Of a stretch of DNA of 64,000 bases, positions 1 to 64,000 are shown in pieces. The stretch lies in NCBI GenBank assembly GCA_003647275.1, contig QMMN01000004.1, positions 1,337 to 65,336 on the forward strand, given 5' to 3'. Within the stretch, counting starts at the first letter, position 1, and each line of letters opens with the position of its first letter. Under the pieces are notes generated by a model, which had not been told where the DNA came from, made no database searches, and saw nothing but the letters and a program-made list of their open reading frames with translations. A program made the position numbers and the translations under genes. Source of the DNA: Deltaproteobacteria bacterium. GTDB taxonomy: Bacteria; Desulfobacterota; Desulfobacteria; Desulfobacterales; C00003060.

Positions 1-572
1 AGATTGATTGTGGTCCACTCTCCTAAAATAACCTCCACGGAAAATACAATGCCGGCTATGGGGGCGTTGAAGATGGAAGAAATCGCGCTGGCTGCCCCGC
101 AGCCTACAATGGTTACCCTTTGACGATCATTAAGAGCAAAAATCTTGGCCACATTTGAACCAATAGAGGCTCCACTCATGACAACCGGGGCTTCTGGCCC
201 TGCTGACCCCCCACTGGCAATGGTCAGTGTGCTTGAGATGAGGCGCGAGAAACTGGAACGTAAACGTAACAGCCCTCCCCTTTTGGATACACTGTATATG
301 ACTTCTGGCACCCCATGGCCTGCCCCTTCCTTGACAATATGTCCGAGAAACAGAGAAGACAGAGCGGCACCGCATGCCGGCAGCACGAAGGCATACCAAT
401 GAATATGCAAAGGGCGTAAGATCTCGTGAAGCGTGAATAGCAATCGATTTAATGCGACCGCCGCAAGGCCGCCACAGGCTCCAACGAAGATGGCGATAGC
501 GATCAAAAACAGACGCTCATCCATGTGCCAGATGGTCCGCAGAAAAAAAAGGCGTAGATGAGAGAACTTCAT
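1..572 (-). CDS. ClC-family chloride channel / Cl-/H+ antiporter, N-terminal part (runs off the window edge; absent from the ORF track)
   Basis: Manual translation from ATG at 572: MKFSHLRLFF...GAGHGVPEVIY...TIASGGSAGPEAPVVMSGASIG...IFNAPIAGIVFSVEVILG, which carries the ClC GxGxPE, GxExP and FNAP motifs. ATGA overlap with the upstream stop. Confidence 0.9.
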   Translation of the reverse strand, partial: MKFSHLRLFFLRTIWHMDERLFLIAIAIFVGACGGLAAVALNRLLFTLHEILRPLHIHWYAFVLPACGAALSSLFLGHIVKEGAGHGVPEVIYSVSKRGGLLRLRSSFSRLISSTLTIASGGSAGPEAPVVMSGASIGSNVAKIFALNDRQRVTIVGCGAASAISSIFNAPIAGIVFSVEVILGEWTTIN

Positions 573-1285
573 CTTAAAAGGCCACTCCTCGGTCTTGAAG
601 GACGGTAGGCCATATCTATCCCGGTTTCCATCTCATCCACCATCGCAAAGAGGTCGCTTGCCGATGGCTTACCCCTTAAGAAGTCCACAAAGGAGCTGTT
701 TCGAAGCAAATGGCTTAACTTGGCGAGGAGCCTGAGGTGAATCTTAGGGGAAGGGCTTAACATGAGGAATAGTACGAATACAGGGATGGCGTCGATCGCA
801 CCATAGTTGACGGGTGTATTCAGGAAACATGTGGTTATGCACGGCTCCAGAGGTGCATTCTCCAGGGGGGAACGCGGGTGGGGGATGGCCACCCCATTAC
901 CAATTCCTGTTGTGGATAGTTCCTCTCGCTCGATCAGTCTAACAAACAATTCATTGCGATCGATTGACGGGTCGAGTGGGGCAGCTTTTACCACAGCTTT
1001 AAGTACACGAGATACATCATTCCCGCCCACTCCATGTAAAACGCCTCCTTTTTTCATAGCCAAAAGGAGGCTACACGTTTGTGCTGAATTTCTACGCACA
1101 GGCTGACTCGATTCTGATGCAAAAACAATGTGGTGAGATTCGGCCCATCTCTTCAGATCCTTTTCAAGGAATACGTATCCGCCTTTACTTTTGTAAACGG
1201 GAATCTTGCCCTGGCGAATCCAGCGCTGTAGAGTACTTACAGGCAACTTAAGTAATCTTGATACTTCATCGATAGTAAGATTCAT
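569..1285 (-). CDS. ptsN: PTS EIIA(Ntr)-like protein with N-terminal excisionase-type HTH
   Basis: N-terminal LTIDEVSRLLKLPVSTLQRWIRQGKIP (HTH_17-like); EIIA motif REELSTTGIGNGVAIPHPR with the phospho-His, and HLRLLAKLS. Confidence 0.85.
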   Translation of the reverse strand: MNLTIDEVSRLLKLPVSTLQRWIRQGKIPVYKSKGGYVFLEKDLKRWAESHHIVFASESSQPVRRNSAQTCSLLLAMKKGGVLHGVGGNDVSRVLKAVVKAAPLDPSIDRNELFVRLIEREELSTTGIGNGVAIPHPRSPLENAPLEPCITTCFLNTPVNYGAIDAIPVFVLFLMLSPSPKIHLRLLAKLSHLLRNSSFVDFLRGKPSASDLFAMVDEMETGIDMAYRPSRPRSGLLR

Positions 1286-1724
1286 TTATTTTTAAATAAT
1301 CTGGAATCATTTGGCGAGAGCCCATAGGTCTTTCATCGCCATCATAAGTTGATACACAAATGGCAACCGCGTCAAGGGAAAATTCTTCAACAGAAAGAAT
1401 TCAGTTTGTTGAGAAGTGAGTTGACACTTTTTAGAAGCGTGATTATAGATTCTAAGAGAATGCTTTCAGGGTGGATGACCGTTATCTTTTACGGAGATTT
1501 TTTTCGGAATTAACTTGAATATTGAATACTGGAATACTCGTTACTCGTTGCTGGATGCTTGTTCGCCCATTTCACTTTTTTTAATCCGACACGAAGTGCA
1601 TGTTTTGGCGAAGGCTTTACTTCGTGTCAAGCCGTCAGGCGCAACCTTGGGCCAAATTCGCATTCCAATGTGAAGTGAAGCCTGCGGCTAAATCCAAAAT
1701 CTGAAATCTATTATAGGGGGAATT

Positions 1725-2573
1725 ATGGGAAATTCGATAAGAACCGGAGTTTTTTTGGCAGCCCTGACCGTTCTTGTGATGATCATTGGCCGTTTGCTGG
1801 GTGGCACCCAGGGGATGGTCATCGCATTTTTTTTCGCGGTGATTATGAATTTTGGGAGCTACTGGTTCTCGGACAAGATTGTCCTGGGCATTTACCGGGC
1901 AAGACCGGTTTCCGAGACCGAGGCTCCGGAGTTGCATCGCATTGTCAGACAACTGTCTCGGCAGGCTGGCCTCCCCATGCCTAAGGTGTGTATCATGCCC
2001 TCTGAATCCCCAAATGCCTTTGCCACTGGCCGCAACCCCCAACATGCGGTAGTGGCGGTCACCCAGGGGATTCTGCGGCTATTGAACGAAGACGAGCTAA
2101 AGGGTGTGATCGCCCACGAGTTGGCCCATGTGAAGCATCGGGATATCCTTATTGGTTCCATTGCGGCTACCCTGGCCGGTGCGATTATGATGATCGCCAA
2201 CATGGCGCGCTGGGCGGCCCTGTTTGGTGGCTTTGGAGGCCGGGATGAGGACGACGGCGACGGGGGAATGATCGGCCTTATTGCCATGTCTATTTTGGCG
2301 CCCATAGCGGCCATGCTGATCCAGATGGCCATTTCCCGATCCAGGGAATATGCGGCCGATGCAGCAGGCGCCTCCTTTGCAGGAAGTCCTTACGGCCTGG
2401 CGAGCGCCTTGCAAAAGATATCTTCAGCCTCACGGCAGATACCCATGAAAGCCGAGCCGGCCACAGCGCACATGTTCATCATGAGTCCCTTATCCGGACG
2501 GAGCCTCATGAACCTTTTTAGCACCCACCCGCCAGTTGAAGAACGTATCCGCAGGCTGACGGATATGAGGTAA
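1725..2573 (+). CDS. htpX: Zinc metalloprotease HtpX (M48)
   Basis: [27 protein letters not shown] motifs. Confidence 0.95.
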
Positions 2574-2651
2574 AATCAGTATGCAGGCGACATACATACG
2601 GCGGGCATTTGTGCCCGCCCATCATCCCACCACCCTACCCACTATTGAGCC

Positions 2652-4016
2652 GTGATAAGAAAATCAACGCCACAACAGCAGTTGATCGCAAGTTTCGTTC
2701 TTTTGATCCTTGTCGGCTCCGTTGTCCTGGTGATGCCCGGCATGACAACAAATGGCCGGATATCCTACATAGATGCCCTCTTTACGTCCACATCTGCGGT
2801 GTGTGTCACAGGGCTCGTTGTTAAGGACACAGGGGCCGATTTTACAAGACTTGGCCAATGGGTCCTCCTGGCATTGATTCAACTGGGAGGGCTCGGGATC
2901 ATGACCGTCTCAACAATCTTTCTCCTCATGCTGGGCAAACAACCCTCGCTGAGTCAGGATACTGTGCTTCAGGGCAGTTTTACCCACTCCCCCATGAAGA
3001 ACCTCCATACCCTGATCCTGTCGATCGTGGTATTGACATTGGTGGTAGAGTTTGTGGGTACGGCATGCTACTTTTTGTACTGGGTTCATGAATTTCCTGT
3101 TAATGAAGCCATATTCCTTTCCTTGTTCCACGCGGTTTCTGCCTTTTGTAATGCAGGATTCTGCCTCTTTCCAGACGGTTTCACAAGATATCAAGGTCAT
3201 GTCCTCATCAATCTCAACACGATTTTCTTGATCGTTATCGGAGGCATGGGATTTGTGGTCCTTCTTGAACTGTACGAACGTTATAGCCAGAATAGGGGAA
3301 AAGATGGGCGACTAAGAAAGCCTTTTTCTCTGCATGCCAAGCTTACGCTTTTAGCCACATTGATCTTAATCGTGGCAGGGGCTGTGTTCTTCTTCATAGT
3401 CGAATACAATGATATCCTGAGAGGCATGAAGCTTTCTGACAGGATTCTCATATCTGTCTTTCAATCGATTACTGCAAGGACCGCTGGCTTTAACACGGTT
3501 GATTTTAGCCTGCTGTCAAACTCGACCCTCTTTTTCTTTATTATCCTCATGTTCATAGGGGCTTCTCCCGGCTCCTGCGGGGGTGGGATTAAGACCACAA
3601 CAGCAGCGGTTTTCTTCGCAATTGTCCGATCCCGACTGAGGGGAGAAATGCATACTATGATTATGAATCGGACCATTCCCAAGGAGGCCGTAGCAAGGAC
3701 GGTCTCGGTCGTCATATCCTCCGGGTTAGTGATTACGGTCATGGTGGTTATTCTCCTGGTTACCCAGCTTGGAGGCACTTCTCATGTGGAAAGCCGGGGG
3801 ATGTTTCTCGAGTATCTTTTTGAGGCGGTGTCGGCCTTTGGCACGGTGGGGCTCTCTATGGGCAAGACCTCGGGCCTGAATCCCCTCGGAAAATTGGTGA
3901 TCATCGTGCTGATGTTTGTTGGGCGGCTCGGACCGCTGACGCTCGCATTTTCCATCCGTCCGAGAGAATTAGCCCTGCAGTTGAAGTACAGTGAAGAAAA
4001 TGTTATGATTGGTTGA
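2652..4016 (+). CDS. trkH: Trk/Ktr potassium uptake membrane subunit
   Basis: ALFTSTSAVCVTGL, SAFCNAGF, RTAGFN, GGGIK, SAFGTVGLS pore-loop motifs. Confidence 0.93.
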   Translation: MIRKSTPQQQLIASFVLLILVGSVVLVMPGMTTNGRISYIDALFTSTSAVCVTGLVVKDTGADFTRLGQWVLLALIQLGGLGIMTVSTIFLLMLGKQPSLSQDTVLQGSFTHSPMKNLHTLILSIVVLTLVVEFVGTACYFLYWVHEFPVNEAIFLSLFHAVSAFCNAGFCLFPDGFTRYQGHVLINLNTIFLIVIGGMGFVVLLELYERYSQNRGKDGRLRKPFSLHAKLTLLATLILIVAGAVFFFIVEYNDILRGMKLSDRILISVFQSITARTAGFNTVDFSLLSNSTLFFFIILMFIGASPGSCGGGIKTTTAAVFFAIVRSRLRGEMHTMIMNRTIPKEAVARTVSVVISSGLVITVMVVILLVTQLGGTSHVESRGMFLEYLFEAVSAFGTVGLSMGKTSGLNPLGKLVIIVLMFVGRLGPLTLAFSIRPRELALQLKYSEENVMIG

Positions 4017-4048
4017 AAAATGTCGGCCAAATCGGTCAGGTGTGCAAC

Positions 4049-4708
4049 ATGAAGATAGCTGTGATAGGGCTGGGCAACTTCGGGATGAACGTTGCCAAGG
4101 AATTGTATGACCGCGGACACGACGTGTTGGTTGTTGACGAGAGACACGATCCCGTTCAAAAGAGTCAGGAGTTTTCCTCAAAGTCGGTTGTTGCTGACTG
4201 CACTGAAAAAGAGGTGTTGGCAAATCTCGGGCTCTCAGCGGTTGACACCGCTATTATTAGCATGGGGACCAATCTCTCGAAAAGCATCCTGGCGACCATG
4301 TATCTTAAAGAACTTGGGGTAAAGCATATCATCGTTAAGGCCATCAATGATGACCACAAGAAGATCCTGGAAAAGGTGGGAGCCACCCAGATCGTATTCC
4401 CTGAAAAGGAGATGGCCGTCAAATTGGCACGAAGCATTACCACGCCCAATGTCCTTGACTATCTTCCCCTAACGAATGCTTTTTCGATCATGGAGATTAT
4501 TCCGCCCAAGGACTTTGTAGGAAAGTCCCTGCTCGATCTTGATTTGAGAAAAAAATATCATATTCAGATTATCGGCATAAAAGACACTTTGGAAGACGTG
4601 ATCAGTATGGTCATTTCTCCCAGCCGGCCCATCAAAGCAACTGATAGGCTTATTATCCTTGGCAAACAGGAAGACCTGGAAAAGATAAAAGGACTCAACG
4701 GCCCGTAG
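4049..4708 (+). CDS. trkA: Trk/Ktr NAD-binding regulatory subunit (RCK_N + RCK_C)
   Basis: MKIAVIGLGNFG Rossmann start (ATG 4049), FPEKEMA; follows trkH. Confidence 0.92.
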   Translation: MKIAVIGLGNFGMNVAKELYDRGHDVLVVDERHDPVQKSQEFSSKSVVADCTEKEVLANLGLSAVDTAIISMGTNLSKSILATMYLKELGVKHIIVKAINDDHKKILEKVGATQIVFPEKEMAVKLARSITTPNVLDYLPLTNAFSIMEIIPPKDFVGKSLLDLDLRKKYHIQIIGIKDTLEDVISMVISPSRPIKATDRLIILGKQEDLEKIKGLNGP

Positions 4709-4747
4709 AGGCGACCTTGTTTTCAGATAACAAGTTGTTAAGGCGTG

Positions 4748-4782
4748 AAAAAGCCCGACCTGTTACCAGGTCGGGCTTTTTT
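4748..4782. terminator. Bidirectional intrinsic terminator between trkA and the convergent permease
   Basis: AAAAAGCCCGACCTG-TTAC-CAGGTCGGGCTTTTTT perfect stem with A and T tails. Confidence 0.85.
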
Positions 4783-4810
4783 GCCTGTAAGCTTGTTCTG
4801 CCGAGAGCTT

Positions 4811-6562
4811 CTAGCTTGGCTTGAAAACCATAAGCCACACCTGGCAGATGAGAATGCTTATGATCATGTATGGGAAGGCTGTTTTCATGAACCCGCCAAA
4901 TGATATCTTGTAGCCCTTGGACTCGGCAATACCCATGGTGACCACGTTGGCTGATGCGCCGATGATGGTGCCGTTGCCGCCGAAACAGGCACCCAGGGCC
5001 AGGGCCCACCAGAGGGTGTTCTCAGAGCCCGGGATGACCTTGGAGAGATAGGCCACAATAGGCAGCATGGTGGCTGTAAAGGGGATATTGTCCACAAAGG
5101 CCGACATGATGGCTGCGACCCACAGAATCAAGGTCATGGACAAGAGATAACTCCCGCCTGAAACATCCAGGATCCAGTCGGCAATCACAGCAAGGAGTCC
5201 GGCCTCCTCTACCGCACCAACCAGCACGAACAGGAAGATAAAGAACATGAGGGTGGGCCACTCAATATCCTTTTCGATCAGGTGGAGCATATCTACCTTC
5301 TTGGTGACAACGCCTACAGTGAAAAGGATGCTGGCGCCAGTCAGGGCTGCGACACTCACCTCCATGTGCCAGTAACCGTGGGAAAGGAAGAGGAAGATGG
5401 CAAAACCTAAAATAATCAGGCCGTAGGTGAGAAGGGTCGGGTCGTAAATCTTGTATTTTTCCTTCAGCTCTGCCGTAAACTTATCTACGTTGGTCACCGA
5501 GGCCTGAGCCTTCCTGTAATCTTTACCCCACACCAGCCTTGTATAAATGAACATGGCAACCATGGCGACCACGCAGATCAGGGCCAGGGCGACGACAAAG
5601 TCCATGAATGTGAGGCCTGCATAGGAACCGATCATGATATTGGGAGGATCGCCAATCAGGGTGGCAGTGCCTCCCACGTTGGAGGCCAGGACCAGTGGGA
5701 TCAGCAAGTAGAGGGGATTAAGATTAACCGATATGCATATCTCAATGGCCACACCTGTGAGCAGCAGCATGGTGGTCACATTATCCAGAAAGGCTGAAGA
5801 AACTGCTGTGAAGATCATCAAGATGACCGTGAGGAGAAAGACTCTCCCCTTCGCCATTTTATAAGAAATATAGGCGCACCACTGAAACACGCCTGTATTC
5901 TTCAATACACCCACAATGATCATCATCCCCATCAAAAGAAAGATCACATTCATGTCGATGGAGGCGATCGCGCGCTCAAAGGAGAAGATGCGCCACTCTG
6001 GATTGATCGTACCAATGGTGTAAGAGATACACATCATGATGGCTGCACCCAGCAGGGCTGCAATGGTACGATGCAAGAGCTCGAAGGCGATCAAGACATA
6101 GGCAATAATAAAGACAAGGGTTGAGATCCAGAAGGCCGCGCCCTGCACCCGTGGCAGGGTAATGTCTTCGGTAATATAGAAATGGTCCCCTTTTTGGGCA
6201 AAGTCTGACCCTTTAAAGGTGACCTTTTCTGTCTTAAAGCTGGTCTTCTTGGCCTCTACGACAAAAGTGGCGTCCGGTATAGACCCCCTTTCCACCTTGA
6301 ATCGAGACACATATTTTCCGTTGTGAGCCGTGTGGACGTAGTCCACCTCTTTCCCGTTTTCATATATGGTGACGTGGCATTCCCCTATTGGTTCCTTATG
6401 GGTATCATATATGATACCTGCAATATTGACAGTATCGCCTTCTTTCAATTCGTCATGTTTGGGCTTGTGAGCGGCCCCGTGACCACCCGCAAAGGCAAAC
6501 GTTGCTGCAAAGGCCAACACAACCATTACCGTAACAGCCATTAGAGATTTTTGTGTGCGCAT
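4811..6562 (-). CDS. ArsB/NhaD/SLC13-type ion transporter with an extra N-terminal exported beta-sandwich domain
   Basis: SAFLDNVTTM, ASNVGGTATLIGDPPNIMI, SAFVDNIP, LGACFGGNGTIIGASANVV motifs; signal peptide plus ~110-aa soluble domain at the N-terminus. Confidence 0.85.
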   Translation of the reverse strand: MRTQKSLMAVTVMVVLAFAATFAFAGGHGAAHKPKHDELKEGDTVNIAGIIYDTHKEPIGECHVTIYENGKEVDYVHTAHNGKYVSRFKVERGSIPDATFVVEAKKTSFKTEKVTFKGSDFAQKGDHFYITEDITLPRVQGAAFWISTLVFIIAYVLIAFELLHRTIAALLGAAIMMCISYTIGTINPEWRIFSFERAIASIDMNVIFLLMGMMIIVGVLKNTGVFQWCAYISYKMAKGRVFLLTVILMIFTAVSSAFLDNVTTMLLLTGVAIEICISVNLNPLYLLIPLVLASNVGGTATLIGDPPNIMIGSYAGLTFMDFVVALALICVVAMVAMFIYTRLVWGKDYRKAQASVTNVDKFTAELKEKYKIYDPTLLTYGLIILGFAIFLFLSHGYWHMEVSVAALTGASILFTVGVVTKKVDMLHLIEKDIEWPTLMFFIFLFVLVGAVEEAGLLAVIADWILDVSGGSYLLSMTLILWVAAIMSAFVDNIPFTATMLPIVAYLSKVIPGSENTLWWALALGACFGGNGTIIGASANVVTMGIAESKGYKISFGGFMKTAFPYMIISILICQVWLMVFKPS

Positions 6563-6781
6563 GAAACGATCCTCCTCCCTTGTTTTCCCGTATTCATCCT
6601 TTCTGCCTTAAGACTTACCCGGGGAAACGTGAATTTTTTCCAAAGAAAGAATGAACCAAAAGTGCCTCGGCCTGTTAGCACAAAGGGGCTTTCCGGTCAA
6701 TCTTTTTTTGAGAGAAGTTCACACACTTTGACAACGACACAGTTCGAGACACACCCAAGCCTTTTTGCAACAGCTTGTTTT

Positions 6782-6924
6782 CAGGCTGCTGCCCAAATCG
6801 CCGTCCACTTGGCATGAGGAGAGCAGACCCCAAAAGAGGGCTGAGACCTGGAAATGCACAAGCGAGCGCATCCCCCGTAGCAAGCTGCAGGGAGCTTCAA
6901 TTGTCGTGTTTTTGCAACAGCTTG
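6782..6924. mobile_element. MITE-like element, family A (ends CAGGCTG(C/T)TGCCCAAA ... TTTTGCAACAGCTTG)
   Basis: Imperfect terminal inverted repeats; its reverse complement aligns by eye with 19400-19562 (GACAATTGAAGCTCCCTGC; AGCCCTC; TCATGCCA-GTG; TTTGG-CA-CAGCCTG). Confidence 0.7.
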
Positions 6925-6994
6925 TTTTTATTTGACATGATCGCTGATGGATGATAAAAATTACCGATTATGCATTTTTTTGAGAGTCGTTAAG

Positions 6995-7462
6995 ATGGAG
7001 GCTCAAACCTTTTTTATCCGCTCTGTGATGGTCCAAAATGTCATCATGGGGATTATCGTGGCAATCATTGTGGGGCTCCTGATCCGTACTATCTGGGAAA
7101 AGAAGCTCAACCATGTGATCCTTGTGGTTATTTGGGGATTGTTTGCCTTATGGTTTTTTAATGGCCCTTTGTGGGGGTTTAGTGCCGTGACAGTAAGTCC
7201 AGAGGGCCTGAAAGTGCATTATGGCTTCTTATCGGTGTTCCAGAACACGATTTTGCCTGTTGATACGCACTGGAAAATCCGGAGGTACCTGGGTGGCATC
7301 AGAAAGCTAAAAAAGCTCTACTTTTTCCAACTGTCTACTCGCCAGAGTTTGAAAGTTCGAGGAAGGGACAAGCTTGAAGTTTTGAAGGCCCTTGGCGCGG
7401 CCATTGACCGCATCAATGGAAGACCTATGGGCACGATAGAAGAACGCCCCGTAAACATGTAG
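6995..7462 (+). CDS. Hypothetical membrane protein (two N-terminal TMs, soluble PH-like C-terminus)
   Basis: ORF 6947-7462. The ATG at 6947 lies inside a TTGACA promoter-like site, so 6995 (or later) is the more likely start. Ends just before sucC. Confidence 0.6.
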   Translation: MEAQTFFIRSVMVQNVIMGIIVAIIVGLLIRTIWEKKLNHVILVVIWGLFALWFFNGPLWGFSAVTVSPEGLKVHYGFLSVFQNTILPVDTHWKIRRYLGGIRKLKKLYFFQLSTRQSLKVRGRDKLEVLKALGAAIDRINGRPMGTIEERPVNM

Positions 7463-7468
7463 GCAGCT

Positions 7469-8632
7469 ATGAAAATTCACGAATACCAGGCCAAGGAGAT
7501 CTTTTCCCAATTTTCAATTCCTGTTCCCCGCGGCTCAGTGGTCCGTGATGCTGAAGAGGCAAGGAAAATCGCTGACCAGATCGGCGGTGAGCAGTGGGTC
7601 GTTAAAGCCCAAATCCATGCTGGCGGCCGCGGCAAAGGCGGGGGGGTGCGTGTGGCCGATACGCCAGAGGCTGTGGCTGAGATAGCCAAAGAGATGCTCG
7701 GCATGACCCTGGTAACCCCTCAGACGGGTCCCCAGGGAAAGCGAGTGACCAAGGTACTGGTGGAAGAGGGGGTTTCGGTTAAACAGGAATTTTACGTAGG
7801 GGCAGCCGTTGATCGCGCAAACCAATGCCCGGTCATGATTGCCAGTTCTGAGGGCGGCATGGGGATTGAGGCGTTGGCCGCGAGCCATCCCGACCGGATT
7901 GTTAGAGAGTGGATCGATGTGGGTCTCGGGCTTCCAGCCTTTCAGGCCAGAAATCTCGTGTTTGGCATGGGGATAAACCCGGGCCTTATGCGGGCCGGTA
8001 CAGGGATTTTCACCCAGCTTTACAGGCTTTTTGATTCTTTTGATTGCACACTGGTGGAGATCAACCCTTTGGTCGTGACCGAGGACAATCAGCTTCTTGC
8101 CCTGGATGCCAAGATAGAGTTTGATGACAATGCCCTGTTTCGGCATAAGGAATTCTTAGAACTCAAAGATACCGACGCGCAGGATCCATTGGAGGTTGAG
8201 GCTTCACAGCATCGGCTGAACTACATCCGTCTTGAGGGGGATGTTGGGATCATGGTCAATGGGGCAGGGCTTGCCATGGCCACTATGGACCTGATCAAGC
8301 AGGCCGGGGCCAGGCCGGCCAATTTTCTGGATGTGGGGGGCGGGGCCACCACAGAGATGGTTACCAAAGGTTTTGAAATCATATTGCAGGACAAAAATGT
8401 TCGGGGGATCTTGATCAACATATTTGGCGGGATCCTTCGATGTGACGTACTGGCTAAAGGGGTGGTGGAGGCAGCCAAAAAGGTGGCGATCAAAGTACCT
8501 GTGGTCGTGCGTCTGGACGGCACCAATGTGGAGGAGGGTCGTGATATCCTGGCCCAATCCGGCCTTGATTTTATGGTGGCTGCCAGCATGGCCGATGCGG
8601 CAGAGAAGGTGAGGGGGCTTGAGGTATCGTGA
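7469..8632 (+). CDS. sucC: Succinyl-CoA ligase (ADP-forming) beta subunit
   Basis: MKIHEYQAKE, KAQIHAGGRGKGGG, MVNGAGLAMATMD, NFLDVGGG, NIFGGILRCD. Confidence 0.96.
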   Translation: MKIHEYQAKEIFSQFSIPVPRGSVVRDAEEARKIADQIGGEQWVVKAQIHAGGRGKGGGVRVADTPEAVAEIAKEMLGMTLVTPQTGPQGKRVTKVLVEEGVSVKQEFYVGAAVDRANQCPVMIASSEGGMGIEALAASHPDRIVREWIDVGLGLPAFQARNLVFGMGINPGLMRAGTGIFTQLYRLFDSFDCTLVEINPLVVTEDNQLLALDAKIEFDDNALFRHKEFLELKDTDAQDPLEVEASQHRLNYIRLEGDVGIMVNGAGLAMATMDLIKQAGARPANFLDVGGGATTEMVTKGFEIILQDKNVRGILINIFGGILRCDVLAKGVVEAAKKVAIKVPVVVRLDGTNVEEGRDILAQSGLDFMVAASMADAAEKVRGLEVS

Positions 8633-8639
8633 ATACGAT

Positions 8640-8840
8640 GTCATTAGTCATTGGTCATTGGTCATTTGGCCGATGCCGGATGCCTGATGTCTGAAGCTCC
8701 AAGGCCAGATGCCTCTTATCACTGATCATTTCAAGACAGAACCTCCAACCAATGACAAATGACAAGTGACAAATGACCAATGACAAGTGACCAATGACAA
8801 GTGACCAATGACAAGTGACCAATGACAAGTGACCAATGAC
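8640..8840. repeat. Bipartite inverted heptamer array (GTCATT(A/G/T) x4 ... (A/C)A(A/G)TGAC x13)
   Basis: Left arm 8640-8669; right arm 8750-8840 includes a perfect 14-bp unit CAATGACAAGTGAC repeated ~4.5 times. Confidence 0.9.
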
Positions 8841-8849
8841 GGAACAGAC

Positions 8850-9731
8850 ATGAGTATACTAATTGACAAGAACACCCGCCTGCTGGTCCAGGGGATCACC
8901 GGCAGGGAAGGGAGTTTTCATACCCGGCAGTGTGTGGCCTACGGCACCAATGTTGTGGCAGGGGTAACCCCTGGTAAGGGGGGACAAACCCTGGACGATA
9001 TCCCGGTCTTTAACACCATTCATGAGACGGTTGAGAGCACGGGTGCCAACGCCAGCCTTATTTTTGTGCCGTCTCCTTTTGCGGCAGACGCGATCATGGA
9101 ATCTGCTGCAGCGGGGATCCCGTTGACCATCTGCATTACCGAGGGGATTCCCATAAAAGACATGTTGAAGGTGGTTCCCTTTTTGAAACGTCACAATGTC
9201 CGCCTCATCGGTCCAAACTGCCCCGGGGTGATTTCACCAGGTCGTTGCAAGGCTGGCATCATGCCCGGCCATATCCATAAAGAGGGCTCAATTGGTGTGA
9301 TATCAAGGAGCGGCACGCTCACCTACGAGGTGGTGCACCAGCTAACCCAGAGCGGCCTGGGGCAGAGCACCTGCATTGGGATTGGGGGCGATCCGATTAT
9401 CGGTTCGTCCTTTGTGGACATCCTGAAGCTTTTTGATAAGGACCCGGAAACGCGCGGTGTGGTGCTCATTGGAGAAATTGGGGGCAGCGACGAGGAGGCC
9501 GCTGCTGAGTATATCAAGGATCATTTCAACAAACCTGTGCTTGGATTTGTTGCCGGCCTTACCGCCCCGCCAGGGAAGCGTATGGGACATGCGGGTGCGA
9601 TCATATCAGGGGCTGGGGGAACGGCAGGAGAAAAGATAGCTGCCATGCGCGAGGCGGGCATTCACATGGTGGAACGCTTAGGTGAACTGGGCAGGGCAGC
9701 GCGCGATCTATTTGGTGAGATAATTAGTTGA
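8850..9731 (+). CDS. sucD: Succinyl-CoA ligase alpha subunit
   Basis: [42 protein letters not shown] (phospho-His). Real start is ATG 8850. Confidence 0.96.
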
Positions 9732-9824
9732 AAACTTTTTCTTTGACATCCCACCAAAAATGCAGTAATTACAACTCTTATAGGGTCTTCCCTGCCCATA
9801 TACTACCAACCGAAAGGGTTTATC

Positions 9825-10364
9825 ATGATCGAAATTAGAGTTCATGGTCGAGGCGGCCAGGGGGCGGTGACCTCCACGGAGTTGATGGCCCTGGCAGCCA
9901 TCAATGAGGGCAAGTATGCCCAGGCCTTCCCCAGTTTTGGTCCTGAACGACGTGGGGCACCGGTGATGGCCTTTGTACGCATTGGCGATGCCCCTATTCG
10001 GACCCGCGAGCGGGTCTACACACCTGATATTGTGGTGGTCCTTGATCCTACAATCCTAAAGATCGTGGATGTGACGGCTGGGCTTAAGAAAAACGGAATG
10101 GTCATTTTGAATACCTCCAAGGATGAAGGGGAGGTGCGCAAAGCCTTTGGTATCAAAGCAAAGATGGCCCTCGTGGATGCCACGGGCATTGCCATAAAAC
10201 ACCTGGGCCGCCCCATTACCAATACCACGATGTTAGGCGCCCTCATAAAGGCTACAGGTGTGATTGATATCAAGTCTATGGAGACACCGCTCAAAGCACG
10301 TTTTGGCCGGATTGCCGAAAAGAACCTTAACGCCATGAATGAAGCCTATCACCAGGTTCAATAG
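9825..10364 (+). CDS. porC: Pyruvate/2-oxoacid:ferredoxin oxidoreductase gamma subunit
   Basis: EIRVHGRGGQGAVT, FGPERRGAPV. Confidence 0.93.
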   Translation: MIEIRVHGRGGQGAVTSTELMALAAINEGKYAQAFPSFGPERRGAPVMAFVRIGDAPIRTRERVYTPDIVVVLDPTILKIVDVTAGLKKNGMVILNTSKDEGEVRKAFGIKAKMALVDATGIAIKHLGRPITNTTMLGALIKATGVIDIKSMETPLKARFGRIAEKNLNAMNEAYHQVQ

Positions 10365-10475
10365 AGCGCTCAGGGGCTTCGCTCAAAATGGGCGTATTGG
10401 CGTGATGGGTATAAATAGTTGAGTGGTTGAGCATGGTAAAAGATAACCACTCAACCAGCGAGCAAAGACAAAGGA

Positions 10476-10778
10476 GTGAAGACATTGGCGAAGGTAGATG
10501 CAGTCACAGGATGGAGAAACCTGGAGATCGGGTGTGCCATTACAGAGCCCGGCAGTTCAAGGAAACTTAGAACCGGCGACTGGCGCAGCCAGAGACCGGT
10601 TATAGATCGCGACAAGTGCATCAAGTGCGGTCTTTGCTGGATCTACTGCCCGGACATGGTTTACTCACCTACCAGGAGTGGCTATTTCAAGTGGAACGAG
10701 AATTACTGCAAGGGGTGCGGCATCTGTGCTCATGAATGTCCGAAGGATGCCATTGCCATGGTTATGGAAGGAGAGTAG
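10476..10778 (+). CDS. porD: 2-oxoacid:ferredoxin oxidoreductase delta subunit (2x[4Fe-4S])
   Basis: TGDWRSQRP, CIKCGLCWIYCP, YCKGCGICAHECP. Confidence 0.93.
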   Translation: MKTLAKVDAVTGWRNLEIGCAITEPGSSRKLRTGDWRSQRPVIDRDKCIKCGLCWIYCPDMVYSPTRSGYFKWNENYCKGCGICAHECPKDAIAMVMEGE

Positions 10779-10780
10779 TT

Positions 10781-11959
10781 ATGCCGAGGAAGGTGGGAAT
10801 CGAGGTCTCATTGGCTGCGAGCGAGGCGGCCTGTGCGGCAGATGTCGATGTGATAGCGGCCTACCCAGTTACGCCTCAAACGCACATTGTGGAGCATTTG
10901 TCTGAACTGGTGGCAGACGGCGAATTGGATGCTGAGTTTATTCCTGTGGAATCCGAGCATTCTGCCATGAGCGCATGTATCGGGGCAGCGGCAGCAGGAG
11001 CGCGCACCTTTACGGCAACCAGCGCGCCGGGCCTTGCCCTCATGCATGAGATATTATTTATTGCTCCTTCATTGCGTACCCCGATTGTGATGGTCGTGGC
11101 TAACCGTGCCCTATCCGGGCCCATTAGCATATGGAATGATCACAGTGACATCATGGCCGAGCGAGACTGTGGATGGATACAGACCTTTGCCGAAAATGGC
11201 CAGGAAGTCTTTGACCTGATTATCCATGCCTTCAGGGTGGCCGAAGACCCTGAGGTTTTACTTCCAGTAATCGTGAATATGGATGGGTTTACGCTCAGCC
11301 ACGTGATTGAGCCGATTGAGTTGTTAAGCGCTTCAGAGGTGAGTCAATACCTAAAACCGTACAAGCCGCAAATGGTACTCGACCCCAAAGCGCCCATTAC
11401 TATGGGACCGGTCGGGGTGCCAGAAGTCTATACCGAGGCCAGACAGCAGGCCGAATCGGTCCTGAATGGTTCTAAGAAGGTCATTGTAAAGGCCTGGAAG
11501 GAGTTTGCAAAACAGTACGGACGTTCCTACAAACCGATTGAGACTTACCGAACAAAAGGTGCTGAAGTCATTTTGATGACAATGGGTTCTGTGACGGAGA
11601 CGGCCATGACAGCTGTGGATAGGATGCGCGAAAAGGGCATTCCTGTTGGTCTGATGCGATTTCGTCTCTGGCGGCCGTTCCCCCTTGAAGAATTCAGAAG
11701 GGCTGTAAAGGGGATAAAAACGCTGGCTGTTGTGGATAGGGCTATTTCGTTTGGTGCCCAGGGTGGTCCTGTTTGTTCGAAAGTCAAGTCTGCCCTGTAC
11801 GGGGCACCTGACCAGCCACAGGTCTTTGGATTTATTTCAGGTCTTGGCGGGCGGGATATTACTGTGGCCATGTTTGAGGAGATGGTCAAAAAGGCCATTC
11901 GATATGCCGAAAAGGGCAAAGGCCCCATGTACGAACTGATTGGAGTGAGGGAAAGATAA
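10781..11959 (+). CDS. porA: 2-oxoacid:ferredoxin oxidoreductase alpha subunit
   Basis: AAYPVTPQT, ESEHSAMS, NRALSGPISIWNDHSD; start ATG 10781. Confidence 0.94.
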   Translation: MPRKVGIEVSLAASEAACAADVDVIAAYPVTPQTHIVEHLSELVADGELDAEFIPVESEHSAMSACIGAAAAGARTFTATSAPGLALMHEILFIAPSLRTPIVMVVANRALSGPISIWNDHSDIMAERDCGWIQTFAENGQEVFDLIIHAFRVAEDPEVLLPVIVNMDGFTLSHVIEPIELLSASEVSQYLKPYKPQMVLDPKAPITMGPVGVPEVYTEARQQAESVLNGSKKVIVKAWKEFAKQYGRSYKPIETYRTKGAEVILMTMGSVTETAMTAVDRMREKGIPVGLMRFRLWRPFPLEEFRRAVKGIKTLAVVDRAISFGAQGGPVCSKVKSALYGAPDQPQVFGFISGLGGRDITVAMFEEMVKKAIRYAEKGKGPMYELIGVRER

Positions 11960-12939
11960 TGGACGCTGCGCTGAAAAATTTTAAGAAGTTTACCCCAAAA
12001 TCCTTGCCAAAGGTGGAAGCCCTGGCCCAAGGCCACCGTGCCTGCCAGGGGTGCGGGGAGGTGCTTGCCCTTCGCATGGCACTCAAGGCCATGGGCAAGA
12101 ATATGATCGTAGCAAGCGCTACCGGATGTATGGAGATCATCACGTCTCCCTATCCCCAGACCGCCTGGGAGGTGCCGTGGATTCACGTGGCTTTTGAAAA
12201 TGCGGCAGCCGTGGCCTCTGGGATTGAGGCGGGTCGAAAGGCCCTGATGCGAAAGGGGAGGCTACCGAAGCAACGGACCACCATCGTTGCCATGGCAGGG
12301 GACGGCGGCACGGCCGACATCGGAATCCAGGCCCTGTCTGGTGCCCTGGAACGGGGACACGATTTTGTCTATATCTGCCTCGACAATGAAGCTTACATGA
12401 ATACAGGTATCCAGAGGTCAAGCGCCACCCCTTATGGTGCCATGACCACGACATCCCCTCCGGGAAAGTTGAGTATTGGACAGCACACCTGGAAAAAAAA
12501 TCTGCCAGCCATCGCGGCCGCTCATGGGATCCCCTATGTGGCCACAGCCTCACCGGCTTATTATCTGGACCTGATGAACAAGGCCAAAAAGGCGGCCATG
12601 ATCAAAGGCCCGGCCTACCTGCACATATATTCTCCCTGCCCCACAGGCTGGCGTCTTGCTCCAGAGCGAGCCGTTGAAATCAGCCGGTTGGCCGTGCAAA
12701 CCAATATCTTTCCATTGTATGAAGTCATGGATGGACAGTATATCTTAACCAAGAAGATCAAAAAGCCGAAACCTGTGGAGGTGTACTTGAAACTCCAGGG
12801 ACGATTCCGTCACTTGGACAAGAAGACTATCAAGGAAATCCAGGACAGGGTTGACCGGGAATATGAGATCCTTGTTCAGAAGGCGGCATCCACAGACGCA
12901 GAAGAAGCTGATCGTTCGGCGGCTAAGGAAAGTCGCTGA
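11959..12939 (+). CDS. porB: 2-oxoacid:ferredoxin oxidoreductase beta subunit (TPP-binding)
   Basis: GHRACQGC, ATGCMEI, GDGGTADIG, DNEAYMNTGIQRS, SPCPTGW. Confidence 0.94.
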   Translation: MDAALKNFKKFTPKSLPKVEALAQGHRACQGCGEVLALRMALKAMGKNMIVASATGCMEIITSPYPQTAWEVPWIHVAFENAAAVASGIEAGRKALMRKGRLPKQRTTIVAMAGDGGTADIGIQALSGALERGHDFVYICLDNEAYMNTGIQRSSATPYGAMTTTSPPGKLSIGQHTWKKNLPAIAAAHGIPYVATASPAYYLDLMNKAKKAAMIKGPAYLHIYSPCPTGWRLAPERAVEISRLAVQTNIFPLYEVMDGQYILTKKIKKPKPVEVYLKLQGRFRHLDKKTIKEIQDRVDREYEILVQKAASTDAEEADRSAAKESR

Positions 12940-13181
12940 AAGAATGGTCGCCTGAAGACAATTATAATTATAGAGACGTCCATCATGTCACTGCCATAAA
13001 ACTCCACCCTTTGGCCTGCATACTTTATTGAGGCGTTTTCCGAATTTTCGTGATGTCGCATCTTTCAGAAAAAACAGCTTCCTAAATTTCAAGCATAGGA
13101 CTTCGTTTGCCAAACACGCAGTGAATTGATCCACGCCAGGGCACGCATGTGTGCTGAAATTTTTTCTTGCTTCCCTTGAAA

Positions 13182-13197
13182 TGGCATATCTTGTGCA
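13182..13197 (+). promoter_or_regulatory. Candidate sigma-54 promoter
   Basis: TGGCATATCTTGTGCA has GG-N10-GC spacing (imperfect: GT instead of TT before GC); predicted TSS ~13208. Confidence 0.35.
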
Positions 13198-13208
13198 TTA
13201 TTTTATAT

Positions 13209-13307
13209 GGCGGAAGTCTGGGGACGGTGGCGAATGCAAGTCTCACCGCACTTATACTTATACAAAATATTGGGATGAGACCACGACCCCGACTCCGGAT
13301 TTCCTCC
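13209..13307 (+). ncRNA. Putative ~100-nt rod-like structured RNA or leader upstream of acsV
   Basis: GGCGGAAGTCTGGGGACGG pairs with CCGACTCCGGATTTCCTCC (with G-U pairs); GTCTCA pairs with TGAGAC; AU-rich apical loop. Confidence 0.4.
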
Positions 13308-13690
13308 TTCTTAATCCTACCAACAACAGGCAACCTTTCGAAAATCCTTGCAAAAACGTATTTCCGAGAAGACGGGCATCGTGGACTTCCCCAATGAAAC
13401 ATGACCCTTTATCTGAAGAATTCATAAGCCAAATACCAAGATCCCATTTCTTGTATAGAGGGGCGTAAATGCCCACGGCCCCTCGCAAGGCGAGGCGCAC
13501 GCAAAACTACTTGACCAAACAAGGTGCCTGTGATTAAATTCTCACCATCAAAGACCAGGCCGACTGCCGGGAATCTCCAGCTGAGTTAATTTGGACCTAT
13601 GATGCCGCACTTCCTCGATTGGCATTGTCGCCAACCGAGGACCTGCACTACCCGATTGCGGAATGAAGTGGCGCTAAGTTCTGTTTCAAT

Positions 13691-15691
13691 ATGAAGTACA
13701 CTCTCACCTTCGAGCCGGACAAGACAACCATTCGCGTTGACAAGGGGACCAACCTGTTAGAGGCGGCCCTTGCAGCCGGTGTGCATATCAATGCCTCGTG
13801 CGGTGGGCAGGGTGTTTGCGGCAAGTGCCGTGTGATCATAGAAGCAGGGGAGGTTGAAAGCGAAAAGACCGAACATATCAGTGAGGCGGAATACGCGCAG
13901 GGATATCGGCAGGCGTGTAGAACCTCTGTTCTTTCAAACTGTACTGTGCGAATTCCTCTTGAGTCAAGGGGCCTCAAAGGGGTTGTGGCGCAGAAACTCG
14001 ATATGGGAAGGGCGGAGCGTAAGATTTCTACCCTTGAGACAAAACCTTTGGCTGAAGGCTGGGCGTTTGAACCCATGACGATCAAGGTGCCCGTCCAACT
14101 TACACCGCCCACGTTGCAGGATAATGTTAGCGACCTGACACGCCTTTTTACAGGACTAAGAAAACAGCATCACATTGAAAATATTTCTGTAGATGTTCGA
14201 TGTCTCAAAACCATGCCAGAGCGCCTCAGGGCCGGTGATTGGTCTGTTACAGCCACGCTGATGGCCATCCCGGAACCAGAGACGATTTCATTTCTGGAAC
14301 AAAAATTTTCAATGTTGAAACTTGTCCGCTTAGAGCCTGGTGATACCTCTGGCCAGAATCTGGCTATTGCTTTGGATGTTGGAACAACAACCATATGCGC
14401 TCAACTTGTTGATCTTAAAACAGGGACAGTTCTATCGGAAAGGGCTGAATATAATAGACAGGCTGAATACGGCGACGATGTCATTACCCGAATTGTATAC
14501 GCACAAAAGCCCGAAGGGAAAAAAAAGTTGCAATCTTTGGTTCTATCCTCCATCAATCAGGTGATTGATGAGCTTTTGGAACAGACTGGAGGCTCAAAAA
14601 AGAGCATCTCATGCATTGCTGCGGCCGGCAATACCACGATGACACATCTCCTGCTGGGCTTGGAAACACGCTACATCAGGGAGACGCCATATGTGCCAGC
14701 GGCCAATTTTATGCCACTGGTTTCGGCATCAGATGTGGGCATTGATGTGCCTGATTGTGTAAAGCTCTATAGTTTTCCTGCAGTAGCCAGTTATGTTGGA
14801 GGGGATATTGTCTCTGGCATACTAGGTTCGGGTGTCTTTCAAAACAAAGATCTCACCCTTTATATGGACATTGGCACCAACGGAGAGATCGTCCTCGGGA
14901 ACCGTGATTGGCTGGCCTGTGCGGCATGTTCCATGGGGCCTGCTTTTGAAGGGGGGGGGATAAAGCACGGCATGCGTGCTGACTTGGGAGCTATCGAGGG
15001 GTTCCACATCAACCCAGTGACCCTGGAACCCATGATCATCACGGTCGGCAGGAAAAGACCACGAGGGATTTGTGGGTCCGGCCTGATTAGTATCTTGGCT
15101 GAACTCCTTTGTGCGTGTGTGATCGACCGCGGCGGAAAATTTGTTCAGAACCTGTCTTCTGACCGAATACGACCTGGGCCGTTCGGATATGAATATGTGC
15201 TGGTTTGGGCACAAGATTCTGCCATCGGCCAGGATATCGTGATCACCGAGGTTGATATTGAGAACCTGATTCGTGCCAAGGGGGCTCTTTTTGCCGGATG
15301 TTTGACGCTACTTGAAAGCTTCGAACTCTCGTTCCAGGACCTGGATCGCGTGATCATCGCAGGCGCCTTTGGTCGATACATCAACATCGAAAAGGGAAAA
15401 CAGATTGGACTCTTTCCGGATATCCCTTTGGAAAAATTTCATTTTCTGGGGAATGGATCCCTCCTGGGATCCCGTTTGGTTTGCTTGTCCAGAGGGATGT
15501 TACGTGAGGTAGAACAGATTGCCAGAATGATGACGAATATTGAGCTGAGCGACAATTCTTCCTTTATGGACAAATACATGGCAGCCCTTTTTCTTCCACA
15601 TACAGAGACCCGCCTCTTTTCGAACGTGACGGACTACCTTGATGCGGCGTGTGAAATGATCTGGAATGAGAGGAAGGGTCAATGTCCATGA
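13691..15691 (+). CDS. acsV: ASKHA-domain [2Fe-2S] reductive activator of corrinoid protein (RACo/AcsV-like)
   Basis: N-terminal CGGQGVCGKC...RQAC ferredoxin; DVGTTT, YGDDVITRI, YVGGDIVSG, DIGTNGEI, GPAFEGG, GICGSG. Confidence 0.9.
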   Translation: MKYTLTFEPDKTTIRVDKGTNLLEAALAAGVHINASCGGQGVCGKCRVIIEAGEVESEKTEHISEAEYAQGYRQACRTSVLSNCTVRIPLESRGLKGVVAQKLDMGRAERKISTLETKPLAEGWAFEPMTIKVPVQLTPPTLQDNVSDLTRLFTGLRKQHHIENISVDVRCLKTMPERLRAGDWSVTATLMAIPEPETISFLEQKFSMLKLVRLEPGDTSGQNLAIALDVGTTTICAQLVDLKTGTVLSERAEYNRQAEYGDDVITRIVYAQKPEGKKKLQSLVLSSINQVIDELLEQTGGSKKSISCIAAAGNTTMTHLLLGLETRYIRETPYVPAANFMPLVSASDVGIDVPDCVKLYSFPAVASYVGGDIVSGILGSGVFQNKDLTLYMDIGTNGEIVLGNRDWLACAACSMGPAFEGGGIKHGMRADLGAIEGFHINPVTLEPMIITVGRKRPRGICGSGLISILAELLCACVIDRGGKFVQNLSSDRIRPGPFGYEYVLVWAQDSAIGQDIVITEVDIENLIRAKGALFAGCLTLLESFELSFQDLDRVIIAGAFGRYINIEKGKQIGLFPDIPLEKFHFLGNGSLLGSRLVCLSRGMLREVEQIARMMTNIELSDNSSFMDKYMAALFLPHTETRLFSNVTDYLDAACEMIWNERKGQCP

Positions 15692-16440
15692 TGATTGCCA
15701 TGGCTGGCAAGGGTGGGACCGGCAAGACCACGATTGCAGGTCTTCTCATCCGGTTTCTTCTAAAAAAAGGGATGGTGCCAATCCTTGCCGTGGATGCCGA
15801 TTCCAATGCGAATTTAAATGAGGTGCTGGGACTCAAGGTAGAGATGACGCTGGGCGAAGCCAGGGAGGGGATCAAGGATGGGGTGCCCCCAGGTATGACC
15901 AGGGATCTCTACATGGAGTATAAGGTCCAGGCGTCCTTGGTAGAGAGCCAGGGGTATGACCTTATCGTCATGGGTCGGCCTGAAGGCCCGGGCTGTTATT
16001 GCCATGCCAACACGCTGCTATCCCGGTACATGGACCGATTGTGTGGAAATTACCGGGTCGTGGTCATGGACAATGAGGCCGGGATGGAGCATATCAGTCG
16101 TCTGGTCGCCCGTCAGGCGGATATTCTGCTGATTGTGTCCGACCCCACCCAACGTGGACTACTGGCGGCCGTGCGGATTCGTGATCTGGCCAGGGAACTT
16201 CGTCTTAATATCAAAAAAGACTATGTGATTATCAACCGGGTCAATCAGGAGCTACCTCTAACTGCCAAGGATGCGATAGAAGCGGCTGGGTTAAATCTGG
16301 CTGGATGGGTACCAGAGGACGAGCTGATTACCCAGTACGACACCGAGGGGCGGCCGACAGTGGACTTGCCGGATGATGCCAAGTCGGTGCAGGCGCTGAA
16401 TGAGATTTTTGAGAACATCATATCGATTGACGATTATTGA
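15682..16440 (+). CDS. cooC: CO dehydrogenase / acetyl-CoA synthase nickel-insertion ATPase (CooC/AcsF-like)
   Basis: GKGGTGKTT, DADSNANL, GPGCYC, DNEAGMEHISR. Confidence 0.92.
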   Translation: MSMMIAMAGKGGTGKTTIAGLLIRFLLKKGMVPILAVDADSNANLNEVLGLKVEMTLGEAREGIKDGVPPGMTRDLYMEYKVQASLVESQGYDLIVMGRPEGPGCYCHANTLLSRYMDRLCGNYRVVVMDNEAGMEHISRLVARQADILLIVSDPTQRGLLAAVRIRDLARELRLNIKKDYVIINRVNQELPLTAKDAIEAAGLNLAGWVPEDELITQYDTEGRPTVDLPDDAKSVQALNEIFENIISIDDY

Positions 16441-16452
16441 TTGATTGTTGAG

Positions 16453-16576
16453 AAGTGAGCTAAAGTGCCTAAAATGCCTAAAGTGAGCTAAAGTTGAGGA
16501 CTCAAAGAAACCTTATTACTTACTTTGTTCTTTTAACTTTAGGCACTTTAGCTCACTTTAGCTCATTTTAGGCACT
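16453..16576. repeat. Inverted array of 9/10-mers (AGTGCCTAA / AGTGAGCTAA and their complements)
   Basis: Left arm 16453-16495 is complementary to right arm 16535-16576. Confidence 0.85.
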
Positions 16577-16587
16577 CTGTAATTGAC

Positions 16588-18303
16588 GTGCTTCGGGAAC
16601 TTTCCATCAGGAATTTTGCCATCATCAACGACCTTTCGGTGACCTTCCAGGAAGGCCTCACCATGTTGACCGGAGAGACAGGTGCTGGTAAATCGATTAT
16701 TATCAATGCGGTAAACCTGCTTTTGGGGAGCAGGGCCTCACCCGATTTGATCCGGACTTCAGAAGACACCGCTGAGCTTGAAGCCTTGTTTGAGGTCCCG
16801 CCTGATAGCCAGGCAGGCATGGTTGCACGGGCGCAGGGGTTTGATGTGTCAGAGGGGCTGTTGGTCCGGCGCATCATCCAAAGGAACAGCCGACACAGGA
16901 TCTATATTAATGGCCGTCTGGCCACCGTACAGATGCTGTCAGCGATCAACGAGCATCTTGCCAGTATTTCTGGTCAGCATGCCCACCAGAGCTTATTGAA
17001 ACCAGAACAGCACCTTTTGGTGATCGACCAGTTTGGAGACCTGATCGAGCTGCGTGGCCGCGTCTCGGCGTGCTATCAACAGATGCTTCCGTTGCTCAGG
17101 AAATTGGCCGACTTAAAGCGTCAACACATCCAGCAAGCCGAGCACCGAGAACTTCTTGAGTTTCAATGTCGTGAGATCCAGCAGGCGCAGGTAGCTCCGG
17201 AAGAAGACAGAAAACTGGAGCAGGAACGCCAGCGCCTGAAGCACGCCGAGCGGCTATATGAAACCGTGGGCAAGTGTGTGGACCGCCTCTATGGAGCTGA
17301 AGGGGCCGTGGTTGAATACGTGACCGAGGTCGGAAGGGAGCTTCAAGCACTCAGCAGCATTGATTCCTCCCTGTCCGTTGTGGCAGAAAGGGTGCAGGAA
17401 GCTTCTTTTCAGTTGGAAGACATTGCCAATGATCTGCGTAGCTATCTTCACAGCGTTGTCTTTGATAGCGATCGACTGGAAACCATAGAAACGCGACTCG
17501 ATGTGCTCCAAAGACTGAAGCGAAAGTACGACGGGTCTCTTGAATCGGTGCTGGCCCACGGCAAGGCGGCTGAACAGGAGCTAAAACGTATATCGTTTTT
17601 GCCAGAGCAAATCGCTGAAACAGAGGAAAAGCTTGACCAGTTGTATAAAAAACTCTGCAAGCTGTGCCATGAACTATCTGAGAAGAGGCGGGAAGCGGCC
17701 GAACGACTCTCCGAAAGGGTTCAGCAAGAGTTGGCCTCTCTGGGGATGTCAGGCACCCGGTTTGAGGTCAAGTTTAAACCCAGTCCGGTTGATGAGGGTG
17801 CAGATCCTTATCTTGTGTTGGATAACAGCGGTATAGAGGCCACGGGTATCGACCGTGTTGATTTCCTGATTGCCCCAAATGTGGGTGAAGATTTGAGACC
17901 ACTTGCCCAGATCGCTTCGGGCGGTGAACTTTCCCGGATTATCCTTGCGCTGAAAGCGATTTTGGCGACCAAGGGGTCCGTGGAGACCCTAATCTTTGAT
18001 GAAGTGGACGCAGGCATCGGCGGGGGCGTGGCTGAGGTCGTAGGCCGGAAGCTACAGGTCCTGGCCCGTTATCATCAGGTAATCTGCATCACACATCTTC
18101 CGCAGATTGCTCAGTTTGGAAAGCATCATTTCAAGATTGCAAAGAGGGTTTACAGGGGACGCACCCGGACCACGATGACGCCCTTACACGGAGAGAAGCG
18201 TGTGAAAGAGATGGCTCGTATGCTGGGCGGGGTAAAGATCACCAAGAAAACCTTGGATCACGCCCGGGAAATGATGGCGGGCCGGGGGAATCGTGAACCG
18301 TGA
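16588..18303 (+). CDS. recN: DNA repair protein RecN
   Basis: LTGETGAGKS, ASGGELSR, IFDEVDAGIGG, CITHLPQIA. Confidence 0.96.
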   Translation: MLRELSIRNFAIINDLSVTFQEGLTMLTGETGAGKSIIINAVNLLLGSRASPDLIRTSEDTAELEALFEVPPDSQAGMVARAQGFDVSEGLLVRRIIQRNSRHRIYINGRLATVQMLSAINEHLASISGQHAHQSLLKPEQHLLVIDQFGDLIELRGRVSACYQQMLPLLRKLADLKRQHIQQAEHRELLEFQCREIQQAQVAPEEDRKLEQERQRLKHAERLYETVGKCVDRLYGAEGAVVEYVTEVGRELQALSSIDSSLSVVAERVQEASFQLEDIANDLRSYLHSVVFDSDRLETIETRLDVLQRLKRKYDGSLESVLAHGKAAEQELKRISFLPEQIAETEEKLDQLYKKLCKLCHELSEKRREAAERLSERVQQELASLGMSGTRFEVKFKPSPVDEGADPYLVLDNSGIEATGIDRVDFLIAPNVGEDLRPLAQIASGGELSRIILALKAILATKGSVETLIFDEVDAGIGGGVAEVVGRKLQVLARYHQVICITHLPQIAQFGKHHFKIAKRVYRGRTRTTMTPLHGEKRVKEMARMLGGVKITKKTLDHAREMMAGRGNREP

Positions 18304-18457
18304 ATCGTGAATCGTGAACCGGAATGTGGAAACTCGATGTTCGATGCCGGATGCCCGATGCCTCTTGTCACTGGTCATTCAAGACACGACCCGCAACGAA
18401 TGACGAATGACAAGTGACTAATGACGAATAACGAATAACGAATAACGAATGACGAAA
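18290..18457. repeat. Composite heptamer array (TCGTGAA, CGATG(C/T)(C/T), AATGACG/AATAACG) sharing a core with the 8640-8840 element
   Basis: GATGCCTCTTGTCACTGGTCATTCAAGACACGACC (18357) versus GATGCCTCTTATCACTGATCATTTCAAGACAGAACC (8708). Confidence 0.85.
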
Positions 18458-19399
18458 ATGGATAAGCATATCTTGGTAGGAATCGATGGTTCGCCTGCGA
18501 GCATGGCTGCGGTGAAATATCTCGGGTCGGTCTTTGGGAAAAGCAAGCGTGTGGTGGTGGACCTGCTCCATATCCTTCCTGACATCCCACCCCTTTTTCT
18601 GGAACCAGGGGAAAGCATGGCCGAGTTGTTACAGCTCCAAGATTTCAGTGTGCAGGTGGAAAAGGAGAATCGAAAAAAAGCTGCCTTGATCATGGATGAG
18701 GCCAAGCAGATTTTGACCAGGGCCGGTATGGACCCCACAAATATTCGGCCCTTGATAAGAGATCGCTCAGGTGGTGTGGCTCGTGATATCCTTGAGCTCG
18801 AAGACAAGGGGGTCTATGATGCAATTGTGCTTGGACGACACGGCATGAGTCGTTTGGAAGAGTTTTTCATGGGGAGTGTGACGCACAAGGTGCTCCAGCA
18901 TACCAAGGGCTTGCCGCTGTGCATGGTGGATGGTGAAGTTGATTCGCCAAAGCTTTTGGTACCGGTTGACGGCTCCCCGAATTCAAAGCGCGTTCTGGAC
19001 AAGGTTGCATGGCTCCTGGCTGAGGCAGGTCCCATGGAGGTGACCATCTTACATGTGGTGACCCCGCTGATTCTAAAAGAGATGACTTTGATGTGGACAG
19101 AACTGGCTTACGTCGAGTCGAGCATTGAGCAAAGGGTGATAAGCGATGCCGAAGAAATGCTCTTTCAGGCCAAGACCTATCTCATAGAAAGTGATGTGCC
19201 GGCCTTTGCGATCAATACACGTCTTGAGACGAGAGTACCCGTGGTTCGCTCCATTTTAAAGGAGGCCAGGGAGGGTGGATACGGTTCCATCATGATTGGT
19301 CGTCGTGGGATCTCACGCATCAAACGGTTTCTCTTTGGAAGTGTCTCCAATAAGGTCGTCCAGCAGGCAAGGGATATGGCCGTTTGGGTCATTTCTTGA
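18458..19399 (+). CDS. Tandem-domain universal stress protein
   Basis: HILVGIDGS...IVLGRHG...GSVTHKV and LLVPVDGS...IMIGRRG...GSVSNKV. Confidence 0.92.
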   Translation: MDKHILVGIDGSPASMAAVKYLGSVFGKSKRVVVDLLHILPDIPPLFLEPGESMAELLQLQDFSVQVEKENRKKAALIMDEAKQILTRAGMDPTNIRPLIRDRSGGVARDILELEDKGVYDAIVLGRHGMSRLEEFFMGSVTHKVLQHTKGLPLCMVDGEVDSPKLLVPVDGSPNSKRVLDKVAWLLAEAGPMEVTILHVVTPLILKEMTLMWTELAYVESSIEQRVISDAEEMLFQAKTYLIESDVPAFAINTRLETRVPVVRSILKEAREGGYGSIMIGRRGISRIKRFLFGSVSNKVVQQARDMAVWVIS

Positions 19400-19562
19400 C
19401 GGGCTGTTGCCCAAATAATGACAATTGAAGCTCCCTGCCCACAGGGCGGGGGTTTTGCCTGCGACAGCGCTTTGCGTTCGAGGAGCCGTCCGATCAAGGT
19501 ATAGCCCTCCTTTGATATTTGCTTTTTTCATGCCAGGTGCAGGCTGTTTGGACAACAGCCTG
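19400..19562. mobile_element. MITE-like element, family A (opposite orientation to 6782-6924)
   Basis: Ends GGGCTGTTGCCCAAA and TTTGGACAACAGCCTG; internal similarity to the 6782-6924 copy. Confidence 0.7.
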
Positions 19563-19837
19563 TTAATCAGATTTTGATCATGGTGCCGCGTGTAGAGCGG
19601 TGTAGAGCGTATGAAAGGATTGCCATATTCGTGTTGTGTAATCCTTGACAAAGTAAGCGCTATCGATTAGTGAATGCCCATCCATAAATAACCTGTAAAA
19701 GACTGGGTACTAGAAGCGAATTTCTTTGCCCTCCGAAGACCTAGTCAGTGAAAAAGTGGTCAATCGTCATTATTTGCCATTCAAGATGGGAGCCAACAGG
19801 GAGACACTAAAAAGCTTAGCCACAAGGAGGAGTCGTC

Positions 19838-21118
19838 ATGAGCAATAGGTGTTCCATAAGGATGATAGGTTTTGTGGCCGTTTTTGCCCTTCTTTTTGCA
19901 ACACATGCCTCGGCTGCGCCAGGGAAGATCGTCATCGGCCATCCAGCATGCCTTTCAGGAAAGTATGCCAAGGCTGGGGAACAGGCCATAGGTGGAATAA
20001 AGGCATGTGTGGATTGGGTGAATAAAGTTTATGGCGGGGTCACGGTAGGCGGGAAAAAGCTCCCTCTCGAATACAAATACTATGATTGTGAGTCCAAAAA
20101 GGAGGCTGTTACAAGCCTTATCTCGCGGCTGATTACAGTTGATAAAGTAGATTGTATTTTTGCTCCTTATAGTTCTGGGCTTACGCTTCGGGGAGCCCCT
20201 GTGGCTGAAAGTCACAAGATGCTTTACATGGATCACGGAGGTGCAAACAACAAAATTTTCCGCCAGGGATTTCAATACATTGTCCAAACCATTGGTCCAG
20301 CCAGCAGGTATCACGAGGGAACCCTTGACATGATTCATAAGGTTGATCCCCATGCCAAGCGGGTCGCGTTGGCCTATGAGGACTCTGAGTTCGCAAAAAT
20401 GGTCATGGCTGGAGCAGAAGAACATGCCAAAAAGCTTGGCTTCAAGATCGTCTTCAAACGGACTTACCCTAAAGGGGTCACCGATCTAACCCCCCTTCTT
20501 TCTGCCTTGAAGGCAGCCAAGCCAGATATCGTCATTGGAGGGGGACATTTTGAGGACGGTCAGCTTTTTAATCGACAGATGGCTGATCTGGACATAAACG
20601 CCAATGCCCTGTCACTGATAGCGGCCGCAACCCTGCCGGCCTTCTACAAAGCCTTAACGGGCATGGCCGAAGGCGTCATGGGACCTTCACATTGGGAATA
20701 TGGGGTGAAATACGCTCCTGAAGAGGCCAAAAAGGTTGGCCTCCCCTGGATTGGTCCGAGTCAAGATGAATTTGTGAATCTGTTCAAAAAGGCTTTGGGC
20801 AAAGATATCATACCGGATTATCATGCGGCTGAGGCCGGAGCTGCGGTCTTGGCGCTGGTCATGGGGATAGAGAAGGCTGGTAGCGTCGATTCTGATAAGG
20901 TTAGGCGTGCCCTTGGCGATCTTGAGTTCATGTCCTTTTACGGGGGCTGGGACGTTGATGACACCGGGCTTCAGGTCGGGCATTCCATGGTAGACGTCCA
21001 GTGGCAAGGGGGAAAAAGGGTTATTGTATGGCCTGCTGAAGCCCAGACAGGCAAACTTTACTATCCCATGCCCACCTTTGCTGAAAAGGCCAAGGGGAAG
21101 TTAGCCGTGCCCAAATAG
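19838..21118 (+). CDS. livK: Branched-chain amino acid-type ABC transporter substrate-binding protein
   Basis: Signal peptide, LSGKYAKAG, APYSSGLT, DYHAAEAGA; strong RBS AGGAGG; heads a liv operon. Confidence 0.85.
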   Translation: MSNRCSIRMIGFVAVFALLFATHASAAPGKIVIGHPACLSGKYAKAGEQAIGGIKACVDWVNKVYGGVTVGGKKLPLEYKYYDCESKKEAVTSLISRLITVDKVDCIFAPYSSGLTLRGAPVAESHKMLYMDHGGANNKIFRQGFQYIVQTIGPASRYHEGTLDMIHKVDPHAKRVALAYEDSEFAKMVMAGAEEHAKKLGFKIVFKRTYPKGVTDLTPLLSALKAAKPDIVIGGGHFEDGQLFNRQMADLDINANALSLIAAATLPAFYKALTGMAEGVMGPSHWEYGVKYAPEEAKKVGLPWIGPSQDEFVNLFKKALGKDIIPDYHAAEAGAAVLALVMGIEKAGSVDSDKVRRALGDLEFMSFYGGWDVDDTGLQVGHSMVDVQWQGGKRVIVWPAEAQTGKLYYPMPTFAEKAKGKLAVPK

Positions 21119-21193
21119 TAAGATACTCGCTTATTTTCACGAGAAGGTGGAGCCGGTGAGGACAAATCTCACTTTTCCCGGCTGGTAGCCTGT

Positions 21194-21242
21194 TGAAAAT
21201 CTCCTCCACTAAGCCGGAAGTGCCTTAGGGAGGAGATTTTCA
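21194..21242. repeat. Intercistronic hairpin between the binding-protein gene and the permease
   Basis: TGAAAATCTCCTCC ... GGAGGAGATTTTCA 14-bp perfect inverted repeat with inner CTAAG/CTTAG. Confidence 0.75.
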
Positions 21243-21296
21243 CATCAAGGCAAGGGTCGAGATCTGCCAACCTGATCTGGGTTAGGACATAACACC

Positions 21297-22184
21297 ATGA
21301 TATTAGAGCAGCTAATCGGAAACCTGATTCAGGGCCTTGTGCTCGGTGCGATCTATGGTATGGCAACCATGGGTCTCAGCCTGATATTCGGCGTTCTCAG
21401 GGTGGTTAATGTCGGCCATGGGGCCTTCATCATGGTGGGGGCATTCATTGCATGGTGGTTATTCAGCGCCTTGGGGGTTATTCCAATACTGGCCATCCCC
21501 GTTGCCTTGGTTATAGGCCTGGCCCTGGGGTTCATATTCTACTATTCGGTGCTTCGCAGGTTAATCAAGGCCCCGGAACTTGCTTCCTTGCTGGCCACCT
21601 TTTCTATTGGCGTTTTGCTGGAGGAGACCGCCAAGCTTATCTTTGGTTCTGAGTTTCGAGGTTACAATTGGGCTGTAGGCAAGATAACTCTCCCCATGAC
21701 GGTTTTGCCAATGACAAAGCTCTATGCCTGCCTTGGCAGTGTGCTTATTGCCGTTTTGCTGTATATATGGTTCAACAAGACCAGGGCTGGGACCGCGATG
21801 AGGAGCGTTGTTGAGGACAGTGAGGGGGCCAAGGTATGCGGCGTGAATGTCGAAGGGGTCTATGCCATGAGCTTTGCCCTGGGCATAGGGTTGACCGTTG
21901 TGAGCGGCGTTCTCCTCACAATGTTTATTCCCGTGGGCATTAATCCTTATATGGGTGGGCCATACACCCTGAAGGCCTTTGTAATCGCAGTGCTCGGCGG
22001 GCTTGCATCTCCCTATGGTGCCTTTTTTGGAGGCTTGGTCTTTGGGCTTATAGAAAACGGATCTTATACCTTGTTTGCCTTTCTCCCCGGCGTAGAGCCC
22101 TTTGCCTTGACCAGGTTTTTTTCCTGTATGATGCTCCTTGTGATACTTCTGATTAGACCCACCGGGCTGTTGAGGGCCAAATGA
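21297..22184 (+). CDS. livH: Branched-chain amino acid ABC permease
   Basis: GLSLIFGVLRVVNVGHG, KAFVIAVLGGL, IRPTGL. Confidence 0.92.
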   Translation: MILEQLIGNLIQGLVLGAIYGMATMGLSLIFGVLRVVNVGHGAFIMVGAFIAWWLFSALGVIPILAIPVALVIGLALGFIFYYSVLRRLIKAPELASLLATFSIGVLLEETAKLIFGSEFRGYNWAVGKITLPMTVLPMTKLYACLGSVLIAVLLYIWFNKTRAGTAMRSVVEDSEGAKVCGVNVEGVYAMSFALGIGLTVVSGVLLTMFIPVGINPYMGGPYTLKAFVIAVLGGLASPYGAFFGGLVFGLIENGSYTLFAFLPGVEPFALTRFFSCMMLLVILLIRPTGLLRAK

Positions 22185-23182
22185 GAGCGGATCCCACCAA
22201 ATATTACCCCCTCATCCCTGTGTATGTCGCATACCTCGCCATGTTCTTGATCGGAAGCAACATGACCGGGATGTGGCAGTTGATGGCCATGCTTGCTTTT
22301 TACTGCGCTCTTGGTCAGGCTTTTAACATCTTCCTCGGTATGACGGGCTATGTTGATTTCGGTTATGTCGCTTTCCTGGGCGTGGGGACCTATGGGATGG
22401 CATTAGGCATCACGAAATTGGCCCACGTGGAGGAACTTGGAATAGGGATCATCATCATCGGGTTGGCCTTGGCAGTGGTGATGGCCACCCTGTTGTCTTT
22501 GGCCGTGGGGGCTGTGGCGCTCAGACTGAGAGGGGCTTACTTTGCCATTGCCACTATCGGGGTCAACGAGGGTTTCAGGTATTTTATTGAGGGGGCAAAG
22601 ATATGGAATGGTTCTGAAGGCATGATATTTACGGCGGAACTCAACCAGATCTTTGGAAGAGAAACAGCCAGCGCACTGTCCACCTTTTGGGCTGATGTCT
22701 TGGTTCTAATAATTGCGGCCGCGGCCGCATTTGTGACACTTTACTACATGAAGAGTAAAATCGGTTATGCTCTGACGGCTCTCAGAGAGGATGAGGATGC
22801 CGCCAAGGTGATGGGGATTCATGTAACGAAATACAAAATCATAGCCTTTATTACGAGTGCGGTTTTTGCCGGGTTACTCGGAGCCTCTGCATGGGCCCTA
22901 AAAACCCCCTATGTGTTCCCACCTGAGGTTTTTGAGATCCATTACACGGTGGAGGCCATCATCATTGTGCTTCTGGGTGGGGCCGGGACCCTTCTTGGTC
23001 CCTTGGTCGGTGGGCTTATCTATGGCCTATCCAAGTATTATCTGTCCATTGTTTTACCGGGATTTCAACTCCTTATTTTTGCTCCGATCATCATCCTGAT
23101 CATCGTGTTTTTTCCGGAAGGGATCGTCGGGATGTTGAAAAATCGGGTGAAGGGTACAGCCTTGGAGCAGTATGTCCTTTAG
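22181..23182 (+). CDS. livM: Branched-chain amino acid ABC permease
   Basis: TGYVDFGYVAF, LRLRGAYFAIAT, ALREDEDAAKVMGI, LLGGAGT, PEGIVG. Confidence 0.92.
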   Translation: MRADPTKYYPLIPVYVAYLAMFLIGSNMTGMWQLMAMLAFYCALGQAFNIFLGMTGYVDFGYVAFLGVGTYGMALGITKLAHVEELGIGIIIIGLALAVVMATLLSLAVGAVALRLRGAYFAIATIGVNEGFRYFIEGAKIWNGSEGMIFTAELNQIFGRETASALSTFWADVLVLIIAAAAAFVTLYYMKSKIGYALTALREDEDAAKVMGIHVTKYKIIAFITSAVFAGLLGASAWALKTPYVFPPEVFEIHYTVEAIIIVLLGGAGTLLGPLVGGLIYGLSKYYLSIVLPGFQLLIFAPIIILIIVFFPEGIVGMLKNRVKGTALEQYVL

Positions 23183-23193
23183 GGGGCGCTTAT

Positions 23194-23988
23194 ATGTCCC
23201 TATTAAAGCTGGATCGTGTCACTAAGCGCTTTGGCGGTCTGCTAGCCGTTGATCATGTAAGCTTGGAGATCGAGGCTGGAGAATTGATCGCCATCGTAGG
23301 CCCGAATGGTGCTGGTAAGACGACGTTGTTCAATATCATGAGCGGTGTCTTCATCCCTGACGAGGGGAGGGTCATCTTTGAAGGCCGGGATATCAGCCGG
23401 CTGCCACCTTACAAAAGAGCACCTCTGGGCATTGGGCGAACTTTTCAAATCCCAAGGCCTTTCAGCTCGGCCACAGTCAGAGAAAACATCGCCATTGGTG
23501 CTATGTTTGGCACCTTAGGGAAAAAGGTGAGCGTGGACGAGTCCTTGAAAATAGCTGACCGGTATATCGATATGGTGGGCCTGCAACTCCATAGGGGCAA
23601 GGCCGCTGGGAGCCTTACGCCGGTGGAAAAAAAAATGATGGAAATTGCCCGTGCCCTTGCAATGAACCCTAAACTTTTGTTGATGGATGAGGCCATGGCC
23701 GGGATGAACCCCAAGGATATCGATCACATGGTTGCGTTCCTCATGCGGATAAAGGATGAGGAAAAGATTTCGGTCATTGCCATGGTCGAGCATATCATGA
23801 GGGCCGTGGCCGGATTGGCCGAAAGGGTCATGGTGATGCACCAAGGGGCAAAGTTAGTGGATGCCGCCACAACAGAGGCCTTGAGCGATCCGAGAGTCGT
23901 AGAGGTATACTTTGGGGGGGCACCCAAGGAATTTAAAAAGAACTGGAAAAAGACCAATGGCCCTGAAAGCGACAAGGGGACGGCTTAA
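23194..23988 (+). CDS. livG: Branched-chain amino acid ABC ATPase
   Basis: KRFGGLLAV, GPNGAGKTT, RTFQIPR, LLMDE. Confidence 0.93.
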   Translation: MSLLKLDRVTKRFGGLLAVDHVSLEIEAGELIAIVGPNGAGKTTLFNIMSGVFIPDEGRVIFEGRDISRLPPYKRAPLGIGRTFQIPRPFSSATVRENIAIGAMFGTLGKKVSVDESLKIADRYIDMVGLQLHRGKAAGSLTPVEKKMMEIARALAMNPKLLLMDEAMAGMNPKDIDHMVAFLMRIKDEEKISVIAMVEHIMRAVAGLAERVMVMHQGAKLVDAATTEALSDPRVVEVYFGGAPKEFKKNWKKTNGPESDKGTA

Positions 23989-24008
23989 TAGGCCGCCGGG
24001 AAGATCAT

Positions 24009-24716
24009 ATGCTGAAGGTTGAAAATATTGAATCTGGCTATGGGTCGATGCAGGTATTATGGCAACCCAGTTTGGAGGTTAAGAAGGGTTCGATAACCTC
24101 CCTACTCGGGCCTAATGGGGTCGGAAAGTCGACCCTCCTGCGGACCATATTGGGTTCAGTGGAGCCCTGGCATGGGAGGATCACTTATGAAGGAAGAGAT
24201 ATCACCCCCCTGCCGACCCACAAAAAAGTGGACTTGGGCATTACCCTGGTCCCCGAAGGAAAGCACCTGTTTGTTGAGATGACGGTCCATGAGAATTTAA
24301 TCATGGGGGCCTATCGAAAGGAGGCCTTTCAACATATGCATGATTCCCTTAAGCTCGTATACGCTCTTTTCCCTGTTCTCAAGGAAAGAGATAAACAAAA
24401 GGCCGGTTCACTGAGTGGCGGCGAGCAACAGATGCTGACGATCGCTCGGGCACTGATGACCAAGCCAAAACTCATTATGCTGGATGAGCCAAGTCAGGTA
24501 TTGGCACCCAAGCTTGTCGGTGAAGTTTTCGAGACCATTGAAAGATTGAAGGCGGAGATAGGGTTAACCATACTCCTTGTGGAACAAAACGCTGAGGCCT
24601 CGCTTAAGGCAGCCGACTATGTTTACATCATGCATGAAGGCAGGATCAAGGCAGAAGGAGGCGCCGAGGAAATAGCAGCATCACGTGACATGAGAGAGGC
24701 TTATCTGGGCATATAA
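24009..24716 (+). CDS. livF: Branched-chain amino acid ABC ATPase
   Basis: GPNGVGKST, LSGGEQQML, MLDEPS, LLVEQN. Confidence 0.93.
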   Translation: MLKVENIESGYGSMQVLWQPSLEVKKGSITSLLGPNGVGKSTLLRTILGSVEPWHGRITYEGRDITPLPTHKKVDLGITLVPEGKHLFVEMTVHENLIMGAYRKEAFQHMHDSLKLVYALFPVLKERDKQKAGSLSGGEQQMLTIARALMTKPKLIMLDEPSQVLAPKLVGEVFETIERLKAEIGLTILLVEQNAEASLKAADYVYIMHEGRIKAEGGAEEIAASRDMREAYLGI

Positions 24717-24808
24717 AAACTGGATACTGGATTGTGCTCATAAGTCCCATTTCAGCAATCAACCAGTATCAAGTATCCAACAAGGCAACACAAACGGAGG
24801 AAGGTCTT

Positions 24809-25504
24809 ATGTTAGTAAAGGGATGGATGACAACTGATGTCATTACGGTGAATGAGGACACCTCCATGATGAAGGCATCGATCATCATGAAGGAAAAGAA
24901 GATCCGCTGTCTCCCCGTGGTCAACAAGACGGGCGAACTGGTGGGCATTGTCAGTGATAGCGATTTGAGAGACGCTGCACCATCCAAAGCAACAACCCTG
25001 GATGTGTATGAGCTGAATTATTTGCTTGCTTCCATCAAGATCAAAGACATTATGACCCAAAATATCGTCTTTGTGAAGCCTGATGAGACCGTGGAATTTG
25101 CTGCCATTCTGATGCTTGAAAACAAGATTTCCTCGCTTCCGGTCATTAACAGCAAGGGTGCCCTGATCGGCATTATTACACAAACCGATATTTTTAAGGT
25201 GCTGATCAATATCACAGGTGTTTACACCGGGGGTATCCAGTTTGCTTTCAGTCTGGAGGATCGTCCAGGTTCGATCAAAGAAGCTGCTGACGTGATTCGT
25301 TCTTATGGGGGGCGCATTGTAAGCATTCTATCCACACACGAAAACGCCGAAGAGGGGCGCCGCAATGTTTACATACGCAGCAGCCTCTTGCCAGAAGACA
25401 AGCTCAGAAACCTGGTCAAAGGACTGGAAGAAAAGTTTGTGGTCCTTTATACATCCAAGGACTTGCTGGAGGAGGTCGAAAACCGAAGAGTGCGCATTCC
25501 GTAG
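24809..25504 (+). CDS. acuB: AcuB-like CBS-pair + ACT domain protein
   Basis: MLVKGWMT (ATG 24809, RBS GGAGG), PSKATTLDVYELNYLL, EDRPGSI. Confidence 0.85.
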   Translation: MLVKGWMTTDVITVNEDTSMMKASIIMKEKKIRCLPVVNKTGELVGIVSDSDLRDAAPSKATTLDVYELNYLLASIKIKDIMTQNIVFVKPDETVEFAAILMLENKISSLPVINSKGALIGIITQTDIFKVLINITGVYTGGIQFAFSLEDRPGSIKEAADVIRSYGGRIVSILSTHENAEEGRRNVYIRSSLLPEDKLRNLVKGLEEKFVVLYTSKDLLEEVENRRVRIP

Positions 25505-25827
25505 TGCCGGCCTCTACTGGGGTGATGAAAATGAGCCTTTTCTTGATACTAATATTGCTCCCGTTTTTGTTCCAACTTGGTATCTGCCATCTGAGGTCCT
25601 AAGTGGAACGGTTGCGGTTGCGCGGCTCGTATCGGGATTCGTGGAACGGCCCGCCCTGGCGCGACAGAAGTTGGGCAATGTCACAGAGAAAAAAACTGGT
25701 CTGGGATAGGGTTATCGGAAAAGAACAACGCAACCGACCGACGTTATACGAAACGAGTGGCGCAACCCCTAAACGATTAACGATTCATGAATAACGATGA
25801 CTGCATAGGCTGAATCTACGAGGTGCC

Positions 25828-28233
25828 TTACATATCGGATTTGAAAAACTGCCCCGGCTCAGTGATAGAACCGGGCTTTTTTGAGTATTCGGTGGGGACC
25901 GTTCCTTCCTTAAAGCATTCAAAGATCGTGTGCTTTGATTCGGGAACTGCCAAGAGTCCGGTCTCCGCATCTATTTTGGCAAAGACCACACCATCGGGTA
26001 CTTGAAAGACCCGTACAGACTTGTCCTTGAGGATTGCCTGCATAAATTTCAGCCAGATGGGACTCGCAGCCCTGGAACCTGTTTCATCAACGCCGAGTGG
26101 TTTCTCTTCATCAAAGCCCACCCATACCCCTGTTACATAGCGTGGGGTATATCCTATGAACCAAGCGTCGTGCAGGTCATTGGTCGTACCGGTCTTGCCT
26201 GCTACAGGACGGTTAAGGGCCTTAACCCGCCAACCGGTTCCATGCTGAACCACCCCCTGGAGAAGATTGGTCATGATATACGCCGTGCTCTTTTCAATCA
26301 CTTTTTCGCTTTCGGGCTGATTTTCCTCTAAAACATTTCCATCTCGATCCAGTATCTTAGTGATAAAACACGGCTTTGCCCGGTATCCCTGGTTGTTAAA
26401 AATGGCATAAGCGCCCACCAGCTCAAGGAGGGAGACCCCTGATGAGCCGAGCGCCAGGGAAAGGTCCCGAGTAAGGTTCGATTGAATACCCAGTTTTTTT
26501 GCATAGTCGATGACATAATCTATGCCGATATCCTTAAGTATCTTGATTGTGACGACGTTTCGGGACTGAGCCAGAGCGGTCCGGAAAAGAGTGGGACCGT
26601 GGAATTTTTCTTCGTAGTTCCTGGGTTTCCAGGTGAATTCCTTTTTTGTATCTTCATATACGATTGGTGCATCTATGATGATGGTTGCAGGAGTATAGCC
26701 TTTATCAAGAGCAGCAGCGTAAATAATGGGTTTAAAGGCGGAGCCGGGCTGACGCCTCGATTGTATGGCCCGATTAAACTGGCTTCCCTTGAAGTCTCGA
26801 CCGCCGATCATAGCCTTTACGTAGCCGGTTTCAGCCTCCATGCAAAGGAGTGCCCCCTCTACATCAGGTATCTGTTCCAAAGATAAATCCCACTGACCTG
26901 CATCTCCCTGGCGACCCTTGACGCGTACGAGGATGACATCGCCCACCTTGAGAACATTGCTGACCTTCTTCACTTTGACATTATAGTAAGCAACGTTTGG
27001 GTCTGGTTTCCTGGCCCAGTTCATATCCTTAAGATAAAGGTTTCCTTGTTCGCTTCCGATGCGAATCGTGGCCTTTTGCTCACGATCATCGACTGCAATT
27101 ACGACCCCTTGGAGGATTCTGTCAGGTTCCAGGGCGTGTTTCTCAAGGGCCCTTTGGATTTCTTGAGAAAACGCCTCAAAGTTCTCTGGCTCTAAATGTT
27201 TGAGCGGGCCCCGATACCCTTGCCTTTTGTCCAGTGCGGCTAGCCCGTGGTTTAAGGCAGCCCGCCCTGCCTTTTGCATTTCGATGTTGACAGCCGTGTG
27301 TATTGTAAGGCCCTCCTTATAGAGGACATCCCTGCCGTATTTTTCCTCCACATACCTTCGAACGTATTCAGTGTAGTAAGGGATTTCCTCAATGTACCAG
27401 TTGCGTCTGGGCTTAATATCAACCGGGGTGTTGATGGCCTCGGTTGCCTGGACATTTGTAATATATCCTTCATCGATCATGCGATTTAACACATAAATCT
27501 GGCGCTGTTTGGCCCGTTCAGGATGCAGAAACGGTGAATAACGACTGGGGGCCTGTGGCAGCCCGGCCAGCAAGGCGCATTCAGCCAGATTAAGATCGCT
27601 CACTGACTTTTCAAAGTAGTTCTCGGCTGCGGCCTCAACACCGTAAGCACCGTGTCCTAAATATATCTGGTTCAGATAGAGGAACAGAATTTCATCCTTG
27701 GTAAAGGCCTTGTCGATACGATAGGCGAGAATCGCCTCTCGTGCCTTCCGCACATAGCTTTTTTCAGGTGACAGAAAGAAAGACTTGGCAACCTGCTGGG
27801 TTATCGTGCTTCCCCCCTGAATGATGGTGCCGGCTTCGAGGTTTTTTAAGAATGCTCGGGCGATGCTGAAAAGGTCAACGCCTTCATGCTTGAAAAAGCG
27901 AGCGTCTTCGGCCGCAACAAAGGCATTGATGAGCATCTTTGGCATCTTAGAGAGGGGTACAACAATTCTCCGTTCTTTGAAGAACTCGGCGATCTTGCGA
28001 TTGTCATCCGAGTAGACAGTGGTGATAATAGGTGGGCGGTAATCCTTTAGTGAGGATATCTTTGGAAGACTTTTTGTAAAGTAAAAATAAGCCCCTCCTA
28101 GAGAAAGCCCGGATAGGAGGGAAAAGACAATCACGGTCACGTAAAAAATATAAAACAGCTTCCCCAGGGTTCCCTTCTTGCCCCGTCTGGATCTTATCTC
28201 TTTGATCTGAGTTCGAGTTCGAGAATGTGCCAT
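25828..28233 (-). CDS. mrcA: Penicillin-binding protein 1A (bifunctional transglycosylase/transpeptidase)
   Basis: EDARFFKH, GGSTITQQ, RQPGSAFKP (SxxK), SRN, KTGT. Confidence 0.96.
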   Translation of the reverse strand: MAHSRTRTQIKEIRSRRGKKGTLGKLFYIFYVTVIVFSLLSGLSLGGAYFYFTKSLPKISSLKDYRPPIITTVYSDDNRKIAEFFKERRIVVPLSKMPKMLINAFVAAEDARFFKHEGVDLFSIARAFLKNLEAGTIIQGGSTITQQVAKSFFLSPEKSYVRKAREAILAYRIDKAFTKDEILFLYLNQIYLGHGAYGVEAAAENYFEKSVSDLNLAECALLAGLPQAPSRYSPFLHPERAKQRQIYVLNRMIDEGYITNVQATEAINTPVDIKPRRNWYIEEIPYYTEYVRRYVEEKYGRDVLYKEGLTIHTAVNIEMQKAGRAALNHGLAALDKRQGYRGPLKHLEPENFEAFSQEIQRALEKHALEPDRILQGVVIAVDDREQKATIRIGSEQGNLYLKDMNWARKPDPNVAYYNVKVKKVSNVLKVGDVILVRVKGRQGDAGQWDLSLEQIPDVEGALLCMEAETGYVKAMIGGRDFKGSQFNRAIQSRRQPGSAFKPIIYAAALDKGYTPATIIIDAPIVYEDTKKEFTWKPRNYEEKFHGPTLFRTALAQSRNVVTIKILKDIGIDYVIDYAKKLGIQSNLTRDLSLALGSSGVSLLELVGAYAIFNNQGYRAKPCFITKILDRDGNVLEENQPESEKVIEKSTAYIMTNLLQGVVQHGTGWRVKALNRPVAGKTGTTNDLHDAWFIGYTPRYVTGVWVGFDEEKPLGVDETGSRAASPIWLKFMQAILKDKSVRVFQVPDGVVFAKIDAETGLLAVPESKHTIFECFKEGTVPTEYSKKPGSITEPGQFFKSDM

Positions 28234-28539
28234 AATTGTTTTGTAACAAAAAATAGTTTAACGAGCAAGAGCCATTGAGTCCTTGGAGGCATTTTGGGTC
28301 GGGTTGAGGCACTCTTGGGGCTAAATCACCAAAAGAAGATCCTGAGTCCTCTTTTTTTCTGTTTGCAACCCGTCAAGGGGGATTTTTTGGTGGGTAAGTC
28401 GCTGATATCACCTCATAGCTGCGATAATGGCACAAAATTACAATGGGCACCTGAACTTGTAGGCCACCTACGTGCCCCTCCAGGCCGGAGGCTGGTTTGA
28501 GTGACGCGATACATTCTGCCCCTGACAAGCAGGATGATT

Positions 28540-28614
28540 TGACCTGACCTTAAAAAGAGATGCCCCTTAACGGCTTTCTCATGTCAGGTGGACGCCTGTT
28601 TTGGCAACAGCCTG
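28540..28614. mobile_element. Partial family-A MITE (one end only)
   Basis: CTCATGTCAGGTGGACGCCTGTTTTGGCAACAGCCTG matches the ends of the 6782 and 19400 copies; left boundary is uncertain. Confidence 0.6.
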
Positions 28615-28661
28615 AAATATACTTGACACAGTTGAGAGATTCCGGCTACAAGCCTGTACCC

Positions 28662-29036
28662 ATGATTCCCCTAAATTTTGAAAAATGCGGCGGGTTGATT
28701 CCAACGATTGTACAGGATTTTGAAACCGGCGAGGTCCTGATGCTTGCTTTTATGAACGAGGAGGCCTGGCGAGAAACCTTAAAAACGGGTAAGGCCACAT
28801 ACTGGAGTCGCACGCGCCAAGAGCTTTGGGTCAAGGGCAAAACGTCCGGCCACGTCCAGTGGGTCAAGGAGATTTGCATTGACTGCGACGACGATACCGT
28901 GCTTTTGAAGGTGGAGCAGGTGGGCGAGGCTGCTTGTCATACGGGGTATCGGAGTTGTTTTTTCAAAAAGGTGGAAGGGGACTCAGTTCGAGTGGTTGGC
29001 AAGAAAATTTTTGATCCCAAGGAGGTATACAAATAA
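28662..29036 (+). CDS. hisI: Phosphoribosyl-AMP cyclohydrolase
   Basis: [33 protein letters not shown]; start ATG 28662. Confidence 0.95.
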
Positions 29037-29037
29037 C

Positions 29038-29913
29038 GTGACAGAAAAACTTAAACTAGGAATTCCCAAAGGGAGCCTTCAGGAAGCTACAATTGCTCTG
29101 TTTAAGCGGTCCGGGTGGAAGATTGATATCAACGGACGCAGTTATTTTCCGGAGATTAACGATAACACAATTGAGTGCGCCATCTGCCGGGCCCAGGAGA
29201 TGTCGCGGTACGTGGAAAGTGGCACCCTGGACGCGGGCCTCACAGGAAAGGACTGGATATCTGAAAACGAATCCGATGTCCAGGTTGTCGAAGATTTGGT
29301 TTATTCAAAGGTAAGCCAGCGACCGGCCCGTTGGGTCCTGGCTGTCCCTTACAATTCTAACATTGAAAAACTGGAGGATCTGGCAGGGAAAAAGATTGCA
29401 ACCGAGTTGGTCAATTTTACCAAAAAGTATTTTGCGCGACGAGGTATTGATGTCAAGGTAGAATTCTCATGGGGGGCTACCGAGGCCAAGGTTGTTTCTG
29501 GTTTGGCCGACGCTATCGTAGAGGTGACTGAAACTGGCAGTACTATTAAAGCCCATGGACTCAAGATCATCCATGAACTGCTTCAGACCAACACCCGGTT
29601 GATTGCTAATCATGCGGCATGGGCCAACCCGGAGAAGCGAGAAAAGATAAAGCAGATCGCACTTCTCTTAAAGAGTGCTTTGCTGGCCGAGAAAATGGTG
29701 GGGCTGAAGATGAATGTGCCCGAGGAAAAGCTAAAGCAAGTCGTGGAGATTCTTCCGAGCCTCAATGCCCCGACCGTATCTCCTCTTTACCAGTCAGACT
29801 GGTTTGCTGTGGAAACAGTCGTGGCCTCCTCTGTGGTGCGCGATATTATCCCCGAACTGCTCAAAAATGGGGCCGAGGGGATTATTGAATATCCGCTGAA
29901 CAAGGTGATTTGA
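29038..29913 (+). CDS. hisG: ATP phosphoribosyltransferase, long form
   Basis: [36 protein letters not shown]-terminal regulatory domain; GTG start 29038. Confidence 0.95.
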
Positions 29914-30017
29914 CGTTGAAGGTTAGAGGATAAAGGTTAAATGTCATTTCCCTTAAAGCGAAGTGACTACAAGGATCGGGTGCAAAAGCCCTCCGATCGA
30001 TTTCAAGGAACTTTTCT

Positions 30018-31160
30018 ATGATCTCCAGGCGCACGCAAGAAATCAAACCCTTCATTGCAATGGACGTGCTGGAAAAGGCCCATGGTATGGAGCGGGCGGG
30101 CATCCATATTATCCATTTGGAGATAGGGGAGCCTGATTTCGATACCCCCGCTTGCATTAAGGATGCTGCGATTCGCGCCCTGGCAGCTGGACACACCCAT
30201 TATACGCACAGTCTCGGCTTGATAGAGCTTCGTGAGGCCATCTGCCGGCACTATCACAAACGCTACGGTGTGGTCATTGAGCCAGATCAGGTGGTTGTGA
30301 CTTCAGGTACCTCACCCGCTATGTTCATGCTCTTTTGTGTCCTTCTGGATCCAGGAGACAAGGTGATCATTTCAGATCCCCATTATCCATGTTATCCCAA
30401 CTTTATTCGGTTCGCAGGTGGCGAGCCGGTCACGATCCCGGTTTTTGAAAATGACGGGTTCCAGTACCGGCCTGAGGCCATCCAGGAAAGGATCGATGAC
30501 GGGACCAAGGCAATTTTTATCAATTCTCCATCCAATCCTACAGGAAACCTCCTGGGATATGAACGTATGCAGACCATTTCGGAGTTATCTCCATACATTA
30601 TTTCTGATGAAATATACCACGGATTGGTCTATGAGGGCGAGGAACATTCTATCTTGGAATTTACAGACAGGGCTTTTGTCCTGAACGGATTTTCAAAGAC
30701 ATATGCCATGACAGGCTGGCGGTTGGGCTATTTGATTGCACCAAAGCCCTTTATCCGGGCCATCCAGAAGGTTCATCAGAATTTTTTTATCTCAGCCAAT
30801 GCCCTGGTCCAATGGGCTGGCATTGCAGCCCTCGAAGAGGCTGTCGAAGACGTGGCACGGATGCGGGCCATTTATGATGAACGCCGCAGGTTTATGATCA
30901 AGCGACTCAAGGAGATCGGATTTGGCATCACCGTGGAGCCTACAGGGGCGTTTTATGTCCTGGCCAATGCCGGGAGGTTTTCAAGGGATTCTTACAAACT
31001 GGCCTTTGATATCCTTGAAAAAGCCCACGTAGGGGTCACCCCTGGAATCGATTTTGGGGCCAATGCCGAAGGGTATCTGCGGTTTTCCTATGCAAACACC
31101 CTGGAAAACATTGCAGAGGGAATGGATCGGGTTGAGCGATATATCAAAGAGCGGTATTGA
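30018..31160 (+). CDS. PLP-dependent class I/II aminotransferase (aspartate aminotransferase-like)
   Basis: GEPDFDTP, NSPSNPTG, SDEIY, GFSKTYAMTGWRLG. Confidence 0.93.
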   Translation: MISRRTQEIKPFIAMDVLEKAHGMERAGIHIIHLEIGEPDFDTPACIKDAAIRALAAGHTHYTHSLGLIELREAICRHYHKRYGVVIEPDQVVVTSGTSPAMFMLFCVLLDPGDKVIISDPHYPCYPNFIRFAGGEPVTIPVFENDGFQYRPEAIQERIDDGTKAIFINSPSNPTGNLLGYERMQTISELSPYIISDEIYHGLVYEGEEHSILEFTDRAFVLNGFSKTYAMTGWRLGYLIAPKPFIRAIQKVHQNFFISANALVQWAGIAALEEAVEDVARMRAIYDERRRFMIKRLKEIGFGITVEPTGAFYVLANAGRFSRDSYKLAFDILEKAHVGVTPGIDFGANAEGYLRFSYANTLENIAEGMDRVERYIKERY

Positions 31161-31290
31161 TCCCTTGGTGACTTCTGCTGATTCATCCCAAGTTATACGT
31201 TACGATAATAGCTACGAGAATAAGGAGGGAATTTTCCTCATCCTCCATTCATGTCTACTCTTGGCGCATTATTTGGGTTTATAACAGCCC

Positions 31291-31935
31291 ATGATTGTCC
31301 GATCTGCTGAATTCATCACCAGCGCTGTAAAGCCTTCCCAGTATCCTCCACCCGGCAGGTCTGAAATCGCGTTTGCGGGGCGCTCAAATGTCGGGAAGTC
31401 TTCTTTGATCAATGCCTTGTTAGGCCGGAAGAACCTGGTAAAGACCAGCTCCACGCCAGGGCGTACCCAGACCATCAATTTTTTCCTCATCAACGATCAA
31501 TTTTATTTCGTGGATTTGCCTGGATATGGCTATGCTAAGGTTTCCATAGCAGTCCGCAAAAACTGGGGTCCGATGGTTGAAAGATACTTGATGACCCGCC
31601 GTGCCGGAGAGCCCTCTGTATCGGCCTCCGGCTCATATGAGCCTCTGGTTCGGGGAGAGGCCACTAGGGGTCTTCGCGCGGTGGTGGTGATCCTGGATAT
31701 CCGGAGACAGCCAAACCAGGGGGATCATGATTTGCTTGCCTGGCTGGCGCACTACAATATCCCGGCCCTTGTGGTGCTAACAAAGGCAGACAAGCTAAAA
31801 AAGAACAAACAGGCGAAACAGCGATACTTGATTGCCCAGGAACTTTTCACAGATCCTTCGTCACTGATTCTGTTTTCGGCTACAACCGGTCTGGGGAAGC
31901 GCAATCTGTGGGCAGCTCTTGAAGCACTCTTATGA
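31291..31935 (+). CDS. engB: Ribosome biogenesis GTPase EngB/YihA/YsxC with a ~22-aa insertion
   Basis: GRSNVGKSS, TPGRT, DLPGYGY, TKADK; extra segment AGEPSVSASGSYEPLVRGEATR. Confidence 0.93.
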   Translation: MIVRSAEFITSAVKPSQYPPPGRSEIAFAGRSNVGKSSLINALLGRKNLVKTSSTPGRTQTINFFLINDQFYFVDLPGYGYAKVSIAVRKNWGPMVERYLMTRRAGEPSVSASGSYEPLVRGEATRGLRAVVVILDIRRQPNQGDHDLLAWLAHYNIPALVVLTKADKLKKNKQAKQRYLIAQELFTDPSSLILFSATTGLGKRNLWAALEALL

Positions 31936-32975
31936 GCATGACGCTTAAAATAGACGGCAGCCACGGCGAGGGGGGTGGACAGATATTAAGGACTGCCCTA
32001 TCCCTGGCTGCTATACGCCAGCAGCCCGTGGAGATCCATAATATCCGGAGCGGTCGCAAGAAGCCGGGGTTGCGGCCACAACACCTCATGGCAGTAAAGG
32101 CCATGGCCTTGATCACTGCAGCGAATGTCAAAGGTGCGGAACTGGGCTCCATGCGCCTGTACTTTGAACCTCGGCAAATCACGCCGGGCTCCTATTCCCT
32201 TGATATAGGGACAGCCGGTTCTACGAGCTTGGTGCTGCAGACCATGATTCCTGCTTTGTTAATTGCCAAAAAGGCATCTCGGGTTGATATCATAGGGGGT
32301 ACCCATGTGCCCTGGAGTCCGTGTTTTCATTACTTGCAGGGGGTATTTGTGCCTGCACTCCAGGAGATGGGGGGAGCACTACGGCTGGAGATGAAGCGTT
32401 GGGGCTGGTATCCAAAGGGGGGTGGAAAGGTCATTGCATTCATATCGCCAGTCCCAGAATTCTGTGCAGTTGGCCGTACTTGGCGGGGTAAGCTTGAAGA
32501 TACTTATGTGCTCTCGGCTGTGTCAAATCTGCCCATGAGTATTGCTGAGAGGCAGCGAGATCAGGTCCTCAAGCGCTTTAGAGATCACGGCTACAAGGTC
32601 CCCCGAATTGAGCTTTTAAAGGGCCCTTCGCCAGGTACCGGCACGGTGGTCTTTGTAAGGGCGAGATTTGAAAAGGGGACGGCCGGGTTTACCTCTTTAG
32701 GCAAAAAAGGCAAGCCAGCCGAACAGGTTGCCGATGATGCCTGCTTGGATTTTTTTGAATTCATGGCTTCTGGGGCGGTTGTTGACGACCACCTGGCTGA
32801 CCAGTTGGTCCTTTATATGGCCTTAAGCAAAGGGCACTCTTCTTTGACCGCAGGCAGGATCACAAAACATTTGATGACCAACATGTGGGTGATTGAACAG
32901 TTCCTGCCCACAAAATTCGAAGTGGACGAAGAGACCGGAAGGGTAAGTGTGGAAGGGGTGGGTTTTTCAACTTGA
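31932..32975 (+). CDS. rtcA: RNA 3'-terminal phosphate cyclase
   Basis: DGSHGEGGGQILR, PGLRPQH, GGTHVPWSP, GWYPKGGG, VDDHLADQL (adenylated His). Confidence 0.95.
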   Translation: MSMTLKIDGSHGEGGGQILRTALSLAAIRQQPVEIHNIRSGRKKPGLRPQHLMAVKAMALITAANVKGAELGSMRLYFEPRQITPGSYSLDIGTAGSTSLVLQTMIPALLIAKKASRVDIIGGTHVPWSPCFHYLQGVFVPALQEMGGALRLEMKRWGWYPKGGGKVIAFISPVPEFCAVGRTWRGKLEDTYVLSAVSNLPMSIAERQRDQVLKRFRDHGYKVPRIELLKGPSPGTGTVVFVRARFEKGTAGFTSLGKKGKPAEQVADDACLDFFEFMASGAVVDDHLADQLVLYMALSKGHSSLTAGRITKHLMTNMWVIEQFLPTKFEVDEETGRVSVEGVGFST

Positions 32976-33022
32976 TTTGTTCTGCAAAAGGCGGCTTGAT
33001 ATGGTCAACCATGATTGAAAAG

Positions 33023-33826
33023 TTAAGCCTCCCTTTCTCTCCTGAGCACTTTTCTTTGGAGATTGGTGATATGGGGCATGATGCAGCGCTGTTCTCTTTC
33101 CGTATATTGATGAAATTGTATCCTGTTGCTTAGATCGTCAGTCGTAACTCGTTGTAAGAATTCGACGCCAAAATAGAGCACTTCACTTTTTGGATTTTTG
33201 GGGCGCAACTTGGCTCTGATTATCGACTTTGTCCATAAGACTTCTTGTTGATCAATGAAAATCTTAGTGAGGATTTCATCATTTGTGGAAAGACGACTGA
33301 CAGAGTCGGTAGTGAATCCATCTTTTGTTTTTACCCTTTTTTTACATAGGAACCTTAGCCCTTGAAGACTTAAATCCATTATTCTGTAATGGTTTGCGCA
33401 ACCTATGGGATGCCCGTCTAAATCTGTTATCACGACACAGACATCTTCATCCGGAGGAATCTCCACTCGGAAATGTCGGCGCACAGTGGCAAAATACATG
33501 TTGAAAGGATAGTCAAAGAAAAGAGCCTCTGTGAGCCCATCTTTCAACTTGAAGTTGCCGATTTTTACAAGTTTAGCTTCCAGTATTTTCCTAACGAGAT
33601 TACCATCCCGGTCTCTTACGATGTAAGTGATCCCCATGGGACTATCCACCATCGTGGGGGAGACCTCTGGGGTGGGCTGCTCCACGACAATAAAAGCGTC
33701 AGTTATATCCAATATCCGAGTTCTTCGGAGATCATCCTTGCCATCGAGATCCTTTGCCTTCTGGACCCGCAGATCAATGATCGTGTTGGGCCCTAGTCTT
33801 GCCAATGCATTCTTGATACTTGTCAT
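33023..33826 (-). CDS. YcgR-like PilZ-domain protein (c-di-GMP effector candidate)
   Basis: RRHFRV (RxxxR) and DLSLQG (DxSxxG), N-terminal YcgR-like region. Confidence 0.7.
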   Translation of the reverse strand: MTSIKNALARLGPNTIIDLRVQKAKDLDGKDDLRRTRILDITDAFIVVEQPTPEVSPTMVDSPMGITYIVRDRDGNLVRKILEAKLVKIGNFKLKDGLTEALFFDYPFNMYFATVRRHFRVEIPPDEDVCVVITDLDGHPIGCANHYRIMDLSLQGLRFLCKKRVKTKDGFTTDSVSRLSTNDEILTKIFIDQQEVLWTKSIIRAKLRPKNPKSEVLYFGVEFLQRVTTDDLSNRIQFHQYTEREQRCIMPHITNLQRKVLRREREA

Positions 33827-34212
33827 AACTTTTCCTTTACAGTCACAAGTTCCGTACGACGTCAGAAAGTGTCCTGTCGTATTAGTAAATGAGGTGGGAA
33901 CCCGTATATGTAAATGTAATACTTACCAAAATTCTATCTTTTCGTCAAGCCCATTGCCCCCTCACGCCATGTTCCCGCCTGCCATTATTCATTTTTATTT
34001 TAAATGTCGACCGGCTTGTTCTTCCTTTGCATTTTCGTGATAATCGTTTATAATGATGGTTTATAAGGCCACAGAAAAGGTTTGCAGCTATGCTGTATTT
34101 CTGCTATAAATACACCATGTGGCGGCCAAGCAGCAGTGCACTCAGAAAGGACCGTTGAGATCTACATTGCAGCGATTTGGGCATTAACAAGCTTGGAACA
34201 AGTTAAAAAATG

Positions 34213-34403
34213 GACGGCACGGTAAGAAGCTCCAGATGCAAGGCGCGCGCCTCTTTTAAAGCTGTCAGGCGCAATCTTGAGGGATTAAAAAGTACGTCGG
34301 AATGATTTACCCTGTTAAATCGGCTCCGCCGTCTCGCATAGCAAGAATTTAACAGGGCGGGGATGAAGTGCAACGCTCCAGATGGACTTTTTCCGAAGCC
34401 GTA
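34213..34403. mobile_element. MITE-like element, family B (GACGGCACGGTAAGAAG ... CTTTTTCCGAAGCCGT)
   Basis: Imperfect terminal inverted repeats, internal repeated GCTCCAGATG, inner hairpin CCCTGTTAAAT/ATTTAACAGGG. Confidence 0.6.
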
Positions 34404-34430
34404 ACATATTTGGATGAAAGGATAGTTGTC

Positions 34431-34679
34431 ATGCCGATATATGAATTTCGTTGTTTGAAGTGCAACGAGATTTTCGAGCTCCTCACAGTTAAGACCGAGG
34501 ACGAAATGGAGATGAAATGTCCCCACTGTGGGTCCGAAGACTTTGAACGTGTCCTGAGCACCACCAGTTATACAATGGGTTTTGGAAAAGGCGAATCAGC
34601 ACGTCCGAAAGTTCAATCAAGGGAATGCGCTTCGGGTACCTGTTCTACGATAACCTTGCCTGGTCACTCCAAGAACTAA
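34431..34679 (+). CDS. FmdB-family zinc-ribbon protein
   Basis: MPIYEFRCLKC...CPHCGS signature. Confidence 0.85.
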   Translation: MPIYEFRCLKCNEIFELLTVKTEDEMEMKCPHCGSEDFERVLSTTSYTMGFGKGESARPKVQSRECASGTCSTITLPGHSKN

Positions 34680-34718
34680 GCATATCCTTGCTTCTGGGTA
34701 GAATCTCAAAAAAAACAT

Positions 34719-34767
34719 TTGACAAGCTAAGGGCTTTGTATTATCCTTATTGTAATTCAATTTCAAT
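34719..34767 (+). promoter_or_regulatory. Sigma-70 promoter with overlapping 19-bp Fur-type operator
   Basis: TTGACA-17 bp-TATCCT followed by ATTGTAAT-TCA-ATTTCAAT (34749-34767). Confidence 0.7.
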
Positions 34768-34780
34768 AAGGAAATAACTG

Positions 34781-35473
34781 ATGGAAACAATTCACGATCA
34801 AGAAAAAAAGCAGTTTAAACACCTTTTTGAAGATGAAGAAATCGACTACATCGAGGACAGATTGGCCATCCTGGAGGTTCTTCTGAGTATTGAGCGGCAC
34901 ATCAGCTTTCAAGAATTGATTGCTGCTTTGAGAGATAATGGCTATAGTTTTGAGCCGGATTTCGTAAAAAAGACGTTAAACCTCCTTTGCCGCTATGGGT
35001 TTGTTTCAAAAAAGAAATTTGAAGGTCAGCCTACCCTGTATGAACATCGACATCTGGGTTCTCACCATGACCATCTCATTTGCACTAAGTGCAAGAAGAT
35101 CATTGAGTTTGAAAACCGCCAGATGGAAGAGCTTCAACGTGAGATAGCTGCTTTACACGGTTTCCACGTGCTTCAGCACAAGATGGAGATATACGGTCTG
35201 TGTTCTGGCTGTCTTAAGGAACGTATTCGTTTGATGCCCCTTTCATTTGCCCAGGAAGGCGAGAGAGGCATTGTAGAAGAATTTTTGGGAGGGGCTGGCG
35301 CACAACTGCGATTGGCTACCATTGGGTTGCGGAGGGGTGACGAGGTAGAGGTCATAACCAACAGTGGTGAAGGCCAGCTAGTCGTCGCTGTGAACAGTAC
35401 GCGACTGGCCCTTGGCCGGGGCATTGCCAGGAAGATCATGGTAAAGCCCAATGGGAGGAGAAGGAAAGGATAG
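34781..35473 (+). CDS. Fur-family repressor fused to a C-terminal FeoA domain
   Basis: HHDHLICTKC and CSGC Fur motifs; C-terminal RLATIGLRRGDEVEV...LALGRGIARKIMV. Confidence 0.88.
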   Translation: METIHDQEKKQFKHLFEDEEIDYIEDRLAILEVLLSIERHISFQELIAALRDNGYSFEPDFVKKTLNLLCRYGFVSKKKFEGQPTLYEHRHLGSHHDHLICTKCKKIIEFENRQMEELQREIAALHGFHVLQHKMEIYGLCSGCLKERIRLMPLSFAQEGERGIVEEFLGGAGAQLRLATIGLRRGDEVEVITNSGEGQLVVAVNSTRLALGRGIARKIMVKPNGRRRKG

Positions 35474-35475
35474 GG

Positions 35476-35712
35476 ATGAACTTGAGTGAGTTGAAAGAGG
35501 GCCAGACAGCAACCATTGTTCGTGTTGGTGGTGATGGTCATTTTCGCAGACGGCTCCTTGAGATGGGGTTCTTGCGAGGTACTGAGGTCTATATTGAAAA
35601 ATATGCCCCCTTGAAAGACCCTATCGAACTCATCCTAAAGGGGTATCATGTCTCCCTCCGTGTGGATGAGGCTGCCCGCATTCAAGTCGAAAATTTGAGG
35701 GGTAGAGAATAG
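35476..35712 (+). CDS. feoA: Ferrous iron transport protein A
   Basis: RRRLLEMGF, APLKDPIE, SLRVDEA. Confidence 0.93.
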   Translation: MNLSELKEGQTATIVRVGGDGHFRRRLLEMGFLRGTEVYIEKYAPLKDPIELILKGYHVSLRVDEAARIQVENLRGRE

Positions 35713-35715
35713 CGC

Positions 35716-37905
35716 ATGCCTCAAAAATCGATCACCGTGGCCCTTGCCGGAAATCCTAATTCGGGCAAGAGCACCATTTTTAACAATTTGACCGGAACCC
35801 GCCAAAAGGTGGGGAACTGGCCAGGGGTTACTGTTGAGAAAAAAGAAGGGCACCTCAAGGCCAACGGTTATGACCTTACCGTTGTGGATCTCCCTGGGAC
35901 ATACAGCCTCACTGCTTACTCCATTGAAGAAGTTGTGGCCCGCAATTTTATCTTGGATGAAAAGCCGGATGTGGTTGTCGATATCATTGATGCATCCAAT
36001 CTGGAGCGCAATCTTTACTTGGCCACGCAGCTTCGCGAACTTGATACAAAGGTCATTTTTGTCCTCAACATGGCTGATGTTGCCAGAGAACGAGGTGTCA
36101 AGATCGATGCAGATAAACTGAGCGAACTTCTTGATGTACCAGTGGTCTTTACGGTCGGAAATAAGAACACAGGAACCCGGCAGCTTCTTGAAACGATCAT
36201 CTCGGTGGCAAAGTCTGAAGTAGAGCTTCCTCGCACCCGCCGGGTTTATTATGGCAAAGATATTGAAAAGGCCATTCATGAACTATCAGAGCTCATTGAG
36301 GAGAAGGCTGGTTCAAAGCTTCCCTACAATATCCGGTGGGTTGCAATAAAGCTCCTTGAAAACGATAGAATTGTCAAAGAGCGAGTACGCCAGTTCACAA
36401 ATCCACACGGGGAAGCCATACTCCAGGAGGCGGAATTAAAGCGTCAGGGGCTCCGTGAGTTTTTTGATGAGGAGCCAGAAATTGTCATGACCGACCACCG
36501 CTATGGCTTTATTGCGGGAATCCTCAAAGAGGTCCTGAAGACAGTCTCAGAACGACGGGTGGATATTTCGCGGCAGATAGACCAGGTATTGACCAACCGC
36601 CTCCTGGGGCTTCCCATCTTTGTATTCTTTATATGGGCCATGTTTCAACTCACCTTTTCACTTGGGGCCTATCCTACAGGTTGGATCGATGCGGGCGTGG
36701 GGTGGCTGGGCCAGACTGTTGGTGGAATCTTGCCAGATGGCTTATTCCGGGACTTGATCGTGGACGGTGTGATTGCTGGCGTGGGAAGTGTCGTTATATT
36801 CTTGCCAAATATTCTTATTTTGTTTTTCTGCATCGCCCTATTTGAGGATACCGGGTATATGGCCCGGGCTGCCTTCCTAATGGACAAGGTCATGCACCTC
36901 ATAGGGCTTCACGGCAAATCTTTTATTTCCCTGCTCATGGGCTTTGGGTGCAATGCTCCGGCCATCATGGCCACCCGGACCCTGGAGAGTGAAAAGGACC
37001 GCATTTTGACAATTTTGATTAATCCCCTGATGTCGTGCTCGGCCAGGCTACCCGTATATATCTTGCTGGCCGGGACGTTTTTTGGGGCCAAGGCTGGTAA
37101 TGCCATCTTTTCCATCTATGCCCTGGGGATTGTACTGGCGATTGCCCTGGGCCGCCTATTCAGATTTACGCTGTTCAAAGGGGAGGTAGCTCCCTTTGTG
37201 ATGGAACTCCCACCGTACCGACTTCCTACGTTCAAGGGTCTATTAATCCACATGTGGGATCGAAGTAAGATATTTTTGAAAAAAATGGGAGGTGTCATTC
37301 TGATCGGTTCGGTCATTGTTTGGTCCTTGAGCGCCTTTCCCCGACAGGTGCAATTTTCAAAGGATTACGAAACCGAGGCAGCACAGATCAGGGCACAATA
37401 TGGCGCCAGCATAGCTGCCGCAAAGGGAGATGACCTGGAAAGACTCAGTCGCGAAAGGGATAAAGCCATTTCGACCTTGGAAACTGTTCAGGCAAGAGAA
37501 AAGATTGAAAAATCGTATATAGGCCGAATCGGCAAAGTATTGGCCCCTATGTTTGCCCCCATCGGCATGGACTGGCGAGGTAGCGTAGCAGTGCTTACAG
37601 GTTTTGTGGCCAAAGAGATTGTTGTCAGCACCATGGGGGTCCTGTATGCAGCAGGGGCTGATGAGGACGAAAAGAGCGAGGCACTGAAAGTGGCCCTGAA
37701 AAAATCTGATATGACACCTCTTTCTGCATATGCCATGATGGCCTTTGTGTTGATTTATGTGCCCTGCGTTGCCACAGTGGCGGCCATCAGGCGTGAGACC
37801 AATTCCTGGAAGTGGACCGCATTCAGTATTACTTACAGCACTATCTTAGCCTGGCTTGTCGCTTTTGTGATTTATCAGGGTGGAAAGGCAATCGGGCTGG
37901 CATGA
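35716..37905 (+). CDS. feoB: Ferrous iron transporter B
   Basis: GNPNSGKST, GNWPGVTVE, DLPGTYSL, NMAD, GFGCNAPA, MSCSARLP. Confidence 0.96.
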   Translation: MPQKSITVALAGNPNSGKSTIFNNLTGTRQKVGNWPGVTVEKKEGHLKANGYDLTVVDLPGTYSLTAYSIEEVVARNFILDEKPDVVVDIIDASNLERNLYLATQLRELDTKVIFVLNMADVARERGVKIDADKLSELLDVPVVFTVGNKNTGTRQLLETIISVAKSEVELPRTRRVYYGKDIEKAIHELSELIEEKAGSKLPYNIRWVAIKLLENDRIVKERVRQFTNPHGEAILQEAELKRQGLREFFDEEPEIVMTDHRYGFIAGILKEVLKTVSERRVDISRQIDQVLTNRLLGLPIFVFFIWAMFQLTFSLGAYPTGWIDAGVGWLGQTVGGILPDGLFRDLIVDGVIAGVGSVVIFLPNILILFFCIALFEDTGYMARAAFLMDKVMHLIGLHGKSFISLLMGFGCNAPAIMATRTLESEKDRILTILINPLMSCSARLPVYILLAGTFFGAKAGNAIFSIYALGIVLAIALGRLFRFTLFKGEVAPFVMELPPYRLPTFKGLLIHMWDRSKIFLKKMGGVILIGSVIVWSLSAFPRQVQFSKDYETEAAQIRAQYGASIAAAKGDDLERLSRERDKAISTLETVQAREKIEKSYIGRIGKVLAPMFAPIGMDWRGSVAVLTGFVAKEIVVSTMGVLYAAGADEDEKSEALKVALKKSDMTPLSAYAMMAFVLIYVPCVATVAAIRRETNSWKWTAFSITYSTILAWLVAFVIYQGGKAIGLA

Positions 37906-38118
37906 TTTTCGCTGATTTCCTACACCGCAAAATACCATCCCATTTCTCTATTCGGTAGAACCCTCTCAATTTTTCGGAAGATAACCACCTTGTAAACCAA
38001 AACTTTGTTCCCTCCCCTCACAATCCATCATTCGTTTCTCGGGCATGCGACCAGCCACATAATATGCCATAATTTCAATATCTTATAGAATTTTTGAGGC
38101 AAATAATCATTTTTTTTC

Positions 38119-38156
38119 TTGACACAGAGAATTCATTATTGTAATTGTATTACAAT
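38119..38156 (+). promoter_or_regulatory. Promoter (-35 TTGACA) with a perfect 8-3-8 operator
   Basis: ATTGTAAT-TGT-ATTACAAT at 38138-38156, same motif as 34749-34767. Confidence 0.72.
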
Positions 38157-38224
38157 TGCATATATAGGTTTATAGGATGTCAATCTTGTTGAGCTCCATA
38201 AGCCTGAATAAGGAGGATATCCCA

Positions 38225-38835
38225 ATGCAATCGACTGACTTGCAACTGCTTGATAAAGATACACAAATTAGCTATTCCGGCATAAAGCCGGTCTGGCAAA
38301 TTGATATACCTTTCAAGTGTCCAGTTATAGGCGCTTGCTTGACCGAGCGGGAATTGAAAAACATTCTCAAGAAGACAGGTATCTGTATCAAATATCTGAA
38401 TGCGTATCAGCTCCATAGAATCGTGATGGAAAATGGAAAACATGGGAGTTGGAAAAGCAAGTCGATAACATGATGGATCGGATGTCTTCTTTGAATCAGT
38501 GCGACGAGCAGTGCCCTGCTTTTGATCTTTGCGCCAAACGTATTCTGATTGTTGGCGGTATCACCAAGTTGCAGGCCTATTACCGCAAATTGATTGAGGA
38601 GAAGGGTGGCGTTTTTGAATACCACGACGGCTATATGAATGGTGGAAAACGTGGTCTGGAAACGCGGGTTAAACGTTCAGATATCATCCTGTGTCCGGTA
38701 AACTGCAACAGCCACAATGCCTGTTTGAGCGTTAAGAGGTTATGCCGGAAACACAACAAGCCTGTCCAGATGCTGTCCAGTGCCAGCTTGAGCGCTATTT
38801 CGCAGGCATTAATTGGAATTAACGGAACAAATTGA
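38225..38835 (+). pseudogene. DUF2325-domain gene split by an internal deletion and frameshift
   Basis: N-terminal half (WQIDIPFKCPVIGACL, RBS AGGAGG) in one frame, DUF2325 half (LCAKRILIVGG...FEYHDG...CPVNCNSHNAC) in the -1 frame; junction at the TGGAAAATGGAAAA repeat. Confidence 0.65.
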
Positions 38836-38837
38836 TC

Positions 38838-38941
38838 TATCGGGTATTGGGTATCGGGTATCGGGTATTGGGTATTGGGTATCGGGTATTGGGTAAGGGA
38901 TAACGGATAACGAATAACAAATAACGAATAACGAATAACGA
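38838..38941. repeat. Heptamer arrays TAT(C/T)GGG x8 followed by ATAAC(G/A)(G/A) x~6
   Basis: Direct reading of the sequence. Confidence 0.9.
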
Positions 38942-38953
38942 AAAAGGGAGGTG

Positions 38954-39466
38954 ATGAAAGTGAGATTGGCAATACCATCCTCGGGCAAAGACCTGAGTGC
39001 AGTGGTAGATCCGAGGTTCGGCAGATGTGATTATTTTACAATAGTGGACTCGGAGACTCTGTACCTTGAAACCATCGAAAACCCTTTCACAACGTCTAAT
39101 GACGGCGCAGGGATAAAGTCAGCCAAATTGCTTGCTGATCAGGGCGTTGACGTAGTCCTGGCCGGGAACATAGGCCCCAACGCCCTTGAGATACTGAAAG
39201 CGGCTGGGATAGCTGTGATCACAGGGGCAAACGGAGAAATTAGCCGGGCAGTTGAAGATTACCGGTCAGGAAAACTTGAAGCCTCACCCACGATTCCACA
39301 AAGCCACCGTAATAGCAGATTTTCTTTGAACACGGGCCGGCGCGGGCTTGGGCCGGGCGGTGAATGCGTGTGCACTAACTGCGGTGCCACAATCCCCCAC
39401 AGGCAAGGTTTCCCCTGCAGAGAGGAAACATGTCCTTCCTGCGGCGGAAAGATGGGGCGTAAATAA
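38954..39466 (+). CDS. NifB/NifX-family (dinitrogenase FeMo-cofactor-like) protein with C-terminal Cys-rich domain
   Basis: VDPRFGRCDYF, GAGIKSA, GNIGPNA; C-terminal GPGGECVCTNCG...PC...CPSCG. Confidence 0.85.
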   Translation: MKVRLAIPSSGKDLSAVVDPRFGRCDYFTIVDSETLYLETIENPFTTSNDGAGIKSAKLLADQGVDVVLAGNIGPNALEILKAAGIAVITGANGEISRAVEDYRSGKLEASPTIPQSHRNSRFSLNTGRRGLGPGGECVCTNCGATIPHRQGFPCREETCPSCGGKMGRK

Positions 39467-39481
39467 AAGAAAGGAGAAGGT

Positions 39482-40192
39482 ATGATGAAATTATTGACCG
39501 ACATCGAACCAGAGGCAAAGGTAACTGTTAAGAAAATTGAGGGAGGCAGCGAGGTAAAAAGACAATTACAAGATCTGGGGATCTCCGAAGGAATCGAGCT
39601 TATTATGCTGGCACAAACACCGTCTCATGAACACAGCGGAGCCATTTCTGTGAAGATAGGCGACAGAGAGGTTGCATTGGGGCACGGAGTGGCAGAGAAG
39701 ATATATATGGACAAAGGTGGCGTTATGCTTTCCCTCCTCGAATTAGAGCAGGGAGACAAGGGCGTTGTCCGGGCGCTCGGAGGGGGTAAGGACTTTGTGG
39801 GTTGGCTCTCTGAGCTTGGTATCAATGAAGGAACCGAGGTGGAATTTCTGGGCCACAAGCCCGATAGTACTCTGATCTTTAGGGTGGAAGACAAAGAGAT
39901 AAAGATGGGTGAAGGGCAGGCATCGAAGGTGCTGGCACAGTATGAAGGAAGCCCCATCCAGATCAACTACCTGAAAGAAGGTGAAAAGGCTAACGTGATC
40001 AGGCTTATTGGTGGAACGAGCGTCAAGGAAAGGTTAGAAGAAATGGGGCTCAAGGAAGGGGCAGAGATAACCCTGATCCGCAAGGAAGCTGCTGCACCAA
40101 CTCCTGTGAGGGGAAAATATGTGCGTGCTCAATTAGGAGATCAGTTGATAACCATTGGTTATGGCACAGCACAAAAAGTCTGGGTGGAGTAA
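39482..40192 (+). CDS. Protein of three tandem FeoA domains
   Basis: Three repeats of GG...L..LG(I/L).EG.E...(V/I).(L/M/I)G.G.A.KV. Confidence 0.8.
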   Translation: MMKLLTDIEPEAKVTVKKIEGGSEVKRQLQDLGISEGIELIMLAQTPSHEHSGAISVKIGDREVALGHGVAEKIYMDKGGVMLSLLELEQGDKGVVRALGGGKDFVGWLSELGINEGTEVEFLGHKPDSTLIFRVEDKEIKMGEGQASKVLAQYEGSPIQINYLKEGEKANVIRLIGGTSVKERLEEMGLKEGAEITLIRKEAAAPTPVRGKYVRAQLGDQLITIGYGTAQKVWVE

Positions 40193-40215
40193 TAACATGA
40201 GCTGTGAGGTTCAAA

Positions 40216-41013
40216 ATGACAACAAGACAACTGGAAGTCTACGTAAAAAAACGATTTGACATGGGCATCTGTGAATTCATGAAGCATAAGGTGGAAGCAG
40301 AAAGCCTTTACGATTATGAACTTGCCAGCCTTCTGAACGTAGACGGCGCTTTTATCAGCAAGTTGAGAAAAGCCTTTGGAATCAAGAGGGCTAACGGCTT
40401 CCCGAGACGCTTTGAAAGCACTTACGGCAAGGGGGCCGTAGACACATTCAAAAAGATCATAGAGAATCCCGACAATACCCTGATCGATGTGGCCAGCCAT
40501 TTCGGGTTCTCCAGAGAATACGCCCGGCAGGTGTATAAAAAGCTCTATGGACGCCCCTATACCGAAATTTTCCGGGAAAAGATCCTGGCAAGGAAGCGTA
40601 AGAAGCTTGAGGCCAAAATGAAATCCACAAGATTTGTGTCGTTGGCAGAAGTTATAGAAAAGATGAGCTGCCTCGGTTTTGTCCCCCGTATTACAAATAA
40701 AGGGCCAGCGTTCACGATTTTTGTAAACGGCTACAAGCTGGCTCTCAGATGCACCTCAAAACCCATCTTACTTGGCAGGAAGCACTATTTTCGTATCAGT
40801 AATGGAATTGGCTCAAATATGGACTATGACTTTGTCATCTGCCTTTGCATGAACAACGGAAAGAGCACCCATTACGTTATTCCGCGGCATGCCATGCCAA
40901 GATACGGGGTTTCCATTCCGATCGAGGCAGGGCCTCTGGAAAGCAAGTACGCAAAGTTCAGGGAGGCTTGGCATTTGCTTGCCCATGAAAACCGGAGAGA
41001 GGAGGTATCATGA
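40216..41013 (+). CDS. Hypothetical DNA-binding protein: two HTH motifs plus a degenerate PD-(D/E)xK-like domain
   Basis: YELASLLNVDGAFISKLRK and LIDVASHFGFSREYARQV; C-terminal DFVICLC...HYVIP...KYAKFREAWHLL. Confidence 0.55.
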   Translation: MTTRQLEVYVKKRFDMGICEFMKHKVEAESLYDYELASLLNVDGAFISKLRKAFGIKRANGFPRRFESTYGKGAVDTFKKIIENPDNTLIDVASHFGFSREYARQVYKKLYGRPYTEIFREKILARKRKKLEAKMKSTRFVSLAEVIEKMSCLGFVPRITNKGPAFTIFVNGYKLALRCTSKPILLGRKHYFRISNGIGSNMDYDFVICLCMNNGKSTHYVIPRHAMPRYGVSIPIEAGPLESKYAKFREAWHLLAHENRREEVS

Positions 41014-41213
41014 CAGTCAAAGACGCAAAGCAGACTGACACGGACCCCATCCTTGGTGGAGCCCGATCCAGCAAGAACGTTAAATCAGGTGGCCAGCCAG
41101 GGTACATCAATTTCGGTTCATACCTGGACCCCTATAACAGCTTGAGCGCCAGGGTAAAAGCTGAAATTGATCGCCGCTTGTGCGGTTGCCGAGAAGACAA
41201 TCAGTCGAAATAG
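41010..41213 (+). CDS. Small hypothetical protein
   Basis: ATGA overlap with the upstream gene; RBS GAGGAGG. Confidence 0.5.
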   Translation: MTVKDAKQTDTDPILGGARSSKNVKSGGQPGYINFGSYLDPYNSLSARVKAEIDRRLCGCREDNQSK

Positions 41214-41508
41214 TTGCTACAGTTCGCTGGCAGGCTATTTAATGCAAGATGGGAAAAATGCCAAGGTTAAGCAATAGAAGATTGAAAATAAAGCACAACA
41301 GGTCCCAGCATCAGCGCATTAGAACCAGCAGGGGCACAAGGACCATGTCAAAGATCTGGCTACAGTGGATGGGTCCTCCGAAGATAACCAGATATCAGAC
41401 GCGCAAAGAGCCGTGAAGTATATAACCGGAGGCAGGAGCAATAATGTGGCAAAGTAGAATTAATAGATTATGGAAGACGCAATCTCCCCTAAGGGATGAA
41501 ATACTTGT

Positions 41509-43203
41509 ATGAAAAGCAGCTTTAAGATGTATGCCCAAAAGGCAAACGCTAAGGATAACGAGGCAGCGCTGGTTTTTTGCGACCATGTGATGCCTGAGAT
41601 GAATGACGTTGTTGAAGACAAAGACTTTTCAAAGAATCGTACACTTGAGGTAAAATTGGCTGAAGAAAAAATTTTTCATCAGACTATTGTGAGGACCGCC
41701 CAGGTTCTTATTATTGTGCTCGATTCTGATGGTCGCATTTTAGTTTTCAATGAAAAATGCCGGATGGTGACCGGATATTCATCGAACGAAGTGTTAGGCA
41801 AAAAGATATGGGATGTTCTTCTATCAGAGCCGGATTCTGAGACCTTCCAGGAAATGTTCAGGGACCTTGAGAGAAATTTTCGCACGAACTTTGAAAATAC
41901 CTTGCTTACAAAAAACGGTGAGAGTCGCACGATAGTCTGGAATAACACGCTGATTAGAAAGCCACCAAAGATTCTCTGGGTTGTCGCAACCGGAGAAGAT
42001 GTTACGGAGCGACGGGCGCTTGAGACTCAGCTTCGCCATGTCCAGAAAATGGAGGCAGTAGGAACCCTGGCTGGCGGCATTGCCCACGACTTTAACAACA
42101 TGTTGACCGGTATCCTGGGCAATATTTCTTTGGCTAAAATGCTATCGCCGGAAGAATCCAAAATACACCAGCTTTTACATCAAGCGGAAGAAGCCGCTGA
42201 ACGGGCCGGAGAACTGACCAAACAACTTTTAGGTTTTTCGAGAAAACAGCAACCGAATTTTGGTCCAACTGACGTCAATAAAACAGTAGACAAAATTGTG
42301 TCTCTGATTCGTCGGTCTTTCCCCGAAAACATTGAGATAAAAACCGAATTCGACAAGCTTATTCCAACCATTAAAGCAGATCCCAGCCAACTGGAGCAGG
42401 TTTTGTTGAATCTGGCGATAAATGCTCGCGATGCCATGCCGGAAGGGGGACATATAATATTCAGGACAAAGATTGTAGAAATTAATGAGAAGTTTATAAA
42501 GAAATATTCCTATGCCAGGTGCGGTTTCTTTGTTCGGATATCGATTATCGATACCGGAACAGGTATGGACAAACAAACCCAATCCCGTATCTTTGAACCC
42601 TTTTTTACGACAAAGAAAGATAAAGGAACAGGGCTGGGATTGGCAATGTGCTACGGTTTGATTAAAAACCATGAAGGGTGGATCAATCTCCACTCTGACG
42701 CTGGTATCGGTACAACATTTGAAATCTATCTGCCTGTGATCAAAGCAAAGGAAGAGGAAAGACATTGTGAGGTTCTCACGCTCTGCGACATGCCACGGGG
42801 CAGTGAAACCATCCTTCTGGCGGATGACACTGAAGCGGTACTTTTTTCTTGCCGCCACATGCTTGAATGCCTTGGCTACAAAGCGCTGGTTGCCCGCGAT
42901 GGGCATGAGGCATATGATATTTATGAGCAAAGCAGAGATGAGGTGTCATTAGTGGTTACAGATCTGGTAATGCCGCGATGCGGAGGTCGTGAACTGCTTA
43001 AACGGTTGCGCAGCAACGGGCATCAGGTGCCGGTGATACTGGCGAGCGGCTATGCTATAACCAGTAATTCGATTGCAGAGATAGAGGAAGAGGGATTCTC
43101 GGGTTTTGTGCCAAAACCCTTTACGCTTGTCTCTCTGGCAAGCGTGGTTCGCAGTGTTTTGGATGCACATGAAAATAAAAGCGGAAAGGACGACCATGTA
43201 TGA
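41509..43203 (+). CDS. Cytoplasmic hybrid sensor kinase (PAS-HisKA-HATPase-REC)
   Basis: [57 protein letters not shown] and KPF. Confidence 0.93.
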
Positions 43204-43301
43204 TGGAAACAATCGATAAACTGAACAGAATCGGATGGATCGTTTTCACTGGCAGCTTAGCGGGAATGGTATTTCTGGTCATTTGGGGGCTGTCAAGATG
43301 A
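43200..43301 (+). CDS. 33-aa single-pass membrane peptide (absent from the ORF track)
   Basis: [33 protein letters not shown]; ATGA overlap with the kinase stop; upstream AGGA. Confidence 0.5.
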   Translation: MMETIDKLNRIGWIVFTGSLAGMVFLVIWGLSR

Positions 43302-43347
43302 CTACGTCCCTACACAAAGCGAAGAAGAACCCAAGGGGGATGCCGAC

Positions 43348-43647
43348 ATGAAAAACAACTTCACAATGTACGCCGAAAAGGTGAACGGAGCAATACATGT
43401 CAACCTCTCGGGACGACTCGACGTATCACGGGCCGTGGAAATCCTCCGTTTCCTGCATTTGTATGCTCGGGGAAAGTGTCCGATTGTCGTGGAGGCGTCC
43501 AATTTGTCTCCAGACAACAGTACGAGCTTTGATGTCCTTCAAAAAGGCCTTCAAAGACTTTCCGACCTTGGCCATCCCATTCGACATTCCACCCTGCAGA
43601 TTGAGGGCGACCGGATAAGAAAACCTAATTCTATTGCGAATTGGTGA
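43348..43647 (+). CDS. STAS-like (anti-sigma antagonist-like) small protein
   Basis: IHVNLSGRLDVSRA...IVVEASNL resembles the STAS beta-alpha start. Confidence 0.55.
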   Translation: MKNNFTMYAEKVNGAIHVNLSGRLDVSRAVEILRFLHLYARGKCPIVVEASNLSPDNSTSFDVLQKGLQRLSDLGHPIRHSTLQIEGDRIRKPNSIANW

Positions 43648-43756
43648 AGATTGAGGAAATTGAGGCGTTGACTTTTTCTTGGCCTTATAGTAACTGCGAC
43701 TCATTAAAGACTGGCGTTGTGCTGTCCGTTTCAGACCAATCTACTATGAACTGCCA

Positions 43757-43951
43757 ATGAACAGTAATGCATTTTCAATCAAAGAAGTGGCGGAATATTT
43801 CGGGGTATCAACGCGTACTATCAGGGACTGGCTGAAGAGAGACGAGAGCTTCCCCCGACCGTTCAAGAAGTTCGGGACTCTGAGATTCCGGCGGGAGGAA
43901 ATCGAGAAATACTGGGCAAGGAACACATGGGGTAAGAGAAAATTCATGTGA
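43757..43951 (+). CDS. Excisionase/AlpA-like HTH protein
   Basis: FSIKEVAEYFGVSTRTIRDW...FP.P...G.LRFRREEIEKY. Confidence 0.8.
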   Translation: MNSNAFSIKEVAEYFGVSTRTIRDWLKRDESFPRPFKKFGTLRFRREEIEKYWARNTWGKRKFM

Positions 43952-43974
43952 AACATTCTTTAAGGAAGTGAAAA

Positions 43975-44247
43975 GTGACAGTTCAAGAAGCACTTAACCA
44001 AAGCGCCCAGGAGCTTCAACAACAGCTTGAGGAGCATCGGCGCCTGCTGGTTCGAGCAATTGAAGGAGATGCCGGCGGTATCGAAATCGAGAACTGCCTG
44101 CTGCTGGCCTGTCCGCACAAACGCACTCTCAAAGGGGTCCTTGCGGAGACCATCGGAGTGTTGGAGGAAACACGAAAAGCTTTCAAATCCAAACGGCTTG
44201 AGGTCTTGAGGAAGAAACTGATCCGGGTACTGGCGGAAAATGCCTGA
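43975..44247 (+). CDS. Helical hypothetical protein
   Basis: GTG start; C-terminal ETIGVLEETRKAFKSKRLEVLRKKL. Confidence 0.6.
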   Translation: MTVQEALNQSAQELQQQLEEHRRLLVRAIEGDAGGIEIENCLLLACPHKRTLKGVLAETIGVLEETRKAFKSKRLEVLRKKLIRVLAENA

Positions 44248-44289
44248 CCCGTCAAGTCGGCAAGAGAAGTCCTAATGCATAATACAAAT

Positions 44290-44492
44290 TTAGACACGGA
44301 TTACACGGATGGCCACGGATTAGGTTTTATATTGTTTGAACAATGGCGCCATTGTTCAAACAACGCTTCCATTTCATAAATGCTGGCGCATTTATGAAAT
44401 AAAGGGCAGTGTAATCAGTGCCTCTTTTCAAGCCGTTAAGGCGCAAATCCGTTTCAGAGATTTTTTAAGTTCGCCCGAAGGGCGCTAAGTTC
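44290..44492. repeat. Stack of short repeats and perfect palindromes
   Basis: CACGGAT 9-mer repeats; GTTTGAACAATGGCGCCATTGTTCAAAC (44334-44361); ATTTCATAAATGC-TGGC-GCATTTATGAAAT (44371-44400); GCCCGAAGGGCGCTAAGTTC. Confidence 0.85.
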
Positions 44493-44498
44493 ATCACG

Positions 44499-44696
44499 AT
44501 GCTGACAACAAACAAGGAAGTCAAAGCAAGGATTCTCGAGCTGTACGATGAACTATTTTCTCATAATGGGTATGGCGAGATGAAGGTGGAGATAAGAATA
44601 CTGCGCCGGAGGCAGAAGGAGATCATCATCCACTGCGGCAAACAGTATCGTTTTGTAGTAGATTACGAGAATAGGGGTCGCACCAAATTCGCTTGA
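44499..44696 (+). CDS. Small hypothetical protein (helix followed by beta strands)
   Basis: LELYDELFSHNGYGEMKVEIRILRRRQKEIIIHCGKQYRFVVD; reads as protein-like; stop overlaps the kinase start. Confidence 0.65.
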   Translation: MLTTNKEVKARILELYDELFSHNGYGEMKVEIRILRRRQKEIIIHCGKQYRFVVDYENRGRTKFA

Positions 44697-45619
44697 GTAC
44701 AACCCAAGGCTTGGGGGATGAACCGCCTGAAACAAACGCGGCCTCCAGTGTCAGAAAAAAACCTGATGGAGCAAAAAAGGTGAATATAGGTGAATGGATC
44801 GATGGCAGATATATTATCGAGGAACGAATCGGCGCCGGTGGGTTTGGAACCGTATGGAAAGCAGTGGAGAGCAAACGAGAAGAGTTTGTGGCCGTAAAGG
44901 AGGTCAGGCACAAATGGCTCAATTCGCCTAAGATGCTAAATTATTTCAAAAACGAATTCAAGGTGCTCGAAAGATTGAGCCATGAGAGTACCGTATGCCC
45001 CATTGACCTCGTGCGTGGCAATGGCACATACCTGATCATTATGGAATATCTATGCGGCGGTTCCCTATCTCAAAGGCTCCGCCACAGTGAGCCATTGGAG
45101 ATAAGTACTGCACTGTTGATTACTGTGAGGATGTTAGACGTCCTTAAGGCCTGCAGCAGGCTGAAAATCATCCACAGGGACATCAAGCCATCAAATATAC
45201 TTTTTGCGGACAAGAGCTTTGAGCAGCCAAAACTCGGCGACTTCGGACTTGCCTGCTTTAAGAGCGAGCTACTTGCGCTCTCTCCGCGGGCGATCGGCTC
45301 AGAGATAGCAGGGACCCTGACATACATGTCCCCGGAACAACTCAACGGAAAGAAACTGAGTGTCAAAACCGACATCTATTCCCTTGGAATGACACTGTAC
45401 AAGATGTTGACTGGCCGGTTGTTCTTTGACCCTGAACTGCTCAGCCGGGCTGGTATCAAAAGGGCGATTCTCCGCCCTTTTAGAGAGCATCCGGGCCGCT
45501 ACCGGCCGGACCTGCCATACTGGTTGGATGAGCTGGTTATGAATATGATATCTGTTGAGCCGCGTAAGCGCCCCGGAGACCCTCAGGCGGTGCTGGATGT
45601 TATAGAAAGGAATTCATAG
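44693..45619 (+). CDS. Stand-alone Hanks-type Ser/Thr protein kinase
   Basis: IGAGGFGTV, VAVK, HRDIKPSN, DFG, GTLTYMSPEQ, DIYSLG; no TM or sensor domain. Confidence 0.93.
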   Translation: MSTTQGLGDEPPETNAASSVRKKPDGAKKVNIGEWIDGRYIIEERIGAGGFGTVWKAVESKREEFVAVKEVRHKWLNSPKMLNYFKNEFKVLERLSHESTVCPIDLVRGNGTYLIIMEYLCGGSLSQRLRHSEPLEISTALLITVRMLDVLKACSRLKIIHRDIKPSNILFADKSFEQPKLGDFGLACFKSELLALSPRAIGSEIAGTLTYMSPEQLNGKKLSVKTDIYSLGMTLYKMLTGRLFFDPELLSRAGIKRAILRPFREHPGRYRPDLPYWLDELVMNMISVEPRKRPGDPQAVLDVIERNS

Positions 45620-45751
45620 TCTTTCAGAAGAAAAATTTTAGGTTATCTATTCTGATAGCACTGGTACCTTCGCTTCGCTCCGTCGGGAGCGGTGTACTGG
45701 ATGGAGAGATTTAATTACAGGGAAGCGGGACCGAAGAATGGGCGGGCAGAA

Positions 45752-46417
45752 CTATACTACCTGAGACAAGCTTTTCACTTCATTCACATAGAATTCTTTG
45801 ATTTCGAGCCAGTCGCAAGAAGCTATCATGCTTGGCATGGGCTCCTTTTCGGCATCATCAAAATAGCACAGGCTTCGAAGAATATGATTCGTGTTAAATT
45901 GAACCCCAACATATTTTCGTGGGAGTTCCGGGATGAGAGAGTGGATTGGTTTGAATTTCTTGGCGACAAAAAACAGATCGATGAAATCCTTTATGGATCC
46001 TCGTTGGAAAATCGCCACTATTTTCATCAAGGCGATATCAAGTACAGAAGCCACGTGGAGGCCATTCCATTCAATCAAGGGCTCCAACAACCTGTAAGGA
46101 TATTCAAATAAACTTATACGTACGCGATCAAGATCGCCGATGATAGTCCCCTTTCCCGTTTGGTCAAGTCGGAGATCTCCTATAGTCCTTAGATAATTGA
46201 TTATCGTCATTTCTTCGAAGCCTGATTGAGTAAACAAATCAAGGTCTATGGAGGTCCGGTGGCCCAGATGTAAGGCAAGAGCCGTCCCTCCTGCAAGATA
46301 GAAAGGGCTCAGCCACGGGCGGCCTTTGATTTTCTCGATCAGCCTGCCGGTATCGGGTGAAAGGGTTTCTGAAAACAACGGATTTCTCTTCTTGAAATGC
46401 TTAACAGAATTGCCCAA
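45752..46417 (-). CDS. AbiEii-family nucleotidyltransferase toxin (type IV TA); probable start TTG 46378
   Basis: FYLAGGTALALHLGHRTSIDLDLF, DIALMK, RGSIKDFIDL. Confidence 0.9.
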   Translation of the reverse strand: MGNSVKHFKKRNPLFSETLSPDTGRLIEKIKGRPWLSPFYLAGGTALALHLGHRTSIDLDLFTQSGFEEMTIINYLRTIGDLRLDQTGKGTIIGDLDRVRISLFEYPYRLLEPLIEWNGLHVASVLDIALMKIVAIFQRGSIKDFIDLFFVAKKFKPIHSLIPELPRKYVGVQFNTNHILRSLCYFDDAEKEPMPSMIASCDWLEIKEFYVNEVKSLSQVV

Positions 46418-46659
46418 AGGTTTGCTGTGCGCGGGGAGAGCCTGCGACTTGATTTAACAACTTTTCTAATGGCTTCATCCCCGATGATTTGCCTCAAAAA
46501 TCGGACATCTTTCCATTGTCCATATTCCAGTACGCGCTCAATGGTGTGGTCCGGCCAATCAAGAAGTTCACGACCTGTAAATCGACTATCCCAGAAATAG
46601 GCCCTGAAATGGTCTGGGAGTAATCTTTGAGATTTCTCTGTTGATTTGGTATCATCCAT
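46339..46659 (-). CDS. Cognate antitoxin-like protein (DUF6922-like)
   Basis: RAYFWD...TIERVLEYG...LSPRTANLW; overlaps the toxin start. Confidence 0.75.
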   Translation of the reverse strand: MDDTKSTEKSQRLLPDHFRAYFWDSRFTGRELLDWPDHTIERVLEYGQWKDVRFLRQIIGDEAIRKVVKSSRRLSPRTANLWAILLSISRREIRCFQKPFHPIPAG

Positions 46660-46734
46660 AATTTAACGTTTCGGAATTTCTACAACCCTTTGAAATTATA
46701 AGCTATGTTGAGGCAGTCTTTTGCTGCTCTGCAT

Positions 46735-46921
46735 ATGGAATAATGGAATGTTGGAATAATGGAATGTTGGGTTTTGCGAGATTTTGCGAGTTTGTAATAA
46801 TGCAAGCAAATTGGCCTCATGATCGTTGGGTTTCGTTCCTCAACCCAACCTACAAAATCTGAACCCATTATTCCAACATTCCATTATTCCAATATTCCAA
46901 TTGGGGCGAAGCCCCTAAGTT
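46735..46921. mobile_element. MITE-like element of inverted octamer arrays with a nested GTAG-type REP
   Basis: GGAATAAT/GGAATGTT repeats versus ATTATTCC/AACATTCC repeats; end GGGGCGAAGCCCCTAAGTTC; minus-strand GTAGGTTGGGTTGAGGAACGAAACCCAACG at 46824-46853. Confidence 0.7.
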
Positions 46922-47066
46922 CTGTTTACACGAGGTAGATAGAGTTGTCAAGGGATCCGGCGCGGATTCCCCCCCCTTTTTGTAAAGGGGGCAGGGGGGA
47001 TTTTGGAAATAGTGACTTGGGCCTTTGAAGAGGAGCGCAAAAAAATCTTTCTTGTGAAAAAAAAGC

Positions 47067-47095
47067 TTGACATGGAATTCGCGTCGTGTTATTGA
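47067..47095 (+). promoter_or_regulatory. Sigma-70 promoter candidate for the pilin cluster
   Basis: TTGACA-17 bp-TATTGA with upstream A-tracts. Confidence 0.5.
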
Positions 47096-47183
47096 GCATG
47101 TAACTCAATTAGGATAAGCGTTTTATCTAAAGGAACTCCTTACGGTCTTTTGTTCCCGCAGTGGCGGGAAGCAGGAGAAAGTG

Positions 47184-47230
47184 AAGGCGTGACTTGGATT
47201 GCGGAAAGCAGTCTGGTTGCGCCTTTTTTT
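47184..47230 (+). terminator. Intrinsic terminator/attenuator inside the pilin-cluster leader
   Basis: AAGGCGTGAC-TTGGATTGC-GGAAA-GCAGTCTG-GTTGCGCCTT followed by a T run; G-U pairs work only on the + strand. Confidence 0.65.
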
Positions 47231-47249
47231 GTGGTCATGTTTGTGAGTG

Positions 47250-47359
47250 GTCAGTAGTCAGTGGCTTCGACAGAGGCGAATCATATGTCGTCCAAATGAC
47301 AGATAACAGACGACAGATGACCAATGACAAATAACCAATGACAAATGACAAATGACAAA
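47250..47359. repeat. Inverted heptamer array (GTCAGT(A/G) ... AATGAC(A/C))
   Basis: Same unit family as 8640-8840 and 56092-56222. Confidence 0.8.
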
Positions 47360-47508
47360 CCGAAAGGAGGTGATGGGGAGCAGGTTGATGCCCCTGTCGC
47401 TGCGGGTGCGAAGGTAAACTAGGAATCAAGAATCTTAGCGGGCAGGCTCTGTGGGGGAGGCGTCTCGCAAGGGAAAGAACAAAACAGAAAAATTAGGAGA
47501 AGCAAAAC

Positions 47509-48510
47509 ATGAAAGCAAGAAATCAGAAAGGTTTTACCCTGCTTGAGATGCTGGTGGTCCTCATGGTCATGGGATTCCTGCTTGCCATGATCGCCCCGAG
47601 GCTTCTGGGCGTCTTTCAGGGTGCAGAGGATGACATTTGCGACACGAACATCAAAGAGTCCAAAAAGTACGTGGCAGCCTTTGAGATGAATTACAACAAG
47701 CTGCCCGATAAGATGATTGTTCCCGGGTACAATGATACTGCTGGCACATGGTATGGGCCAACCGAGGAAAATATAACTGCAGAAGGCAATGAGGTATTTA
47801 CAACTGCCATCCTGGAGCGGATCAGGCTCATGCCCCATACCCTGAACGCGGATGAGATTGATGAGATCATGAATGACCTCGGGATTCGTGAGGTAGTGGT
47901 GCTCAATAACCCGGATGATATCCAGGCAGCAGCTAAGAATGACATTTGGGGTAATGCACTTCCTACTACTGGTACCACTGAGGATAGTCAATTTAAACTA
48001 ATAACGCTTGACCCAACTGCAACGTATACCTGGCCTATGATCGGCGCTGGTGATGCTGCTGGTGATGGTACAGGCTGGGCTGCTCATGCTGATTGGGATA
48101 CAGCCGCAAACGACGGAACCATTGGCGATCCAAGATGGGTTTACCGGCTTATTCTGGGCATCGGTCCTGATTGCGAGCTTTTGCACAGGATCGTTGCGGC
48201 TGAAGGGACATGCCCGAGCTTTGAGAGGGCAGCAGCAGACGATACCATGTGGGGCTGGTACGTAGTGGTTCTGCCACGTTTAGAGAATACTGTGGCAAAA
48301 CTCGTAGCTAACCCCGGCATGATTCAGGAGGTAACATGCGCGGCTGAGGATAACACTGACGCAACAGCACAGAGAAAGACGTTTGATTTGAGCGAGGTGG
48401 ACGAGGAGTACAAGAGGGCTGCTTTTGACGTCTTTTGCCCGGAAGGCCACAGGTATCCTGAAGTGGTAGAGGTGTGGCAGGTTGATGGTGTTGCTCCTGT
48501 CAGATTCTAA
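47509..48510 (+). CDS. Long (333-aa) type IV pilin-like protein, candidate major subunit
   Basis: Class III signal KG|FTLLE; acidic C-terminal domain with five Cys; followed by a terminator. Confidence 0.85.
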   Translation: MKARNQKGFTLLEMLVVLMVMGFLLAMIAPRLLGVFQGAEDDICDTNIKESKKYVAAFEMNYNKLPDKMIVPGYNDTAGTWYGPTEENITAEGNEVFTTAILERIRLMPHTLNADEIDEIMNDLGIREVVVLNNPDDIQAAAKNDIWGNALPTTGTTEDSQFKLITLDPTATYTWPMIGAGDAAGDGTGWAAHADWDTAANDGTIGDPRWVYRLILGIGPDCELLHRIVAAEGTCPSFERAAADDTMWGWYVVVLPRLENTVAKLVANPGMIQEVTCAAEDNTDATAQRKTFDLSEVDEEYKRAAFDVFCPEGHRYPEVVEVWQVDGVAPVRF

Positions 48511-48527
48511 TCTCTGCTAACAACCAC

Positions 48528-48556
48528 GGGGCGGGGAAATTCCCCGCCCCTTCTTT
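48528..48556 (+). terminator. Intrinsic terminator after the first pilin
   Basis: GGGGCGGGGA-AAT-TCCCCGCCCC-TTCTTT. Confidence 0.75.
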
Positions 48557-48567
48557 ATGAGGAAGCC

Positions 48568-49662
48568 ATGTCCTTTGTCTTGCGCTTTTTTCTTTTTGTA
48601 CACTTTGTCTTTCTTGGCGCACTTTCCGGCACCGCCTTTTCCGCCGCAACGGACGAGCGGATTGCTGTTATTGAGATATACAATCAAAAGGGAAAGGTGA
48701 TCGGAAAAGAAGCGGGTGTATTTGTCTCAAAAGATGAGGTCCTTACCCACTACTATGTATTTTCCGGTGTGGATAAGGCTATATTGCGTGCAGGTGGCAA
48801 GGCCTTTCAGATAAAAGGGATCTCAGGGAGAAACAGGGAAAAGAAGCTGCTAAAGATAAAAATAGAGGGTAACGGATTCAGGCCGGCAAGCTTTGGCAGC
48901 AAGATAAAAGAAGGCCAGCAGGTGTTCATAAAGGCGCCGGGGGGCGATCCGGTGAAGGGAAAGGTCGGCTCTTTGGGGGACAGGGCAGAAATTGAGCTGA
49001 GTTCAACTCTTCCCAGGATAAGGGGGCTTCCTGTCTTTGACGAAAAAGATGCGGTCATAGGGATCATAGAATTTTTTTTGAGAAACAAAGATGTCGTCCA
49101 TGCCATTCCACTTTGTGACGGGATCTCATTTGAGCCGCTCGGGCTCTTAAGTATAAGGGAGTGGAGGGAAAAGAGAACCGAGGAGTGGATGGCAAGCGAC
49201 AGGGGAAAAAGGCAGACAATTGTCTATCTTATGGGCATTGGAAAGTACGAAGAGGCAATTCCAAAGCTAGAGGGGCTGATTGAAGAGGCTACCCAGGATA
49301 AAGAGGCGTATTTCAAACTTGGTGTTTGTTATGCAAAACTCGAAAGATACCGACAGGCCCTGGATGCCTATGAGAAATACACGGCCCTTTCGCCCGATGA
49401 TGTAAAGGGCCATTATAATCTTGGTATTTGCCATCTTTTTCTTGATAGACCCAAAGAGGCGCTGGCAGCGTTTAGTGAGGCCATAAGCATAGACAAGAAT
49501 CACCTGAGGTCCCATTATAATCTCGGCATCCTGTATGCGGCTTCAGGGAAAAAGGAAGAGGCGAACAAAGAGTATGAGTTTTTGAAAGGATTTAATTCAA
49601 AAGCGGCAAAGGTGCTTTCGGACAGGCTTTTGGAATACATTGAAAAGGGAAAAGGGCCATGA
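48568..49662 (+). CDS. Exported degenerate trypsin-like domain plus TPR repeats
   Basis: Signal peptide; S1C-like order of elements without catalytic residues; TPRs AYFKLGVCY, GHYNLGICH, SHYNLGILY. Confidence 0.7.
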   Translation: MSFVLRFFLFVHFVFLGALSGTAFSAATDERIAVIEIYNQKGKVIGKEAGVFVSKDEVLTHYYVFSGVDKAILRAGGKAFQIKGISGRNREKKLLKIKIEGNGFRPASFGSKIKEGQQVFIKAPGGDPVKGKVGSLGDRAEIELSSTLPRIRGLPVFDEKDAVIGIIEFFLRNKDVVHAIPLCDGISFEPLGLLSIREWREKRTEEWMASDRGKRQTIVYLMGIGKYEEAIPKLEGLIEEATQDKEAYFKLGVCYAKLERYRQALDAYEKYTALSPDDVKGHYNLGICHLFLDRPKEALAAFSEAISIDKNHLRSHYNLGILYAASGKKEEANKEYEFLKGFNSKAAKVLSDRLLEYIEKGKGP

Positions 49663-50615
49663 ATAAAAAAGGCTTCACCATGCTGGAACTCCTCTGGGTG
49701 ATAGTGATCATAGGCTTTCTGACGGCCATGATCGCCCCGAGGCTCGGCGGGGTGTCTGAAAGGGCCGAAGAAAGTATAAACGAGGCAAACCTTAAGGATA
49801 CAAAGAAGTACGTGGAGACATTCCAGGATGAAAATGCCGGGGATTTTCCGAATCATCTGATCAATTTGGTGCTGGCCGATGATGACGGGATTGCTGCTGC
49901 GGTCGGAGATTGCATCATGGCAACGGTGGAAGATCGCACGAATCAGGTCATGGAAAGCATTTCGTACGATTTCTCTGACCGGTTGCTTTTGAGCGAGCAT
50001 GTGTTGAGCGCGAACGAGGCAGCCGAACTTCTGGCCATGGGTGTTAGCGTGGTCCTTTCCTGGAACCATCCGGATGACCCGAACTATGTCTCTGCCACGC
50101 ACTGGAATCGATATGACTGGGTGGATGTGGCGGCAGGCGTAATGGTGGTCATGATCGGCGGCGGCGCAGCAGACAGCGCTGTAGACATAACCGCCCATGG
50201 CGACTTTGATGCGCTGGGAGAAGAAATCGGCAACCCTGACTGGCTTTACAGGATTGTCGCCGGCATCGGTCCTGATTGCGAGCTGGTCACCGAAGACTAT
50301 GTCGAGGCCGCGCCTTTGTGCCCGGCGGGGCTGAATAACAGGCATTATTTTTACAACTACTACAGCATTGTCCTGCCCAGGCTTGCCGCAACAGTGAACG
50401 GCCGTTTCGGGGCACTTCCTTTTGACGACGATGACGGGGACGGCTATCTCGATTTCGATGTGATCGATGCGAGCGACACCACAGACGGCCAGATAAAAAG
50501 AATCCAGTTAAAACCGATGACAGGCACCCAGTTTGATATCTGCAATGCCACAGGTCACGGCCGGCAGGAGGATGTGAAGTGGTGGCAGCTCTACGATAAT
50601 GGTGATGGGTTGTAG
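49659..50615 (+). CDS. Second long (318-aa) pilin-like protein, paralog of 47509
   Basis: KG|FTMLE; shared AMIAPRL, KKYV, W.YR...GIGPDCEL, VLPRL..TV, FD.C..GH. Confidence 0.85.
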   Translation: MNKKGFTMLELLWVIVIIGFLTAMIAPRLGGVSERAEESINEANLKDTKKYVETFQDENAGDFPNHLINLVLADDDGIAAAVGDCIMATVEDRTNQVMESISYDFSDRLLLSEHVLSANEAAELLAMGVSVVLSWNHPDDPNYVSATHWNRYDWVDVAAGVMVVMIGGGAADSAVDITAHGDFDALGEEIGNPDWLYRIVAGIGPDCELVTEDYVEAAPLCPAGLNNRHYFYNYYSIVLPRLAATVNGRFGALPFDDDDGDGYLDFDVIDASDTTDGQIKRIQLKPMTGTQFDICNATGHGRQEDVKWWQLYDNGDGL

Positions 50616-50706
50616 GGAAAAAAAGTGAACACATAAGTAAACAAACAGGCTGAAGGCACAGGGCAAAAGGCGCAAGGGCAAAAGAAAGAATATGCGCGGG
50701 AGAAAA

Positions 50707-51303
50707 ATGACCAACAAAGGATTTACTCTGGCCGAAATTATTGTAGTCCTTTTCATCGTTGGTTTCCTGATTGGCTCGGTAGCCCTGGTGGTGGGACGAA
50801 CCCAGGAGAGAGGGGCAGTGATCACTACCTTGAGCGAAATGAATAACATCAAGAAGACCATCAGGGAGCGTTTTTACCCGGATCTGGGCCTCATCCCCGA
50901 AGATGCGGCTGATCCTGAGTACGCCACAAGATATCTTTGTCTTAAAAATGACGGCGCCGGGAATCCGGAGTATCAGGAGATGCGAAACTTCCTGGGAAGT
51001 GACAACCTCATGGTATGGGACAAGTATGTCAGAAAAGGCTGGCGTGGTCCCTACATGGAGCCGGATACCCGCTACCATGATCTCGTTGATGACGAGTGGT
51101 ATCCTGTGCTCACCGATTCATGGAAGAATTACTACCACATTTTGATGAACCCAGCCCAGGACAAAGATTCCGCTCGGATTGTCAGTTTTGGGGCAAACGG
51201 CCTGGATGAAGGGGGGACCATCCTGCCGGTGCCGGCGGATATTGGTGATGACATTGTGATGTTTGTCTTTGGCGGGGGAGAGGCGAGGAGTCCGCTTGAT
51301 TGA
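50707..51303 (+). CDS. GspG-like pseudopilin
   Basis: KG|FTLAE; GWRGPYM, DSWKN, SFGANG..GG...GDDI. Confidence 0.8.
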   Translation: MTNKGFTLAEIIVVLFIVGFLIGSVALVVGRTQERGAVITTLSEMNNIKKTIRERFYPDLGLIPEDAADPEYATRYLCLKNDGAGNPEYQEMRNFLGSDNLMVWDKYVRKGWRGPYMEPDTRYHDLVDDEWYPVLTDSWKNYYHILMNPAQDKDSARIVSFGANGLDEGGTILPVPADIGDDIVMFVFGGGEARSPLD

Positions 51304-51335
51304 GCAGGTGGGCTGGTGTGAAAGTGAGCTGGTGA

Positions 51336-52265
51336 GTGAATATGGGGAACAATCCTGAACCAAAGTCCATTTTCTCACCCGCCCACCTGCCCACCCGCTT
51401 CGCTTCCGGCTTCACCCTACTTGAGCTTGTGGTGGTTCTGACCATCATCGGGTTTCTGGTGATGATCATGACCGGGGTCTATTCCGGCGAGGATGACCAG
51501 AAGCGCTTTGAGCAGACCCGCGAGCAGATGGAGGAAATCAGAAAGGCACTCCTTGGCAGTGATGGCACTTATGCCAGCGGCCAGAGGCGGTTTGCCGGGT
51601 ATATTGCAGATATGGGTGGGTTGCCCGCACTGGTGGATGTTCTTGGCACGCCGGGTGATACAAGCGATGACCAGCCAGAAGGGCTCTGGGATCAGGGCGG
51701 CCTTCCTGACTGGGAACATAAAGCTGCTTCAAGGACCTGGATGGGGTGGCGGGGGGCCTACATTGAGGCCCCGCCAGGTAACGTGCTGAAAGACGGCTGG
51801 GGCAATCCCCTTGTCTTTTCCGTTGCCAATGGAGACATGACCATTAAAAGCTACGGGGCAGATGGTGCGGAGGATACAGGCGGGGAGACGGGTTTTGATG
51901 AGGATATTACCTTGATCATCAACAACACCGAGTATCTGGCCCCCGTGGCCGGGCGGGTAACCGGTTTTGCTCCTGGTAATGAGGCAAACATAAGGGTGCT
52001 ACTCTACATTGCTAGTGACGGCAGTGAAGTTGCACTCACCATGGATGTTGGCGTGCCATCGGACGGCTATTTTCGTTTCGAGCCTCGCGACCCGGCAGAG
52101 CCGGACCCGGAACCGGCAGGTAGTGGAAGGAAGTACGCCAGTATACCCACAGGGATAAGGAGCATTTACGCCTTTGATGTAACCAGCCCTCCAGCCAGTC
52201 CCAGCCCCATGGTTTTCACAGTGGAGTCCACAGGGAACTGGATTGGGGAGATAGAGATTCAGTAG
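51336..52265 (+). CDS. GspG-like pseudopilin with C-terminal beta domain
   Basis: SG|FTLLE; GYIADMGGLP, GWRGAYI, DGWGNP, SYGADG; start uncertain. Confidence 0.8.
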   Translation: MNMGNNPEPKSIFSPAHLPTRFASGFTLLELVVVLTIIGFLVMIMTGVYSGEDDQKRFEQTREQMEEIRKALLGSDGTYASGQRRFAGYIADMGGLPALVDVLGTPGDTSDDQPEGLWDQGGLPDWEHKAASRTWMGWRGAYIEAPPGNVLKDGWGNPLVFSVANGDMTIKSYGADGAEDTGGETGFDEDITLIINNTEYLAPVAGRVTGFAPGNEANIRVLLYIASDGSEVALTMDVGVPSDGYFRFEPRDPAEPDPEPAGSGRKYASIPTGIRSIYAFDVTSPPASPSPMVFTVESTGNWIGEIEIQ

Positions 52266-52283
52266 ATTGGGGGAATTAAGGGA

Positions 52284-53312
52284 TTGAGCGATTCCTTAAT
52301 CTTCGGTTGCAGTGCTTTGATTTTAAAGCGGACAATTAAAAATGACCGTGGACTTGTCCTTGTCTCGGCAGCATTGATGCTGACGGCTTTAGTGAGTGTT
52401 GTCCTGGTATGTTTTTTTGTCCTCGGACATGGGGCAGGTAACGACCTTCGGTACCAGGCGACGCGCCGCCGTATGCACGACGTTAAACGTGCCCTGTTGG
52501 GGCGTCTGGCAGATGCCCGGGGCGGAAAAGACATCACGGCCTGTGGGGGTTTTATAAGCGATTATGGAGAGCCTGATGATATGACTCCATTTGCACCCGG
52601 CACGGATAATTTCGTAGGGGTTCTACTCAACCGGCAGAGCGTGGCGGCCTGGCAGGGGTGGTCCTATAGTGGTTCACCAGAACAATTCTGGGCTGGATAC
52701 AGGAGTGATCGTTACTTAACACCCTCACCTGGTGAATGGAGCGATGATCCTCCGTTTCCCCATGACCTGCGAGACGGATGGGGATATCCGATTGAAGTCA
52801 AATTTATTCAGGATTCAACACCTGAACATACAGTCATAGAGATAAAGAGCCACGGGAGCGACGGGCTGACCGGGGGGGGCGGAAACTACAAGGAGGATGT
52901 AGAAGAGGCCTTTTACTGGAAAAGAAGTCTGCATGTAATATTTCAGCTCGATGCAACGGGACTCGGTCTTCCCGATGGTACTGACGTGGATGTTGAAGCT
53001 CGCACGGTTTATCCCTTCCGGGGAAATGTTGCCACAAAGGATCAGACTGTGACCATAACTGTGAACAGCGGCATCGGTAGTGGGGTCTACGATTTCCCGA
53101 TAGCGCCGCCCGGCAACATGGATCCCACAAAGTTTCCTGTTGGCTCAAGAAAGATAATCTGGACCTTAAAGACAGATCTCAGCCCCTGGGGCGGGCCGAC
53201 TGCAGATACGTTATTGGCCACCAGAATGGTCTTGATCCCGGCCAGTCCGGTGACTTCAAGTCCACCGGGACCGCCCCGTACATATAGCATTAGTATGCAG
53301 GTTACGATTTAG
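52284..53312 (+). CDS. PilX/GspK-like minor pilin lacking Glu5, with a GspG-type motif
   Basis: RG|LVLVS hydrophobic helix; DGWGYP, SHGSDGLTGGGG. Confidence 0.65.
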   Translation: MSDSLIFGCSALILKRTIKNDRGLVLVSAALMLTALVSVVLVCFFVLGHGAGNDLRYQATRRRMHDVKRALLGRLADARGGKDITACGGFISDYGEPDDMTPFAPGTDNFVGVLLNRQSVAAWQGWSYSGSPEQFWAGYRSDRYLTPSPGEWSDDPPFPHDLRDGWGYPIEVKFIQDSTPEHTVIEIKSHGSDGLTGGGGNYKEDVEEAFYWKRSLHVIFQLDATGLGLPDGTDVDVEARTVYPFRGNVATKDQTVTITVNSGIGSGVYDFPIAPPGNMDPTKFPVGSRKIIWTLKTDLSPWGGPTADTLLATRMVLIPASPVTSSPPGPPRTYSISMQVTI

Positions 53313-53489
53313 TTCTAAGTGATTACGGGGCCTCTTTTGTCTCTCACAGAGCACACAGAGGCGCTGAGTCCTTGAGCAGATTTCCTGACCCCATGTAAAT
53401 AGGCCACGCATTTAACGGGGCAGGGAGGGGAAATCTGCTCAAACTGCCATCCCGCTCAGGCGGGAAAGCAATGTAAAGGGAAATGGTAA

Positions 53490-55019
53490 ATGACAAATAT
53501 TTCCGGAATCTTTTCCGCTCTTCGATCCAGAGTTCCCTCAACGTCACCAAAAAAAGTGATATCGATTCATATAGGAAGGAATTCTCTGAAAGCGGTAGTT
53601 GTCAGAAGGGACCGAAAGAGACTCGTAATTGTGTCAGCCGCACAGGTAGAGACAGATACGGAGGCGACCTATGATCTCAACAAGATCGGCCGGGCGCTGA
53701 GCAATCTCTTAAATGAGCTGGGTTCTTACCCGAAAGACGGGATCATAGTGACCGATCAGGTTAAATTCCTGGCCAGTGAACTGCCGATCCCGCCCGGCAA
53801 GAAGCTGCCTGAGGAGAGGCTGGCAGCGGCAGTGGCATGGGAGATGGAACCCTATATCGATTTTGTCGTCCAGGAAGGCCTTTTCGCATATCGGCTGCAA
53901 CAGGACAGAACCAGCACGGATAACACCCCTGTGCTGATATCAGCCATGGGGAAAAGCGAATTTGAAGCAATTTCTGAGATCTTGAAGGACTTTCGCATAT
54001 CGCTGTCCCATGCCTATTCGCCTGATGGTGCCTTTGCCTTTGCGTCAGAGGTGCGAGGCGATGCGGAAAATAGAATCGTCATAAGCTGTCAGCACAGTGC
54101 CATAACCGCTTTGTTCTTGAGTACGACTTCGGAAGCCTTTGTCTTGAAAGCAATTCCTGTCGAGCCGGGCTTTCATATTGCTGTCATAGAAACCATTCCT
54201 GTCGAGCCGGGCGTTCCTCTTGATCAACAAATAAAACGGGTGGTTCATGAGTTAACGGGCTCCATCGGCGAGGCAAAGGAGGTGGTTGTTGCCGGAGACC
54301 TGGCCTCAGAGGAACTTATCGATCAGCTCAAGGCGGAACTGAGCACAGAGGTAACAATCTGGAAGCCCGAGGAAAATCTCAAGGGATTTGGCATAACACT
54401 TGAGACCGGAGACATGGGTCCCGCTTATGCTGCAGCAATGGGCGCGGCCGTGCAGGAGCTAGGACTTGTGGGAAGGCCCCTGGGCGTTACCGACAAGATT
54501 CCTTTGATTAAGAGGGTCAGGGAAAGGGTACATCTGGCGCCGGCTGTGGCTCTGGCCACCGTCATTTTGTGCTTTATCGGCCATTACGCATTTGTAAAGA
54601 GTCGCATCGGGCATTACACCTCAGAGGTCAAGGAGCTGGAGCAAAAAAAGAAGGTGTTTACCCGGTTGCGAGATGAAAGGACAAGACTTACTTCAAGACA
54701 GAAGGATATCGCCGGGAAAAAGAGATATCTCGAAAACCTGCCGGAACGCCAGAAAAACCTTGTTCTTCTCCTGAGCGGGATTCCCGACCTCCTCCCTGAC
54801 ACGATGGTGCTGGAAAATATTATCCAGGAGGATGCTACCAGTTTCTCTATTGCGGGCTCCGCTTTACAGGCAAGCTCCATCGGCCTTTTTGCGAATCAAC
54901 TTTCCCGGCTGGAAGCCGGAAAACAGGTAACGGTAAAGGCTATAACGAAACAAGATGAGAGCAAGGAAAAAGGGAGATTGCCATATGGTTTTTCAGTGGA
55001 ATTGACCCTGAAGGAGTAG
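53490..55019 (+). CDS. PilM-PilN fusion / GspL-like assembly protein
   Basis: Actin-like N-terminus (ISIHIGRNSLKAV, AVAWEMEPYI), one TM, PilN-like C-terminus (IPDLLPDTMVL...FSIAGSA). Confidence 0.75.
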   Translation: MTNISGIFSALRSRVPSTSPKKVISIHIGRNSLKAVVVRRDRKRLVIVSAAQVETDTEATYDLNKIGRALSNLLNELGSYPKDGIIVTDQVKFLASELPIPPGKKLPEERLAAAVAWEMEPYIDFVVQEGLFAYRLQQDRTSTDNTPVLISAMGKSEFEAISEILKDFRISLSHAYSPDGAFAFASEVRGDAENRIVISCQHSAITALFLSTTSEAFVLKAIPVEPGFHIAVIETIPVEPGVPLDQQIKRVVHELTGSIGEAKEVVVAGDLASEELIDQLKAELSTEVTIWKPEENLKGFGITLETGDMGPAYAAAMGAAVQELGLVGRPLGVTDKIPLIKRVRERVHLAPAVALATVILCFIGHYAFVKSRIGHYTSEVKELEQKKKVFTRLRDERTRLTSRQKDIAGKKRYLENLPERQKNLVLLLSGIPDLLPDTMVLENIIQEDATSFSIAGSALQASSIGLFANQLSRLEAGKQVTVKAITKQDESKEKGRLPYGFSVELTLKE

Positions 55020-55027
55020 GCACAGAG

Positions 55028-55591
55028 ATGGCCAGGAGAAAACTGACAAAGCTTGAGCAGATAGGGATTGTAGTGATGGTAGGAGTTGTGGGATTGTTTT
55101 TCTACCTCAAGCTCGTCTATGATCCTACTATGAAAAAATACTCTGCCATCCGGAAGAAATGGGTAAAGCTTTTCAATGAGGTAGCAGTGCTTGAAGACGA
55201 AGAGATGGCGGCCAGGGGGGCCGAGGGCCTGGCGGAACGGCTGAAAGAGCTGGAGCAGGACCTGCGCAACGCTGAAACAACTCTGGTCAAGGATGTTGAT
55301 AGCGCAGACAGTCTGATGATCAATGTCTTGAAGGTAGCGGAGAAGAATAACCTTGAGGTAGCCAGCTATGAATCACTGGATATCACCAGGGTTAAGGAGA
55401 TAATCAAATCGCTCTTTTATCAGAGGAGATACTACGACGTGCTGTTGAGAGGGAGCTACGGAGATCTTATTGCCTTCCTGACAGAAATCAGCTCACTGCC
55501 TCAACTCATAACCGTAGAAAAGATCGACATCAGGCATGAGGGTAGGGGCGAAAATGGTTCTTTGGATGTGGCTTTGTTGTTTGGTATATGA
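55028..55591 (+). CDS. pilO: PilO/GspM-like protein
   Basis: N-terminal TM, coiled coil, LRGSYGDLIAFLTEISSLPQLITV. Confidence 0.75.
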   Translation: MARRKLTKLEQIGIVVMVGVVGLFFYLKLVYDPTMKKYSAIRKKWVKLFNEVAVLEDEEMAARGAEGLAERLKELEQDLRNAETTLVKDVDSADSLMINVLKVAEKNNLEVASYESLDITRVKEIIKSLFYQRRYYDVLLRGSYGDLIAFLTEISSLPQLITVEKIDIRHEGRGENGSLDVALLFGI

Positions 55592-55609
55592 GTCAGTGGT
55601 TAGTGGTCG

Positions 55610-56083
55610 GTGGTCAGCGGATATCCAGTAAGGAGAATCTCAATGTTGCAGAAATATTTCTTTGCTCCTTTTTTGCTTTTGTGCCTGATTTTCTCGTGTC
55701 CACCCATAGGGTCGGTCAGGGCTGAGAAGAATTTGCCAGAAAAGGGGAGCGATCACACGGCAGAGGTGCGAGATCTAAAAAGAGACCCTTTTGAGCTAAC
55801 TCCTGCACTGCAAGATTACATTAAGGCCCGGAATCCCGATACGACCCCGCGGGACTTCGAACCTACCAAAGTCAAAGTCACCGGCATCATGATCGTCAGG
55901 GACAGGATAATGGCCACGGCAGAGATCGAGCAAATCGGAGAGATGGCTTTAAAACCCGGAATGCAGGTAAATGTGACGAAAAAGGATACCCCGGCGATTT
56001 CCTTTACGGTTAAGGAGATTTCCAGTAGAGGGGTAGTCGTCGTTTTCGAAAATGGAGATGAAGTGCTGTATGAGTATGAATAG
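55610..56083 (+). CDS. PilP/GspC-like periplasmic protein
   Basis: Signal or TM segment, RDPFEL motif, short beta-rich C-terminus; lies between pilO and the secretin. Confidence 0.55.
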   Translation: MVSGYPVRRISMLQKYFFAPFLLLCLIFSCPPIGSVRAEKNLPEKGSDHTAEVRDLKRDPFELTPALQDYIKARNPDTTPRDFEPTKVKVTGIMIVRDRIMATAEIEQIGEMALKPGMQVNVTKKDTPAISFTVKEISSRGVVVVFENGDEVLYEYE

Positions 56084-56091
56084 TGGTAAAT

Positions 56092-56222
56092 TGTCATTGG
56101 TCATTAGTTATTGGGTATTCGGTATTGGTGACTGGTTATTGGTTATTGATCAGTAGTCAGTGGCCAGTGACAAATGACGAATGACAAATGACGAATGACA
56201 AATGACGAATGACAAATGACAA
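56092..56222. repeat. Inverted heptamer array (GT(C/T)ATT(G/A) ... AATGAC(A/G) x~9)
   Basis: Direct reading of the sequence. Confidence 0.9.
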
Positions 56223-56246
56223 AACGGTCAGGGAAGGAAGTATGGT

Positions 56247-58127
56247 TTGCATTTGACTGGGGTTCGGAAGAGGATTGGTTTCATCAGGTTTGGTAGAGTC
56301 GGTTTCTTCTTATTCGCATTTTTCATCACTTTTCACCTTTCGTTTCTTCATATCCCCTGTGGCCCGGGCATGGCAAAAGCCGGGAAAAAGGCAACAGCTT
56401 CAAAAAAAGAGAACCCTGATGAAAAGATCTATTTGTTTGATTTCAAAGAGGCAGCACTCAGCGATGTGCTGAAGGTTTTCACCAAGCTGACAGGAAAGAA
56501 TGTGGTTGCGAACGAGAACATCCGGGATTTCAAGGTGACCATCTTTCTAAAACAGGTTCCCCCAAGGGCTGCCCTGGAGATACTCTGCAAACAGAACAAC
56601 CTCTGGTACAAAGAGGATGATCATCACATACGTCTGATCAAGGTTGAAGACTTTGGCAAGGATATCATTGTAGAGTATGAGGATAACACCAGGGTATTTA
56701 ACTTGAAATACGCCTCTGCCGAGGCAGTGGCCGATGCCATTGCCAGCCTCATGGAAGATAAGGTCGAATACTCCGAACCAGGCGTGACAGAAAGCTATGG
56801 TCAGCTTGGGGCAGGGGCTGGTGCAGGCGGCGGCGCAGGCGCCGGTGGTGCAGGAGCGGGCGGGCGGGGCGGTGCTGGCAGAGGTGGCGGCAGAGGCGCC
56901 GGTGGCGCACGAGGGGGCGGCGGTGGCAGGGGCGCCGCGGTTACCAGAGAGGTTCACATCCCTACTATAGCTGAGGAACTGACGCCAGAGATGGTAAGGG
57001 AGTTCCTAAAAAAAGAGGAGGAAGCGAAGGAGGAAAAACGGGAAATAAAAATCGAGGAGGTACGCAGGATCAAGGTCCCAAGGCCACTGGCCTACATGAC
57101 GGTTTTTTTACCCAACAACAGCATCCTTCTCTATTCAGCCAATAAAAAGATGCTCAAAGAAATTACAAAACTCATCAAGGCACTCGATACGCCTATCCGG
57201 CAGGTTCTGTTGCAGGGAAAGATACTGGAGATAACCCTTACGGATGACTTTACGTCATTGTTTGACTTGAGCTATCAATCAGATGAAATGACGACCCGGA
57301 CTTATCCCGAACCTGCGACAGCTCCCCGTCATTCGGGCGTACTGGGCAGGTTTGGGGATCTGGAAGGGGGCACCCTCCTTTATACCTTTTTCGGCAAAGA
57401 GCTTGAGGCCCGGGTGGAACTGCTCAAAAAGGACGGAAGGGTCAAGACGATCGGCACTCCGATGGTTCTTTCCGCCAATAATGCCCCTGCAAAGTTTTTC
57501 ATCGGCGAAGAACGCCCTGTCGTCACCAATTATGAATTCGAGGTAAGGGATTTTGAAGAGCGAACAACAGAAACAATTCGCCCTGTGATGAGTCTCGAAG
57601 AGATAGGTACAAAACTGGAGGTTATCCCCCGTATCAATGAAAACGGTACAGTCACCATGAGGCTCGTTACGGAGATATCCACGCTGGGCGCCGGGGCAAG
57701 CGTGAGTCAGGTGGACCAGTACGGAAATGTCATTGCCCTGCCGATCGATACGATTGATTCATCTACTGTGGAGGGTATCATCGTGGCGAACAACGAAGAG
57801 ACCGTAGCTATTGGCGGACTTCTGCGCGAAGAAGACAGCGTAGTCGAAAACAAGGTCCCCTGTCTGGGAAGTATTCCGCTGTTAGGGTTTTTCTTCAAGA
57901 AATTTCAATCCATAAAAGAAAAAACTGAAATGGTTCTGCTGATCACCCCCCATATCATGATGAAGCCGGAAGAAGCTGGCGCAGTATCTGAAAGAGTCAC
58001 CAAGGGACTTTCCGAACATCCTTATATCAAGGATGGAAAAGAAAAGCTCCTGAGGTATGACGAAAAAGAAAAGGGACTTGAACCGCTGACAGAGGAGCCT
58101 GGGATAGAAGAGCGGTCGATGAGATGA
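56247..58127 (+). CDS. Secretin (GspD/PilQ family) with a Gly/Ala/Arg-rich loop
   Basis: LSDVLKVF, FNLKYASA, QVLLQGKILEI, IGTKLEVIPRIN, VAIGGLL, KVPCLGSIPLLGFFF, EMVLLITPHI. Confidence 0.92.
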   Translation: MHLTGVRKRIGFIRFGRVGFFLFAFFITFHLSFLHIPCGPGMAKAGKKATASKKENPDEKIYLFDFKEAALSDVLKVFTKLTGKNVVANENIRDFKVTIFLKQVPPRAALEILCKQNNLWYKEDDHHIRLIKVEDFGKDIIVEYEDNTRVFNLKYASAEAVADAIASLMEDKVEYSEPGVTESYGQLGAGAGAGGGAGAGGAGAGGRGGAGRGGGRGAGGARGGGGGRGAAVTREVHIPTIAEELTPEMVREFLKKEEEAKEEKREIKIEEVRRIKVPRPLAYMTVFLPNNSILLYSANKKMLKEITKLIKALDTPIRQVLLQGKILEITLTDDFTSLFDLSYQSDEMTTRTYPEPATAPRHSGVLGRFGDLEGGTLLYTFFGKELEARVELLKKDGRVKTIGTPMVLSANNAPAKFFIGEERPVVTNYEFEVRDFEERTTETIRPVMSLEEIGTKLEVIPRINENGTVTMRLVTEISTLGAGASVSQVDQYGNVIALPIDTIDSSTVEGIIVANNEETVAIGGLLREEDSVVENKVPCLGSIPLLGFFFKKFQSIKEKTEMVLLITPHIMMKPEEAGAVSERVTKGLSEHPYIKDGKEKLLRYDEKEKGLEPLTEEPGIEERSMR

Positions 58128-58199
58128 TGAATTACAAGTCGACTGTGGACTGTCGACGGTCGACAGTCCACAGTCAATACCCAATGACCAATGACAAAA

Positions 58200-59278
58200 T
58201 GACAAATGACAAGACGGACATACTCGAGCTTCTGAAAACAACCGTCGAAAAAGGGGCCTCTGATCTGCACCTCACGGCAGGCAGCCCACCCATGGTTCGC
58301 ATCTTCGGGGACTTGACGCCCGTTGGCAGAAAGAAGCTTTCCCCTGAAGACACCAGGGAAATGGCTATGAGTATCCTGTCTGCTAAACAAAAAGAGGTAT
58401 TTGAGCAAAACCGTTCCATTGACCTGGCGTACAGCCTCGACGGAGCATGCCGCCAGGCAGGCCGTTTTCGCGTGAATGCCTTTTATCAAAGGGGCCGGGT
58501 AAGCGTGGCTTTTCGGAGACTTTCGGATGAATTTCTCACTCTTGAAGAGCTTTGTCTTCCCTCGACCCTCTATAATCTCGCGCAACTGCGGGACGGGCTC
58601 GTGCTCGTCACGGGGCCGACAGGCTCCGGAAAGACCACTACTTTGGCCTCGCTCCTGGATATGATAAATCAGACCAGGCCATGCCATATCATTACTATCG
58701 AAGATCCTATCGAATACGTCCATGAGCACAAGAAAGCGATTGTCAATCAGAGAGAGCTTTACAGCGATGTTGCCTCCTTCGGGGAGGCCCTCCGGTATGC
58801 CGTCAGAGAAGATCCGGATGTTATCCTGGTTGGTGAAATGAGAGACCTTGATACCATGCGGACTGCGATCATGGCGGCAGAGACAGGCCATCTGGTTTTT
58901 TCTACCCTGCATTCCCGGGATGCGGTATCCACTATAAATCGCGCCATAGGTGTTTTCCCTATTGACGAACAGCAACTTATAAGACAGCAGCTTTCCATGA
59001 CATTAAAGGCCGTGGTCTCGCAAAGGTTGCTTCGACGTTCAGACACGCCGGGCCTGGTGCCTGCCGTGGAGGTAATGATAGTGACATCGGCAATAAGCAA
59101 CTTGATTCGCACAGGCAAAGATGAACAGATCTATTCTGCCATTGAGACCGGCGGGGTGCTCGGCATGCAGACCATGGAGGAATCCCTTTGTACTCTTTGT
59201 CGAGCAGGAAAAATTGCCAGAGAGGCAGCTTTGAAAACGGCAAAAAGCGTGAGGCTTGTAGAGCACCGGTTAAGGTGA
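58200..59278 (+). CDS. pilT: Retraction ATPase PilT (start approximate; the upstream in-frame extension is heptamer repeats)
   Basis: ASDLHL, GPTGSGKTTT, TIEDPIE, PDVILVGEMRD, TGHLVFSTLH, AISNLIR, GMQTME. Confidence 0.92.
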
Positions 59279-59284
59279 CCTTTT

Positions 59285-59382
59285 TCACCCTCACCTAACC
59301 TCCCCCGTCAAGTGGGAGGAACCGAGAGATGGTCTGCCTCTCTTTCCCCTCCCCTGGCGGGAGGGGTTAGGGGAGGGGGTAG
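59285..59382. repeat. Pair of REP-like palindromes (CCCTCACCTAACCTCCC ... GGGAGGGGTTAGGGAGGGG)
   Basis: Inverted C-rich and G-rich arms, each with an inner hairpin. Confidence 0.7.
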
Positions 59383-59426
59383 CCAAAAGCAGGTGGTGCA
59401 CCCAAAGTCAGGTACTCAATTGAGGG

Positions 59427-61160
59427 GTGGTGAGAGAGAGGACGATGGCCGAAAGACAGGATAAGGTGATCATAGGCAGGGCACTGATAGAGAAGAATAA
59501 GAAGCTCCTTGGGCAGGCCCTGGTAGAAAAGCGGGTTATTAATGAACACCAGCTCAACGAAGCCCTTAAGGTGCAGGCCAGGACACGGGAACTTTTGGGC
59601 GCAATTCTTATAAAGATGGGCCACTTGACCGAGGAAGACGTTGCCCGTGCCATAGCCGATTCCTTTGACTTGGATTACATTGACCTCGAGGAGGCAGAGG
59701 TGGAATCGAATGCCCTCGAAAGCATCCCCTCCGCCCTCGCCCGGCGCCATGGCGTCCTGCCACTGTGGATAGAAAACAACACCCTGCATATCGCCTGCGA
59801 CAAGCCACCGCCGGTCCAGGTACTTGGAAACCTGCGGCGGCTGACAGGCAAACAGATTGTCATCCATATTGCCACTACCTCGCCCCTCTGGGCTTTACTC
59901 AAGGATGCATATGAGGGGGCAGACATTTCATCAAGTACAGCGGCCTCCAGTTCAACAAACCCCCTCCTTGCGGAAGTGGCGGAAGAGGAAGCTGATATAG
60001 AGCAATCTGTTATCCAGCTCCTTGACGAGTTTGTTGCCAAGGCCCTTAGAGACAGGGCGTCTGATATCCATTTTGAATCTGCTAAGGAAAGGCTGCGGGT
60101 CAGGTTCCGGGTGGACGGCATACTGCGGGAGGTAGAAACCTATCCCCCTGAGATCAGCCCGCCTCTGGTTTCCAGGATAAAGGTCCTGTCAAATTTGAAT
60201 ATAGCCGAAAAAAGGGCTCCCCAGGATGGAGGCTTCACCTTTGAAAATCCTTTCCAAACCGTGGATATCAGGGTTTCTATACTTCCGAATATTTATGGCG
60301 AAAAAGCTGTCCTGAGACTTCTGACCGCAGAGAAGGAGAAGATCGATTTCGAGCACCTCGGCATGGAAACGGACACAAGCCAGCTTTTTATGTCCCTTCT
60401 AAAGAGGCCCCATGGGCTGATTCTGATAGCAGGTCCCACAGGTTCCGGGAAATCGACCACTCTTTACGCCTCTTTGTTGAGCATCAGGTCGCCGGAGGTC
60501 AATATCACAACGGTTGAGGATCCGGTTGAGTACAAGATTGGAGACATCACCCAGGTCCAGGTGGATCAGGCCAGAAAGATCACCTTTGATAATGCCCTGC
60601 GCTCCATACTGCGGCAGGATCCGGACATCATCATGGTAGGTGAGATCAGGGATCGAGAGACAGCAGAGATATCCCTTCAGGCTGCCCTTACAGGGCACCT
60701 TGTGCTGGCCACAATACATACCAATGACGCACCCAGCGCCCTTGTCCGGCTCGTGGAGATGGGTTGTGAGCCTTTTCTGGTAAGCTCTGCCGTGAGCGGA
60801 GTTATGTCCCAGAGATTGGTGCGCATAAACTGTGAATCGTGCAAAGAAGCGTTTGAACCGACTCCCATTGAACTGAAGAGGTTCGGATACTCAAAATTGC
60901 CGGAAGGCGGACAATGGGCTCGAAGCTCGGGATGCCGGCGGTGCGACAACACAGGTTACAGGGGACGAATCGGTATCTTTGAGTGTTTCAAGATGGATAA
61001 GACTATCCGGCAGGAAGTAATAAAAGAATCATCTGCCGAAAAGATCAGGGAGATCGTCCTACAAAACGGGATGAGGCCCTTGCTGGAAGATGGCCTCTTG
61101 AAGGTAAACAGCGGGCAGACAACCCCCGAGGAGATACTTCGGGTGACTGTGCTGGAGTAG
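59427..61160 (+). CDS. pilB: Extension ATPase PilB/GspE with MshEN-like N-terminus
   Basis: ASDIHFE, RFRVDG, PQDG, GPTGSGKST, VGEIRD, CESC...CRRC zinc motif. Confidence 0.93.
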   Translation: MVRERTMAERQDKVIIGRALIEKNKKLLGQALVEKRVINEHQLNEALKVQARTRELLGAILIKMGHLTEEDVARAIADSFDLDYIDLEEAEVESNALESIPSALARRHGVLPLWIENNTLHIACDKPPPVQVLGNLRRLTGKQIVIHIATTSPLWALLKDAYEGADISSSTAASSSTNPLLAEVAEEEADIEQSVIQLLDEFVAKALRDRASDIHFESAKERLRVRFRVDGILREVETYPPEISPPLVSRIKVLSNLNIAEKRAPQDGGFTFENPFQTVDIRVSILPNIYGEKAVLRLLTAEKEKIDFEHLGMETDTSQLFMSLLKRPHGLILIAGPTGSGKSTTLYASLLSIRSPEVNITTVEDPVEYKIGDITQVQVDQARKITFDNALRSILRQDPDIIMVGEIRDRETAEISLQAALTGHLVLATIHTNDAPSALVRLVEMGCEPFLVSSAVSGVMSQRLVRINCESCKEAFEPTPIELKRFGYSKLPEGGQWARSSGCRRCDNTGYRGRIGIFECFKMDKTIRQEVIKESSAEKIREIVLQNGMRPLLEDGLLKVNSGQTTPEEILRVTVLE

Positions 61161-61258
61161 TTGTCACTGGTCATTGGTCATTGGTCATTCGTAACTTGGT
61201 TTAATGATTGAACATTCAACTAGTCAACTACTCGACTAGTCAACCATTTGACCATTCA
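61161..61258. repeat. Heptamer arrays (GTCATTG; TCAACTA/TCAACCA)
   Basis: Direct reading of the sequence. Confidence 0.8.
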
Positions 61259-61327
61259 ACATTTTTGGTGATGATATTTGACCGAGCAGATAAGGCCTTC
61301 CTAATCGCCAGTACGGGGTATTAAACT

Positions 61328-62563
61328 GTGCCATTATTTCAGTATACAACGATTGACAGAAGCGGAAGCGAAGTTGAAGAAACTACTGAATTCCCCAGTC
61401 TGGCTGCAGCGGCTGCATCCCTGAGGGCCCAGGGGAAACTGGTAACCTCGGTGGAGGAGGTTGCAGCCAGGCCCAGACCTGGCGCGCCTGCTTTTGAGTT
61501 CTCTCCCCTTGATTATCTGAGTTTTATACGCAGCAACGATATTGTTTTATTCTTCCGCCAGCTTGCCACCCTCATCATAGCCGGTGTTACCCTGTCCAAT
61601 GGGCTGCTTGTTCTCGAAAGGCAGGCCAAAAAGAGGAAGATGCGCAAGGTAATAGGGAGGCTTCGGCGTGACATTGAAGGAGGGTCATCCTTCAGGGATG
61701 CCTTAAAGAGGCACCCCCGCATTTTCAGCACACTTGTAGTTGGCATGGTTCAGGCAGGAGAAGCAAGCGGAATGCTCGATGTTATCCTGGACAGGATTGC
61801 CACCTACCTTGAAGATCGGGCAACCTTTCGCACCCAGGTCATTACCAGCTTTATCTATCCAACGGTTGTAGTTGTGATGAGTATTGGCGTGATAGGTTTT
61901 TTGGTAGGATTTGTGATCCCTAAGTTTGTGCCGATCATCAAATCGATGGGGGCAGAGCTTCCCTGGAATACACAGTTTCTTATCGATTTTGCGGATTGGT
62001 CTAAAATGTACGGAAAGGAAGTGCTGGGTGGTGTGGCAGGCTTTGTTGCAATATCAGTCATTTCTTATAAATACGTCGCCCCTCTCAGGTACTGGACAGA
62101 TCGCATTAAGATAAGGCTTCCGGTTGTGGGGCCGATTTTTCTCCATGGGATGGTTGTGCAATTTTCTGCGAACCTTTCCACGCTCACCAAAAGCGGGGTG
62201 AGCCTGACGGAGTGCCTGAGGATCGTGCGCGATGCTGTAGGCAATGAAGCGGCAAAAGAGGTGATAACGACCATGGAAAGGCGGATCACGAGAGGCGAGA
62301 ACCTCTCTTCACCCCTTAGAAGCGCAAGCCACATATTCCCTCCAATGGTTGCTGATATGGTTGCTGTTGGCGAGGAGACCGGCAATATGGACACCACGTT
62401 GGAGCTTGCCGGAGGGATCCATGAAAAGATGCTTCAGACCCATGTCAAGAGAATGAATGCAATGATAGAGCCTGCCCTTATCATTGTGCTGGGCAGTATA
62501 GTGGGGTTTGTGGCATGGGCCCTTATTGCGGGGGTGCTCACAATGTACAGTAGAGCAGGTTGA
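61328..62563 (+). CDS. pilC: Inner-membrane platform protein PilC/GspF
   Basis: FFRQLATLI.AG, AGEASG.L, YPTVV, GEETG.MD..L, IEPALI. Confidence 0.93.
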   Translation: MPLFQYTTIDRSGSEVEETTEFPSLAAAAASLRAQGKLVTSVEEVAARPRPGAPAFEFSPLDYLSFIRSNDIVLFFRQLATLIIAGVTLSNGLLVLERQAKKRKMRKVIGRLRRDIEGGSSFRDALKRHPRIFSTLVVGMVQAGEASGMLDVILDRIATYLEDRATFRTQVITSFIYPTVVVVMSIGVIGFLVGFVIPKFVPIIKSMGAELPWNTQFLIDFADWSKMYGKEVLGGVAGFVAISVISYKYVAPLRYWTDRIKIRLPVVGPIFLHGMVVQFSANLSTLTKSGVSLTECLRIVRDAVGNEAAKEVITTMERRITRGENLSSPLRSASHIFPPMVADMVAVGEETGNMDTTLELAGGIHEKMLQTHVKRMNAMIEPALIIVLGSIVGFVAWALIAGVLTMYSRAG

Positions 62564-62600
62564 TCTGCATTTTTCAAACATGCTCTAAGGAGGATAAACC

Positions 62601-63125
62601 ATGAACAGATGGACGGTCGCTGTTGTTTTTCTTTGCTTGCTTTTGGGATTGCAAGGTAGTGTCAGTGCCCACAGCACCAAGGGGAGGGTACGGGCGGTGT
62701 TGAAAAAGAGCACCGTAACCGTGGACGATCTGGCCTACTATATTGAAGCGTACGTGTTTCAAAAAAAGTACAAAGACAAATATGAAAAGAGTGCTAACAG
62801 GTTTGGCGTGGCAGAGTTTTTAAACGTGGAACAACAAGACGGGAAGGCTCGGGTTTCTTTTAAGGTTCTGGACTGGATCACCAAAGAAAAATTTGAGGAC
62901 TATATGCTTTTTAAGAGAAACTCGGATCATACCTGGTCTCATATTGATGATAAAGGCAATGTTATTCGCTCGGGAATAAGGACATGGGTGAAGAAAAAGA
63001 GTATGCTTGAAAAGCTGTGGGTCCCGGTGGGGTCCGGCGTCGTTCTCGCTGCCTTAATATTGGTGACCTATCAGCGCCTTAAGAAGCGCTCCCGGACCAA
63101 AGAGGCAGCGCAGGAAAGTGCCTAA
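62601..63125 (+). CDS. Hypothetical exported protein with a C-terminal TM anchor and basic tail
   Basis: Signal peptide ...GSVSA|; C-terminal WVPVGSGVVLAALILVTYQRLKKR; RBS AGGAGG. Confidence 0.7.
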   Translation: MNRWTVAVVFLCLLLGLQGSVSAHSTKGRVRAVLKKSTVTVDDLAYYIEAYVFQKKYKDKYEKSANRFGVAEFLNVEQQDGKARVSFKVLDWITKEKFEDYMLFKRNSDHTWSHIDDKGNVIRSGIRTWVKKKSMLEKLWVPVGSGVVLAALILVTYQRLKKRSRTKEAAQESA

Positions 63126-63200
63126 TTCGACAGGATTTACAGGATTAACAGGAATGGCTGAGGTCAGGAAGAATTCGGGAATGCTCCCGATGTCTTTGAT

Positions 63201-63581
63201 ATGCACACTTTGATCATCAAACTTTTGGCGGCGGGCATCACTCTGGGAATTATTGCAGGCAATTCCGACGAAATCATAAAGTTCTTCAACGATACTGAAA
63301 CAGTCGCACAACAGATTGCTACTGCCGGGGATATGCGAAGTATAAGTACTATGCTGGATTATGAATTCATACGCCGGGGCCGCTATCCCAGGACTGAACA
63401 TTTTGAAAGATGGATGGGGGAAAAATTCAAGGAGAATGACCTTAAACCCTTGACCCAGGACCATTGGGGATATGAGCTTGTTTACAGGGCTACCAAAGAT
63501 CAGAAAAAATACACACTCATAAGCCTTGGGCCTGATGGCATAGAGGGAACAGAAGATGATATCAGGATCACAGGACCATGA
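63201..63581 (+). CDS. GspG C-terminal-domain protein lacking a prepilin cleavage site
   Basis: DHWGYELVY...SLGPDGIEGTEDDI; hydrophobic N-terminus without G|F...E. Confidence 0.7.
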   Translation: MHTLIIKLLAAGITLGIIAGNSDEIIKFFNDTETVAQQIATAGDMRSISTMLDYEFIRRGRYPRTEHFERWMGEKFKENDLKPLTQDHWGYELVYRATKDQKKYTLISLGPDGIEGTEDDIRITGP

Positions 63582-63601
63582 GTTGAAAGGGAGTAAAGCA
63601 A

Positions 63602-64000
63602 ATGGAAAAAGAAAAAATAGTGCGCAGGAAGTACATCCTAGACAAGCCTTTCCAGTTCGGGTATGTGATTGTCATGATTCTGTTGCAGCTTTGTGTGGCC
63701 GTCGTGGTAGGGTTTGGGATGTCTTATCTTTATCTTTTTGTTTTCAATGACGGGAAAATCGCCTACCAGCATAACGTGACTGTTTTGCTGCAATGGGCCA
63801 TCCTGGTCGGATTTTCATCCCTTGTCTTGATCATATGGGGCCTTGTCTACTCACACAGGATCATCGCGCCTATCCACAGAATGCGTATCCTGCTGCGGTC
63901 CGCCGCCTCCGGAGACATTCCATCTGGCAAGATTGCATTTAGGAAGAACGATTGCTTCAAAGGGCTTGAAGATGACCTTACAAGTTGCTTGGAGACGATG
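63602..64000 (+). CDS. Two-TM HAMP-domain protein, partial (absent from the ORF track)
   Basis: MEKEKIVRRKYILDKPFQFGY...YSHRIIAPIHRM...FRKND; open to the window end. Confidence 0.7.
   Translation, partial: MEKEKIVRRKYILDKPFQFGYVIVMILLQLCVAVVVGFGMSYLYLFVFNDGKIAYQHNVTVLLQWAILVGFSSLVLIIWGLVYSHRIIAPIHRMRILLRSAASGDIPSGKIAFRKNDCFKGLEDDLTSCLETM

Follow-up and report, generated by a model that had tools for sequence, protein, structure and literature searches.

The window (the whole 64,000-nucleotide stretch of DNA that was analyzed, from an uncultured member of the Desulfobacterales) carries, at the head of a type IV filament assembly operon (Table 1), two genes, here called pil1 and pil2, whose products have diverged from each other within one unannotated family of large pilins (about 280–410 aa); the globular domain of these proteins resembles no known family and no solved fold. 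The family member in first position is likely, from the gene layout, to be the major subunit of a filament that the adjoining machine would build and retract, because a family member is always the first gene, the related operons contain no small pilin, and a hairpin follows the first pilin gene in most of the loci compared. We lean slightly toward a full account in which these large pilins provide the major subunit, pil1 arrived in a swapped cassette with an attenuating hairpin and is held by a metal clamp, and pil2 has a Ca-type loop instead.

Table 1. Features of the large-pilin operon, in window positions
Feature	Positions	Strand	Basis
Shine-Dalgarno AGGAG	47495..47499	+	Sequence inspection; 9 nt 5′ of pil1 ATG
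pil1, 333-aa prepilin	47509..48510	+	ORF, N_methyl match, AlphaFold model
pil1 C44 codon, proposed metal ligand 1	47638..47640	+	On helix α1-C; co-occurrence with C310
pil1 C235 codon (CPSFER motif), proposed ligand 2	48211..48213	+	Family co-variation
pil1 C310-P-E-G-H314 loop, proposed ligands 3 and 4	48436..48450	+	Family co-variation
Putative intrinsic terminator/attenuator, GGGGCGGGGAAATTCCCCGCCCC then TTCTTTAT	48528..48558	+	Folding; conserved position in relatives
Accessory gene, 364-aa secreted trypsin-like/TPR protein	48568..49662	+	Domain matches
pil2, 318-aa prepilin	49659..50615	+	ORF, N_methyl match, AlphaFold model
pil2 residues 255–270, FDDDDGDGYLDFDVID, DxDxDG-type acidic loop, candidate Ca2+ site	50421..50468	+	Clade conservation
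pp203, pilin-like gene	50692–51303	+	
pp309, pilin-like gene with T2SSG domain	51336–52265	+	
p342, pilin-like gene	52284–53312	+	
PilM-PilN fusion	53490–55019	+	
PilO	55028–55591	+	
PilP-like protein, 157 aa	55610–56083	+	
Secretin, GspD-type	56247–58127	+	
PilT-like ATPase	58124–59278	+	
PilB/GspE	59427–61160	+	
PilC/GspF	61328–62563	+	
p126, T2SSG domain	63201–63581		

Judged by their signal peptides, their N-terminal helices, and the peptidase and machine that accompany them, pil1 and pil2 are type IV pilins. The two plus-strand reading frames are as the first-pass annotation had described them, and both begin with a class III signal peptide: the predicted site in pil1 is MKARNQKG|FTLLEMLVVLMVMGFLLAMIAP (cleavage G8|F9, mature start FTLLE, with Glu at mature position 5, E13) and that in pil2 is MNKKG|FTMLELLWVIVIIGFLTAMIAP (mature start FTMLE). 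The Pfam N_methyl model matches both (E 1.6e-8 for pil1 and 1.1e-4 for pil2), and N_methyl and TIGR02532 both lie above their cut-offs in the two proteins. The mature forms should be 325 aa (35.9 kDa, pI 4.26) and 313 aa (pI 4.10), respectively. As had been proposed, the proteins are paralogous from end to end (BLASTP 32% identity over 337 columns, E 9e-39), and the motifs listed earlier as common to them sit on columns conserved across the whole family (H110, E116, N133, M177, G179, R213, G217, P236, Y251, P256-R257-L258, T261, and G313 in pil1). Their high acidity is also real (D+E 15.9 and 16.7%, precursor pI 4.36 and 4.17, net charge −27 and −34 for pil1 and pil2); pp309, a neighboring pseudopilin, is just as acidic (pI 4.30).

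The AlphaFold models are confident (pLDDT 86.1 and pTM 0.83 for pil1, pLDDT 87.0 for pil2), and each has a long helix (residues 11–62 in pil1, 8–58 in pil2) followed by a globular domain. In these models the C-terminal ∼270 aa form a compact α/β domain with no detectable relatives, and the earlier description of it as unrecognized holds: Pfam finds N_methyl only in 62 diverse family members, Foldseek found no PDB fold match at E ≤ 0.001 with either model and nothing in BFVD with the pil1 model, and its alignments to pilins were confined to the helix (6xxd, 5vxx; E ≥ 2). NCBIfam and PDB sequence searches likewise gave matches limited to the N-terminal helix. Because Pfam finds nothing more in the 62 members, the extra domain does not appear to be one that occurs outside pilins and was grafted on.

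Resemblance to known pilins is GspG-like and restricted to the N-terminal ∼75 residues. Like GspG (TIGR01710, PF08334), pil1 and pil2 have a short leader, a G|FTLLE-type site, and an LP motif after the helix; in hhalign the comparison with E. coli GspG gives 97.7% but only over residues 5–78, TIGR01710 scores 40.9 and 39.4 bits (pil1 and pil2) over positions 1–61 only, against a cut-off of 88.85, and PF08334, which a domain search found in pp309 and p126, is absent from both. GspG is also much smaller (∼135–145 aa vs. 313–325 aa mature here), and the operon here includes PilT. The type IVa major pilins (PilA/PilE) share with pil1 the first-gene position, the terminator 3′ of the pilin gene, and the PilB/PilT/PilC/PilMNO/secretin machinery, including the PilT-like ATPase. 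The type IVa fold and size (pilin β-sheet, D-region disulfide, ∼140–210 aa) are not found here; only the helix aligns, and neither protein has conserved, paired C-terminal cysteines.

Few prokaryotic machines are as widespread as type IV filaments. The solved major pilins recovered in the PDB search span 61–208 aa, the largest being Myxococcus xanthus PilA (8tj2, 208 aa), whereas the mature proteins here are ∼320 aa; with structurally known major subunits reaching about 210 aa at most, pilins of this family would, as major subunits, exceed every other class in size. Unusually large pilins with structure beyond the canonical fold are known in Clostridioides difficile (PilJ; PMC4471445) and Streptococcus sanguinis (PilB/PilC; PMC10191384), but these are minor pilins, PilJ being a duplicated pilin fold and PilB/PilC carrying grafted domains known elsewhere, and none of them was among the sequence or fold matches of pil1 and pil2.

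The family comprises 32 clusters at 90% identity and 99 at 50% identity (the latter count at E ≤ 1e-30) and is patchily distributed over at least eight mostly anaerobic phyla, with loci in Omnitrophota, Auribacterota, Armatimonadota, Thermodesulfobacteriota, Bacillota, Campylobacterota, Planctomycetota, and Aminicenantes; strict anaerobes predominate among the carriers. With what would be a new globular fold, it is conserved in phyla whose members are largely uncultured anaerobes, and the machine that serves it is distinctive, GspG/GspL-flavored yet containing PilT. Several carriers are in culture (Desulfobotulus alkaliphilus, Desulfonatronum thiodismutans, Desulforadius tongensis, Desulfothermobacter acidiphilus, and Candidatus Formimonas warabiya), which makes the hypothesis testable. 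In related loci the first gene is always a family member, ahead of PilMN-PilO-(secretin)-PilT-PilB-PilC, an order of machine genes repeated in more than 20 loci, and no pilin-like gene of less than 200 aa was found in 26 related operons. The Bacillota version of the operon lacks the secretin and has the family pilin plus one pilin of ∼500–600 aa and no others.

In the window, T2SSE and T2SSF genes share the operon with pil1 and pil2, and the prepilin peptidase (Peptidase_A24) is encoded on contig C22 of the host genome. The three genes pp203, pp309, and p342 are probable minor or priming pilins; PDB sequence searches aimed at GspH/I/J/K assignment gave helix matches only, or spurious hits to designed armadillo proteins and ribosomal P0. 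The small T2SSG protein p126 was considered as a hidden major pilin and rejected, as it has no prepilin site and recurs in just one other locus. Elsewhere in the genome (contigs C108, C3, and C14) there are four small pilin genes of the conventional kind, which could in principle supply a major subunit. An Rfam scan of the whole window returned no family at gathering score, and hence no known riboswitch or leader.

The hairpin reported after pil1 is present (48528–48550; 10 pairs, 9 of them G-C; tail TTCTTTAT). It lies 17 nt past the pil1 stop and 10 nt ahead of the accessory gene ATG, with a dG of −22.1 alone and −26.6 in its 71-nt context (z −3.2). A hairpin with a T-rich tail occurs 3′ of the first large pilin in 17 of 23 related loci, compared with 23 of 231 control windows (Fisher 4e-11). 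The idea that this terminator marks a major subunit made in excess gains comparative support from that conservation and from the cassette layout known in Pseudomonas (PMC11841053), and the hairpin would allow pil1 mRNA to be more abundant than the mRNA of the genes that follow. Codon adaptation to the ribosomal genes does not favor pil1 (19th percentile, with pil2 at the 94th), although as an expression proxy it has a small dynamic range here (ribosomal mean 0.810, genome mean 0.794).

The accessory protein encoded between the two pilins has a weak N-terminal trypsin-like match (Trypsin_2), in which the catalytic Ser and Asp are apparently replaced, and C-terminal TPR repeats. Its gene co-diverges with the upstream pilin (pilin/TPR identities of 72/57, 69/57, 67/58, 68/53, 32/33, and 35/32%). 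One related locus, L007, is syntenic with the window (kinase 56% and pil2 75% identical), and yet identity between its first pilin and TPR gene and those of the window is only 32–33%; the window's pair is 72 and 57% identical to that of an Omnitrophota MAG. At the DNA level pil2 is 74% identical to its counterparts in L007 and in a further locus, L009; homology to these two ends exactly at 49662, and homology to loci L001 and L002 spans 47512–49730. Within the genus, 4 of 37 species have the family, and among 24 genomes that represent the order's other families none does. GC content and codon usage of pil1 and the TPR gene are unremarkable and give no compositional sign of horizontal transfer, so the argument for transfer rests on synteny and identity. 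An assembly chimera was ruled out as the source of this mosaic by the ATGA overlap between the accessory stop and the pil2 start, by the same three-gene layout in related genomes, and by a similarity of only ∼71% at the junction.

These comparisons suggest that pil2 is the resident paralog, and that a pilin-accessory cassette made up of pil1, the hairpin, and the TPR/pseudo-protease gene was swapped in horizontally in front of it. Pseudomonas has such cassettes, in which the major pilin gene, a Rho-independent terminator, and a cognate accessory gene are horizontally exchanged as a unit (PMC11841053). Those of P. aeruginosa (groups I, III, IV, and V; TfpO/W/X/Y/Z) have the layout seen here, with the accessory gene directly after the pilin and the terminator between them, and the same kind of swap as that found against syntenic relatives of the window. 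They differ in that their accessory protein is a glycosyltransferase or TfpY-like rather than a secreted, apparently inactive trypsin-like protein with TPRs, and the cassette here lies ahead of a second, resident pilin; no homology of the window's accessory protein to TfpO, TfpW, TfpX, TfpY, or TfpZ was found, its matches being to TPR families and weakly to Trypsin_2.

The first-pass annotation had also called the globular domain Cys-stapled, and this part was not confirmed. The paralogs have only two Cys columns in common (C222 and C235 in pil1 numbering), the first of them variable (C in 34, S in 48, and N in 19 of 112 members), and nine family members have no Cys at all. C44, C235, C310, and H314 are instead gained and lost together across the family. 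C44 and C310 are both present in 60 of the 112 members, both absent in 43, and discordant in nine (Fisher 4e-21); Fisher values for co-occurrence among the tetrad residues range from 1e-12 to 4e-21, and tree-aware pairs show 7–8 changes in the same direction vs. 0–1 in the opposite direction. The state of the site changes ∼20 times on the tree with its positions moving together, and the next most state-linked positions (D41, E312, F309, and D45) are neighbors of the ligands. The full tetrad is present in 54 of 112 members, and where three Cys are present the fourth position is H in 61, C in 7, and D in 3 (CCCH, CCCC, and CCCD; 133 rows). The pil2 protein lacks C44 and C310 and retains C221 and H299, the equivalents of C235 and H314.

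The tetrad has the sequence marks of a tetrahedral metal site, being conserved, gained and lost as a unit, and substituted by ligand-type residues, and its best reading is as a candidate Cys3-His metal clamp in pil1 that has been lost in pil2. In pil1 and about half of the family the four residues would hold a single thiophilic metal ion, Zn2+ or another, that clamps helix α1-C to the C-terminal strands; pLDDT near pil1 C235 is only 66–74. In strict anaerobes such a clamp could do the job of the C-terminal disulfide of aerobic type IVa pilins or of the Ca2+ of GspG, whose C-terminal loop is stabilized by Ca2+ in place of a disulfide, as Korotkov et al. reportedly described in J Biol Chem in 2009. 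The metal-for-disulfide logic is the same; the putative ligands differ, Cys/His here vs. carboxylates in GspG. If real, the site would be a third way to lock a pilin C-terminus, one suited to reducing habitats where disulfides cannot form, and the tetrad is a simple sequence marker that divides the family. C. difficile PilJ reportedly has a structural Zn bound by Cys, a feature that the reviews consulted do not mention. Cys3His metal sites are uncommon among Sec-exported proteins, and this rarity counts against the metal-clamp reading. The Cys-x3-His segment was also considered as a degenerate heme CXXCH or an Fe-S cluster, but either would be unlikely in a pilin exported by Sec, and both were set aside.

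Could disulfide bonds nevertheless hold the domain, as in the type IVa D-region? C222 is associated with a Cys at column 252 (15 members with both, odds ratio 5.4, p 5e-4), so some pairs might be disulfides in subsets of the family; in Bacillota the CCCC variants carry Cys in even numbers, and two small pilins elsewhere in the genome have a similar helix Cys (KCDxNI) and one C-terminal Cys. Disulfide stapling is nonetheless unsupported and looks improbable, because the cysteines co-vary as a Cys3 plus His/Cys/Asp tetrad and DsbA, DsbB, VKOR, and Thioredoxin_4 were not found in the host genome (96% complete). Also against it, 19 of the 54 tetrad members have exactly three Cys, pil1 has five, and the carriers are mostly strict anaerobes. 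It is very improbable that the metal in the center is not structural Zn but a thiophilic, redox-active one (Fe, Ni, or Cu). Metal-thiolate centers would in that case be displayed outside the cell along the filament in a regular helical array, making it a metallo-pilus of a new kind that sulfate reducers, syntrophs, and Omnitrophota might use for extracellular electron exchange or for sensing metal or sulfide.

Two other roles for the large pilins have to be weighed against that of major subunit. They might be scarce pilins that sit at the tip or act as adhesins, comparable to the modular minor pilins of S. sanguinis, on a filament whose body consists of a small pilin from a gene elsewhere. Modular minor pilins are typically this large (PMC10191384), small pilins do exist on the three contigs named above, and pil1 codon adaptation is low; however, none of the 26 related operons has a small pilin, the minor-pilin slots are already filled by three other pilin-like genes, and first position with a conserved terminator is a major-pilin layout. 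Modular minor pilins carry a domain found also outside pilins, but no such domain was detected here by Pfam in the 62 members or by fold in the PDB, and this reading is rather unlikely. The cluster could alternatively be a type II secretion system with the large pilin forming a short pseudopilus in the periplasm to push substrates through the secretin. Its gene order is like gspG-H-I/J-K-L-M-(C)-D...E-F, the best model for the secretin is GspD (1.8e-55), PilM and PilN are fused as in GspL, and the N-termini of pil1 and pil2 are GspG-like. This too is unlikely: a PilT-type retraction ATPase is conserved within the operon in more than 20 loci, the operon exists without secretin in Bacillota, pil1 and pil2 lack a T2SSG domain and fall far below the full-length GspG cut-off, and surface exposure of the first pilin is suggested by its allelic replacement as part of a cassette.

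A further point against the full account is that the two paralogs might instead make up a heteropolymer or separate, alternative filaments. Two major pilins are served by one machine in Thermus thermophilus, where PilA4 and PilA5 make alternative filaments (PMC7203116), and in S. sanguinis, where PilE1 and PilE2 make a heteropolymer (PMC10628169); these are precedents, but here the paralogs are only 32% identical and one appears to have been acquired horizontally with its own accessory gene. In pil2 an acidic loop would take the place of the lost tetrad site. The DDDDGDGYLD sequence noted earlier lies within this loop and its DxDxDG motif, reportedly as defined by Rigden and Galperin in 2004, is conserved in the pil2 clade, and the loop is probably a Ca2+ site; all six clade members match the consensus FDDDD[GLS]DG[YW]xD[FV]DV[IV]D.

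The first-pass annotation described two paralogous, acidic giant prepilins, and this was largely right. Both ORFs, pil1 and pil2, lie on the forward strand (see table) and begin with textbook class III signal peptides (MKARNQKG|FTLLE and MNKKG|FTMLE, respectively) that match Pfam N_methyl and TIGR02532 with scores over the cut-offs. Their relationship extends beyond the N-terminal helix, as the BLASTP alignment is full-length (32% identity over 337 columns, E 9e-39), and they have pIs of 4.36 and 4.17 and net charges of -27 and -34, respectively.

Features of the pilin locus and its surroundings (positions in the window)
Feature	Position	Strand	Description
Tandem heptamer arrays	8752-8786, 18400-18413, 47317-47358, 56091-56222, 58184-58212		(ATGACNA)n
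65-aa ORF	44499-44696		MLTTNKEVKARILELYDELF...
AbiEii/DUF6922 pair	45752-46659	-	AbiEii nucleotidyltransferase toxin (PF08843, 2.2e-14) and DUF6922 partner
Inverted repeats	about 46740-46900		GGAATAATGGAATGTTGG-type
Untranslated leader	47067-47508		about 440 nt, TTGACA-type box at 47067 to pil1 start
T-run after G-rich stem	near 47200-47230		within the leader
pil1	47509-48510	+	333-aa prepilin
Hairpin	48528-48550		GGGGCGGGGAAATTCCCCGCCCC, then TTCTTTAT
TPR gene	48568-49662	+	364 aa, secreted; TPR repeats, weak trypsin-like N-domain
pil2	49659-50615	+	318-aa prepilin
p126	63201-63581		126 aa; clear T2SSG (GspG) globular domain, 3.6e-9

The globular domain had been called unrecognised, and nothing searched here matches it past the N-terminal helix. 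N_methyl was the sole Pfam match over 62 diverse family members; NCBIfam models (GspG, ComGC and others) matched only the first ~60 positions, far under their cut-offs; a family profile run against all PDB sequences found only pilin N-terminal helices; and hhalign with E. coli GspG aligned only residues 5-78. The AlphaFold2 models are confident (pLDDT 86.1 for pil1 and 87.0 for pil2, pTM 0.83 each) and have their secondary-structure elements in the same order, and Foldseek at E<=0.001 found no match in the PDB (both models) or BFVD (pil1); the best E-values were about 1, with pilins matched through the helix alone. As the structure search covered the PDB and BFVD, proteins of unsolved structure may still share the fold.

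A word-index search for relatives gave 32 clusters at 90% identity, all of 320-365 aa and at best named "type II secretion system protein", and a profile run exhaustively over 1.84 billion representatives (E<=1e-30) gave 99 clusters at 50% identity, with about 110 full-length matches of 280-410 aa. Loci were found in Omnitrophota, Auribacterota, Armatimonadota, Campylobacterota, Planctomycetota, Aminicenantes, Thermodesulfobacteriota (Desulfonatronum, Desulfobotulus) and Bacillota (Desulforadius, Desulfothermobacter, Ca. Formimonas, Peptococcaceae). The host belongs to an uncultured Desulfobacterales lineage, as its ribosomal protein L2 is 88% identical to that of "MAG: Desulfobacterales bacterium". 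The family is present in four of 37 species of the host's genus and absent from all 24 genomes representing the order's other families; it is thus an accessory system of patchy distribution.

The cysteines had been taken for disulfide staples, a reading that the family does not bear out. In an alignment of 112 full-length members, C44 (on helix alpha1-C), C235, C310 and H314 (pil1 numbering) are present together in 54; C44 and C310 are both present in 60 members, both absent in 43 and discordant in nine (Fisher 4e-21). This tetrad changes state about 20 times on a tree of 133 members, and in phylogenetically independent pairs its positions shift in concert, 7-8 in the same direction versus 0-1 in the opposite one. 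Alongside the three cysteines, the fourth position holds His in 61 proteins, Cys in seven (Bacillota, Armatimonadota) and Asp in three; all three residues are metal ligands. Among cultured carriers, Desulfobotulus alkaliphilus and Desulfonatronum thiodismutans have CCCH at these positions and Desulforadius tongensis has CCCC. Of the tetrad-bearing proteins, 19 have three cysteines and no more, nine family members lack cysteine altogether, and no homologs of DsbA, DsbB, VKOR or Thioredoxin_4 were found in the host genome (3.0 Mb, 96% complete), while control genomes were positive. Together, the co-variation, the cysteine counts and the absence of these four families argue against staples and favor a tetrahedral Cys3-His site, predicted to tie alpha1-C to the C-terminal strands; a metal clamp of this type is probable. 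D41, E312, F309 and D45 come next in the strength of their link to tetrad state, and they neighbor the ligands along the helix and within the C310 loop. C222, part of the GPDCEL motif picked out in the first-pass annotation, varies independently of that state (Cys 34, Ser 48, Asn 19). Model confidence near C235 is only 66-74 pLDDT in pil1. Elsewhere in the host genome (contig C108, 4534-5091) lie two tandem small pilins of ~107-116 aa with KCDxNI on the helix, VCPYGD and a C-terminal SHSH; their Cys-on-helix motif resembles C44/D45/N47 of the large family.

The predicted site is lost in pil2 and its clade, which have N-C-N-H at the tetrad positions. The DxDxDG-like loop already remarked upon in pil2 is conserved across this clade as FDDDD[GLS]DG[YW]xD[FV]DV[IV]D; it fits the Ca-binding motif, and we take it to be a candidate Ca2+ site. 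It recalls GspG, which reportedly has a Ca2+ site in place of a disulfide.

Between pil1 and pil2 lies an accessory gene, here called the TPR gene, whose stop codon overlaps the pil2 start (ATGA); by eye, the trypsin-like domain of its product lacks the catalytic Ser and Asp. Downstream of pil2 and co-oriented with it are three more pilin-like genes, pp203, pp309 (T2SSG domain) and p342, then genes for a PilM-PilN fusion, PilO, a PilP-sized protein, a GspD-type secretin, and finally a PilT-like ATPase, PilB/GspE and PilC/GspF; the host genome has one prepilin peptidase gene. In more than 20 related loci the large pilin is always gene 1 of this same operon, pilin-(TPR)-(pil2)-pp203-pp309-p342-PilMN-PilO-(PilP)-(secretin)-PilT-PilB-PilC, and none of 26 related operons has a pilin-like gene of <200 aa. 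Bacillota versions lack the secretin gene and have only two pilins, one from the large family and a second of ~500-600 aa. In Bacillota, Armatimonadota and Desulfobotulus (L006, L008, L010-L016, L019, L022, L025) the pp309-like pilin is enlarged to 480-980 aa and lies directly 3' of the large pilin in place of the window's three separate, probable minor pilins. A further ORF, p126, has a plain hydrophobic N-terminal segment without a G|F...E prepilin site, and among the related loci its homolog adjoins the operon only in Desulfobotulus alkaliphilus.

The hairpin read as a strong terminator directly after pil1 is indeed there, 17 nt past the stop codon and just ahead of the next gene's ribosome-binding site (dG -22.1 kcal/mol alone; -26.6 in its 71-nt context, z -3.2). 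In 17 of 23 loci the first pilin is followed within 160 nt by a hairpin (dG <= -12) whose tail is rich in T; controls scored 11 of 111 for other genes of the cluster and 12 of 120 for random windows (Fisher 4e-11), and pil2-type genes have no such hairpin after them. First place plus hairpin is the classical major-pilin layout, so the first-position pilin is quite likely the major subunit, and the first-pass reasoning to that effect for pil1 is probably right. Codon adaptation (19th percentile for pil1 versus 94th for pil2), which has a small range in this genome, gives pil1 no support.

Pil1 and the TPR gene have probably been swapped in as a cassette. On both flanks the window is syntenic with related locus L007 (Ser/Thr kinase 56%, pil2 75%), and its downstream genes are also found in L009 (pil2 75%, pp203 77%, pp309 71%). 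The first pilin and the TPR gene of these two loci have just 32-35% identity to those of the window, whose pil1 and TPR gene are closer to the pair in an Omnitrophota MAG (72% and 57%) and in an Auribacterota MAG (69% and 57%). DNA homology with L007 and L009 begins exactly at 49662, at the pil2 start; with the Omnitrophota and Auribacterota loci it extends over 47512-48485, 48661-49429 and 49555-49730, ending within conserved prepilin 5' coding sequence. From locus to locus, higher pilin identity goes with higher TPR identity, so the two genes are a cognate pair. Elsewhere in the genus, species have just one pil2-like pilin, immediately 5' of pp203. In Pseudomonas aeruginosa pilin groups I and III-V, a major pilin, a Rho-independent terminator and a cognate accessory gene are likewise exchanged horizontally (PMC11841053); the layout is the same, but the accessory protein here (TPR and trypsin-like) is of a different kind. 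What emerges is a family of large pilins whose globular domain is new, together with a probable Cys3-His metal clamp and a cassette architecture; the family merits structural and biochemical study in cultured carriers.

Upstream, the AbiEii/DUF6922 pair lies between the Ser/Thr kinase gene and the pilin leader, flanked by inverted repeats; it looks like an insertion, since the kinase directly precedes the pilin in L007. The leader matched no Rfam family. The 65-aa ORF has counterparts at 71-75% DNA identity in L007 (5312-5469) and in L001, the Omnitrophota locus (9628-9781), in each case also upstream of the pilin operon, and may encode a small protein that regulates the pilin system or partners with it. 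For the heptamer arrays, 16 matches to a 14-mer were counted in the window where 0.05 are expected. Those within the cluster lie ahead of pil1, ahead of the secretin gene and at the annotated pilT start (before or inside it), and arrays of the same sequence are also found between genes on at least seven other host contigs.
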